Source: Torpedo marmorata (Eukaryota). From it: 64,000 nt of DNA. Where the stretch lies: NCBI GenBank assembly GCA_977017645.1, contig OZ360221.1:85498001-85562000 (forward strand). Reading direction: 5' to 3'. Position numbers and translations under genes: made by a program. A model generated the notes under the pieces. It was not told where the DNA came from, made no database searches, and worked only from the letters and a program-made list of their open reading frames with translations. How positions within the stretch are numbered: the stretch's first letter is position 1; each line of letters begins with the position of its first letter. Positions 1 to 64,000 of this stretch are shown one piece after another.

Positions 1-1350
1 CAAAACAGAAAATAAATATTCAATAATAAATAATGTGCAAAGTAAGAGTCCTTAAATGAGTCTCTGACTATGTTTGTTGTTGAGTGTGATGGTGGAGGGG
101 TAGCAACTGTTCCTGAACCTGGTGCTAGAAGTCTTGTAGCACCTATACTTCTTTCCTGATGGCAGCAGCAAGAACAGAGCATGTCCTGGGTGGTGTGAAT
201 CCTTGATGATTGCTGCTGCTCTCAGACCGCAGCGTTCCATGTAGATTTTCTCGATGGTGGGGAGAGTTTTGCCTGTGATGTACTGGGCTGTGTCCACTAC
301 CTTTTGCAGGGCTTTCTGCTCAGAGGATTGGTGCCGCCATGCCAGGCTGTGAAGCAGCTGGTCAGCACACTTTCCACTACCGTAAAAACACAATGCTGGA
401 GAAACTCAGCTGGTCAAGCAGTGTCCTCTATATAGCAAAGGTAAAAATACATAAGCGACGTTTTGGGCTTGAGCCCTTCATCAAGGTAGGAAAAAATGTC
501 AGCAGGCATCTGAACAATAGAGTATGGGGGGGGTGGGGAGGTGTGGTCGCAGAGGCAGGAGGTGATATGTGGAGAAGGGAGGGAGGGGACAGCAGTGATC
601 AAGGAGAGGAGGGAAGGCTAGGTGAATAGAGAGGGAAGGGGGTGGGGAGGAGAACTGGAAAGGGGAAGGGAAGGGGGTTGGGGGAAGAGGAGAGCAGGAT
701 TCCACTACACATCTGTAGAAGTTCGCCAAGTTATTCGAGGTCATACCAAACTCCCGCAAACTCCTGAGAAAGTAGAGGCGCTGACGTGCTTTTTTCACAA
801 TGACCTTCATGTGTTGGGTCCAGGAAAGGTTCTCCGAGATAGTGACTCCCAGGAATTTAAATTTGCTCACCATCCCCACCTCTGATCCCCCAATGATCAC
901 TGGGTTGTGCACCTCTGGCTTTCCATTCCTAAAGTCCACAATCAGCCCTTTGGTTTTGGTGGCATTGAGTGTGAGGTTGTTGTTAGTACTCTATTCAGCC
1001 AAGTTTTCAATCTCTCTCCTGTATGCTGACTCATCGCCCCTTTGTCTACCACCTGCAACCATGGTATCATCAGCAAGTCTGTAGATGGTGTTATTGTCGT
1101 ACTAAGCAACACAGTCATAGGTGTAAAGCGAACAGAGCAGGAGGCTTAGAACGCAGCCCTGTGGTGCTCCGGTACTGATGAAGATTATGGAGATGTTCTT
1201 ACTAATCCTCACTGATTGTGGTCGAGAAGTGAGGACATCCAGGATCCAATTACACAGTGGGGTATTGAGGCCCAGTTCTTGGAGTTTGCTGATCAGGTTT
1301 GAGGGGATGATGATGTTGAATGCTGAACAGTCGATAAAGAGCATCCTGGT
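1..1350 (-). mobile_element. Rex1/Babar-type LINE, 5'-truncated RT C-terminal fragment, degraded and interrupted by a Penelope-type insert
   Basis: Minus-strand ORF pieces contain [36 protein letters not shown] and HPGHALF-LLPSGKKYR, typical of Rex1-clade RT. The frame is broken at ~382-695. Confidence 0.8.
382..695 (-). mobile_element. Penelope-like element terminal fragment with hammerhead-like motif
   Basis: Reverse complement reads TACC-TTGATGA-AGGGCTCAAGCCC-AAAACGTC followed by ...CTGAGTTTCTCCAGCATTG. The same motif family recurs at 1751, 4515 and 12685. Confidence 0.6.
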
Positions 1351-1865
1351 GTGTCTTATTCCGTCTGGGCACCAATCAGATGACTAACATTGGCCTCTGG
1401 TTTCCGTTTGCCCCCCACCCCCCTATCCCCATGTTTCCTTTCCTCTGGCTCTGTCTCTCCCCCCCTCAATCTCCTTTCCTCCAGCTCTGCATTCAAAGAG
1501 CCACCCCCTCCCACAACTTCCTCTCCAAAGAGCCACCCCCTCCCACAACTTCCTCTCCAAAGAGCCACCCCCTCCCACAACTTCCTCTCCAAAGAGCCAC
1601 CCCCTCCCACAACTTCCTCTCCAAAGAGCCACCCCCTCCCACAACTTCCTCTCCTGTCCTCTTTCCATGTCTAATTATCACTCTTTGCCTGTTGGCCTGT
1701 GCTTCTCCTTCCCCAGCCGTTTTATTCAGATACGTCCCTGCTTTTTGTCCATACCTTGAAGAAGGGCTCATCCCGAAACGGACGCTGCGAGACCTGCTGA
1801 GTTCCTTCAGCATTTTTATGTTAATCCAGCGTCTGTATACTTTAGTGTTTCACCTCATTATCTTT
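1351..1865 (+). mobile_element. Penelope-like terminal fragment containing a minisatellite
   Basis: ATACCTTGAAGAAGGGCTCATCCCGAAACG ... GACCTGCTGAGTTCCTTCAGCATT at 1751-1815, preceded by a pyrimidine-rich tract. Confidence 0.55.
1494..1653. repeat. Perfect minisatellite, 5 x 32 bp (CAAAGAGCCACCCCCTCCCACAACTTCCTCTC)
   Basis: Units start at 1494, 1526, 1558, 1590 and 1622. Confidence 0.95.
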
Positions 1866-2499
1866 ACACTGTTTTAACTGCACCTTTCCCTCTAAAACAA
1901 TATTCTGTAAATTTTGCACCACCTGTTTGTTTTGCGCGCTATCTGGGCAAGTCGTCCCATATGCAAGTACACACGTTTTTCCACTGCATTTTGTTACATA
2001 GGACAATAATCAACAATTAAATTCCTTTGTTACTACAACTAAATTCAATGTTTTTCTTTTAATTTATTATTAACATTCTCCATCTAAGATAAGGTATTTA
2101 AACCCAATACATCATCAATGTCAAACAGATGACTGGGTAAAACATGGTGCCAGGCAGCAGAAATAACCAAGCTACGACCAAGTGTTAAAACTCTTTAAAA
2201 ATTCAGAAGTCATAAAGTGCCGATGTTTGAAATCTGAAATTTGTGAATAAAGAGGCATGCAAAAGCTTTAAAATATAAAATATACACTCTCTACGTCAGG
2301 AGAGTGCAACAGTTACAAATTCCATAGTGTTGGAAGATCACTGCAAACAGCAACTGACAATGAATCATACCAACATAGAAAACTTCCAACATCATGCCAT
2401 TCCAGCCAGTGTCCATTCAAATGAGTTCCCCAAACCAATCCCATCTGGCAGCATCCAATTCACACAGCTGCTCATCTCCACTGGTATAACCAGCAGCTA

Positions 2500-3095
2500 T
2501 ACTTCATTAGGAGTATGAGGAGATTCGGTATGTCACCGAAGACTCTTGAAAACTTTGACATGCACCGTGGAGAGCATTCTGACTGGTTGCATCACTGACT
2601 GGTACGGAGGTGCCAATGCTCAGGACAAGAAAAAACTCCAGAGAGTTGTTAACTCGGCCTGCAACATCACGGGCACCAGGCTGAGTTCCTCCAGCATTTC
2701 GGTGTGTTTTTACTACAATCACAGCGTCTGCAGACTTTCACGTTTCACCAGTCTTCACCCCATCAAGGACATCTTCAAGAGGCAGTGTCTCAAGAAAGCA
2801 GCCTCTATCCTCAAGGAACCCCACCACCCAGGCCATGCCCTTCTTCACTCTGCTACCTTCGGGAAAAAGGTACAGGAGTCTAAAGACGAGCACTCAGCGG
2901 TACAAGGACAGCTTCTTCCCCTCTGCCATCAGAATTCCTGAATGAGCCAATGAACCACAGACACTTCCTTTAACTTTTTTGTGCACTATTTTTATTTATT
3001 TTGTAAGGTAGTTTATATAAATGTTTGCACTGTGATGCTGCTGCAGAACAACGAATTTCGTGACATGTTCATGACAAGAAAATCTGATTCTAATC
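2500..3095 (+). mobile_element. Rex1/Babar LINE 3' fragment with a ~70-bp Penelope-type insert (2680-2745)
   Basis: CTVESILTGCITDWYG...KKLQRVVNSA and HPGHAL motifs plus 3' UTR tail. The insert is flanked by CACCAG at 2674-2679 and 2746-2751. Confidence 0.75.
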
Positions 3096-4284
3096 TTAAA
3101 CTTTCTGCTTGCAAAGTAAACCTCTCTCCAAACTTGTTGGTGGGCACAATGAGTGTGATAAACAACCTTCTGCTCCATTTGTAGAGTTGAGTCAAGTTTT
3201 CTCTCACCAAAGAAACCGCCTGATCTGCTGGGCATTTCCAACATTCTCTTTTTTGTTTGAATCCCATGCAACAGCTCTGACCTGCATTTCACAGCTACTA
3301 TGCTCTTTGCTTTCTCCCTCCCTCATTCATCTTTCAATCAGAATTCATCACAGTATGTCACCATGACCTCCCCCATCAGAGATATTCCACTTGCCCGATC
3401 CATCTCTCCCCTACCCTCTTTGCACATTAAAGATAACTTGCATTCCCATTTTTCCGGTTCTGATCTATGATCTGTGACCTGAAATGTTAACTCTTTCCTC
3501 AAACGCTGAGTGTCTTCACCATTTACTGTTTTAAATGTTCAAATTACTTGAAGGAGATCAGCACCAAAGGAAGAGGAGACTGCAACCCTTGATAAAGGAA
3601 AAGCCATCGAGAGGAAAATTAGTCAATCCAAAAACATGCCACTGCAGAAGCAGTGCTGCTGCTGCAGTTCACATCAATGAAATGCAGGTAAGGGTTCACA
3701 TCTGATTGACTGGAAACATTTTAGTGGAGTTGACAGCAGTTTCGGGGGCTTCATCAAGATGTTGGTGTGGTGCACCTTCTCTTTTAATTTCTGCTCTGTC
3801 CATGTTGTATAACAGTAAGCAAGACAAAGAGCAATAGTTTTAAATTTAAATTTTATTTGCAACTCGGTGGAAGCCGATTCCGGCCATTTAAACCCGTGTT
3901 GCCCAATTACATCCAAATTAACCTACAATCCCGTATGTTTTGTAAAGACTTCCAAGATTCTGTCTCAGCAACAATGAAAAACAAATTAACAAACAAACCG
4001 ACTTGGTTTGTCGGTATGTGGCAATGCAACCAGGGAGATGACAGCATTCCCAAGACAATGCTATTCTTCATGATGTCCAATCATGTTTGGTGAGCTGACG
4101 ATTGCTCACAGTGGCAAAGGGAGATCAACAACAAGAGGAATGGGCAGTTTCAAATATGTTGCAACAACAGAATCCAATGATGAAGACAATGCTTTATAGA
4201 AGGTAGAGTCGCTCAAGAATCAGATGGTGAACCACTTCATCTCCATCCTATTCTTGGATTTGTTTCTCAAACCAACCCACCAAG

Positions 4285-4940
4285 TGCAAAGCAAAGAATT
4301 GCTGGAGGAATTCAGCAAGTCAGAGAGCATCCATAGGTAGAAAATCTCAATTCTGGACCCTTTATCAAGACTTGTGAAATGATGGTAAATAAAGGGAGGG
4401 GTGGGAGTGTGAGAGGGGCACATTGCATTTCCAGGGATTTAGAAACACATTTTCCAACCCAGTGTGACCTCCTCAAAATTGCTGACTCCAAACACAGATT
4501 GTGTGATGGAACTGGACCTTGAAGAAGGGCTCAGGCCCGAAACGGCAGTTATACATTTTTACTTCCTATGGACGCTGAAAGTCCTGCTGAGCTCCTGCAG
4601 CATTTCTTGTTTTCAGATTGTGTGACTGCTATGCTGAATGTTGGATGCAAACTGGAGCTTCCTGCGGCCCACCATTTTAATTCCCCCAACCATTCCTATT
4701 TTTCTTTCCCCCTCTCCCCACTTTCCCACTGGCCTCTTCCTCGACCAGTCCATCCACCTCTCACACCTTCTGCCCCATCACCTCTGGGCCCCTCCCCCAC
4801 TTCCTCCTATTATTTAAATAATATCACTCTCTTCCCACTAGTCTTGATAAAGGTTCCAGACCCGAAACTTTGCCCATCTCTATTCATGGATGCTGGCCGA
4901 CCTGCTGAGTTCCTCCAGCAATTCTTTGTCTGCTTTGCAT
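4285..4940. mobile_element. Cluster of Penelope-like terminal fragments in both orientations
   Basis: CCTTGAAGAAGGGCTCAGGCCCGAAACG (4517), GTCTTGATAAAGGTTCCAGACCCGAAAC (4841) followed by CCTGCTGAGTTCCTCCAGCA, and an inverted copy at ~4290-4372. Confidence 0.55.
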
Positions 4941-5544
4941 TTAAGTGGTGAACATTATTGTACTGAAATCAGAATAATCAAGGACAGAGGTTGGGTCATT
5001 TACATTGTTTATTGTCACATATACCAACATACGGTGAAAAATCTTGTTTTGCATGCTATCCAGGCAGTTAAATTATACATAATACAACAGGTAATGCAAC
5101 TATACAAGCAAAAGCGCAGGGAATGTTGCTATAACCAAAATTTAGAGCACAGAATTACAAGACAAAAGTGCAGTGTTAAAGAGAAAAGTAGTTACCAGTG
5201 TAAGGCATCATCTTTCACTAATATGAGGCATATTCAAGAGTCTGATCACCACAAGAAAGAAAGTCTTGAATCTGGAGATGTGTGTTTTCAGACTCACATA
5301 TCTTGTGCCTCACAGGGGTGGGGGGGGTCAGGATGGAAGGGACTGTGACCATTTGTCTGATAATATGTTGGCTACTTTACAGAGGTAGTGGAGCGGTTGT
5401 CCTAAGCCTGTAATGACCAACTTCCATCAACCAAAGATACTTATTTTTTAATTTAAAGCATTTTCAATGAGAGCTTTCCAATTTTGTTCTGATTGAGCCA
5501 CTTGACGATTTCTCAATTGAATCCAGTTTTCTCATTAAGAACAG

Positions 5545-5752
5545 GTACATTACACCTAATTAACCTGCAACCCCCGGTACTTTTTTTTTTTTTTTTTGAA
5601 GGGTAGGAGGAAACCGGAGACCCCGGGGAAAACCCACGCAGACACGGGGAGAACGTACAAACTCCTTACAGACAGCGCAGGATTCGAGCCCCGGTCCCGA
5701 TCACTGGCGCTGTAACAGCGTTGTGCTAACCGCTACACTAACCGTGTTGCTC
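5545..5752 (-). mobile_element. tRNA-derived V-SINE
   Basis: The reverse complement has a tRNA-like head (TAGCGGTTAGC ... GCTCGAATCC) and the V-domain GGAGTTTGTACGTTCTCCCCGTGTCTGCGTGGGTTTTCC. Confidence 0.8.
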
Positions 5753-8086
5753 TTGCATTCATGTTTTGCCATTTTGTCAAGATCTGCTGGTGTAATTCAA
5801 CCTGAGCATCAATTAACATGTGACTTTTCAATAAATGTCACCGAAAGACATTATTGGTAACCCTTCTGTGATGCACATTTGGTGCCCAAACTCAATGCTA
5901 AATTTGGCTTCCTAATCTTTGGTCTGGAATTTGAAAGAGGAACTTGCTCACAGATACCAGTATGCAAAAACAAATCTTAAAAAAAATACAATTTTAGAAA
6001 TAACAGGTTTCCTGCAGCCAAGTAGATTTTACATCAGGCTCTGAACTTCTGATATATCCATGACTTGTGCACCATGCTTCTAGCAAAAATACGACCGTCT
6101 TCAGCTCCACCAGTTAAATTTTATGCAAATTCCTTCAGGAAAACACAGCTTTAACAAAGGGGTAATTTGTATGTTCCTAAAATAAAACAAAATCCAACCG
6201 AGACAGTTTTTAGTCTACCACTGCTTTCACTGAGATTCCAGGACAGTGGTTTACACATGAATTTAGCTCTCTTCTCCTTGTGACAGATTCATAGACCAAT
6301 ATTTCAATACAAAAATAAATTCAAGCAACATTTCAGGTTTTTATTTTGGGAGACAATCTGCTTGTCCAAATAACTGAGAAAATGATCCACTGCCTACTAG
6401 TTCAAAAATACTGATTAAAAACAAAAACAAATATTAATGATTCTGAAATTCTCAACCTAATAGAAAAAAAAGATATCACTAAAATATGTTCCTTCAACAA
6501 TGTTTCAGCTGCTAACATGATTTATGAAATAATCAAAGGATGATTTTTAGACATAGAGCATCCAAATATTAATTTCACAGTAAAAAATATTCTGCTTAAA
6601 ATTAAAATATTACATGAAAATGTTCTTTAAACAATAATTTTGTTTAATAATACTTGAAAGTTAAGGAATCAGCTTTTGAGCAATGCATTATGGTTTCAGA
6701 ACACAAAGCCTTAAAAAATTGCCTTTGCTCAAGTGATATATTGACTAGATGCACAATTTTTTTTTTAAACAATCAATTTTGTCTCTGCATAATCTGAACA
6801 AATTGCCATCATACCCTAATCAATGCCAGACATGGCCCTTCTCACACATCAGACTCAAAGAACAAAAATAAATTTATGCTATACTAATCTATAGAAGGGT
6901 TCCAAACTCCATTTTACTTTCTTTCTGGTCTGTGGGAGGTTAGCCTCACAACCAGTTGATTAATCTCAATGCTGGGGAGGATCATTGTGAATGTTGTGGG
7001 AGGGCTGTGTCAAGTCATGGAGGCAACCACAATACAGAACATGGCTAAGCTACATTCATGATATCTATATGCAATAAGATAACACATATTTAGATGTTTA
7101 ACTTAAGACAAACAATAATGCAAAAATATACGTTGCTTGTGGTCAGCACAGAGCCTAAACCAGGCTATTCTCTACGTGCAAGAGGAAAACCAGAAAGCAA
7201 GATGGCAATACTTGTGTTTGGATTGAAAAATGCACTTGCACTATTAATACAACCCTACTCTGTTGGTCATGGTTGAGCAATCTAAATTTATAATATTGAT
7301 TGAACTTCCAGCTCCAAGAAGCAGCAAATAGAAAGGAAAGAGTTAAGTCTCAGCATAATTTTGCAGCACAACCTGGTCTTCATTAGCAATTTGAGCTCTG
7401 CTTACACTGCTCAGGGGGTCTGCTCTTTCACAGAACTCCAACTGTACATATATACATGAATTAAAAGCATCATCAGAAGTCTTTTTTTAATGCTCTTATT
7501 GTTTGACCTAAACACTGTTTATTGAACATTTTAACTCCTGCATATTCAAGTTCAGTGCTAATTCTCTTACTGAACATGTTGATTTGAACTGTATTTCCAA
7601 AATTAATCCTCATTGACATATTGACAAAGGCCAAAATAGCCTCCCACTGCTCAGTATTTTTAAAAATTATATAATGATGCATCAAAAATGATCTGCAACG
7701 GGTACTCAAAAAATGGCCCAGAATCAGCTTTTCAGGATGACACTACTGAATGATCACCAACTGGTACATGCACTGTACTAAAGAAAAGCAACCAACAAAA
7801 CAGACTACGAAAGTGACCCGAAGAGGAATACATTTTCCTCCCAGTAGCCACCAATAATATACATGACAAAATCTTAACGAACAATGCAAGAAAAGCAGGA
7901 ATGAGAAAGCAGAGCAGTGCCTTTCACTGCTCCAATAACCTTAAGAAGACATCCAGCACGATCAAACTCAATTGGACAATTTTTAAAATATTAAGCACTG
8001 CAATGCACCAAATCCAGTCATTTATGAAGCACCCATTAAGATGCAAGCAATAATTTTATTGACAATATATTTTGCATTGCAATAAT

Positions 8087-8348
8087 TTTTTTTTTTTAAA
8101 TTTAGACATACAGCACGGTAACAGGCTATTTCGGCCCAAGAGTCCGTGCCGCCCAATTTACACCCAATTAACCTACACCCCTGGTACGTTTCGAACGGTG
8201 AGAGGAAACCGGAGTCCCTGGGGAAAACCCACGCAGACACGGGGAGAACGTACAAACTCCTTACAGACAGCGTGGGATTCAAACCCATGTCCCGATCGCT
8301 GGCACTGTAAAGGCGTTGCGCTAACCGCTACGCCAATCGTGCCGCCCA
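8087..8348 (-). mobile_element. tRNA-derived V-SINE, full length
   Basis: GGGCGGCACG head with A/B-box-like motifs, V-domain, and a 3' tail ...GTATGTCTAAATTTAAAAAAA. Tail fragments of the same family occur at ~3840-3940 and 57461-57540. Confidence 0.85.
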
Positions 8349-8920
8349 ATTTTAAAATATTATGGAGAAAATTAAAAACCTGTACTTCTTGAAGCATACT
8401 ATCCGTAAAAACATGACAGAAACAGCCACGAAAAGTCCTCAAATTATACAAAACATGAAAATGAGCGGCTTCAAAAATTATTTGTCTCTTTGGAAAACTA
8501 CCAAACTACTTCAAATACACCATTAAAATCATTCACTTTTTATTGTTAATGGACAGTTTATTTCTTTCCATTTTAATTTGCTTATTTTAATTCATCTTTT
8601 CAATTATGACAATGGCAAAATAAAAAAATATATATCAATGAGCATGAAGAAAGCATGCAATTGTTAAACACGTATCAAAATACAATTCTGACGGAGCGTT
8701 TCAGTAGGATCAATGAAGAAACCTTGGAGAATCAACCATCTTTGATTAAGTTGAGCACAGGTATTAAGGATGGGTTGGGCTGCTATCAAGTACACAGATC
8801 ATTACAAGTAGCGATTGACTTTAATAAGATTATTGGGCCAATAAATGAATATGGAGAGACAATAAATGTGTCTCTATATTATGTATCTACATAGACATTT
8901 ATTGAAAGCCACGAGACTGA

Positions 8921-10265
8921 AGCTCTCTGCTTGGATGAGAATAGAATTAAATAATATAGGGGAGGATTTGAAAGAAGAAGTCATTTATAAATGGAATTCT
9001 AAATTATTATTAACTAGAGGGAAAAATTCTCCTATTTTTAGGCACTTGTTAGAAATATGGAATAGAGTGGATAGAGAAATAGGAGCGAAAGGATCAATTT
9101 CTCGAAGAATGCCTCTATATCAAAATGAACTTATTCCATTTACTGTCGATAATCAACTATTTAAAATTTGGTTCCAAAAGGGAATTAAGGAAATAAATGA
9201 TTGTTTTGAAGCTGGTAAATTTATTACGTTTCAGAAAATGAAAGATAAATTTAGTGTAGCAAATAATACAATCTTTGCTTACTATCAAATTAGGGCGTTT
9301 TTAGGGGAAAGGTTGGGCCACGGTTTGACCTTACCAAGACAGACTGAATTGGAATTATTAGTTGCCTAAATTTATTTCTCAAATGTACAGATTGTTACAG
9401 AGGAAACTTCCTAAAACAGGAATTCATAAATCAAGATTAAATTGGGAAAAAGATTTGAATGTAACAATAGATGAAGAACACTGGAAAAAATTATGTAAAC
9501 AGAGTATGACGAAGATTATTAATGTTAGATATAGATTGGTGCAATATAATTTTTTTCATCAACTATATTTAACACCTAAAAGACTAAAGAAATTTAATCC
9601 GACATTATCTGGTTTATGTTTTAGATGTAATAAAGAGGAAGGTTCTTTTGTACATTCTACATGGTTTTGTCCAAAAGTTTATGATTTTTGGTTGAAAGTT
9701 AAAAATTTTTTAGATTAAGTATTAGGAATTGCACTTCCAATGGATCCTATGATATTTTTGTTTGGAGATATTGAAGGAACCAGTGTTAAAGTGAAATTAA
9801 ATATGTACCAGACAGAATTTTTACGTATTGCTTTAGCCGTTTCTAAGAAATGTATTGCCACTACATGGAAGTCGAATGTAGATTTAGGGTTGGAAAGATG
9901 GCACGCAGAATTGCGTTCATGTATACCACTCAAAAAAATTACATATAATTTACGTGATAAGTATCATTTCTTTTTGGAAGTATGGAGCCCATATATAAAA
10001 ATTGTGGGTTTAAGGATTTGAAGATCTCTGGACATCGGGTCTGGCTGGCGAGCCTATCCTCCACAATAAGATCAGTTTATAGTTGTTCTTTTTAGATTGA
10101 CATTCTCCTTACTCTATCCTTTTCTTCTTCTTTCTTTCTTTTCGGGAGGGTTAGGGAGGGGAGGGAGGGAGGGGGGGTGAAAATGTATCACATGTAATTT
10201 GAGAAATTTGCGTTTTAAACTGTGTATTGTGTGATTTAAAAATTTTAAATAAAATATTTTTTTAA
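8921..10265 (+). mobile_element. L1 LINE (family A-related), 5'-truncated: ORF2 C-terminus plus 3' UTR
   Basis: ORF2 C-terminal CCHC (CFRC...HSTWFC), G-rich 3' UTR, AATAAA, and a 16-bp TSD AAAGCCACGAGACTGA at 8905-8920 and 10266-10281. Confidence 0.93.
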
Positions 10266-11841
10266 AAAGCCACGAGACTGATGGTTTAACTAACTTTCAT
10301 TGTTCCACAATTTTGTGCCCAAGTATATCCCAATAAGTTTCTTGTAACCGGAACAAAGCAAATCCTTCAAAATATCCATAATACCAATAATATATTCTTT
10401 GAAATATTAAAAGCATACATTTTGCTACCAAACTTTGTGACTTCAGAGATTATTCTGGTTACTGCAATGTTAACTCGGCTCACATAGGTTCAATTAGCCA
10501 ATCAACCTCCTCTCCATTCAACACATCATAGGTGAATTAAATGTTAAAGAAGGTAAAAGAAAAACAAACTATTTTTGGTGTCAGAATTTAAGCTGATCAC
10601 TTCTAATTTTTCTATTAGCAACAAGCAACGCCAATGAATGGGACTGTAAATAATGCAGCCTTACTTGCAAGAAAACTTGTTAGACTTTGATTGCCCCTGT
10701 ACATTGTACTCGTGTTTATAACAACAAATTCTTAATTCATGCATTCTTTTCCTTGTGGGTCTGCGACCTCAAGGAAGCAAATTCACATCCCTATTTTTTT
10801 TTGCTAAGTTGCTTTCCCTCGAAACTGCAAAACAACATCAAGCAATCAGTTTATCGGTGTACAGTGTGACATCAGCAGTAATAGTACACACAATTAATTG
10901 ATGGATATCAAGAGACAAAATTAACATATGTATCTTGAAACCAATTAATGACAAACAAGTTAATTTGTCAATAGAAAAATGAATTAAAAAGGAACAAGTC
11001 TCCAAGCAACCAATTTAGCAACAAATTTTGGGGGACAAATCTCTTAATAGGGTGATCCATTTGTTTCACTGTCAAACAACCTTACAACCAATTGGTTTTA
11101 TGGAGCAAATACATTATAATGCACAAATTAAAAAAGTGCAAGGCAAGAGGATAATTCTATCAGTGTTCTGTATCCTAGAATTACACGTATGGTTCCTAGA
11201 TTCCTTTGAATGTGAAAAATAAAGCAGGCAGTGAGAGTAGTTTGAAACAGCCGTCAATCAGTATTGCAAAGCTGAATTTTAAATCATTATTAATATCAAA
11301 ATAGTTTATAACATATTGTTTTTAACATTATTTTAATATTTTAATATTGTTTTTAATGATCTTCAGTTCTAGTTTTACATCACCATGCATTTCATGGAGT
11401 AAACCATATCTGTCCAGATGAATTATCGGTATGTATTCTTAGCAGAGCAGCTTGGCTTCAAAGTTAAAATCATTTCATCGTCTCAAAGCTGGACCCCATA
11501 TTTAAGTTCTAAACATCATTTCTACAAACATAAGCATTATTTTACTTCAGAACTGCCTAACCAGGAAATGCCACAATACTGACAAGAATAGCTTGCTGTG
11601 CCTTCAGTCATTCAAACCAAATAAGCAAACTGTTATACTCTTTATGACAAGATAATAAAAAATGAAGCATTAAAGATCAGACACTTACTCACAAAAAATT
11701 CTGCGCTATCAATAGACTATATATTTAGTTATTACCTCTACTGCTAATGAAATAACTTGTAAAGTTAGAGTGAAGTAGTATTTTATAATGGAGGCTGGAG
11801 TCAGGTAAATTTTCTTCAAAGCTCGTGTCAAGCAAAGCAAT

Positions 11842-12566
11842 AGCCCCTTTCACACTGCCAAATAACGTGGGTTGAACCGGGCAATTTAGTGGGTATTTAG
11901 CGGGTCACCTGCCAGTGTGAACGCTCCCAACCGGGCAGGGAGGGTAAAAATCAACTGGGTTGTATCAGAGCCCGGCCGAGTTAACTCGGATTTGACTTGG
12001 TACCTGGTAGACTGCAATGTGAACGGGAAACTGGCTCTACCAGGTACCATTAGTGATGTCAGTGCCTGCGTACGTGCATCAGTCTGGTAGTTTTAATATT
12101 AGTGCAGTTATATTTCACAGGGCAGCTGGTGGAGCTGTCACAGCGCGGTCAGCGGGGCTGTCAGCGCGCATCTGTGCTTTAAATCATCTTAAGATTACTT
12201 ATAATACCTAATACAATGTAAATGCTAGGTTGTTCTTCTTTACCCAGTATGATCACAGAACTAGCCTTAGTCTTCAGCTCAATGTCCTCTCAGTTCCCAA
12301 GTTTGAACAGTCTGAAGCCTACAGCAGATTTTCCTATGTTCTTTTATACATTGCGTGCTTATGTGCTTTATTCCCACTACGATTTCACTGCCCTGTGAGT
12401 ACGTAATACGTCACTCGGGACGTCACCACTGGAGGTTGGGCCCCCCTTAGATTCGCGATATCTACATGAACCAGGTAATTCATGGTCCAGTGTGAACGGC
12501 TCACCAGGTACTGCAACCCGGGTCGTTTACTCGCCTATTTAGTGGGTTGCCAGTGTGAAAGGGGCT
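11842..12566. mobile_element. Non-autonomous DNA transposon (MITE) with PIF/Harbinger-like TIRs
   Basis: TIRs AGCCCCTTTCACACTG / CAGTGTGAAAGGGGCT, internal repeats of (C)AGTGTGAACG, no ORF. The 2-bp TSD is AT or TA depending on where the TIR boundary is placed. Confidence 0.8.
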
Positions 12567-12678
12567 ATTGTTGAGCTGTTTCTGATAATGCTGGGTGGTT
12601 AGTTGATATCCACCCAAGTATCCACTCTTGGAGACCTCTGGTCAACTAACTGCACAAGTTAGATATCATACAGAGCTC

Positions 12679-12821
12679 GTATCATACCTTGAAGGGCTCA
12701 GGCCCGAAAGGTCAGTAATATATCTTTAGCTCCTATGTCGCTGCGAGACCTGCTGAGTTCCTCCAGCATTTCTGTGTTTTCACTACAATCACAGCATCAG
12801 CAGACTTTCATGTTTCACTCC
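12679..12821 (+). mobile_element. Short Penelope-type terminal insertion with TSD
   Basis: Flanked by TATCATACAGAG(C/A)TC at 12664-12678 and 12822-12836. Contains ATACCTTGAAGGGCTCAGGCCCGAAAGGTC and GACCTGCTGAGTTCCTCCAGCATT. Confidence 0.65.
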
Positions 12822-15539
12822 TATCATACAGAGATCTAATGTTTTTCATTTTTTCAAACATTTGTCCAATTTTCCCTAAAACGTTGAGACAAAATTAATG
12901 TCAAAATTATTTTTTGGCCAGGCATTCTGCAGTTTAAACATCTTGTTGAGAATGGAGATGTGGCAGATGAAATTAGCCAGATGATATGGAGGGTGAGCAC
13001 CAACATTGGCACAGAGTAGTCAAGCTGACAGGTTTTGTTCTTTGCTGTAAATTCAATGCAATTAAATGGTGTTCCTTTGAAGAAACTAACAAGAATACAA
13101 ACTAACCATCCTCACTCTAACTTCACCATTCAGTAGAAACCTCTTTCACCATTACACATCCAAACCATAACAAAATATCCCCTCATACAATTTTTTTGTT
13201 CCACTGAAACAATTTGTTTCCTCCCCACCCTAGTTTCTAACTTACATTCCAGTGAATCCAAGCTGCATCTCTTCCATGGATCCAATTCTTTCATATAACA
13301 TTGTAACTAAGAATGCTTATTGTATTCCACTCATGTATGTCACTGAAAGCTCAATGTTCCTTTTGGGATAAATTCAGGGTTGTCTTGACGAAGATTCCAA
13401 GGTGGTGTTAATGGAGAATATCATTTTCAGAGCAGCAAGTTACTTTTGACACAGAGGAAAGCTATTTGGCCGAGCAGAAGCAGCTCTTGAGTTCTATTTC
13501 CCCTCTCCTTTCTCTGTTCTCTTGAAGCCAATTCATTCTCACATGACCACTTTGCTACTGCCAGCAGTAATTAACATTAGCCAATTAAACTATTATTTTT
13601 CATGTGGGAAAGTCTGTATAATGAGATTATCAAAACTTCCAAAACTGCTTCCTCAAAATCACCAATACAATTTGTACACATCATTAATTTGTGAGATTGT
13701 GTCGTGTACAAAACAGCCACCATTACCAATTTATCACTGGTGACTATATTTCAAAAGTAATAATGTCAGAGAAATGTTTCTGAGTCATCTCAAGAGACCT
13801 GTTTTCATGTAGAGATTAGATTTTAACAAGCCCCTTCCTTCCAAGCCAATATTTACTAAAATTCATCTTCTCCTTGCATGTATTTTCATTGTCCTTACAT
13901 TTTAACCCCAGGAATCGATTGGTCCTTTACAACTGGTTTATATTATTTTTTTAAAATCTGGATTGGAAATTGGATTTAACAGCAATCAATGATTTTACAA
14001 ATGTTTGTTAACTAGCTTTGAGTAAAACGTTTTTGTAATATTTCTGCATGTCTTTCAACAAGATTCAGTGTGAATTGATGTCAAAAATATAAATGATTTC
14101 ATTTACACAGTAAGCAAGATCTCAGAAAATTCACTGAATAACTGTAGTAGGCACTTGCTATCAATTTGTTATATTGGGTGGCAAATAAAGATGTTGATTT
14201 AAAGATTAACCCAAAATAAAAAAAATTCAGACAAGTTTCTTGTACAGGGAAATGTTATTAATTGCATATATTGTCATCCGGAATAGCTTCAGTCATACAT
14301 GTAAAGATTCACAAAATTTATCACAATTTCCATCCAAGGGACATAACCACATGCTAATTAATATTTTGACTGATACTGTGACAGATGATTCATATCACTC
14401 TTTTTCTCTTATCGGATTATGTTAGCCCATTCATAAATACATTCTTTACACCGATGAATAATGCAACCTGACCAAAACCTCAATATAGAACACAGCTCTT
14501 CAAATAAATAATTTGATTGGTCATCAGAAAAATATCCTTACACCTCACCCATATCTCCCTCAAAAAAATTGCTGTCAATGTTGCTGTAAATGATACAGTA
14601 AAATATGCCCAAATGAAATCATATTTCTCCATTTAAAAATGCACATAATAGCAATATCAAATAACAATGTTTCAAAATAATCGACAGGGTTATGAAAATT
14701 GTGTAACATTTGTCTGGGCTTCAGCTGACACCAAGACGAAATGACTTTGGTTGGGGAAAAAAGAATTGTTTTAAATATCAATCTTTAAACCATGGATAGT
14801 CAATGGATCTGAAAATGAGATGCATGCATGTTCTCTTTTTTAAATAACAAAGTGGATCCCGGCCTATGATGTATGCAATAGGACACACTGCAAGGGTTAT
14901 ATCCTTCATGTGTGTAATCAACTTACTATAATTGGAATGAACGTCGATTACGAATCAATACCAGCTAAAAGGGAACATTTTTTGCAGTTGAAATATAAAC
15001 TTTCGTTTATTATTTTAGTGTACCCTTTGAAATCTGGCCCCAGATCCCCGAGAAACAACATCGGGAGGTTCGGCGAATCGTCTCAGTGAAAAGCTTCCTT
15101 CGAAATGTGAGGGGAAAAAATGTTCTATCCTGTTGGTAATCACAACTGGCATCCCCGAATTTAATTCAACTCACAATTACGTCTGACCTACAGGGTTAAT
15201 GTTTCGCCTGAAAATGCTCAAGCCAGAAACTCTTGTCAAAAAACTTGGCAACTCCTCTGCGCGGCCTCCATTCCCGGGAAAGCCTCGCTCTGGAGTTGAA
15301 TCAGCTTCCTTCCAACCTCCAATCCTCACACCACACAGATCACCTCACAGCAAGTCATGTATTTGAAACCAACAAAAAAAAACCTCACAAGGCAAAGTTG
15401 CAAGAGGACAAACGCAGAATCAGTTGTGAGGCAAAGTTTACCAAAAACTTTCCGACTCAAAACTTGGCTGAGAAAAGTGGGGGTGGGGGTAAGAAAACTT
15501 GAAGACTAGGGATTGTACTTTTGTATTCCTCTCTCTAAT

Positions 15540-16300
<761 letters not shown>

Positions 16301-18159
16301 AGATTTAATATTACGACCTTCCCAAACCCTTCCTCCTCAGCCACCTAGATGGTGGATGGTTTCAGAGACACGATGATGAGTTTCAGCATCCTGGCCGAGC
16401 GAATGAGAAATAAACGTTCTTTGCTGTTGATCACTGCTATCCAAATATATTCTGCGGGGACAGTTCAGAACATAGAACAAGCCCTTAGGCCCACGTGTCT
16501 GAACCCAACATCATACAAAAGTAAAAACTCTGCTGCTTGCACATGATACATATCTCTATTCCCTGCATGTTCATGTGTATTTCTGGAAGCCTCTTAAACT
16601 CTATTTTAATATCTGGAAACAGACCCTTTGGCGCTTCCCTTTTCGCTCATCCCATTTTCTACTCCCCGCATTCCCCAATTCTGCCACTTGCCTTGCCACT
16701 GGAGGCAATATGTTGGGAGAAGTTATCAACCATAGCAAAATAATTCATGTTCCAAGGATCTCAAGTGCAAAGTGTCTTCAGCCGGCATGTCGCAAGCTCA
16801 CAGGGGGAGTTGGGGTGTATGAGTGCTGCTAGACTTAGCTCTGAGGAATTTGGTTCGATTTGGTAGAGTCATGGAAAAAGAGAAAAAAAAAAGAGTGAAT
16901 CATTTAAACTGCACTAAGGGTATTTTATTTGGTAGAGGAATGATTCAAAACGATAATCTTTGCATCTTTTAATGAGGCAGAGTTTAAGGACAAGTTTCGT
17001 CATGAATATGCGTTGCTGGCTTTACAAGACAGAAGACAGGTATTTTAGTTGCAGACTGAATGACTCAACACAAACAGTACTTGGAAGTGTTCCTGAAGAG
17101 TGTAATCACTCGAGTTTGCGACCAAGTGCTGCAATGTGGGATGAGGTTGGGTGGCTCTTTTTTCACATGATGGGCCAAATAGCCTCCTTTGGTGTCTTCA
17201 ACTTGCTACAACTCTGAATAACTGACCAATAACACACCTGCTCCTCACTAACTTCTCAAAAAGGGAAATGCTTTCTTCTATTCAGTCCTTTAAAATATAA
17301 CATCACAAAATTTTTTAATGTGTATTTCACCTAACCCTAGCATCTACATGTTTCAAAATACTGTACAATGTTTAAAAATACAATGTTTTTATTTAATTTC
17401 GTTCAAATAATTTGGGAAGTTCCTCATATACTCTGTCTCATTTTTTTATTGCAAGTTAACCCAAGTAGCATGCTTTGAGGTAAATGCTAACTTTATTGAG
17501 TTATTATCATGTTTATTCATCATGTTTAGTCACCAAGAGATTTTGTTATCTTCTGTGTATGCCATTATGTGTGTTTCCTGAACACCAATATCCCTGTCCT
17601 TGACCACTGTTTTGAACCTGAACCATCCCATTCCAATTTTTGGGTATGTACTTGATTCAGTGCTGAATTTCCAATCCCCCTTCCACTCAACTTGAAGAAT
17701 AGACTGCTTCAACATTCATAATATCACCCATTTCTGGTCCTTTCTCACCTCATCCATGGCTGAAGTCCTGAGCAATGCATTGATTATCTCAATTGTTTTT
17801 CTCTCTGCTACTGATGTCCCACCTTGCACCTTCCTCAAACCTGAGCTCATCCAGAATTGTAAATAGACTCACACTGTCATCACCAATCTTCACCATCATC
17901 CAGGTCTGATGTTCCCACCATTTTAAAACTTTTTTGACTGAACCATTCTCTCTATCCCTCCAACTTTCTCCAGGCCAATTCCATCAAGCCTGATTCCAAC
18001 ATTGGTGACCTAGATTCAGCTGCTTTCTCTCCAAAACCTCTCTGCCTCTCTCTTTCCATCTTCTTTATGATATTTTGTGAAAATTTTCCTCTGAATATAC
18101 TCTTATATCTGTCCCAAAGGAAGTTGGTACCAAAAATTGATGAAGGCAGTGTGAAGTCC

Positions 18160-18760
18160 TTTCTAAATCTTTTCCCTCTCACCTTTAATCAATTACCTCT
18201 TGTTTTCAATTCCCATATACTGGGAAGATCATGACTGTTTACTTTATCTATGCTCCTAATGATCTTATAAACCTCCATAAGGTCCTCCCTTTGCCTTCTC
18301 CACTCCCAGCCTATTCAGCCTCTCCTTATAATTCAAACCCGTCAGTCCTGGTAACATTCTCATGAATCTTTTCTGCACTTTTTCCAGTATAATAATTATA
18401 TTTCCTACAGCTGGGTGACCAGAATTATGCACAATACTCCAAGTGTGATTTCAACAAAGTCCTGGATAATGTCCCTGCTCCTGTACACAATACCCTGACC
18501 AATGAAGGCAAGCATGCCAAATACACCACACTGTCTAACTGCATCACCAGTTTTAATGAACTATGTACTGGTACCTGTACCCCTAATTCCATCTATTCTA
18601 CAACATTATCCAGGCCCCCCATTGACTCTGCAAGTCCTGCCCTGGTTTAATTTATCAAAGTGAAATTCTTCACCTTTGTCCGAGTTCAATTCCATCCTCA
18701 TTTCCTTGGCCCACTTTTCCAGTTCATTTCGATCCTGTTGTAATCTCAAATAACTAATGA
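18160..18760 (-). mobile_element. Old CR1-like LINE RT C-terminal fragment
   Basis: The reverse complement resembles CR1 3' coding sequence (…LEYCA.FWSP…, RLNRLG…, GDL.EVYKI-like). Heavily degraded. Confidence 0.55.
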
Positions 18761-20249
18761 TACCAAAGCTTAAGATTTCAATTCACACTTTTCAAATGAT
18801 CATACTTCCTCAATATCTCATTGCATATAATATGACTGCCGATCTACAGCTTTAATATTAGTAAGTAATGACTGGAGATTACTCAAAACTGGAGATATCT
18901 GACATTAATGTAGATAACTGAATAGTCAAGGTCACTAGTTAATTTTTACAAAAAGCTGAGCAGTTATAAAATTAAATTCCTAGAACACTGAGTGTATAAT
19001 AATCACTTAACGTATTCAGTCACCCAAAGTCAGAAACTTTCATAAATGTATTGTGCATGACATCCACACTTGAATAGAATAATCTTTCTGTTGACAGAGC
19101 GTGATAATCACAGATCCAATGGTTTTTTTATTATTTTACATGAAACAAAACATAACTGTGTTGTAAATACAACCAAAATGCTGCCATTGAACACTCTGTG
19201 CTAACATTCCTTGCCAGTTGATAAATCTTTTATTCTTTATTAATTTATGTTTTCACTTTAGGAGTGTTTAAGATTTTTCAAGCATTTAGATTACCAATTA
19301 AGGAATGCAATTTTTCCAACTGAGTGTATCCAATTACCAGAATTAGGCCCCGAGTGTGATTGATATTTGAGATCCCTTCTCATCTGTCAAGTTCACTTTC
19401 AACAGGTGTACACGCTGAGCAGACTTTTATTACCATTGCCTATTTCTTTGTTCAAATACAGAGTGATGTTACCCTTTTTTCTTATGGCAATAGAGACAGG
19501 TGAAAGGTTTTCTGACAAAATCTGTCATCCTTTACACAATCTGTTCATGTTCCTTATATAGAATTACTGTTCAGTTTTGCTGCTGCAGAAATAGTCAATT
19601 AGAACAATAACAGATGATTTAAGAATGAGGCACACTCTGTAATTCTTTCAATCACAGCTCTGCAAGATTTTTGAATTGCCTCTCTTGTCCTGAAGGCAAA
19701 GATTATTTTCAGATTTGGACTCCCACGTGTGTGCAGATCTCCATGTGATTTTCTTCTGTTCCCTCCAGCCTCCACCTTGGTACCATCACGAACTGAGGCA
19801 TGGTTCCAGAACAGCCAGCAACTCACTAGCATCTCAGGCTCATGCATGAGGTCCACAGTGAGCACAGAACAGATGTTCAATGGAAACAATTTGGAACACT
19901 TCTGTTCACTCAACACATTTCTTTGGTTATTTAAATATGGTGGGCTTTATGTATAGTAATTATTAATATTTGATCATTTGCTGTTCAAAATACATTTCCA
20001 TTTTTAATATCTGAGATTGTTAGCTGCTAATTTTAATCTGAAAATGAATACAAATTTGTCAATTAAATTTATATTTTTCTGCCGTCTGTGTATTTTGTTT
20101 GACAATAGTATTAAATTATCCATCAGCAAGGCTCTGGGAAAGTCGGAATTTGGCATACTCACTTCATAATATCTGATAAATAATGAGATCTCTCAGGATA
20201 TGTGTTTTTCATTTGACCATGTATAATAAAGGTTAGAAGACTTGAATTA

Positions 20250-21330
20250 AATTGTTTATTATTGTCAGGTGTGCTATCCAGGCAAGCCAATTCATACTTC
20301 ATTAAATAGGTAGTGCAAAATAAAACAAAAGTGCAGAATATAGTGTTTCAGTGTGTTATAGAGATAAGTGCAGTTTAAATAGTGCAAGGTCCACAATGAG
20401 GTAGTTTTGTGAGAATGAGCGATCACTTTTTGCCGATGAGAGGTCCATTGAAGAGTCTGATAACAGCAGGAGAGAAGCTGTCCTTGAATCTGGTGCTACA
20501 GATTTTCAAACTCAAGTATCTACTGGCTAATGGGAGAAGGGAGAAGAGTGTATAATTAGGGTGGGGTCCTCTATTACATTGGCTGCTTTGCTGAGGCAGC
20601 GAGAATTGCAGATAGAGTAAATGGAGGGTTTGTTGGATTATGCGATGGCCTGAATTGCATTCATAATTCTCTGCAATTTCTTGTGGTCTTGGGCAGAGCA
20701 GTTCCTGTACCAAGCTGTGATGCATCCAGAAAGGATAGTTTATCTGGTTCATCTGTAAAAATTGTTAAGAGACATTGGGGACATTTTGAATTTCCTTAGT
20801 CTTCTGAGGAAGTGGAAGCACTCGTGTGCTTTCTTGGCCATAGTGTAAATGTAGTTGGACCATGAAATATTATTGGTGATATTTACTCCTAGAAACTTAA
20901 AGCTCTCTACCATATCCACCTCAGCATTGTTGACACAGACTGGGGTATGTGCTCCACCTGGCTTCCTGAAGTGGATGGGCAGCTCTTTCTGTTTGCTGAT
21001 GTTGAGGGAGATGTAGTTATCCTGGCACAATCCCATGAAGTTCCTTCCTGCACTCCAACTCTCTATTGCTTGAGATGATGCCTACTACAGTGGTCCTCTG
21101 CAAACTTGTAAATGGAGTTAGAGCAGTATTTGGCCACAGTCATAAGTGTATAAGTAGTTATGGGCTAGGTATGCAGCTGTGTGGGGCACCAGTTTTGAGG
21201 ATTATTGTGGAGGAGGTGTTGTTGCCAATCCTCAGATTGCAGTCTGCAGGTCAGGAACTCAAAGATCCAGGTGCAGAAGGGGGTTGCTGAGGCCTAAGTC
21301 CAGATGTTTGGGGATGAGTTTGGTTCGCAA
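20250..21330 (-). mobile_element. Rex1/Babar LINE 3' fragment, degraded
   Basis: CQDNYISLNISK.KEL..FRK, VESFKFLGVNITNNISW, HFLRRLRKF and RFKDSFSPAVIRLFN. Confidence 0.8.
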
Positions 21331-22254
21331 CCACAGAGAGTTGTGAGTGGCTGGTGGGTGAATGGATAGTAAGGGTATAATTGTGCCTTTGTGTAGTTAT
21401 CAAGAGCATTAATCTGTTCTTTGTTGATTGTTGCTTTTTATTTTGCTAACATGCATGTAGTGGATTGACTGCTGTCCTGGGAACCTATTTTGGGTGGAGA
21501 ATCAAATGCTGCTGATGAACTGTCACAGGATATTATTGATCATCTCCATCAGCTCAAACAACTCCCCAATGTGATTCAGACCTATGGCATACAATTGACA
21601 TTAAACAACAATGTCAAAAGTCATGAGGGAGGGGCAGGCTAATAAAAGCAAATAATATTTATAAAATCAAGAAACAAATACACAATCAAGCATAAATTAC
21701 AGTGATGTCAGAAAATACGATGGAGGTGAACAAAGAATCATGGAATAAAATTACAGAATGGTACAGCACAAGACACCATTGTTGCTAACCAGAAAATCCA
21801 CCATTCCATCCTTCATCTCTTTCTCAGTAGCCTTGCAAATTTTTCTGCACTGTATACTTATCCAATTCCCTCTTCGCTGCAATGGAACCTACCTCTACCA
21901 CATATACAGGCTGAGCAAAATGGTTTCCAATCTCACACTTAATTTTCTGCAGCAGACATCACCTGTCATTTGGAAGGAAGGAGTAAAAGGGTATATATGG
22001 GGATCAGAAGGACCTGTTACCATGCTGTATCTCTACATTTTTAAAAAAACTAAAAAGGAGTGACTTGTCATCTTGTGTAAAACTGCAAAGACGAACGAAA
22101 CACCACTTGATTGTGAATATGAAAAAAGGTCCGTACAAAAACGAAATCAAAATAAATAAGTTACAAGATTAGATCACTTGTTATTGCAAACATTAGAGAA
22201 AAATAATGTCAAATACATTGCATGGAAACACCCCACCCCCAGAAATTCTGGAAC

Positions 22255-22877
22255 ACCTATTGTGGACACTCAACATCTCCTCACTTGTCAGGAAGGCACA
22301 ACAGCGACTGCACTTCCTGAGAAGACTGAGAAGGCTACCGGCCACCATTATGTCAACCTTCTATAGAAGCTCTATCGAGAGTGCCCTGGCCAGCTGCATC
22401 ACAGTGTGGTACGGTTACTGCAGAGAAATGGATCGGAGGTTAATCCGCATGACCATAAGAGTGACAGAGAGGATCACTGGAGTCACCCAACCTCCCCCCC
22501 CCCACCCAATTTCGATGTGATCTACCGGGATCATTATCTGAAGAGGTCGTACAAAATCATTGAGGACCCCTTCCACCCTGCACACAGCATCTTTCAGCTG
22601 CTCCCGTCAGGGAAGAGATACAAGAGTATCAGAGCCAGCACCACCAGGCTGAGAAACAGCTTCTTCCCACGGGCAGTGAGAATGCTGAATGACCAAAGGA
22701 ACTGCTCACACTAACCATCCGAGACTCTTGCATGTGCAAAACAATATTTATTTATATATTTGTATCGATAAAACACTTGTCCTTCATTTGTATTGTTTGT
22801 ATGTGTGTTCTGTCTGGTTGTGTGTCTGCATGTTCTGCACCAAGGACCAGAGAACGCTGTTTCGTCGGGTTGTACTT
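22255..22877 (+). mobile_element. Rex1/Babar LINE 3' fragment, cut in its 3' UTR by an LTR insertion
   Basis: KAQQRLHFLRRLRR, SSIESAL.SCITVWYG, HPAHSIFQLLPSGKRY and RLRNSFFP. Confidence 0.8.
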
Positions 22878-23866
22878 TGTAATGGACCATGACTGACCAT
22901 TTGGACTGCGGACGGTCAGCAGGAAGGATGAACTCTTTTGGAGTACACACTGGGACCTGGTACTGAAAGAGTTAACTTGCCCAGGACTTCTTGTACTTAA
23001 CAGAGAGAGACACCAGGGGGAGACAGACTGTGAAAAGATATATACTTGGGTGGACTTTTGAAAAAGGCACGTGAAGACCTCTGCAGGAAGGCCTTAAGGT
23101 TCAGTCGTGGGAAAACTCAATCAGTGGCAGTTTTGGAGTTGCAAAGGCGGGAGAACTCAGCAGGATCCAGGCTTGTGCATCCCAGAGAAAAGGTTGGGAG
23201 AAGAACACAGAGCCTTCTGAATCAGAAAGAAATCCAGGCTTGTGCATCCCAGGGGAAAAGGTTGAGACCAAAAACAAGGCCTTGGTGATTCAGCAAAATC
23301 CTGAGTTGAGGCCAGGTTTTGTGAAGAACAGGCGTGAGATCAGCGAGACAGGCTGTGAGATCCAAGTACACGCCTCAATCCAGAATGGATTTGGATTCGC
23401 AATCCTTGTGAAAATGCCAGAAGGGAAAGTCATCAGAGAAGAAAAGCAGGCCAAGCATTCGTAAGCATAAACATTCATTGTCTTTCTCCAACGTTCATTA
23501 AGAAGTCCTTCTTGCCAGCACACAGAGCTGAATTTGGACCCTGAACATAGAGAGTGAATTTTTGTGGACTGTATTTTTGGGACTGACTTGTTTTTATGAC
23601 TGACCTGGGGTTTTTGGGGAAGGTTTTTACATTTTTACATGAGGATTGGGCACAGACTGTAATTGTCTGGGCTTTACACACACAAAGACACACACACACA
23701 CACACACACCACACACACACCTTTTAGATAAGAATGGTGTTTATAGACGTTTATAGTGGGGTTAATTGTTGTGAAATTATATGTTTAATTATCTTTAATA
23801 AATATAAATTTCAATTTTCCCCTTTTGCATTGCGTCTTCTGTCGTTGCTGGTTTGAATTTGTAACA
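22878..23866 (+). repeat. 5' LTR of the Gmr1-like element
   Basis: Begins TGTAATGGACC and ends TTTGTAACA, with AATAAA at ~23797. Its ends are homologous to the LTRs at 35766 and 40293. Confidence 0.9.
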
Positions 23867-23870
23867 AAAT

Positions 23871-23888
23871 TGGGGGCTCGTCCGGGAT
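23871..23888 (+). promoter_or_regulatory. Primer binding site, tRNA-Pro
   Basis: TGGGGGCTCGTCCGGGAT, the canonical 18-nt tRNA-Pro PBS, lies 4 nt after the LTR end. Confidence 0.95.
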
Positions 23889-24000
23889 TTGAATCAAAAT
23901 CCATCTTGGTAATTGAAGGAATCCCAGTCTGGTTTAAGACATTCCTTTTGTAAAGCTAATTAAAAGCTAGTGTGTGTGTAAAAAAAACAAAACAGCAACA

Positions 24001-24494
24001 ATGGATGTAGAAAATTTTTTGACATCACCTGAACCTGATACTTTAAAAAAGGCAAAACATGAACAGTTAGTGGCTATAGCCAAAGAGTTGGACATTGTTT
24101 CTGTAAAACCATCAATGAAAAAGGCAGAGATTGGGAGAAAAATTGTCAAATATTATATAAAAGAAAAAAAGTTTGAGGAGAGTGTGTTAGAGCAGTTTCC
24201 CAAGGGTAAACCTTCTGAAAACATACAGTTAGAACGAAAGAAATTGGAATTTCAACAAAAGAGATTAGACTTGGAGGTAGCCAGGGAACAAAAGAAATTA
24301 GACAGGGAATTGGAACAAAAGAGATTAGACTTGGAGGTAGCCAGGAAACAAAAGAAATTAGGGAATTGGAACAAAAGAAATTAGACAGGGAATTGGAACA
24401 AAAGAAATTAGACACGGAATTGGAACAAAAGAGATTAGACTTAGAGAAAGAGGAGAACATTAGGCAATATGAGCTGGAAAAGATTAAGTTGGTA
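24001..24494 (+). pseudogene. Gmr1-like gag N-terminus (frameshifted, with coiled-coil repeats)
   Basis: ORF MDVENFLTSPEPDTLKKAKHEQLVAIAKEL... follows the PBS. Tandem GGAACAAAAGA(A/G)ATTAGAC repeats at ~24240-24445. Interrupted by the BEL LTR. Confidence 0.75.
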
Positions 24495-25120
24495 TGTAAG
24501 AGCCGTAGGCTCATTAACTTACCGTTGTTGCGGCGCTCCGATGTCTCGTCGGCCCGTTCGGAGTGCTCGCGTTGTCTGTGGGCCGTTCTCGGCCCGTTCT
24601 GTGCTCTGCGCATGCGCTGGAGTGCCGACGGGCGCATGCGCAGTTTGGAGTGACGTCATTGTGTGCTGTGCAGTCTGGGAGATGTAGTGTGCGCGGTGGT
24701 GGGTGCGCAGTGTTAGGGGAGCGACGGAGCATGCGCGAATCGGGTAGAATAGGAAAGGAATAGAATAAAGGAAAGATGGAGATGTTAGGAGGGTGAGTGA
24801 GGTCTCCACATCTTTATTGACCGTTTTTACAGCGTTTTATAGCTTTTTACATCGTTTTATATCGTTTTATAGCTTTTTACATCGTTCTACAGTGTTTCAT
24901 ATCGTTTTGGAATTGTTTAAAGAATCATTTAAAGGAACTCATCATACATCGTTTACAAGAACTGTTTATATTAAAGTCATTGAAGATTACTGCAAGTCAC
25001 TTGTGTAAATAAAGGTTTTGAACATATTGGACTTTGTTAGTAAATTAATTAAAACGCGTCAAAGACAAGTATCTCACTTAGCCTCCAGGTGACTAATGTT
25101 GGATCGAAGTCACCATAATA
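24495..25120 (+). repeat. BEL 5' LTR
   Basis: 626 bp starting TGTAAG. About ten substitutions and one 2-bp indel relative to the 3' LTR, counted by eye. Confidence 0.92.
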
Positions 25121-25566
25121 TAGTCAATAAAGGGCTGGCTGTTTGGAACAGAAGTTTGAAAGAAAGAAGATAGAAAAATCTCTCTGTGCTTTGGACTGAT
25201 AATATGGTGGCCATCTTGGAGATGCCTCGAGTTGGGGGCAGTTTGTAATCCACTTCCATCTGCCATGAATAACAGCCAGAGAGGGATTTAAAGCTTCAAA
25301 TCTTATAGTAAAGTGTCCTATAAATACGTTGGAGAAACGAATTTTGGAAAATCAGTGATATTAGTGACGGATGTTGTGGTTGAAACTCGTTTGTGGATTG
25401 CAGCATATTACAGTCATTTGAAGTGGTTGGCATAAGTCTGTGGACTCCTTCTGTGTATCTTTAGCAAGTAAGAACACAGATTGGAATTGCTGCCGCTGGT
25501 CCATTGGGGACTGTTGTTTGGCTAGTGTTGTGTATGCTTGAAGGAAAGAGGAACAAGACGAGTAAA

Positions 25567-27981
25567 ATGGCCGCAGCAGCCACTGATACAGCAGCTACTG
25601 ATATATCAGCAGCTGACGCAGCAACCGCTAATGTTGCTGTTGAGGACCAACGTATTGAAGACATGAAGGTTTCGGATATTAAAGAAGAATTGAAGCGACT
25701 GAAAAAGGACATAAGTGGAAATAAAAAGGTTCTTATCGAAAGATTGAAGCTGGCAAAGGATGAAGAGGCAGCTTCATTAGTTGAACAAGAAGATAACTTG
25801 GAAATGGCTGAAATTGTGTCAACAAATGATGAAGAAATTAAAGTGGTTGAAGATGCAAAGGATATACAATTCGAATTGGATAAAGAGGTAAGTATGAAGA
25901 CAACATATGAACTGCAGGACGAAATACAAGCAAGTGACAGTGTCTCAAATGCTGAAAGCAGGAGAAGCAAAAGAAGTTCTGGTTCGAGCTCCAGAGTTTC
26001 TCGTACTTCAAGTTCTGCATCGTCACGTACAAAGGTTGATATTAAATTGGCCGCTCTTCTTGCACAACAAAAAACGCTTAAGGATAAGTATATTTTGGAA
26101 GAAGAGGAGGAGCAGCTAAGACAAAAGGAGGAGCAGCTAAAACAAAAGGAGGAGCAGGTAAAGGAGCAGCTAAGACAAAAAGAGGAGCAGCTAAAGGAGC
26201 AGCTAAGACAAGAGGAGGAGCAGCTAAGACAAAATGAGAAACAGCTAAAGGAGCAGCTAAGACAAAATGAGAAGCAGCTAATGGAGCAGCTAAGACAAGA
26301 GAAGGAGCAGCTAAGGAAGAGAAAAGAACAGCAGGAGCTGGAAGCAAACATTGCTATTGCCAAGGCAGAAAAGAAAGCAATAGAAGGCTCAATGGTATCT
26401 GGTGCTAGCAGTAAATTATCTAAATTGTTTGATAATAAAAGGTCATATTTAAAAAAGGAGTCACAGGAAAAGAAACCAACCAAAAGGATAGATATTTTAG
26501 AATCAAGGATACAAAACTTACATATACAAGGACAAACCTTTCAAGAGCATATTGGTATCGAGTCACATGTACCAATGATAACATCTGAAAGCAAAGCTGC
26601 GGCTTGGGTTCGGTCGAACGAAGCAACTTCTTTGTTATTTGAGTCAAGCATCAGAAATATGGAAGAAACTACACCAGTGAGGTTTCCAGATACATTGCAT
26701 GCAACAAGAGACGGTGAACAGAGCAATGTATTGTCATCCAAGGAAAGACAAAATGAAATTGCTGCATCATTGTTTCAGTTACAGTCTCTCTCTTCTTTAC
26801 CCAAGAAAGAGATACAAACTTTTGATGGTGATCCACTTCAATATCAATCATTTATGAGATCTTTCAAACGCAATATTGAAGATAAATGCCAAGATCGTGA
26901 TGAATGTCTTTATTATTTGGAAATGTTCACAAAGGGACATCCAAAAGAACTGGTAAAAAGTTGTAAACAAATGTCTTCAGGAAGAGGATTAGACAAAGCT
27001 AAGGCTTTATTGGAACAATATTTTGGCAACAAGCATCGAATTGCTTTAGCTTATATGGATAAAGCTCTTAAATGGACATCAATAAAACAAAATGATGTAA
27101 AGGCTCTGCAAGAGTTTACTCTGTTTTTAAGAGGATGTTGTAATGCTATGGAAGAAATCGATAGTATTCGTGAGCTTGATGTGCATAGTAATATGCGAAT
27201 CATTTTAGAAAAATTACCTTACAAGTTATGGGATAGATGGAGAGATTTGGCTTGTGATTTACAAGTAGATTACGGTCGAAAAATTACCTTAAAGGATTTG
27301 GTAAATTTTCTTGAACGACGGGTGTACGTTGAAACAGATCCACTATATGGAAATACCAGAGATAATTCAATGGGCAAAGAAGTAAGAAAGTCTAATTCAC
27401 AGTCTAGTCCGAAAGTGAAAAGGAGTACTTTTGCTACTAATGTGCAAGTTATAAGTAAAGAAAATGACAAAGTAAATAAGGAAAAGGAAAGTTTGCCTAA
27501 TGAAAAGAGTTGTTTGTTCTGTAAAGGTGGACATGCTTTGGAAATGTGTTTACGATTGGAAAAGAAGGAACATAAGGAAAAGATCGCTTTCTTAAAGGAA
27601 AATGGAATATGTTTTAGCTGTCTGTGTAAAGGGCACATCAGTAAAAACTGCGAGAAGCGAATTAATTGTAACATAAGCAATTTGAAACATCCTAGAATTT
27701 TGCATATCCATAACAGAAACAAGGAATTGGAAAAGGAGCAAACAGAAACAAAGGAAACAACAGAAAATAATGTTATAACCTCGGTTCAGACAAGTGGTCT
27801 TACTGGGGCCGGGGTGAATAACTGCAAACTTTCAATAGTGCCTGTACAAGTCAAGGCCAAGAAAGGGGATGCAATAGTAAAAACATATGCATTTCTAGAC
27901 CCAGGCAGCACTGCATCTTTTTGCACGGAAGGACTAATGAATAAACTTAATATTCAAGGAAAAGATCAAGAATTATGTTAA
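25567..27981 (+). CDS. BEL/Pao Gag-protease: SAP-like motif, coiled coil, DUF1759-type capsid, Zn knuckles, aspartic protease N-half
   Basis: Open 825-codon frame with likely ATG at 25567 (AAAATGG). Motifs: IQTFDGDPLQYQSFMRSF, CLFCKGGHALEMC, CFSCLCKGHISKNC, YAFLDPGSTASF. Confidence 0.88.
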   Translation: MAAAATDTAATDISAADAATANVAVEDQRIEDMKVSDIKEELKRLKKDISGNKKVLIERLKLAKDEEAASLVEQEDNLEMAEIVSTNDEEIKVVEDAKDIQFELDKEVSMKTTYELQDEIQASDSVSNAESRRSKRSSGSSSRVSRTSSSASSRTKVDIKLAALLAQQKTLKDKYILEEEEEQLRQKEEQLKQKEEQVKEQLRQKEEQLKEQLRQEEEQLRQNEKQLKEQLRQNEKQLMEQLRQEKEQLRKRKEQQELEANIAIAKAEKKAIEGSMVSGASSKLSKLFDNKRSYLKKESQEKKPTKRIDILESRIQNLHIQGQTFQEHIGIESHVPMITSESKAAAWVRSNEATSLLFESSIRNMEETTPVRFPDTLHATRDGEQSNVLSSKERQNEIAASLFQLQSLSSLPKKEIQTFDGDPLQYQSFMRSFKRNIEDKCQDRDECLYYLEMFTKGHPKELVKSCKQMSSGRGLDKAKALLEQYFGNKHRIALAYMDKALKWTSIKQNDVKALQEFTLFLRGCCNAMEEIDSIRELDVHSNMRIILEKLPYKLWDRWRDLACDLQVDYGRKITLKDLVNFLERRVYVETDPLYGNTRDNSMGKEVRKSNSQSSPKVKRSTFATNVQVISKENDKVNKEKESLPNEKSCLFCKGGHALEMCLRLEKKEHKEKIAFLKENGICFSCLCKGHISKNCEKRINCNISNLKHPRILHIHNRNKELEKEQTETKETTENNVITSVQTSGLTGAGVNNCKLSIVPVQVKAKKGDAIVKTYAFLDPGSTASFCTEGLMNKLNIQGKDQELC
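26105..26325 (+). repeat. In-frame tandem repeat (GAGCAGCTAAGACAAAAGGAG-type; EQLRQKE) in BEL gag
   Basis: Repeated 12/21-nt modules encode EQLK/EQLRQ coiled coil. Confidence 0.9.
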
Positions 27982-28505
27982 AAACCATGGGACAAGAAAA
28001 GGTTGTTGAAACTAACATTGTTTCAGGCTTAGAGGTTGCTGGATTGGATGACAAAAAATTTTGTGATCTTCCAAGTGTATATACTCAGAAGACTATGCCT
28101 GTGAATGAAGGAAATATTCCTCATCAAAGGGATATCCATCACTTAGCTTATCTGTGGAAGGTTTATTTACCTGAAATTAATTCTGAGATAGAAATGCTGA
28201 TTGGTTCAGATGTGCCAAAGGTTTTGGTACCAAAAGAAGTAATAGAGAGTAAAAGGAATGGACCTTACGCTATTAGAACCATGCTTGGTTGGGCAATCAA
28301 TGGACCAATGGAAAGAAATAATGATATTGCTCAGGAACAGTTAGCGATAAATATTAATAGAATTTCGGTTGAGAAAGTTGAAGAGTTAAGCGAAGAGCAA
28401 AAAACCGTGAATAAGAAAATCACTTATGAAGAAAAGAAAACAGATCAATGTGAAAATAAATCAATGGTATTTAAAACAACATTGAAGGAATTAATTTCAT
28501 CATAA
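27975..28505 (+). pseudogene. BEL protease C-terminal half (frameshifted continuation)
   Basis: LKTMGQ...VSGLEV...IEMLIGSDVP...GPYAIRTMLGWAINGP. Overlaps the end of the gag ORF in another frame. Confidence 0.85.
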
Positions 28506-29468
28506 ATGGATGAAAGTGAAGTATTAGAAGATGTTGCAAATAATACTATTGATCATTCATGTGTAATTGAATCAAATACAGGAATAAAACAAGTGACTGA
28601 AAACAAATCTGAATGTAGATTTTGTAGTTCAGAGATTACAACAGACAAAGCTAATGAAGAATTATTGCAATGTGATGTAAAACTGGAGAACACAGAAAAT
28701 TGTGCTGATGGAATAAAGAATAATGTGAATGATAATTTAATGCAATTGAATTCAGAGAACAAAATGTTGAAAGGGGAATTGGAAATATTAGATAATCAAG
28801 AAAACAGTAAACAGAAAGATTTAATTGTAAGTAAAACTCGCAAAGTCAGAAAGCAGAAGAAAAGAATAACTGCTGAAGAAATGAATACAGTTATTGAGGA
28901 AAGAGATTCAGCATTATCAAAATGTAAAAGGTTAGAGGAAGAGATTAATGTTTTGAAAGAGAACAAGTTATTGGTTAATAACTCAAAACAGTTGACTTTA
29001 AAAACCAATCAAGAATGTAAATTGAATGTTCAACAATTAACAATGCAGAAAGAATGTGATATTGCATTGCAGAAATGTAACAAACAAGATGAAGAAATTA
29101 AAAAATTTCAAGTTTGTCGCAACAGGATTGACAATGGAAATATCAATGTATCACATGATATTTTGACTTCAGATCAAATTATTAATTTCTCAGAAAGAAC
29201 TGAGACTGAATTGAAAGTTGCAAATTTGGATTTAGAATTGCAGGAAAGAGCAATAGAAACCAGAGTGGTTAAACAGACTTGTTTAAAATCGAAAGGATCA
29301 GATAAATATTCAAATTCTAATTCTAAGAGTTTAAATTCTTCACATGAAAAGTGGAATACTGAAGAAAGGAATAAAGTGAAACGACATGCTGAAGAAGTGC
29401 CTTGTGTTAAATTGAAAAGAAAAACTGTATCTATTTTGTCTGAGGAAGATTTGAGGTTTACTGGTTGA
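28506..29468 (+). CDS. mipol1: MIPOL1-like coiled-coil ORF captured within the BEL element (internally deleted, intronless)
   Basis: RITAEEMNTVIEERDSALSKCKRLEEE closely matches remembered human MIPOL1 RITAEEMSALIEERDAALSKCKRLEQE. Weaker collinear matches lie upstream and downstream. 320 open codons. Confidence 0.75.
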   Translation: MDESEVLEDVANNTIDHSCVIESNTGIKQVTENKSECRFCSSEITTDKANEELLQCDVKLENTENCADGIKNNVNDNLMQLNSENKMLKGELEILDNQENSKQKDLIVSKTRKVRKQKKRITAEEMNTVIEERDSALSKCKRLEEEINVLKENKLLVNNSKQLTLKTNQECKLNVQQLTMQKECDIALQKCNKQDEEIKKFQVCRNRIDNGNINVSHDILTSDQIINFSERTETELKVANLDLELQERAIETRVVKQTCLKSKGSDKYSNSNSKSLNSSHEKWNTEERNKVKRHAEEVPCVKLKRKTVSILSEEDLRFTG

Positions 29469-29499
29469 CGTTTTAACCCAGATTATGGAGATAAAAGAA

Positions 29500-29690
29500 C
29501 TTTAAAGAGACATTGTGATTATCATGGATAATTCAACTTCAAGAAACTCCTGGTTACTTGGAAAAATTATTGAGACTTTTCAAGACAAAGAGGACTTGTG
29601 CGTCAAGTGTGAATTAAAACTAAGACTGGTTTTTCGAAACAGACCTATTAACAAGGTCTGCCTTTTGTTGGAGACAGAGGAACTTTGATA
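29500..29690 (+). pseudogene. Remnant of BEL integrase C-terminal domain (DUF5641-type)
   Basis: Reading across frameshifts gives DIVIIMDNSTSRNSWLLGKIIETF.DK.GLVRQV.IKTKTG...RPINKVCLLLE. Confidence 0.75.
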
Positions 29691-29891
29691 AATATAAACT
29701 GACTTTATTTGTTGTTATATATTTCACAGGTTACAGACTTTTGTTGATTCAGAGTTATGGTAAACTCTGGGTTTATGAAGAAGGAAGAAAGAAGATTTGT
29801 ATTGTTTGAATGTTATGGTTATTGTTATTTATAATTTATAGTGTAATTATTATTCAAGACATTACGTCTAATTATAATAATTAGGGGCCGG

Positions 29892-30515
29892 TGTAAGTGC
29901 CGTAGGCTCGTTAACTTACCGTTGTTGCGGCGCTCCGATGTCTCGTCGGCCCGTTCGGAGCGCTCGCATTGTCTGTGGGCCGTTCTCGGCCCATTCTGTG
30001 CTCTGCGCATGCGCTGGAGTGCCGACGGGCGCATGCGCAGTTTGGAGTGACGTCATTGTGCGCGGTGCAGTCTGGGAGATGTAGTGTGCGCGGTGGTGGG
30101 TACGCAGTGTTAGGGGAGCGACGGAGCATGCGCAAATCGGGTAGAATAGGAAAGGAATAGAATAAAGGAAAGATGGAGATGTTAGGAGGGTGAGTGAGGT
30201 CTCCACATCTTTATTGACCGTTTTTACAGCGTTTTATAGCTTTTTACATCGTTTTATATCGTTTTATAGCTTTTTACATCGTTCTAGTGTTTCATATCGT
30301 TTTGGAATTGTTTAAAGAATCATTTAAAGGAACTCATCATACATCGTTTACAAGAACTGTTTATATTAAAGTCATTGAAGATTACTGCAAGTCACTTGTG
30401 TAAATAAAGGTTTTGAACATATTGGACTTTGTTAGTAAATTAATTAAAACGCGTCAAAGACAAGTATCTCACTTAGCCTCCAGGTGACTAATGTTGGATC
30501 GAAGTCACCGTAATA
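29892..30515 (+). repeat. BEL 3' LTR
   Basis: 624-bp direct repeat of 24495-25120, preceded by a purine tract. Confidence 0.92.
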
Positions 30516-31701
30516 TAGATGAGAAGAGACAAGAACAGCACAAAGATCAAATTCGTCATCCTGTTGAGGGGTTTTTGGCTAGTAGAGAAGTTGAGGAGGC
30601 AGAAATAGATAAGTATTTCCAGCATTTTGAGAAGGTGGCTGTGAAATTAAAATGGCCACAAGACCAATGGTTTCTTATGTTACAAAGTGTAATAAAAGGA
30701 AAAGCTCAGCAAGCTTATTCTACTCTTACCACGGAGCAAGCTGCTGATTATGAAACGGTGAAAAAGGCTATACTCCAGGCTTATGAGTTAGTTTCAGAGG
30801 CTTATAGACAGAAGTTTAGAAATTTAAAAAGATCAGCAACCCAATCTTACACAGAGTTTGCCTATGAAAAGGTTGTGTATTTTGACCAGTGGTACACATC
30901 TAAGGCGGTAAACAATGATTACTATCAATTGAGAGAATTGATAATAATCGAGGAGATAAAAAGGTGTGTTCCTGAGGATATTAAGGCATACTTAGATGAA
31001 AAGGAGGTGAAAACTTGGCAAAATTCAGCTAAGTTAGCAGATGAATATGCTTTAACCCACAAGCCTAAGTGGACGTCAGGCAGAATTTTCCAAAAGGTCA
31101 ATGTGGATAATCAGAAGCAAGTGGAAAGTAAATTTGGAAGTGGTGTTAAGGAAAGGGATGAAGGAAAGTGGAAAAGGGAAAACCCTTTGGGTCCCATTTG
31201 CCACTACTGTAAGAAGGCTGGTCATATGCTAGCAAGCTGTCCAGTGTTGACTAAGAAGAGAGAAAAGGATGCAACACCTAATGTTGTATTCAGAGTGAGA
31301 AGAGGCATAACACCCAGGAAGGAAATAAATTTACTGACAAAGTTAGGGATGTATTTAAACCTTTTGTGACTGATGGTTTTGTTTCAGTTAAGGCAGGATC
31401 AAAACAAGTTCCAGTGAAAATCTTGCGAGATACTGGAGCTGCTCAGTCATTTGTGTTAGATAGTATCTTGGAATTTTGTGAAGCTACTGACATGAATTTA
31501 ATTAAAGGAATTGGGGGTGATGTTGAGTCCATTCCTTTGCACAAAATAGTGTTGGACTCAGACTTGGTGGAAGGACCTGTTATAATAGGAGTGAGATCAG
31601 AGTTGCCAGTAGAAGGAGTCTCACTGTTGCTAGGCAATGACTTGGCCAAGGGTAAAGTAGTTCCTGCAATGCGAATGACAACTAAGCCAGTCATTGATTA
31701 G
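30516..31701 (+). pseudogene. Gmr1-like gag C-terminal part (SCAN-like capsid, CCHC) and protease
   Basis: YFQHFEKVA..LKWP..QW, YELVSEAYRQKFR, CHYCKKAGHMLASC, then KILRDTGAAQSF and LLLGNDL. Confidence 0.85.
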
Positions 31702-32020
31702 TCAGAGAAAGACTCTGATATTTATCCGGCATGTGCCATAACCAGGGCCATGTCTAAGAAAAATGTCACTGTAGTGGAAAATAAATTGGTGAAAGAAAAG
31801 GTCAGTGATAATCAAGAACACCTGGAAAGGTTGAGCAATCTCCTGTGTTACACCCATCCACTGATAAGACACCTAAAGGCACAGATTTGTCACTATCCCG
31901 ACAGGAGCTAATAGCAAGGCGAAAGGACGATCCTGATCTTGCTGAGGTGAGGGATAAGGTTCTCTCTGAAGAGGAGATTAAAAAGATGCCAGTGGGTTAT
32001 TATGAAAAAGATGGGGTGTT
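31476..32020 (+). repeat. Left copy of a ~545-bp direct duplication flanking an L1
   Basis: TTGTGAAGCTACTGACATG...GATGGGGTGTT is repeated at 34229-34783. Confidence 0.92.
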
Positions 32021-34228
32021 TTTAAAAAATATATATTTTATTTAAAATTTTAAATCACAAAATACATAAGATAAAATTATAAAATTATCAAAATACTTGT
32101 GATATATTTTCACACCCCCTCCCACCCTCACCTCCCTAACCCTCCCCTCCCTACTAATCTAATAAAATAAAATTTAAAAAAAGAAAAAGATAGAAAAAAG
32201 ATAGAATAAGGAGAATGTCAATCTAAAAATACATCTATAAACTAATTCTATTATGCAGGTTAGGTACACCAGTAGATCCGATGTCCAGAGATTTTCAAAT
32301 TCTTAAACCAACAACTATCATATATGGGCTCCAAATTTTTAAAAAGAAATGATACTTATTACGTAAATTGTAAGTAACTTTTTCAAGTGGTATACATGAA
32401 CGAAGTTCTGCATGCCATCTTTCTAATCCTAAATCTACATCAGATTTCCAAGTAATAGCAATACATTTCTTTGAAACAGCTAAAGCAATTCGCAAAAATT
32501 CTATTTGATACATATTTAATTTCATCTTAATACTAAATTTTTTAATATCTCTAAATAAAAATAACATAGGGTCCATTGTGAATGTAATCTTAAATACTTT
32601 ATCTAAAACATTTTTAACTTTCAACCAAAAATCATAAACTTTTGAACAAAACCATGTAAAGTGTACGAAAGAACCTTCCTCTTTATTACATCTAAAACAT
32701 AAACCTGATAATGTCGGATTAAATTTCTTTAATTTTTTAGGTGTTAAATATAATTGATGAAAAAAATTGTATTGTACTAATCTATATCTAACATTAATAA
32801 TCTTCGTCATACTTAATTTGCATAATTCTTTCCAATGATTTTCATCTATTGTTACATTCAAATCTAATTCCCACTTTAATCTTGATTTATGAATTCCTAC
32901 TTTAGGAACTTTTCTCTGAAACAATCTATACATTTGAGAAATAAATTTATTTACATCTCCTTTAGTAACTAATAATTCTAATTCATTCTGTCTTGGTAAA
33001 ATCAAGCTATAGCCTAATTTCTCAACCAAAAATGCTCTAATTTGATAATAAGCAAAAAGTGTATTATCCAATATATTGAATTTATCTTTCATTCTTTGAA
33101 AAGTAATAAATTTCCCTGCTTCAAATTAGTCATTTATATTCTTAATACCTTTTTGAAACCAAATTTTAAATAGTTGATTATTGATAGTAAATGGAATAAG
33201 TTGATTTTGATATAAAGGCATCTTAGGAGAAATCGTTCCTTTTCCTCCTATTTCTTTATCCGTCTTACTCCAAAATTCTAACAGATTTTTAAGAATAGGA
33301 GAATTTTTTCCTTTTTGTTGATATTAATTTAGAATCCCATTTATAAATAACTTCTTCTTTAGAATCTTCTCCTATATTATTTAATTCTATTCTAATCCAA
33401 GCAGAAGATTTAGTTAAATTAAAAAATTCATTAATAAATTTTAATTGAGCTGCTTTAGAATAATTTTGAAAATTAGGAAGTTGTAAACCACCCATTTCAT
33501 AATTCCAAGTTAATTTTTCTATACGTACCCTTGCCAACTTTCCTTTCCATAAAAACTTCCTTATAATTGAGTTTAAATCTTTTTTTAAAATTTGAGGAAT
33601 TTCATAAGGAATTGATTGAAAAAGATATTGTATTCTTGGAAATACATTCATTTTAATACAATTTACTCTTCCCATTAAAGTTATAGGTAAATCTTTCCAA
33701 TTTTCCAAATCTTTTTTTATCTTCATAAACAATGGTAGATAATTTAATTTATATAAATTAGCCAATTTTGTATCAATCTTTATTCCCAAATATTTAATTC
33801 CCTCTTTTGCCCATTTAAATTGTGTAATTTCTTTACATTTACTATAATCCCCTTGTGATAATACCATAATTTCACTTTTATCAGAATTAATTTTATATCC
33901 AGATATTTCCCCATACTCTCAATAAAGCAGACAGCTGTACTAAAGATGTAGTAGGTTTTATCATATATATCAATACATCATCTGCAAATAAACTAATTTT
34001 ATGTTCTTCCGTTCCAACTTTAATACCTACAATTTTAACATCTTTTCTAACTAATTCTGCCAAAGGTTCTATTGCTAAAGTAAACAATGCTGGTGACAAA
34101 GGACATCCTTGTCTAGTAGATCTAATCAGGGGAAATCTTGAAGAAATTTGTCCATTTGTAATTACTTGAGCAGATGGTTCTTTATATATAGTTTTAATCT
34201 AATTAATAAATGTAGTCCCGAAACCAAA
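32021..34228 (-). mobile_element. L1 family A, 5'-truncated within RT, degraded
   Basis: QGCPLSP, LFADD, IKYLG and CCHC motifs on the minus strand. The A-rich tail is at the left end. Confidence 0.92.
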
Positions 34229-34783
34229 TTGTGAAGCTACTGACATGAATTTAATTAAAGGAAATGGGGGTGATGTTGAGTCCATTCCTTTGCACAAAAT
34301 AGTGTTGGACTCAGACTTGGTGGAAGGACCTGTTATAATAGGAGTGAGATCAGAGTTGCCAGTAGAAGGAGTCTCACTGTTGCTAGGCAATGACTTGGCC
34401 AAGGGTAAAGTAGTTCCTGCAGTGCGAATGACCACTAAGCTAGTCATTGATTAGTCAGAGAAAGACTCTGATATTTATCTGGCATGTGCCATAACCAGGG
34501 CCATGTCTAAGAAAAATGTCACTGTAGAGAAGGCAGTGGAAAATAAATTGGTGAAAGAAAAGGTCAGTGATAATCAAGAACACCTGGAAAAGGTTGAGCA
34601 ATCTCCTGTGTTCCACCCATCCACTGATAAGACACCTAAAGGCACAGATTTGTCACTATCCCGACAGGAGCTAATAGCAAGGCAAAAGGACGATCCTGAT
34701 CTTGCTGAGGTGAGGGATAAGGTTCTCTCTGAAGAGGAGATTAAAAAGGTGCCAGTGGGTTATTATGAAAAAGATGGGGTGTT
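34229..34783 (+). repeat. Right copy of the duplication
   Basis: Matches 31476-32020 apart from a 9-bp indel, a 1-bp indel and a few substitutions. Confidence 0.92.
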
Positions 34784-35680
34784 GATGAGAAAGTGGAGAA
34801 CATGTGATGTTCCTGCCAATGAAGAATGGGCAGTAGTGCAGCAGGTTGTGATCCCTAAAGTATTTAGGGATGCAATAATAACTTTGGCTCATAGCACACC
34901 CTTAGGTGGTCACCTTGGGGTGAAGAAAACTATAAGGAAGATAACGAAACAATTTTATTGGCCCAGTTTGAGAAGGGAGGTTGTAAGCTTTTGCCGGGCC
35001 TGTCACACTTGTCAGGTGGTGGGTAAACCTAATCAGGGTCCCCCGGTGGCAACCTTGCAACCTATCCCTGCTTTCGGTGAGCCTTTCTCGAGAGTAATTG
35101 TGGACTGTGTTGGCCCATTGCCCAAAACCAAAGTGGGAATGAGTATTTGTTAACAATTATGTGTGCAGCCACCAGATTTCCAGAGGCCATTCCTCTGAGA
35201 AACATTAAAGCAAAGGCAATTGTAAAGGCTATGGTAAAGTTTTTCAACTTGGTAGGTTTGCCAAGGGAAATTCAATCAGATCAGGGCAGTAATTTCATGT
35301 CAGGCGTTTTCCAACAAGTGGTTGATGGACTGGGAATTAAACAGATTATATCCTCTATGTACCATCCAGAAAGTCAAGGGGCCTTGGAGAGGTTCCAGTC
35401 GACTTTGAAAAACATGATTAGAACCTATTGTTGTGAGAAGGAAAAGGATTGGGATGAGGGCGTTCATTTGTTGTTATTTGCAGCGAGGGAGTCTGTCCAA
35501 GAATCACTTGGTTTTAGTCCATTGGAGTTAGTTTTCAGACATGAGGTGAGAGGTCCTTTAAGATTATTAAAAGAACAGTGGATTAATCGTGATGTGCATT
35601 TAAATCTGTTAGATTATGTTTCCAAATTTAAGGATCGGGTGCATAGGGCTTGTGAGATGGCAAAGGAGAATTTGAAGAAT
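34503..35680 (+). pseudogene. Gmr1-like integrase (HHCC plus DDE core), frameshifted
   Basis: AHSTPLGGHLG...CRACHTC, VIVDCVGPLP, IQSDQGSNF and YHPESQGALER. Confidence 0.88.
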
Positions 35681-35765
35681 TTGGAGAATTTACTTGATGT
35701 TTCCAGGGTCCTGTGGTTCAGGAGTGCAGTTTGCACCTGTGGTTCCATCATCGTGGTCGGTAAAA

Positions 35766-36659
35766 TGTTATGGACCATGACTGACCATTTGGACTGCGGA
35801 CGGTCAGCAGGAAGGATGAAGTCTTTTGGAGTATACACTGGGGCCAGGTACTGAAAGAGTTAACTTCCCCAGCTACTTGGTGTACCCAGACAAGATACAT
35901 TGTTGCACTCTTGGTGTACCCAGACAGAGAGAGACCAGAGAGAGAGAGACAGGCTAGACAAGATACATTTGTTTCACTTCTGCAAAAAGCAGGGGCAGAT
36001 CTCTGCAAAACACCCAGTTGTGAGTTGCAAAGGCTACCGAACACAGCCAGATCCAGGCTTGTGCAGTCAGAGAAAATCTGGAAGAATAGCACATGGCCTC
36101 CTGTCTCAGAGAAATTCTGAGAAAAAGCAACTTCTGTGGAGAACAGGCGTGAGATCAGCGAGACTAGCTGTGAGATTCAAGCATACGCCTAAATCAGTGG
36201 TATACTGATCTGGAACTTGCAATCCTTATGAACCTACAAGAAGGGGACGTCATCAGAGAAGAAAACAAGTGTTTGTAAGCATAAACAGTCATTGTCTCTC
36301 TCCAACGTTCATTCAGAAGTACTTCTACCAGACACAGAGAAAAAGTTGAAGCCTGAACTTAGAGAGTGGATTTTGTCGACTGTATTATCCTTTTTTTTGA
36401 CTGACTTGTTTTTTATGACTGACCTGGGGTTTTTGGGGAAGGTTTTTCCATTTTTACATAAGGGTTGGGCACAGACTGTAATGGTCTGGGCTTTACACAC
36501 ACACACATACACCTTTTAGATAAGAATAGAGTTTATAGACGTTTATAGTGGGGTTAATTGTTGTGAAATTATATGTTTACTTGTGTTTAATAAATAATAA
36601 TTTCAATTTTACCCCTTTTGCATTGCGTCTTCTGTCGTTGCTGGTTTGAATTCATAACA
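35766..36659 (+). mobile_element. LTR of the Gmr1-related family, probably solo
   Basis: TGTTATGGACC...CATAACA, flanked by AAAA on both sides. No PPT upstream and no PBS downstream. Confidence 0.8.
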
Positions 36660-36848
36660 AAAATTACTGAAATTCTACCAATTTCACAGTGAAAACCTTC
36701 ACCACAGGGACAGCTAGGCTCCAAGAAGAATCGAGACATTACTGGCTTTTAGCTCCATAAAAGTTCCAAGCAGTGACCACCTCCAATAAGATAAAGTTTA
36801 ACCAACGATCCTTGACATTCAATGGCATTCCATCAAGATTCTGCAAGT

Positions 36849-39794
36849 ACATAAGGTTTTGGCATGGCAATTGAAAAAAGAACAAGTTTCTAAAACTATA
36901 AATGCTATAAGGAAGAAAAATACTGGAGAAATAACTTATAAACCTCAAGAGATAAATGAATCTTTTAAAGATTATTATCAGAATTTATATAGATCGCAAA
37001 TTGATCCAGATGATTCTAAAATTAATAGATTCCTATCTAAAATCATATTACCTAAATTGAATATTCGGAGTAGAGATTCTTTAGATTTGCCTTTTACAAT
37101 GAGGGAAGTTAGTGAAGTTTTTTCTTCATTGAAGAGTGGTAAATCTCCGGGTGATGATGGGTTTTCATCAGAATTTTATAAAGAATTTAAAGATTTATTG
37201 ATACCTCCATATATGGAAGTACTCGATCAAATTACGGAAACTCATTCATTACCGAAAACATTTTTAAATGCTATAATTACAGTTATACCAAAGAAGGATA
37301 GAGATGTATTAAAAACTGAATCATATAGACCTATTTCATTATTAAATGTAGATTATAAAATAATGGCAAAAATTCTAGCAAACAGAATGGCTAAATATTT
37401 GCCAGATTTGGTACATATAGACCAAGCTGGTTTTATTAAAAATAGATATTCAAAGGATAATATAGCTAGATTAATTAGTTTAATTAGTTTGCATAAAAAG
37501 AAACAAGATTTACCATTAGTTGTAACATTAGACGCTGAAAAGGCTTTTGATAGATTAGAATGGAATTTTTTATTTAAGGTATTAGAAAAATTTGGTTTTG
37601 GAAATACATTTATAAATTGGATTAAAACTATATATAAAGAACCATCAGCTAAAGTAATTACAAATGGACAAATATCGCCAAAATTTTCTTTGACACGTTC
37701 TACGAGACAGGGACGTCCCCTGTCACCAGCTTTTTTTGTTTTGGCGATAGAACCTTTGGCTGAATTAGTTAGAAAAGATCCTAAAATAGTGGGTATTAAA
37801 GTTGGTATGGAAGAACATAAGATTAGTTTGTTCGCAGATGATGTATTGATATATATGACAAAATCTATTATATCACTTCAACAACTATCTATTATATTAA
37901 GAGAATATGGTGAAATATCTGGATATAAAATTAATTCGGATAAAAGTGAAATAATGGCTTTATCTCAAGGTGATTACACTAGATGTAAAGAAATTACACA
38001 ATTTAAATGGGCTAAAGAAGGGATTAAATATTTGGGGGTTAAGGTTGACACAAAATTGGAAAACTTATATAAATTAAATTATTTACCATTATTTGTGAAA
38101 ATAAAGAAAGATTTAGAGAATTGGAAAGATTTACCCATAACTTTAATGGGAAGGGTAAATTGCATTAAAATGAATATTTTTCCAAGAGTTCAGTATCTTT
38201 TTCAATCAATTCCTTTTGGAATTCCTCAAAAAAATTTTAAAGATTTAAATTTTATTATTAGGAATTTTTTATGGAAAGGAAAGTTAGCAAGAGTAAGCAT
38301 GGAAAAGTTAACCTGGAATTATGAGTTGGGTGGATTGCAACTTCCTAATTTTCAAAATTATTATAAAGCAGCCCAATTAAAATTTGTCAATGAATTTTTT
38401 GATTCAACTAAATCTCCTGCTTGGATTAAAATAGAATTAAATAATATAGGAGAAAATCTTAAAGAAGAAATTATTTATAAATGGGATTCTAAATTAATAT
38501 TATTAAAAAAGAAAAAATCACAGATTATTAAACATTTGTTAGAAATATGGGGTAAGACGGATAAAGATATAGGTGGAAGAGGATTAATTTCTTCAAATAT
38601 GTCACTATATCAAAATGGACTTATATCATTTACTGTTAATAATCAGTTATTTAAAATTTGGTTTCAAAAAGGTATTAAGAAGATAAATGATTGTTTTGAA
38701 GCTGGAAAATTTATTACGTTTCAAAGAATGAAAGATAAATTTAATATACCAGATAATACATTTTTTGCTTATTATCAAGTTAAAGCTTTTTTGACTGAGA
38801 AATTAGGTTATGCTTTGATTTTACCAAGACAAAATGAATTAGAATTATTAGTTACTAATGGAGAAGTTAATAAATTTACTTCTCAAATGTATAAATTGTA
38901 TCAGAGGAAAATGCCAAAAGTAGGATTGCATAAATCAAGATTAAAATGGGAATTAGATTTAAATGTAAATATAGATGAAAATCACTGGAAAGATTTATGT
39001 AAGTTAAGTATGACGAAAATTATTAATGTTAGATATAGATTAGTACAATATAATTTCTTTCATCAATTATATTTAACACCTAAAAAATTAAAGAAATTTA
39101 ATCCGACATTATCAGGACTATGTTTTAGATGTAATAATGAGGAAGGTTCTTTTGTACACTCTACTTGGTTTTGTCCAAAGATTCAAGATTTTTGGTTGAA
39201 AGTTAAAAAATTTTTAGATAAAATATTTAATATTACATTTCCAATGGATCCTATGTTATTTTTATTTGGAGATATCAGAAAATTTAGTATTAAAAAGAAA
39301 TTAAATATGTTTCAAGTAGAATTTTTACGAATTGCTTTAGCTATTTCGAAAAAATGCATTGCTATTACTTGGAAATCTGATTTAGATTTAGGATTAGAAA
39401 GATGGCATGCAGAACTTCGTTCATGTATACCACTTGAAAAAATTACTTATAATTTACGTAATAAATATCATTTCTTCTTGAAAATTTGGAGCCCATATAT
39501 GAGAGCTGTGGGTTTAAGGATCTGAAGATCTCTAGATATCGGATCTACTGGCATACTTGACCTCCATAATAGAATTAGTTTATAGATGATATTCCCCTTA
39601 TTCTATCTTTTTCTTTCTTTCTTTTTTCTTTTTTCTATTTTTACTTTTATTTTATATTACTAGACTAGTGGAGATGGCGGGGTTGGGGAGGGGAGGGAGG
39701 GTGGGAGGGCGAAAATGTATCACATGTATTTTGATAATTTTATATTTTATCTTATGTATTTTGTGATTTAAAAATTTAAATAAAATAAAAAAAA
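36849..39794 (+). mobile_element. L1 family A, 5'-truncated, with an uninterrupted 888-codon ORF2 portion (RT plus CCHC)
   Basis: YRPISLLNVDYK, LDAEKAFDR, FADD, poly(A), and a 14-bp TSD AAGATTCTGCAAGT at 36835-36848 and 39795-39808. Confidence 0.95.
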
Positions 39795-40292
39795 AAGATT
39801 CTGCAAGTTACTATAAACCCAATTCTCAATTGGATGAGCCACACAAATTCCCTTCCACCTTTCATTATATTTTATAACCTTTACTTTTCCTTGAAATTTT
39901 TCCAGTTCTTATGGGAGATCATTAACAGAAACAGATATATCATCTCCTCTCTGCAGATTGTCTGAGCTGTTTGGTATTCCTTCAATTTCTTCTTTTTTTT
40001 TGGAATATTTTATTTTGAATTTAAATTTTCACACACAGTAATACATTCATAGATAATATACATTATTAACTTCAGAAAGAATCCATTGAAATTATATTGT
40101 ATTACATGGTGTAATCTACCCCCTCCATTAACCCCCCAAACCCTTATAACAACTTTACCACCATTTCAAATTAAAATTATTACTTAATACTTCTAAACCC
40201 ACCCTCAACCCACTCCCTCCCCTTACATTCCCTCCCCCTCCTAAAATCTATGAAAAAGAAAGAAGGAAAAAGAAAAAGAAAGTAATGTAATA

Positions 40293-41196
40293 CGTTATGG
40301 ACCATGACTGACCATTTGGACTGCGGACGGTCAGCAGGAAGGATGAAGTCTTTTGGAGTATACACTGGGGCCAAGTACTGAAAGAGTTAACTTCCCCAGG
40401 ACTTGGTGTACCCAGACAGAGAGAGAGACAAGCTGTGGACAAAGATACATTGTTGCACTTTTGGTGTACCCAGACAGAGAGAGACCAGAGAGAGAGAGAC
40501 TGTGGACAAGATACATTTGTTGCACTTTTGCAAAAAGCAGGTGCAGATCTCTGCAGAAAAAGCAGACAGTTGTAAGTTGCAAAGGCTAGAGTGCACAGCC
40601 AGAGAGAAAAGACTGGCAGAATAGAACATGTCCTCCTGTCTCAGAGAAATTCTGAGGAAAAGCAACTTCTGTGGAGAACAGGCGTGAGATCAGCGAGACT
40701 AGCTGTGAGATTCAAGCATACGCCTAAATCAGTGGTATACTGATCTGAACTCAAAATCCTTATGAACATACAAGAAGGGGACGTCATCAGAGAAGAAAAC
40801 AAGTATTTGTAAGCATAAACTGTCATTGTCTCTCTCCAATGTTCATTCAGAAGTACTTCTACCAGACACAGAGCTGAATTTGAAGCCTGAACTTAGAGAG
40901 TGAATTTTGTAGACTGTATTATGCTTTTTTTTTGACTGACTTGTTTTTTATGACTGACCTGGGGTTTTTGGGGAAAGTTTTTCCATTTTTAAATAAGGGT
41001 TGGGCACAGACTGTAAAGGTCTGGGCTTTACACACACACACACACACACCTTTTAGATAAGAATAGTGTTTATAGACGTTTATAGTGGGGTTAATTGTTT
41101 TGAAATTATATGTTTAATTGTCTTTAATAAATAGTAATTTCAATTTTACCCCTTTTGCATTGCGTCTTCTGTCGTTGCTGGTTTGAATTTGTAACA
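40293..41196 (+). mobile_element. Solo LTR (Gmr1-related family) in the L1-B 3' UTR
   Basis: (C)GTTATGGACC...TTGTAACA with a 4-bp TSD AATA at 40289-40292 and 41197-41200. Confidence 0.92.
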
Positions 41197-44100
41197 AATA
41201 TTACTTATGAAAGACAATTATGTGGATCGCCTGGAGTTTCACAGTTCGATCCAAATTTTCAACAGTGTTTCTATAGTTTAATTTTGAGTGAGTTAGCATA
41301 GGGCCTAAGGTATGGAAGAACACATTTACATATTTATACCTAGTGTCTGGATATATGGATGCCAAATTTGCAAGAAAACCCCATATTTATTTCTCATGTT
41401 GTATGTTATTTTTTACAGAGGAATACAACTCTGTATCTCTGTATTCCATCTTTCCATACCTAAATTTATGTCTGATTTCCAGGTTACTGCTATAAACTTC
41501 CTCGCTACCACTAGAGCAATTTTAACAAATTTCAATTGATATGTTGATAATTTCAATTTTGGTCCAGTTCCTTCTACATTCCCTAACAAAAATAAATCAG
41601 GGTTTTGTGGAAGTGTAACTCCCGTGATTTGTTTTAACAAATTCCCTAGTTCCACCCAGAAGGGACTTACCTCAGAGCATAACCAATTTGAATGTAAGAA
41701 AGTTCCAACAACTTCACCACATCTAAAGCACTGATTTGACAATTCAGATTTCATTTTATTCAATTTTTGTTGTGTAAGGTATAACTGATGTAAAAAATTG
41801 TACTGAACTAATCTATATCTTACATTAATAGTATTGGTCATGCTATCTCAACATAAATCTGACCATCTTTTTTCATCAATTATCACATTAAGATCTTGTC
41901 GAGATTTATGAACTCCTTGTTTAAGCATCCCTCTTTGTAACAAAGAGTACATTGTAGAAGTAAATTTTCTAGTATTTCCTTTTCTAATAAGAGTTTCCAC
42001 TTCACTACAATTTTGTAACATGTCTGAGCCTAGTTTTTCCCTTAAGTATCCTTTTAATTGAAAATAACAAAAAAGAGTATTATTCGATATTTATTTCTTA
42101 ACTGTGCAAATGACATCAATTGGCCCCTTTCATAACTGTCTTCTGTCTTCTTAATTCCTTTCTGAAACCGTATTTAAAAATTGATTATCTCTTGTAAAAA
42201 GTATAAGGTTGTTCTGTGTCAAGGGCGTTTTGGGTGATATAGTCCCTTTTGTCCCTATCTCGTCGTTAATCTTGTTCCAAGCATTAATCAAGTGTTTTAA
42301 TAATGGCGCTTTTTTAACTCCTACTAATAATTTTGAGTTCCATTTATATATAAATTATTCTGCTACTCTCTCCTATTTTTCCTAACTCTATTTTAACTCA
42401 TGCAGGTTTTTCCTCCCTTTCAAAAAAAGAAGTAAGAAATCTCATTTGAGCCGCTCGATAATAATTCTTAAAGTTAGGGAGCTGCAAGCCTCCTGACTCA
42501 TATTTACATGTTAAAAGTTCTATAGGGATTCTTGACATTTTACTTCTCCAAAGGAATTTTCTCACATATTTATTTAACTCTTGAAAAAACCCTTGTGGTA
42601 ATAAAATAGGTATGGTTTGATATAAATATTGTATTCTTGGAAATACGTTCATTTTAATACAATTAACTCTTCCTATCAATGTTATGGGTAGACTCATCAA
42701 TTTTTCCAAATCTTTTTTAACCTTTTTAAGTAATGGTAAATAATTCCATTTACATAGATCTTTTAGATTATTATCTGTACGGATTCCTAGATATTTAATC
42801 CCATTGTGTGGCCATTTAAACTGAGTATTTCTTTTACATAAAATATAATCTCCTTCTGTAAGGGGCATAATTTCACTTTTATCCCAATTTATCTTATAAC
42901 CTGAGATCTCTCCATATTCTTCCTATTTAAGATGTAATCTTCGTAAAGATGTCTCAGGTTCTGTCAAGTATATTAAAACATCATCCACAAATAAACTGAT
43001 TTTATGTTCTTCTTGGCCAACCCTAAATCCCTTAATTTCCAAATCTCTTCTAATTGCCTCTGCAAGTAGTTCTATAGCTAATATAAATAAAGATGGTGAC
43101 AGTGGGCATCCTTGTCTACTTGACCTTATCAAACAGAAGGGGGTTGATATTTGTCCATTAGTCACTACTTTTGCTTTTGGACCGTTGTATAATGCTTTAA
43201 TCCAGTTTATAAAGGTCTGTCCAAATCCAAATTTCTCCAATACTTTAAACAGAAAGTCCCACTCCAATCTATCAAATGCTTTTTCCGCATCTAAAGCCAC
43301 TGCAAAACTTAATACTTTCCTTTTTTGAGCTAAATGAATAATACTAAGTAACTTGCTACATTATCAGCTGCTTGTCTTTTTTTTATAAAGCCTGTCTTAT
43401 CCATATTTACAAATTTAGGTAACAATTTAGTCATCCTATTAGCCAAAATTTTGGCTACAATTTTATAATCTGCATTTAGTAATGAAATCGGTCTATAAGA
43501 CGCGGGTTTCAATGGATCTCTATCTTTCTTTGGTATTACTGTAATTATTGCTGTTGAAAAGGATTCCAGGAGAGTATGAGTTACTGATGCCTGTTGTAAC
43601 ATTTCCATAAAGACAGGAATTAATAGGTCTTAAAACTCTTTATAGAACTCAGGTGGGAAGCCATCTTCTCCCGGAGCTTTATTACTTTGTAATGAACTCA
43701 TTGCTTCTTTCACTTCTTCCTGTGTAAGCTGAGTACTCAATTCTAACTGTTCTTGCATACTTAGTCTTGGTAAATTTATATGCGATAAATATCTATCTAT
43801 TTTACTATCATCTTGCAAAGACTCTGTTTTATATAATTTAGAATAAAAAAATTTGAAAGAGTCATTTATCTTTTGGGGTTTATAACTAATAACATTAGAG
43901 TCGCTTTTAATAGAATTGATTGTTCTTGAAGCCTGTTCAGTTTTTAATTGCCATGCTATTACTTTGTGTGATCGCTCACCTAATTCATAGTATCTCTGTT
44001 TGGTTCTTATAATAGTCTTCTCCGTTCTGTAAGTTTGTAATACATTATACTGATTTTTTTTGTTGATTAATTACTTACGTTTATCTTCAGAACTTCTCTT

Positions 44101-44994
44101 TCGTAAGTCCTTTTCTAAAACCGTTATTTCTGTTTATAATTGGTCTATATCTCTCATATATTCCTTTTTGCTTTTTGAAGTATAACTTATAATTTGACCT
44201 CTCAGATATGCTTTCAGTTTCCCATATTATAAACTTATCATTCACAGAGTTTAGATTTATTTCACAAAATATCTGAATTTGCCTCCTTATAAAATCACAA
44301 AAGACTGTTCTTTTTAATAATAATGGGTTCAATCTCCACCTGTATATTGGTTTTTCTTTATCAGGCATGGCAATTGTCATTAATAAATGTGAGTGATCAG
44401 ACAAAATCCTTACTTTATATTCTACTTCTAGAATCCTATCTTTCAATTGCGCTGAAGTTAAAAATAAATCAATTCTCGAGTAAGAATCATGTCTATTAGA
44501 ATAAATGAATAATCCCTTTCCCGAGGATGTATTCTCCTCCAGGCATCTATTAAATTTAGATCTTTCATTTTAGTACCAATGTAGATTTTGCTGCCTTAGT
44601 TCTCTTCACTCCCCTTGTAGATCTATCTAAGATTGGATCTGAACAAAAATTGAAGTCTCCTCCTATTATGATATTTTCATGTGCCTCTGCTATATTAAGA
44701 AAAGTTTCTTGAATAAATTTATCATCATTTTTTAAAAAAATATTTTATTTAAAATTTTTAAATCACAAAATACATAAAATAAAATATAAAATTATCAAAA
44801 TATTTGTGATACATTTTCACCCCCCTCCCCAACCCTCCAAACCCCACTAATCTAATAAAAATAAAAATATAAAATAAAAATAGAAAAAGAAGAAGAAAAA
44901 AGAAAGAAAAAGATAGAGTAAGGAGAATGCCAATCTATAAACTAATTCTATTATGGAGGTCAAGTATGCCAGTAGATCCGATATCCAGAGATCT

Positions 44995-47900
44995 TCAAAT
45001 CCTAAAACCAACAACTTTCATATATGGGCTCCAAATTTTTAAGAAAAAATGATATTTGTTACGTAAATTATAAGTAATTTTTTCAAGTGGTATACACGAA
45101 CGAAGTTCTGCATGCCATCTTTCTAATCCTAAATCTAAATCAGATTTCCAAGTAATAGCAATGCATTTCTTTGAAACAGTTAAAGCAATTCGCAAAAATT
45201 CTATTTGATACATATTTAATTTCATCTTAATACTAAATTTTCTAATATCTCCAAACAAAAATATCATAGGATCCATTGGAAATGTAGTCTTAAATACTTT
45301 ATCTAAAAATTTTTTAACTTTCAACCAAAAATCATAAACTTTTGGACAAAACCATGTAGAATGTACAAAAGACCCTTCCTCTTTATTACATCTAAAATAT
45401 AAACCTGATAATGTCGGATTAAATATCTTTAGTTTTTTAGGTGTTAAATATAATTGATGAAAAAAATTGTATTGTACTAATCTATATCTAACATTAACAA
45501 TCTTCGTCATACTTAATTTACATAATTCTTTCCAATGATTTTCATCTATTGTTACATTCAAATCTAATTCCCATTTTAATCTTGATTTATGAATTCCTAC
45601 TTTAGGCATTTTCCTCTGAAACAATTTATACATTTGAGAAATAAATTTATTGACATCTCCTTTAGTAACTAATAATTCTAATTCATTCTGTCTTGGTAAA
45701 ATCAAAGCATAACCTAATTTCTCAATCAGAAAAGCTCTAATTTGATAGTAAGCAAAAAGTGTATTATCTAATATATTAAATTTATCTTCATTCTTTGAAA
45801 AGTAATAAATTTTCCAGCTTCAAAACAATCATTAATCTTCTTAATTCCTTTTTGAAACCAAATTTTAAATAATTGATTGTTAATAGTAAATGGAATAAGT
45901 CCATTTTGATATAAAGGCATCCTTGAAGAAATCAATCCTTTTCCTCTTATTTCCTTATCTGTCTTATTCCATATTTCTAACAAATGTTTAAAAATAGGCG
46001 AATTTTTCTTTCTTGTTGATATTAATTTAGAATCCCATTTATAAATAACTTCTTCTTTGGAATCTTCTCCTATATTATTTAATTCTATTTTAATCCAAGC
46101 AGAAGATTTAGTTGAATCAAAAAATTCATTAACAAATTTTAGTTGAGCTGCTTTATAATAATTTTGGAAATTAGGAAGTTGTAAACCACCCATTTCATAA
46201 TTCCAAGTGAATTTTTCCATACCTACTCTTGCTAACTTTCCTTTCCATAAAAATTTTCTAATAATTGAATTTAAATCTTTAAAACAATTTTGAGGAATTT
46301 CATAAGGAATTGATTGAAAAAGATATTGAATTCTTGGAAAAATATTCATTTTAATACAATTTACTCTTCCCATTAAAGTTATAGGTAAATCTTTCCAATT
46401 TTCTAAATCTTTCTTTATTTTCACAAATAATGGTAAATAATTTAATTTGTATAAATTAGCCAATTTTGTGTCAACCCTTATTCCCAAATATTTAATTCCT
46501 TCCTTTGCCCATTTAAATTGTGTAATTTCTTTACATCTACTATAATCCCCTTGTGATAATGCCATAATTTCACTTTTATCAGAATTAATTTTATATCCAG
46601 ATATTTCCCCATATTCTCTCAATAACACAGACAATTGTACTAAGGATGTAGTAGATTTTGTCATGTATATCAATACATCATCTGCAAATAAACTAATTTT
46701 ATGTTCTTCCATTCCAACTTTAATGCCAACTATTTTAGGATCTTTTCTAACTAATTCTGGCAAAGGTTCTATTGCGAAAATAAATAATGCTGGTGATAAA
46801 GGACATCCTTGTCTAGTAGATCGAGTCAAAGGAAATTTTGAAGAAATTTGTCCATTTGTAACTACTTTAGCAGATGGTTCTTTATATATAGTTTTAATCC
46901 AATTAATAAATGTATTTCCAAAACCAAATTTCTCCAATACCTTAAATAAAAAAATCCACTCTAATCTATCAAAAGCCTTTTCAGCGTCTAAAGTTAAAAC
47001 TAATGGTAAATCTTCCTTCTTTTTATATAAATTAATTAAACTAATCAATCTAGCTATATTATCTTTTGAATATCTATTTTTAATAAAACTAGCTTGATCT
47101 ACATGAATTAAATCTGGTAAATAATTAGCTATTCTATTTGCTAAAATTTTTGCCATTATCTTATTATCTACATTTAATAATGAAATAGGTCTATAAGATT
47201 CAGTTTTCAATACATCTCTATCTTTCTTTGGTATAACTGTAATTATTGCATTTAAGAAAGTATCTGGTAATGAATGAGTTTCCGTAATTTGATTCAATAC
47301 ATCCATATATGGAGGTATTAATAAATCTTTAAACTCTTTGTAAAATTCTGATGGAAATCCATCTTCACCTGGAGATTTACCACTCTTTAGAGAAGTAAGA
47401 ACTTCATTAACTTCCCTCATTGAGAAAGGTAAATCTAAAGATTCTCTACTTTGAATATTCAATTTAGGTAATATAATTTTAGATAAAAACCTAGTAATTT
47501 TAGAATCATCTTGATCAATCTGAGATTTATATAAATTCAAATAATAATCTTTAAAAGAATCATTTATTTCTCGAGGTTTATAAGTTATTTCTCTAGAGTT
47601 CTTTTTCCTTATAGCATTTATAGTTCTAGAAGTTTGATCTTTTTTTAATTGCCAAGCCAAAACTTTATGGGCTCTTTCCCCTAACTCATAGTATCTTTGT
47701 TTAGTTCTTTCAATTAATTTTTCCATTTTATATATTTGTAATAAATTGTAATGTAATTTCTTCCCAATTAAATGGTTCCTTTTTTGAATTGATCTGTTTT
47801 TTTGTAAATCTTTTTCCAAACATTCAATCTCCTTCTCTAGTTTTTCTACTTCCCTAAAATAATCTTTCTTAATTTTTGCTGAATAACTTATTATTTGACC

Positions 47901-48782
47901 TCTTAAATAAGCTTTTAAAGCTTCCCAAATAATAAATTTATTATCAGTAGAATTAGAATTTATTTGTAAAAATTCCTGAATTTCCCTTCTCATATAATCA
48001 CAAAAATCTTTTCTTTTTAATAAAGAAGAATTGAATCTCCAGCTATATACAGTTTTTTCTTTTTCCGGAATTATACAAGATATTAATAAAGGTGAATGAT
48101 CAGAAATTATTCTCGCTTTATAAGATGCTTGCGTTATTCTATCTTGAACCTGTGAAGACAATAAAAATAAATCTATCCTAGAATATGAATCATGTCTGAA
48201 AGAATAAAAAGAATAATCTTTTTCTCTTGGATTCAATTTCCTCCAAATATCTATTAAATTTAAATCTTTCATCAAAGTAAGAACTCTTTTAGCAATTTTA
48301 GTTTTAGCAAGTGATCTTGAAGTTTTATCCATTATTGGATCTAGACAACAGTTGAAATCTCTCCCAATTAAAATATTCTCATTAGCTTCTGACAAATGTA
48401 AAAAAGAATCTTGAATAAACTGTTCGTCATCTGCATTTGGCACATACAAGTTCATAAGTGTCCAGAATTCTGAATAAATCTGGCAATGTATCAAAACATA
48501 TCTACCTGCCACATCTATAACTACCGATTGTATCTTAAAAGGTAACTTTTTATTAATTAATATAGCTACCCCTCTTGCTTTAGAATTAAATGAAGAAGCC
48601 ACCACTTGACCAACCCATTCTCTTTTTAACTTTTGATGTTCCGAATCTATCAAGTGCGTCTCCTGTAAAAAAGCTATATCTACATTCAACTTTTTAATAT
48701 ATGCTAAAGTTCTCTTTCTTTTAATCGGATTATTAAGCCCATTTATATTAATACTTACTACATTTATTTTCTTACTATCCAT
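44995..48782 (-). pseudogene. L1 ORF2p (APE endonuclease, RT, CCHC) with one frameshift near 45785
   Basis: 1004-aa ORF (SININGLN, FLQETH, SDH, FADD) followed by a 236-aa continuation. Confidence 0.92.
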
Positions 48783-49063
48783 CGTAACTAAATTTTATCA
48801 AATCTCTTTCGATCAAATCTACCAACTTTTTCCTCCAAAATTGTAAACTATTTGGCATCTCCTTAAAGAAAATGAAGAAAAAGAAAAAAGAAAAGAAAAA
48901 AGAAAACCCCAATGAATAAAATACTGGTACAATTACCCCAGTATTACCCCCCTCCATTGCTCGAGAAGTGGCTCTCGCCACTAAAGTGGTGTATGGCTAG
49001 GAAGAAGAGACAAAAAGTCCACCTCCCCCCAACAGATTTTACAAAACATTATTAATCATAACT

Positions 49064-50216
49064 TCATTTAACTGTTCCAATGTCCACATTATCTTGATCT
49101 TCTTCAATCTGGACTTGAATCCTCTCCTCTTTTCGTGAAGAACTTGTCGAAGAAATTTGTAGTGGTGAACTCTCTTGAACTTGTTGATAAACCATCTCAT
49201 CTTGATTTTTGATCAAATAAGGAAGAGTTTGTGCATGCCTTAGCGCTTGTTGGGGATCCATAAACATAGTGAAACGATTTCCTTCACCTTGAATTCTCAA
49301 AGCCGCAGGATATTTAAAGGAAAACTTATATCCTTTTTGCCAAAGAAGTGCTTTTGTTGGATTAAATTCTTTCCGACTTTTAACTACCGTAGGGCTCAAA
49401 TCTGGATAAAAGAGCACTCTATTTCCATTAATCATCAGTGGAGATCTATCCACTCTTGCATTTTGAATGGCTGCTCTTAATATTTTTTTCCTATCTTGAT
49501 ACCTGAGACATTTAATCAAAACTGGACGTGGTCTTTGGTCCATTTGTTGATTTCGCCTCCCAATTCTGTGTGCTCTTTCCAACTCCACTGGCTTATACAA
49601 AGTCAGAACCTGCAGAAGCCAATCTTGAAAAAATTCAGTTATATCTTGTTTTTCAAAATTTTCAGGAAGTCCTAATATTTTAATATTATTTCTCCGGCTT
49701 TGATTTTCCAATTGATCCAATTTTTGTAGAAGTTGATTTCTTTGTTGTTCCCAACCTGTAAATGTATCTTCTATTTTATCAACTCTATCCTTATGATCCA
49801 CCAAATCATCATAATTATTTTTAACATCTTCCTCAATTTTTTGAACTTTAAGTTTCACTGTACTCACAGTATTTTTCAAACTTCTCATATCTTGTTTCAC
49901 CTCTTTAATATCTTCTTCCATTGAATTAAATCTAAATTCCATATGTGATTCTAACTTTGCAATGGCCTGAAGTATTTGTTGTTGATTTGTTTTTATTGAC
50001 ATGAATTCCTTAGCTGGGTCCTCAGGGTACTCCTCAAATTCTTCCATCTCTTGTTCCAGGATCTGTTGCATTTCCTTATCCTTTCCTTCTGATTCTGACG
50101 ATGTTTCCTGCTCCACAGCGTATAGCAACATGCGCATGCGCGGCTGCTCCAATATCATTTTTGTAGTTTTTCTTTGAGCGCCGGCGCCATCTTCCCCAGC
50201 TCCCTGGGAGAGCAGC
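49064..50216 (-). CDS. L1 ORF1p (coiled coil plus transposase_22-type RRM/CTD), N-terminally truncated
   Basis: LENQSRRNNIKILGLPE, ERAHRIG, RPRPVLIK, FYPDLS and YPAAL. Confidence 0.9.
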
Positions 50217-52353
50217 AAATTTATCATCATTTACATTTCTTTTCAAAAAAAGTCCAAAACTCCGAATATATTTGGCAATGTATCATTACATATCTCCCTA
50301 CAGGATCCGTCACAACGTTTTGAATTTTAATTGGGAGATTCTTTTTTATTAGAATTGCCACACCTCTTGCCTCTCGAATTAAATGAAGAAGCTGCTACAT
50401 ATCCCATCCAATCCCTTTTTAATTTCAAATGTTCTTTTTCAGTTAAGTGTGTCTCTTGTAAAAAAGCCACATCTATTCCCAATTTTTAAATATATGTTAA
50501 TACACTCTTCCTCTTCACTGGTCCATTTATCCCATTGATATTAAAATTCATAAATTTCACTATGTTACTCATTTTGAATAACCATATTCATTCATTCATT
50601 CTTTCTTTTTAGTGTTACCTCCACCACCCCAGTCTGCTAAATCTCTCCCTTTAACTTCATTATCCAATCGCCATTGCGTCGTCACATGTCTCCTCCGGCA
50701 ATCCACATAAAGAAAAAAGAATAAGTATAGAATTAAAAAATACATTTTCCAACTTTCTCAATAATATAAAAACAAAATAAATTTTCCCCATCTGGCGCTG
50801 TTTGAATATACAGCGCTACCCCCCTCCATTTTACGGGTCGCGACCAGGGTCGCAAAAACACATATGATCCAGCAGGAGTTAGAACCTCACCCTCTTCCCC
50901 AATCCCCCTGGTACTTTTACCATTTAAAAAAAAAAAAAATCAATAACCAATTACTAGATTAATCAAGTTCACAAGCTGGTGCAAATGATATAATCCTTAG
51001 AAAACATAATTATAGCAATCCAGGTTTATAATTTTTCTTCTTCATTCCCTCTGGATTGTTGCAAGATTTTTAATAAACTCCTCTGCCTGTACATAACTTG
51101 AAAAGAATTTATTTTGATCGTCAGGCAAAAAAGTTTTCAAAGTCGCCGGGTGACGCAGTACAAATCTGTAACCTTTCTCCCAGAGGATCTACTTGGCTGG
51201 GTTAAATTCTCTTCTTCTCTTCATTAAATCAGCACTTATATCAGGATAAAATAGAATTCAAGCACCTTCATATTCAAGAGGGCCACAATGTATTCTTGCT
51301 CGATCCATCACCACTTTCAGAATTTTCTGTCTGTCTTAATAACGAAGAAATTTGATTAAAACAGAACGTGGGTTCTGATCTTGAAGTGGTTTCCCTCTAA
51401 GATTGGGTGTTCAAAATTCTCTTGTCCCAAGACTTCAGGTATCCACTTTTTGAAAAAGGCAATTGGATCTTGCTCTTCTATTCCTTCTTTAAGACCCACG
51501 ATTTTTATATTATTCCTTCTACTAAAGTTCTCCAATATATCTACTTTCTGTTGAAGCTTCTGGTTTTCCATTGTTAAAACTGTAGTCGTATCTTCCACTT
51601 TTGTCATTCTGTCATCAAAATGTTCCATCTCATCCTGTACCTTCTTCATTTGTCCATCCATTTTATCCAGTTTTATCTTTATTTCTTTTATCTCATTTAC
51701 CACTTTATTAATCCCTTTAATTTCAGCCTTCATATTTTTCAACTTTTAATATGTTGAATTGCTTGTCTTTTTGCTTTTTACTTTCACAATTTCTTCCATT
51801 ACCTCCTCTTGTTGTTGCTGTTCTTCCATTTCCACCTCCTCTTCCTTGCTGTCAGAGCTGGGAAACCTCGACTCCTCTTCTCCTGACGTTGTAGACTCAG
51901 CTGTGAGTCCCGACGTTTCGCGCGTGCGCGTTGCACTTCCGGGTTCTTCCTCAGCGCCATCTTTCCGATGTCAGAGGTGCGCACCGCCAGCAGAGGTCCC
52001 TGCCAGTGATCCACTTACCTCGGTATCGGTTTGTACGCTAGCTCCCTGCTGCTGAGGCCTTCTACCCGTTCAAGTCTTCTCCTTACTTTGGGCTCGAGGT
52101 AAGGCTGCGGCTGTTTTTTCTTTTTTCGGAGGCATTTGAAGTATTTTTCTAGTATTCAGATGTTTTTTAAAAAGGTTTAAATTTTCTAAAACTTTGTTTA
52201 TTTGATACTTTTTTTGAAATTCCCAGGAGGGTCAGGTTCCTACGTCCTAACCCTACGGCATTACGTGACGTCCCCCATTTTCTGTTCTTATTTTTTTCTC
52301 CACATACACTGATCATTTAGACTAGAGCTTTTTTTTCCATAGGTACTGGAGAA

Positions 52354-52574
52354 CAGTAAAATCCCCGTTATCTGGAATTCAAGCAACCGGCAGCCTCAAG
52401 CAACCAGCAAAAAATTTTTATGTTAAATAAATAGGTAAAAAATACGAGAGTTAAAAATTGGAGCCCCTAGTGGTCAGTTCGCCAATCACGCAACACACAA
52501 TCTCAAGCAACTGGATATTCACTTATCCGGCATCTACCAATCCCCATAAGATCCGGATATCGGAGATTTTACTG
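52354..52574. mobile_element. Tc1/mariner (Tigger/pogo-like) MITE
   Basis: TIRs CAGTAAAATCCCCGTTATC / GATATCGGAGATTTTACTG. TA on the right flank and AA on the left. Confidence 0.75.
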
Positions 52575-53121
52575 TACATTGTGCGCTTGAGAAAAGCTAG
52601 GCCTAGTTTTAGTAATTATAAAACTGAACTAGTGGCTTATGTGGCCGTAGAGGCTGGAGGCGAATCCACAGACATTCGGTGATTCTGGGGGACTCACTTT
52701 TGCTTTGCTTTCTTTGGCTAGAAGGGGTGCCTGGCAGTGCTAATGCTAATGGAAAATCTTTGTGTGCCATATTATGACAGACTCAAGGCAATTTCAGAAT
52801 CAGAATTATTGTCATGAACATGTGTCATGAAATTTGTTGTTTTGTGGCAGCAGTATTGTGCATTACAGGTAAAAAGCTGCTATAAATTACAGATCTGTAA
52901 ATACAATATTTAAAAATAAACAGTGCAAAAAAGAGAAAAAAGTAAGGTAGTGTCAAAGGTTCATTGTCCGTTCAAAAATCTGATGGCGGAGGGGAAGAAG
53001 CTGTTTTTGTAACATTGGGTGTGCGTCTTCAGGCTCCTGTACCTCCTTCCTGATGGTAGCAGTGAGAAGAGGGCATGGTGGTGAGGGTCCTTGATGATAG
53101 AGGCTGCTTTCTTGAGACACC

Positions 53122-56100
53122 TGTGGTAAACCACTGTTTGTACATATTATGTAGTCTGCTGTCTGTCCCGGTGTCTCCTCTCCCCTCCCTTGGGTGTCCA
53201 GGTAATCCCTCCCCCTTTCTCACCTGAATAAAGGGCATTGTGCCACCGCTCCGCCCACAGTCCGGGATTAGATCTGCAGGTCGACTGTAGGTCTGTTTAA
53301 TGTTAATAAAATTGATATACCTATCAATAAGCACTCAAGAGACTATGAGTGGGAACGAACCAATACTGGCAGCACTGAGAGCTTTATCCACCCAGATACT
53401 GTTCAGCGCTGTGGCCTAACGATCATACCGGTAAGCCAGAGGGTGGCCATGGCGTCCGGGTCCCACACAACAGATATCCGGGGGGCGTGTGTGTCAAACA
53501 TTGTGGTACAAGGGACAGAGTACCGGCAATTTTCATTGTTTGTAATGAACCGTTTGTGTGCGCCGGTGTTACTGGGTTTGGACTTTCAGAGTCATTTGCG
53601 GAGTGTAACAATGTGGTATGACGGTCCTCGCCCTGCGATCACTGTAGCCAACCACCAGTTTCTGGATAACACGCCCGAAACCACCTGTGGTCTCTCCACC
53701 CTTAAGATCTCGCCTCCGTCGTTGTTTGCAAACCTGACCCCGGACTGTAAGCCTGTGGCAACCAAAAACAGGCGTTACAGTGCCGGGGACAGAGCATTTA
53801 TCAGGACGGAGGTACAGAGATTACTACGGGAAGGGATTATAGAAAAGAGTAATAGTCCCTGGAGAGCCCAGGTGGTTGTTGTAAAAGGGGCCAAGAGCAG
53901 AATGGTGGTGGACTATAGTCAAACCATCAACAGATTTACGCAGCTTGACGCATATCCGCTACCACGGATAGCGGAGATAGTGAACCAAATTGCCCAATAC
54001 CGGCTGTTCTCCACCATTGATTTGAAATCGGCATATCATCAGCTCCCTATCCATCGGGAGGACCGTTCATACACCGCGTTCGAGGCAGATGGCAGGCTGT
54101 TCCAATTCCTGCACGTTCCGTTTGGGGTCACTAATGGTGTTTCTGTTTTTCAGCGGGAGATGGACAGGATTGTGGACCATTATAAACTTAAAGCCACTTT
54201 CCCATATCTTGACGACATTACCATCTGTGGTTATGATCGTCAGGACCATGATAACAACCTCCGGAGGTTCCTGCAGGCGGCCAAAGCTCTAAACCTCACG
54301 TATAACAAAGAAAAATGCGTGTTTGGTACCACTCGCCTCGCTATTTTGGGGTATGTGGTCGAGAACGGGATAATTGGACCAGACCCCGAACGCATGCGGC
54401 CCCTGCTGGAACTTCCGCTCCCTACCAACCCCAGAGCCCTTAAACGATGCCTCGGGTTCTTTTCCTATTATGCGCAATGGGTCCCAAATTATGCGGACAA
54501 GGCCCGACCCCTTGTGAAATCCACTGCATTTTCCCTTGTTTCGGAGGCACGTAAGGCATTCGACCTTATAAAAGGGGACATTGCGCGAGCAACAATGCAC
54601 GCGGTGGATGAAGAGACACCTTTCCAGGTGGAGAGTGACGCATCGGACTTCGCGCTGGCTGCTACCCTCAACCAGGCGGGAAGGCCGGTAGCATTTTTCT
54701 CTCGAACCCTCAAGGGCCCCGAAATTCGGCACTCAGCAGTGGAGAAGGAAGCCCAGGCCATAGTGGAAGCCATCAGGCACTGGAGGCACTATCTCGCCGG
54801 TAAGCATTTTACCCTGCTGACAGATCAACGCTCTGTGGCATTCATGTTCAACAATCAGCAGCGGGGTAAGATCAAAAATGACAAGATCATGAGGTGGAGA
54901 ATAGAGCTCTCCACCTACAACTACGACATCATGTACCGGCCCGGGAAGCTCAATGAGCCCTCCGATGCTCTATCCCGGGGATCATGCGCCAGCGCGCAGA
55001 TCGACCGATTACACGCCCTACATGACGACCTATGCCACCCAGGAATTACCAGGCTCTTTCACTTCGTGAAGTCACAGAACCTGCCATACTCCCTGGAAGA
55101 GGTCAGGACAATGATCAGCAGCTGCCGGGTTTGCGCAGAGTGCAAACCCCAGTTCTACCGCCCCGATAAGGCACAGCTGGTCAAAGCCACTCGCCCCTTT
55201 GAACATCTCAGCATTGACTTCAAGGGGCCCCTTCCCTCCACGAACCGCAATGTGTACTTTCTGAACATAATTGACGAGTACTCGCGGTTCCCCTTTGCCA
55301 TTCCCTGCCCCGACACTTCGGCTGCCTCAACCATAAAAGCTCTTCGCCAGGTATTTACGCTGTTCGGCTTCCCGAACTACATTCATAGCGACCGGGGATC
55401 AGCTTTTATGAGTGAGGAGCTGCGACAGTACCTACTGACCCGAGGCATCGCCACTAGCAGGACCACCGGATACAACCCCCGAGGTAATGGACAGGTGGAA
55501 AGGGAGAACGCCACTGTCTGGAAGGCGGCGCTCCTGGCTCTCAAGTCCAGGGGACTGCCGGTCTCCCGCTGGCAAGAGGTTCTCCCCGAAGCCCTCCATT
55601 CGATACGGTCCTTACTGTGCACGGCCACAAATGTAACACCTCACGAACGACTTTTCTCCTTCTCCAGGAGGTCGAACACCGGAACCACCCTGCCTGCCTG
55701 GCTGACGTCTCCGGGACCGGTGCTGCTCTGCAACCACCTTCGGAGCAGCAAATATGAGCCCGCGGTCCAGAGGGTGCAGTTAGCGCACGCTAACCCGCAG
55801 TATGCCTATGTGGTCTTCCCGGATGGGAGAGAGGACACGGTCTCAATTCGGGACCTGGCGCCCGCGGGGGCGCTGGAGGAAACTCTCGACGGGCAAGACC
55901 ATTCGCTGTGGCCCCTCCCTATTCCCTCTTCTACCCCGTCAGACCCGGCACCCTCGACAGAACCTACACCACAAAAAGCCAGGCAGGAGGAGACAATCCT
56001 GCCATCTCCCCCAGCACCACAGCAGGAGGCGACAGCCTTGCCATCTTCCCCTGCACCACAACCCGCACCCAGGGTACTGCGCAGGTCACAAAGGCGAATC

Positions 56101-56452
56101 AAACCACCGGATCACCTTGACCTGTGAAATACTGTAAATATCTGTTTGTAAATAGTTATTGTGGCCACGTCACCCCGCTGGACTCTTTTTTTTTAAAGGA
56201 GGGGTGAATGTGGTAAACCACTGTTTGTACATATTATGTAGTCTGCTGTCTGTCCCGGTGTCTCCTCTCCCCTCCCTTGGGTGTCCAGTAATCCCTCCCC
56301 CTTTCTCACCTGAATAAAGGCCATTGTGCCACCGCTCCGCCCACAGTCCGGGATTAGATCTGCAGGTCGACTGTAGGTCTGTTTAATGTTAATAAAAGCC
56401 TATGGTTCGTTCCCACTCATAGTCTCTTGAGTGCTTATTGATAGGTATATCA
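53122..56452 (+). mobile_element. Ty3/Gypsy LTR retrotransposon, young, lacking gag and PBS
   Basis: LTRs at 53122-~53362 (rearranged) and 56209-56452 (TG...CA), PPT AAAGGAGGGGTGAA, and a 5-bp TSD ACACC at 53117-53121 and 56453-56457. Confidence 0.95.
53362..56127 (+). CDS. Gypsy Pol (truncated PR, RT, RNase H, IN), frame open
   Basis: VLLGLDF, IDLKSAYHQ, PFG, YLDD, SDAS, EKEA, HDDLCHPG..CRVC, IDFKGP, SDRG and GQVER. No stops over more than 890 codons. Confidence 0.93.
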   Translation, partial: NTGSTESFIHPDTVQRCGLTIIPVSQRVAMASGSHTTDIRGACVSNIVVQGTEYRQFSLFVMNRLCAPVLLGLDFQSHLRSVTMWYDGPRPAITVANHQFLDNTPETTCGLSTLKISPPSLFANLTPDCKPVATKNRRYSAGDRAFIRTEVQRLLREGIIEKSNSPWRAQVVVVKGAKSRMVVDYSQTINRFTQLDAYPLPRIAEIVNQIAQYRLFSTIDLKSAYHQLPIHREDRSYTAFEADGRLFQFLHVPFGVTNGVSVFQREMDRIVDHYKLKATFPYLDDITICGYDRQDHDNNLRRFLQAAKALNLTYNKEKCVFGTTRLAILGYVVENGIIGPDPERMRPLLELPLPTNPRALKRCLGFFSYYAQWVPNYADKARPLVKSTAFSLVSEARKAFDLIKGDIARATMHAVDEETPFQVESDASDFALAATLNQAGRPVAFFSRTLKGPEIRHSAVEKEAQAIVEAIRHWRHYLAGKHFTLLTDQRSVAFMFNNQQRGKIKNDKIMRWRIELSTYNYDIMYRPGKLNEPSDALSRGSCASAQIDRLHALHDDLCHPGITRLFHFVKSQNLPYSLEEVRTMISSCRVCAECKPQFYRPDKAQLVKATRPFEHLSIDFKGPLPSTNRNVYFLNIIDEYSRFPFAIPCPDTSAASTIKALRQVFTLFGFPNYIHSDRGSAFMSEELRQYLLTRGIATSRTTGYNPRGNGQVERENATVWKAALLALKSRGLPVSRWQEVLPEALHSIRSLLCTATNVTPHERLFSFSRRSNTGTTLPAWLTSPGPVLLCNHLRSSKYEPAVQRVQLAHANPQYAYVVFPDGREDTVSIRDLAPAGALEETLDGQDHSLWPLPIPSSTPSDPAPSTEPTPQKARQEETILPSPPAPQQEATALPSSPAPQPAPRVLRRSQRRIKPPDHLDL

Positions 56453-57439
56453 ACACCACCTCTTTAAAGATGTCCTAAATGGAGTGAAGACTGATGCCCA
56501 TGATGGCGCTGGCCGAGTTTACAACCCTCTGTTGCCTTTTCCTGTCCTGTGCATTGGCACCTCCATACCAGTCAGTGATGCAACCAGTCAGAATGCTCTC
56601 CAAGGAACACCTGTGGAAATTTGCAAGAGTCATTGGTAACATACCAAATCTCCTCAAACTCCTAATGAAGTATAGCTGCTGGTGAGCCTTCTTCATTATT
56701 GCATCGACATGATGGCCCCAGGATAGATCTTCAGAGATGCTGACACAAAGGAATTTGAAGTTTATTACTCTCTCCACTGCTGACCCCTTGATGAAGACTG
56801 GTTTATGTTCTCCTGGTTTCCCCTTCCTGAAGTCCACAATTTTGCTAATGTTGAGTGCAAGGTTGTTGTTGTGACACCAGTCAACGAGCTGATCTATCTC
56901 ACTCCTGTACGCTTCCTCATTGACGTCTATGATTCTGCTGACAACTGTGCCATCATCGGCAAATTTGTTGATGGCATTTGAATTGTGCCTAGCCACACAG
57001 TCACAGGTTTTGAGGAGGGAGAGCAGTGGGCTAAGCACGCATCCTTGAGTTGCACCTGTGTTGTCAGTGAGGAGGAGATGTGTTACCAATCCGCGCTGAC
57101 TGTTGTCTTCTGATGAGGAATTCAAGGATCCAGTTGCAGAGGCCGAGGTTTTGAAACTTGCTGACTAGTACTGAGGGGATGATGATGTTGAAAGCTGAGC
57201 TGTGATCGATGAAAAGCAGCCTGATGTATATATTGCTGTTGACCAGATGATCCAGGGATGAGTGGCGAGCCAGTTAGATTGCATCTGCTGTGGAACAATT
57301 CGTGTAATATTACATTTCTGTTTTATTACATGACAACATGTGGTATCTGATGTGATCTAATTTATTCAAATGTTCCTGTTATAAGTGTTTGAAAGTATCA
57401 ATCATCTGTTTTCTCAGCTGTTAAATACATGCCTTAGAC

Positions 57440-57460
57440 CAGGGGTGGCCAACCTTTTCG
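57440..57460. mobile_element. hAT (Charlie-like) terminus; partner end not found in the window
   Basis: CAGGGGTGGCCAACCTTTT preceded by CCTTAGAC, resembling the NTCTAGAN target. Immediately followed by a V-SINE tail. Confidence 0.5.
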
Positions 57461-57600
57461 TTTTTAATTTAGACATACAGCACTGTAACGGGCCATTTCG
57501 GCCCACGAGTCCGTGCCACCCAATTAACCTACACCTCCGGCAGGGGCGTAGCCAGGTTCTAACGTTAGGGGGAGCGATCACATAAAAAAGGCGCCACGAC

Positions 57601-57961
57601 CACTGTTCCCTCTAAGCTGTACGCGTGTGCGCACACACACACGTTTTGCAACCAGCGCACAAAGGAAATTAATGTGCGCACAAAAGGTTAGTTACCTAAA
57701 ATAATGTAGTTCAAAGTATAGAATAAAATCTTAACCAAATACGTTACTTCGTAGAATGCAATCATACTTGTATTATATTAAAACATGCCAATACAGTTTT
57801 ATTAGCCATGAGAGATAGGCTGTACCAAAATTATCTTGAAACAAATTCAAGTTTACAGTTGCACAAGCATTCAGTGCGCACATACTTTGGTCACAAGAAA
57901 AAAATTTGCAGAACATAAGATTTTTGCGCAAACTGACTACTCGAAATTAAAGGGAACATTG
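57601..57961. mobile_element. hAT MITE nested in the hAT subterminal region
   Basis: TIRs CACTGTTCCCTCTAA / TTAAAGGGAACATTG and an 8-bp TSD GCCACGAC / GCCATGAC. Confidence 0.85.
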
Positions 57962-58366
57962 GCCATGACACATACCAGATGGTGAGTCAGTGGTTGAATG
58001 GTGGGCCGCACTGATTTTTCGGCGGCGGCGGACCCGGGGGGTGGGGGTGGCGGCAGCGTCGGACCGGGGGGTGGGGGATGGCGGCGGCACTACGTCCACG
58101 ACGCATACCAAATAATTAAAAATTCATTATACATTTTTATTTTGTATTTAACATCAAAACACAAGGAACTTAAGGATGATACAGTTTTAAAGGAAGTACA
58201 TAATTGTTATTTGTATTTAAAATCAAAACATAATAAAAATGTGTGTTATTTAATTATTTTACATTTTAAACGTAAAATGAAAACAAAACGAAGCAATATG
58301 AAAAATGTATGAAGCAACTGCAACAGCCTCTTTCATCTTGGCTTCATTCTAGCAAAGTTATCTATT

Positions 58367-58597
58367 TGGGATTGTCTGATCTCGGAAGCTGAGCAGGCAC
58401 AGGACTGGTCAGTACTTGGAGGGGAGACCGCCAAGGAACACCAGGTGCTGTAGGTTTCTGTGAGGGGCGCTGGACAAAATAGCGACCCTCTGTCTGCCTT
58501 CCGGTAGACAGAAATTAAAGAATTTCATGTATGTTACATTCTCAATGTAGTATTACGTGACAATAATGGAACCTTTACCTTTTTACCTTTACCTTTA
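58367..58597 (+). mobile_element. 5S rRNA-derived SINE (SINE3-type), 5'-truncated
   Basis: GTCTGATCTCGGAAGCTGAGCAGG...GGTCAGTACTTGGAGGGGAGACCGCC...GGTGCTGTAGG matches the 3' ~85 nt of 5S rRNA. It is followed by a non-5S body and an (ACCTTT)n tail. Confidence 0.85.
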
Positions 58598-59687
58598 CTT
58601 TATTATAATCTACCTCAGTAGCCAACTGTCTTTCAATGGAGACCAAAGCTAACCCAGACAATCTATCCTCGCCCATTGTAGAACAATGTGTTTGAGCCGG
58701 CTAAAAGATCGTTTTGCAACTGCGCTAGTTATTGGTAAGGTCAGAAAAATGTGGTACAATGTGGACAGGTTAGGATAAATGGAACACACGTCATTGGCGA
58801 TCATGAATTTTAGTACATTGTTGATGGTCAGTTTCTCGACACTTGAATTTGCCTTTTTCTGCTAAATGCTCATTATCTCTTTGTACATGTCTTTGAATGA
58901 AAGAAACTCTAGTACGATTTCAGTTTGACTGTCAATGATGTCTGAGTACGTGTCTGCTAAAAATTCTAATTTGTTCACATTATCTGCGTTGTCAAAATGC
59001 TTTGGATCTAAACCACTAAATTTGGAAGCCACATTTTTAAAATGCTCAAATCTTTTACTTGTGCTATTTATAACAGAATCTAAGGACATTAAGTACGATT
59101 CAACTATGAATTTCTTTTGGGCATCAAATATTCCTTCATCCTCTGCAATTTCTTCATGGAATCTTTTTCTTTTACGTTCTCTGTGCTGCTTGTATTCTGT
59201 ATTAATATCACATTTTCTAGCCAACTCGGTTGCTTCATTCTCAATCTGTTTGAATTGAGATTCATACTCATTTCGCATGTTTTTCATATCTTTTTCAAAA
59301 AGCTGAATCAAATGAGAAGCCGTTACCAGATCTAGACTACTTTTTTGTAAATATATGGATAAATTGAAAGCCTTGTCTCGCACTTTACTCCAGAATATAA
59401 GAACAACTAAGAATTCGTAAGTACTGAGTGTTTCCAGAATACCCTTTGCCTCAGCGAGCTGTTTAGGAGTACAGTTTTTTATCTCACCATCCAGAATTCT
59501 TTGCAGAGCAACTACTAGTGCTGGTAACTTCTGCAAGACTGCCTCTACTGCTGACTTTCTGCACTCCCATCTAGTATCACAAAGTTTCTTTAGAGTCAGT
59601 GCGAAAGATTTGATATGATTGCGTTGTTCTTCTTTTAGTACTGAAAGACGAGGTAAACTGCCAGAAAAAAAGGTATAGACAATTTCT

Positions 59688-62055
59688 TTTTCTTCTACAA
59701 TATTTTTATTGATATTTATACAATAGAAAAAATGAACAATACATGTGCTACAGAACTAATAAAAAAGTTACAATAATGATCATGTGTAAAAATTCAGAAG
59801 TACAATAGCACAAAACCTAATATTACAATAAAGTCTAACAAGGAAGAAAATAAAGAATAAGAAATATGTAAAAGAAAATGAGAAGTAAAGAAAAAATAAA
59901 AATAAATTCTAAACCAGAGCAATCAACGTTAAAATTCTTAATGTAAGTAATGATAAGTCCGAACAAACGACCTCAGGGGATCCAAACAAGCATGTCCAGT
60001 GACATTCATCATCGCACCTAATTAATCCAATTATGGAAGTGAGCTATAAATGGACCCCAAGTCTTATCAAAAGAAACCTTAATTTTTGAAACATTGTGCC
60101 TGATTTTCTCCAAATTTAAAAAGGACATAATATCTAATAACCATTGATTATGTGTAGGTGGGAACTCGTCTTTCCATTTTAACAAAATTGCTCTTCTTGC
60201 TAATAATGTGGAGAATGCTAAAACCTGTCTTTGATTAGAAGATAGATTAATATTTATATCTTTAGAAAAACTAAATAGTGCAATTACTGGACAAGGATCT
60301 AAAATGATCCTAAAAATAGTTGAAAAAGTTCTAAAAATCTGAGTCCAGTATTTTTGTAAATTAGGGCATGTCCAAAACATATGTAACAAAGAGGCATCAA
60401 ATCTTTTACATTTATCACAAAGTGGATTAATATCAGAATATATTCGAGCAAGTTTAACTTTGGAGAAATGTACATGATGTACCACTTTGAATTGAATAAG
60501 ACTATGCCTAGCACACAATGATGAATCGTAAATCAGGCCTAAAATTGAAGTCCATTCTTCTTCTGAAAAAGAGATATACAAATCATTCTCCCATTCTCTT
60601 TTAATCCCACTCAGAGAGATTGTTTTCATATTCAACAATTTATAATATAAAGCAGATATCATGCCTTTATGATTAAATTGTAACTCGAAGAGTTCATCAA
60701 TAAAATTTGGGTCAGGAAGAGGAGGAAATGTCAAAAGATTGGAACAAACAAAATGTCGAATTTGATAATATTTAAAAAGGTGTCTACTTGACAGGTTAAA
60801 TGTCATCATTAATTGTTGAAGAGATATAAAATTTTGTTGTATAAAAAGATCTTTAAAACTCTTAATGCCTGAAATATTCCATTCCTGAAAACCGGTGTCT
60901 AAAATAGCAGGTTGAAATACCGGTAAGTAATTAGATAGTATAGGACTTGTAACTATAAATCCCGTAAATTCAAAAAATTTTCTAAATACTGAATATCATG
61001 TATACACCCTCTACTCATAATAATGAATGCATTTTATCCTTAGACGCTGAAAAAGTGTTCGACAGAGTAGAATGGGAATATTTATTTGCCACCTTAGTAA
61101 AATTTAATTTTAGCCCAGTTTTTATACATTGGATAAAACTTTTATGTACATCTCCAATGGCCTCAATTCGTACCAATTCCCAGCAATCCAAGCTTTTTAA
61201 ATTACCGGTATATCAAGGCACGAGACAGGGCTCCCCTCTGAGCCCACTGCTTTTCGACTTAGTGCTATTGCTTTGCGGGCAAATCCAGAATTTACTGGTT
61301 TGTCTAGAGGAACTATTGAATATAGGTTATCTCTTTATGCAGATGACCTTTTACTGTTCATTTCCAACCCTGAGATACCTATACCAAGTATATTTTATTA
61401 CTTTCTCATTTTATCAGATTTTCAGGTTCTAAGCTCAATCTACATAAGATCGAACTACTACCATTGAAGGGTACACTGGATTTTTACTCTAAACGTCCAT
61501 TTAAAATAGTGAATGAACAATTTAAATACTTAGGCATTAGCATAACTAAGAATTTTTAAAATCTTTTCAAAGAAAACTTTGCACTTTTAGTCAACCAAAC
61601 TAAATTAATTCTTACTGGATGGTCACCACTTTCTTTGACTATGATTGGTCATATTAATTCGGTTAAAATGAATATTCAACCAAAATTTTTATACCTTTTC
61701 CAATCACTGCCGATATTTATTTCTAAATCCTTTTTTGACAATTTGGAATCAATCATTATGTCATATATATGGCAAAAGAAGAAACCTAGATTGAACAAAA
61801 GGTATCTTCAGAATACAAGAAATAATGGGGGATTAGCCCTACCCAACTTTCGTTTTTACTATTGGGCTATAAACATAGGAAATATGTTATTATTGTTGAA
61901 GTGCGAAAAGACAGATGATTATCCTAATTGGATTGGGATGGAGTTGAAATCCCTCAGAAATACCTCCCTATGGGCGGTATTGAGGTCATCCTAACCTATC
62001 TCTTTTTCAAAACTGACAAAGAACTTAATAATGACACAAAGATTGAAGATTTGGA
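59688..62055. mobile_element. L1 family C, 5'-truncated with internal inversion (twin priming)
   Basis: 3' half on the minus strand (59688-~60993), RT part on the plus strand (~60992-62055). TSD GTATAGACA(A/C)TTTCT at 59673-59687 and 62056-62070. Confidence 0.9.
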
Positions 62056-63304
62056 GTATAGACACTTTCTAGAGTTCCAAAAAACAACTTGGTTTGAATT
62101 TTGGAGCTTACTGCATCAATTAGAACCAAATTTAAATTATGTGCACAGCAGTGCGTAAAGAGTGCATTTGGAGCAACTTCCCTAATCTTTGTTTGGAGAC
62201 CAGATATTTCACCCGACATGGTGCTTGCTCCATCGTAAGACTGACCGTAACACGTACTTATTGACAGCCCTAAGTTTTTGATTGCTGGAAGAAGAATGTT
62301 GAAAAAATCTTCAGCCCTTGCTCCAGGTAATTCGCTGAATTGTACAAATCTTTCCACTGCATCACCGTTTACTGTTACATATCGCAAGGATAAAGAAAAT
62401 TGATCAGTTCTGCCGAGTAGAGTCAACAATTATTGCAAAGTACTTAGCCACCTTGATTTCAGCTATTATCTTTGATAGAACCTGGGCTGATAAGGACTGT
62501 ATCAGATCATTTTGTATGTCAGGGCTGAGATATGTTGCATTTTGATCACTCAGTAATAAATGTTGCTCCAGTAATGTATCATTTTTGGCAAACTCCTTAA
62601 GTTCCAAAAAATTACCTTCATTTGTACTTGGGGAATATTGCGACTATTTTCCTTTATAATCGCTTGGACAACATGGAGATGCCATTGTTTTGACTCGTTA
62701 AATGAAAAGTCCATTCTAAATTAGCATTGAATTTTTCACTGTTTATTAGAACTTTAGGCGTTAAGAACTTTGATAAAACAATTAAACTATACTTAAAACA
62801 GACAATAAAACGTTAATATGTTAATACGTACAAAAGAACGGTCAAAGAATTATCTGGACCGTCTTCATGTCCCCTGGTTCTAAACAGTACAAAATCAAAA
62901 TTCAAAACTAAACAATCTCTCTAAGATGGTCGAAAACCCAGCTGTAACCTTGGCTCGAAGACTGTTACTATGGAGACACTCAAAGAATTTGTGAACAATA
63001 TTCACCGGCTGGTTTCTTGCAAAAAATGTTTGCAAGTCATTTTAACCCTTACAATACCAGCCCCTAATTATTATATCTACTAAATAATAATTACCATTAC
63101 AAAGAAAAAATCAAACATAGTAATACATCGGGTAAATATTCAAAACAAAGTGAAAGTCAATCATGAAAACTTTTTGCTTCTTGTAAAAGACAGATTTTGG
63201 TAATAGGTCTGTTCATAAAGCCATTATTAGTCTTAATCCGCTTGCAAGTTTGCCCCGGCCCTTTCCAGTGCTTGAACCCAATTCTTAATTTCCAAGGTAT
63301 TCAC

Positions 63305-64000
63305 TTTCTTTTTTTTATTTCTTTTTTTAAAATATTTTATTTAAAAATTTTAAATCACAAAATACATAAAATGAAATATAAAATTATCAAAATATTTGTG
63401 ATACATTTTCACCCCCCTCCCTCCCTCCCCAACCCTCCCAACCCCACTAATCTAATAAAAATAAAAATATAAAATAAAAATAGAAAAGGAAGTAGAAAAA
63501 AGAAAGAAAAAGATAGAGTAAGGAGAATGCCAATCTATAAACTAATTCTATTATGGAGGTTAAGCATGCCAGTAGATCTGATATCCAGAGATCTTCAAAT
63601 CCTTAAACCAACAACTTTCATATATGGGCTCCAAATTTTTAAGAAGAAATGATATTTGTTACGTAAATTATAAGTAATTTTTTCAAGTGGTATACACGAA
63701 CGAAGTTCTGCATGCCATCTTTCTAATCCTAAATCTAAATCAGATTTACAAGTAATAGCAATACATTTCTTTGAAACAGCTAAAGCAATTCGCAAAAATT
63801 CTATTTGATACATATTTAATTTCATCTTAATACTAAATTTTCTAATATCTCCAAACAAAAATATCATAGGATCCATTGGAAATGTAATCTTAAATACTTT
63901 ATCTAAAATTTTTTTAACTTTCAACCAAAAATCATAAACTTTTGGACAAAACCATGTAGAATGTACAAAAGACCCTTCCTCTTTATTACATCTAAAACAT
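63305..64000 (-). mobile_element. L1 family A 3' end (runs off the window)
   Basis: Nearly identical to 44731-45400; ORF2 C-terminus ...KIWSPYMKVVGLRI. Confidence 0.93.

What the first reader, a model, noticed from the sequence alone, without database searches (positions are those of the whole stretch)
28506..29468. BEL/Pao retrotransposon carrying a captured host gene (MIPOL1-like) in place of RT-RNaseH-integrase
Seen: between the protease end (RTMLGWAINGP) and the integrase C-terminal remnant, the several kb of RT/RH/IN expected in BEL pol are absent. A stop-free 320-aa coiled-coil ORF sits there instead. Knowledge (from memory): human MIPOL1 contains RITAEEMSALIEERDAALSKCKRLEQE...NQERALKAKLLSMQQARETAVQQYKKLEEEIQTLRV, and this ORF has RITAEEMNTVIEERDSALSKCKRLEEE...NQECKLNVQQLTMQKECDIALQKCNKQDEEIKKFQV. 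Weaker collinear matches are IDHSCVIESNTGIKQ vs ITHSYLEQETTGINK, KGELEIL vs LKELDIL, and ANLDLELQ vs ANMELQLQ. Inference: a spliced host mRNA was transduced into a non-autonomous BEL element, in the manner of oncoretroviral gene capture. The cargo looks diverged and internally deleted yet is still open, while the LTRs are ~98% identical. That suggests an old capture propagated by a recently mobile family, possibly under selection. I know of no described BEL family with this cargo.
Basis: partly seen in the sequence, partly recalled or inferred. Interest (0 to 1): 0.92.

Follow-up and report, generated by a model that had tools for sequence, protein, structure and literature searches.

The report
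Jumping gene carrying three host fragments
In an electric-ray-like genome, a parasitic jumping gene has replaced its own copying enzymes with spliced pieces of three host genes (BRCA1, MIPOL1 and Elongin A, the MIPOL1 piece with its exons in circular-RNA order), still keeps this patchwork as protein under selection, and has multiplied to about 24,000 copies.

Summary
The MIPOL1 match is real, but it is only the middle of the cargo. Between the protease and an integrase stub of a non-autonomous BEL/Pao element lie three spliced host fragments in frame: BRCA1 (28401-28816), MIPOL1 (28817-29266) and Elongin A (29267-~29480). The MIPOL1 exons are permuted: a downstream exon's donor is joined exactly to an upstream exon's acceptor (29122|29123), the mark of a back-spliced circular RNA. 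The 320-aa ORF is an accident of this copy; in the family the cargo is the C-terminal tail of one Gag-protease polyprotein (1285 and 1293 aa open in 2 of 6 unselected copies). The window's subfamily has 23,720 joint matches in the 6.2-Gb genome, versus 183 for an older, host-like subfamily that still holds the Elongin BC box. It is young (LTR pairs up to 99.7%) and shares LTR and gag with an intact autonomous BEL. Its cargo evolves at dN/dS 0.40-0.44, like gag; off-frame and post-stop controls do not. Multi-gene LTR capture and circRNA retrocopies are each known; their union, at this copy number and under protein-level selection, I did not find in print. What the tail does is inferred, not shown.

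The parts
24495..25120 (+). 5' LTR (TG...TA ends)
   Evidence: 617 of 627 aligned bases identical to the 3' LTR; ends defined from sister copies and the autonomous element L073
25567..27981 (+). BEL gag (SAP domain, glutamate/glutamine-rich repeats, DUF1759) running into the protease; this copy has a frameshift near 27.96 kb
   Evidence: Pfam SAP and DUF1759; 97% identical to gag of autonomous L073; frameshift absent from most sister copies
27840..28400 (+). BEL aspartic protease and linker; catalytic motif at 27886-27909
   Evidence: motif kept with its aspartate in 38 of 38 loci; 91-92% to L073/L074; match to the autonomous element ends at 28400
28401..28816 (+). BRCA1-derived fragment; spans the splice junction at the start of BRCA1's large exon (28509|28510); holds this copy's private stop (28503-28505)
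   Evidence: phmmer E 6e-43 to ray BRCA1 from a sister copy; window 48% aa to BRCA1 196-350; 79% DNA to this genome's BRCA1 exon L076, whose acceptor lies inside the cargo
28817..29122 (+). MIPOL1 segment 1 (C-terminal coiled coil), ending at an exon 3' end; predicted helix
   Evidence: 65% aa to ray MIPOL1 450-551; next host exon starts exactly after this point (L062; loose end); helix with pLDDT 75-93 over residues ~121-200 of the ORF
29123..29266 (+). MIPOL1 segment 2 (from an upstream exon), starting at that exon's 5' end: back-splice-type joint at 29122|29123; 81 nt deleted inside
   Evidence: MIPOL1 295-376; preceding host exon ends just before this point (L064); two acceptors three bases apart in annotated ray isoforms; host mRNA contig 'goes back 588'; joint in 29 of 30 older copies
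29267..29480 (+). Elongin A-derived fragment; family-wide stop at 29466-29468, just before the BC box, which is deleted in this subfamily
   Evidence: window hit to ray Elongin A 453-530, E 1e-8; older copies hit Pfam Elongin_A at E 1e-14 to 1e-16 and PDB 8oev_M at E 6e-40; stop at this codon in 36 of 36 copies
29507..29688 (+). C-terminal stub of the BEL integrase region, after the stop
   Evidence: aligns to L073 from 7687, the DUF5641 end of its ORF
29880..29891 (+). Purine-rich tract before the 3' LTR (polypurine-tract position)
   Evidence: seen at this position in 30 of 30 copies; role inferred
29892..30515 (+). 3' LTR

Best explanation
A non-autonomous BEL/Pao retrotransposon whose RT-RNaseH-integrase region was replaced, by repeated template switching during reverse transcription, with fragments of three co-packaged host RNAs: spliced BRCA1, a back-spliced (circular) MIPOL1 RNA read across its joint, and spliced Elongin A. 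SHOWN: the three sources, their splicing, the permuted joint at two splice sites, one reading frame from gag through the cargo, two subfamilies (old, host-like, 183 joints; young, remodelled, 23,720 joints), the young one on a backbone shared with an intact autonomous BEL, and purifying selection on the cargo's amino acids. INFERRED: the element makes its own Gag and protease and borrows RT and integrase from the autonomous family; the cargo is translated as the tail of the Gag-protease polyprotein and is kept because it serves the element. My preferred role (about 0.4) is structural: the MIPOL1 coiled coil stands where RT normally does and supplies self-association that helps particle assembly or protease activation, while also carrying the ribosome close to the 3' LTR. 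Odds by step: architecture 0.97, circular-RNA origin 0.85, protein-level selection 0.85.
For: Sources: MIPOL1; BRCA1; Elongin A. Spliced: host acceptors fall inside the cargo for all three genes. Back-splice; the capture joints that could be compared with host DNA (BRCA1 3' end, MIPOL1 3' end, Elongin A 3' end) are mid-exon. Host MIPOL1 exons outside the cargo give one match each, so no present tandem duplication. One frame: 8 of 30 and 2 of 6 copies open end to end, a third open over 1123 aa. Counts 23,720 and 183, reversed-pattern controls 0. Helper: L073 has a 2046-aa ORF with RT, RNase H and integrase, LTRs 99.7% alike; its LTR is 98.1% to L078's and its gag 97% to the window's; the old subfamily is only 74-79% to it. 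Selection: cargo omega 0.40 (12 copies) and 0.44 (32 copies), gag 0.44-0.50; shifted frames 1.4 and 1.7; post-stop tail 0.84-1.67; old subfamily 0.81 and 1.1. Variants shared between copies are richer in silent changes than private ones, 28/27 vs 105/23 N/S, p 5e-5; without CpG sites 28/19 vs 91/17, p 0.0016. All 13 indels seen in 4 or more of 30 young-versus-old alignments keep the frame; 2 of 16 private indels do. In HIV-1 a foreign zipper behind the protease raises Gag cleavage (PMC3291649, abstract).
Against: No translation or particle data. Changes fixed between the two subfamilies are not clearly constrained (N/S 79/31 vs private 105/23, p 0.065; NG86 omega 0.57-0.84), so the cargo drifted or was remodelled before the present constraint. 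The BRCA1 part is weakly constrained (omega 0.63, p 0.017). In the HIV study the zipper lowered particle yield, so the analogy cuts both ways. The cargo is drifting strongly toward A (44.5% A, 9.7% C) and copies recombine, both of which can bias codon models. The acceptor of the upstream MIPOL1 exon and the donor of the downstream one were not read in this genome; they are inferred from the neighbouring exons, ray isoforms and mRNA contigs of other species. A 3-base identity at the permuted joint also allows an ordinary template switch. The window copy has no 5-bp target-site duplication.
Confidence: 0.62

Rival explanations
1. Spacer only. The cargo is kept open because a long untranslated stretch after the protease would destabilise the RNA (nonsense-mediated decay) or break cis-packaging; its amino acids need only be harmless.
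For: All 13 shared indels keep the frame; the stop sits 423 nt before the 3' LTR, against 196 nt in the autonomous element; between-subfamily changes look nearly neutral; most of the old cargo's recognisable motifs were trimmed away.
Against: Missense changes, not only stops, are depleted in the young subfamily, to the same degree as in gag.
Confidence: 0.27
2. Counter-defence. The tail recruits host machinery, for example the Elongin BC-cullin ligase through the captured BC box (as viral Vif-type proteins do; recalled), or poisons host MIPOL1/BRCA1 complexes, to blunt silencing.
For: The old subfamily carries the BC-box region and part of the Elongin A domain in frame.
Against: The subfamily that reached 23,720 copies stops just before the BC box and has deleted it (36 of 36 copies); the old subfamily's Elongin A part shows omega 1.1; the BRCA1 piece holds neither RING nor BRCT (residues ~196-392 of 1943).
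Confidence: 0.1
3. The MIPOL1 permutation arose without a circular RNA: a template jump back along a linear mRNA, trans-splicing, or a since-lost tandem exon duplication in the host gene.
For: Both sides share three bases at the joint, the size of microhomology that drives LTR template switches (PMC5131818, passages); Dong et al. note that other routes can give non-colinear joints (PMC4897178).
Against: That triplet occurs 12 times in 588 nt of the MIPOL1 cargo alone, yet both ends fall on splice sites; the other capture joints checked are mid-exon; the captured sequence is confined to the exons the circle would hold; the host exon between the two segments is single-copy.
Confidence: 0.13
4. 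Host benefit: the chimera is a domesticated gene, or the copies tune BRCA1, MIPOL1 or Elongin A through small RNAs.
For: Old copies are still 90-93% identical to the host BRCA1 exon, close enough for small-RNA cross-targeting (inference).
Against: Private mutations in individual copies are neutral, with stops and frameshifts; selection shows on variants shared among dispersed copies, as expected for the element's own replication; no single conserved locus was seen (not searched for genome-wide).
Confidence: 0.05

Closest known systems
LTR-mediated retrocopies (Tan et al. 2016, PMC5131818; passages read)
   Same: Internal ORF replaced by partial spliced mRNA, microsimilarity at joints, multi-gene chimeras (one mouse locus with four genes), secondary retroposition, one mosquito case flanked by a BEL element.
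   Different: In the passages read these are low-copy, mostly young or decayed loci; the word 'circular' does not occur in the main text and 'purifying' does not either. Here the chimera is a 23,720-copy family with its cargo under selection as part of the polyprotein.
Maize Bs1 (Elrouby and Bureau 2001, 2010; known here only through passages of PMC5131818)
   Same: An LTR element carrying fragments of three unlinked host genes in one hybrid ORF, same switch points in all copies.
   Different: Bs1 has one to five copies and one fragment is out of frame; here all three are in their native frame, one is exon-permuted, and copy number is four orders of magnitude higher.
circRNA-derived pseudogenes, mouse circRFWD2 (Dong et al. 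2016, PMC4897178; first 10,000 of 14,557 characters read)
   Same: Non-colinear exon joint fixed in DNA, no poly(A), multiple copies (33), LTR sequences enriched in the flanks.
   Different: That paper leaves the mechanism open and treats the copies as pseudogenes. Here the permuted piece sits inside the coding frame of a defined LTR element with its helper in view, and is constrained as protein.
Autonomous BEL/Pao family of this genome (L073, L074)
   Same: LTR, gag, protease and integrase tail 90-97% identical; single gag-pol frame.
   Different: About 3.2 kb of RT, RNase H and integrase is replaced by about 1.1 kb of host-derived sequence.
MIPOL1 as top retrocopy parent in cartilaginous fishes (bioRxiv 10.64898/2026.06.26.734816; passages read; supplements not seen)
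   Same: Reports an excess of MIPOL1 'retrocopies' in this lineage.
   Different: It links retrocopy numbers to non-LTR machinery and functional filtering; BRCA1, ELOA and Narcine are not named in its main text. Hitch-hiking in this BEL family is a simpler cause, if electric rays supply those copies (not checked).
Acutely transforming retroviruses with v-onc genes (recalled, not looked up)
   Same: Replication-defective element with spliced host sequence fused to gag, moved by a helper.
   Different: No env-like frame seen, germ-line amplification instead of infection, three unrelated fragments, no evidence of a cellular phenotype.

Membership tests
BEL/Pao LTR retrotransposon | Paired LTRs with a purine tract before the 3' LTR | tested here: met
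BEL/Pao LTR retrotransposon | BEL-type gag (DUF1759) and homology to a Pao-type pol (Peptidase_A17, DUF5641) | tested here: met
   DUF1759 in the window; 90-97% to L073, which has Peptidase_A17 E 6e-47 and DUF5641
BEL/Pao LTR retrotransposon | 5-bp target-site duplication | tested here: met
   Family: 5 of 5 readable copies (4 exact, 1 with a mismatch) out of 8 fetched; 3 had no LTR start in the stretch fetched. The window copy itself lacks one.
BEL/Pao LTR retrotransposon, autonomous | RT, RNase H and integrase core | tested here: not met
   absent; about 3.2 kb of L073 has no match. Filed as a non-autonomous derivative
BEL/Pao LTR retrotransposon | tRNA primer-binding site | not tested
   sequence after the 5' LTR is shared with L073 but was not compared with host tRNAs
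LTR-mediated retrocopy (Tan 2016) | Intronless host sequence replacing part of the internal ORF | tested here: met
   splice junctions spanned for BRCA1, MIPOL1 and Elongin A
LTR-mediated retrocopy (Tan 2016) | Microsimilarity at switch points | tested here: inconclusive
   about 6 nt at protease/BRCA1, but the BRCA1 side is from another species' contig; about 4 nt at BRCA1/MIPOL1; about 30 nt of unassigned filler between MIPOL1 and Elongin A; no chance test run
LTR-mediated retrocopy (Tan 2016) | Secondary retroposition with the same switch points | tested here: met
   23,720 and 183 joint matches
circRNA-derived retrocopy (Dong 2016) | Exon-exon junction in reversed order at annotated splice sites | tested here: met
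   both splice sites inferred from neighbouring exons and other rays' isoforms rather than read directly in this genome
circRNA-derived retrocopy (Dong 2016) | No sequence from exons outside the circle | tested here: met
   upstream exon and the two last exons give one match each in the genome
circRNA-derived retrocopy (Dong 2016) | The circular RNA exists in the host | not testable with these tools
   needs RNase R data; 'circMIPOL1' found in 0 papers
Elongin BC-box hijacker (Vif-like; recalled) | Intact BC box kept under selection | tested here: not met
   absent in the young subfamily; present but omega 1.1 in the old one
Transducing oncoretrovirus | Infectious, env-dependent spread and transforming activity | not testable with these tools
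   no env-like frame between the LTRs; phenotype untestable here

The most novel reading that the evidence does not exclude
A retrotransposon built a new, functional polyprotein module out of host RNA scraps, including a circular RNA translated across its back-splice joint; that module took the place of reverse transcriptase as the structural partner of the protease, was refined by selection on the element, was moved onto a younger helper backbone, and helped a defective element become about 2% of a vertebrate genome. This would be direct evidence that LTR particles package and copy circular RNAs and that such copies can become selected protein.
Probability: 0.35. Interest if true: 0.95.

Novelty: new variant of a known kind. 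Interest (0 to 1): 0.87.

Why it matters
It gives a concrete route for an open question: how circular RNAs get copied into genomes (Dong 2016 calls the mechanism mysterious). Here the back-spliced piece sits inside an LTR element with its likely helper alongside. It also shows exon shuffling by a retrotransposon being kept by selection on the element, at a scale (23,720 copies; about 140 Mb or 2.3% of the assembly if all are full length, as 6 of 6 sampled were) far above known cases. Practically, it warns that 'MIPOL1 retrocopies' in cartilaginous fishes may be cargo of one mobile family, not a sign of host selection, and that BRCA1, MIPOL1 and Elongin A read mapping in these rays is confounded. 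The two subfamilies, with and without the BC box, give a natural before-and-after comparison.

Tried and rejected
Homodimer prediction for residues 100-262 of the ORF: no verdict, score 0.30 against a mark of 0.32, controls not folded; not used as evidence. Single-sequence AlphaFold model: pTM 0.24, only the helices are credible, no fold search run. Pfam finds nothing in the window ORF and PDB only a weak vimentin coil. Expression: no RNA holder listed on record as RNA; two of four runs laid (X17, X19) hold many element contigs, some bridging the chimeric joints, but contigs cannot show transcription and X19's type is unknown; X10 and X12 gave only 2 and 3 host-gene-like contigs, which is no proof that those species lack the element. 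The first-look candidate numbers (2,657; 33,438; 6,618) are not copy numbers and were not used as such. The 30-nt filler between MIPOL1 and Elongin A has no convincing match in the two autonomous elements (11-nt hit only); source unknown. Pairwise NG86 against one reference copy repeats that copy's own changes, so I rely; in those, four tandem near-duplicates (L008, L020, L027, L028) were left out, and the 12-copy set was chosen for open frames or near-identical LTRs. The null fits used a coarse kappa grid and overstate significance; one search replaces them. A whole-protein BRCA1 search of the genome gave no usable answer. Earlier scan findings: three look-ups, nothing shown. Literature: ten searches found no description of this family; the library lacks most subscription journals, and Repbase/Dfam could not be searched, so an unannotated library entry may exist. 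Rejected: generic coiled-coil similarity; a stand-alone 320-aa gene; collinear MIPOL1; L1-type retrocopy (no poly(A), LTR-flanked); assembly artefact (thousands of dispersed copies with their own flanks).

Full report
Setting. The window lies on contig C5 of a 6.22-Gb assembly. Its host MIPOL1 exons are closest to rays, and to the electric ray Narcine among named records (89% over one exon; Elongin A piece 100%), so the organism is probably an electric ray (inference). Host MIPOL1 and BRCA1 pieces give one match each, so the assembly looks haploid.

The observation. The 320-aa frame exists and its middle matches MIPOL1 specifically (48% over 99 aa to a rodent protein; 65% over 102 aa to the ray protein). 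The element has two LTRs with 617 of 627 aligned bases identical, a BEL-type gag, a protease motif and a stub of the integrase end. Against an intact BEL element of the same genome (L073: 2046-aa frame with RT, Peptidase_A17, integrase and DUF5641) the window matches up to 28400 and again from 29507, so about 3.2 kb of pol is replaced by about 1.1 kb of other sequence.

Three genes, not one. A MIPOL1 search of the genome returned 98 scored loci; the 30 fetched are an older subfamily, about 80% identical to the window at DNA level, with the same gag-protease-cargo order. Their better-preserved cargo resolved the rest. The part after the protease is BRCA1 (E 6e-43 to a skate BRCA1; only 3 hits among 1.84 billion proteins, two of them named BRCA1). 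The part after MIPOL1 is Elongin A (Pfam E 1e-14 to 1e-16 in 5 of 5 frames that cover the domain; PDB 8oev_M; ray Elongin A first of 452 hits). The window ORF itself hits all three ray proteins.

All three are spliced. This genome's BRCA1 large exon (L076) starts at an acceptor that lies inside the cargo (window 28509|28510); old copies are 90-93% identical to it, the window 79%. An Elongin A exon (L075) likewise starts inside the old cargo, and so does a MIPOL1 exon (L061).

The MIPOL1 part is permuted. Residues 450-551 come first and 295-376 second. The first segment ends where the next host exon (L062) begins; an annotated isoform that skips L062 breaks at the same place. The second segment begins where the preceding host exon (L064) ends; ray isoforms differ by one serine there, showing two acceptors three bases apart, and the cargo uses the upstream one. 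An independent mRNA contig maps second segment first, then goes back 588 bases with 191 letters between (X10), and another run shows loose ends continuing into the host neighbours on both sides of the joint (X17). The joint is in 29 of 30 old copies, with the eight flanking bases unchanged in 22, and maps to window 29122|29123. The three capture ends that I could compare with host DNA are mid-exon. Exons outside the circle are single-copy, as is the exon between the segments. A downstream donor joined to an upstream acceptor is the definition of a circRNA-derived copy in Dong et al. (PMC4897178). Limits: I did not read those two splice sites in this genome directly, and the joint shares three bases, so a template jump is not excluded.

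One polyprotein. Among 30 closest copies (97-98% identical), 8 are open over all 888 codons fetched, 24 have the full 320-codon cargo frame, and the stop before the window's ATG is in 3. Six copies picked from the joint list on C1 without regard to likeness are all two-LTR elements of the same build; two are open for 1293 and 1285 aa, a third for 1123. The closing stop is at the same codon in 36 of 36 copies, just before the Elongin BC box, and the protease aspartate is kept in 38 of 38 loci.

Copy number, age, helper. A 29-base pattern over the young subfamily's BRCA1/MIPOL1 joint matches 23,720 places, the old joint 183, reversed controls 0. Four of the six sampled copies have LTR pairs at 99.4-99.7%, two at 93-96%, so activity is long-running and recent; I give no years, lacking a measured rate. 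Five of five readable copies have 5-bp target-site duplications. The young subfamily shares gag (97%) and LTR (up to 98.1%) with autonomous L073, while the old one is 74-79% to it; synonymous distance between the subfamilies is larger in gag and protease (0.52, 0.63) than in the cargo (0.28-0.38). The simplest reading is that the cargo was moved onto a younger backbone by recombination (inference). A run from a different ray species holds contigs bridging the old-type joints (X17), so the captures predate that split.

Selection. Private variants in young copies look neutral (N/S 105/23, 6 stops); shared ones do not (28/27, 1 stop; p 5e-5; p 0.0016 without CpG sites). A codon model gives omega 0.40-0.44 for the cargo, 0.49 for MIPOL1, 0.63 for BRCA1 and 0.44-0.50 for gag; controls give 1.4 and 1.7 (shifted frames), 0.84-1.67 (tail after the stop) and 0.81 and 1.1 (old subfamily). 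All 13 indels recurring in at least 4 of 30 young-versus-old alignments are multiples of three (one 81-nt gap is split by the aligner; some 3-nt ones may be inherited host variants), against 2 of 16 private indels. Against this: differences fixed between subfamilies are not significantly constrained (79/31, p 0.065, though 0 stops), and the cargo's A-rich drift and recombination can bias omega.

How it most likely works. The element transcribes from its LTR, makes Gag-protease-cargo, packages its RNA and borrows RT and integrase from the autonomous family (inferred from the anatomy and established LTR biology). Host RNAs co-packaged in such particles were copied in by template switches, the model of Tan et al. 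(PMC5131818, passages); short shared stretches are visible at two joints but were not tested against chance. The tail is kept for the element's sake. I favour a structural role for the MIPOL1 helix (pLDDT 75-93 over residues ~121-200 in a single-sequence model of overall pTM 0.24) in place of RT, by analogy with HIV-1, where a foreign zipper behind the protease raises Gag cleavage but lowers yield (PMC3291649, abstract only). The main rival is a spacer role that protects the RNA. Counter-defence through the BC box is unlikely for the successful subfamily, which lost it.

Novelty. Multi-gene LTR capture (Tan 2016; maize Bs1, one to five copies, known to me through Tan's text) and circRNA-derived pseudogenes (33 mouse copies with LTR-rich flanks) are described. 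Ten searches (listings and abstract starts seen, four papers opened as stated) showed no report of this family. One 2026 preprint lists MIPOL1 first among retrocopy parents in cartilaginous fishes without this explanation (passages); its supplements, which I did not see, may list these loci. Repeat libraries could not be searched. Verdict: a new variant of known kinds, unusual in joining a back-spliced segment, in-frame fusion to Gag-protease, protein-level constraint and very high copy number. Interest 0.87.

Noticed in passing
window 23971-24494 and 30516-35854: The BEL element sits inside the gag of a Gypsy-type element with a SCAN domain (E 3.5e-11) whose integrase follows the protease directly, the Gmr1-like order (name recalled); that element is further split by a LINE at about 32.0-34.2 kb with a 299-nt duplication.
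   Followed up: partly
window 24490-24494 and 30516-30520: The window copy has no 5-bp target-site duplication although sister copies do; the two flanks join into an open Gypsy gag frame with at most two bases repeated.
   Followed up: partly
G000:C1:1498235-1518119; C43:31.0-31.13 Mb: Tandem arrays of the element: five joint matches at 4,964-bp spacing on C1 and a cluster of near-identical copies on C43.
   Followed up: no
L038:2131-2160: About 30 nt between the MIPOL1 and Elongin A parts of the old subfamily match neither gene nor the autonomous elements; possibly a fourth captured fragment.
   Followed up: partly
L076 versus cargo: This genome's BRCA1 exon lacks 9 nt that the cargo has near the exon start, and the ray BRCA1 protein P0294 has residues there, so the cargo keeps an older state of the host gene.
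   Followed up: partly
window 28401-29468: The young cargo is drifting toward A: 44.5% A and 9.7% C, with C>A, G>A and C>T dominant against the host exon.
   Followed up: partly
G000:C25:175318134-175318247: A second Elongin A-like match (74%) besides the main gene on C41; paralogue or retrocopy.
   Followed up: no
L035, L039, L040, L044, L047, L049, L050 and others: Old-subfamily copies differ in shared in-frame indels (+285, -51, -12, -141, +111 nt), some keeping more BEL sequence after the protease, so several structural variants were mobile in turn.
   Followed up: partly
window 53272-56124 (+) and 45771-50230 (-): An open 951-aa Gypsy-type pol (protease, RT, RNase H, integrase) in a GC-rich stretch, and a LINE with a 1008-aa endonuclease-RT frame and an upstream 388-aa frame.
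   Followed up: partly
bioRxiv 10.64898/2026.06.26.734816: SUDS3, SDF2L1, SLU7 and ZNF276 are listed beside MIPOL1 as top retrocopy parents in cartilaginous fishes; they may be other LTR cargos.
   Followed up: no
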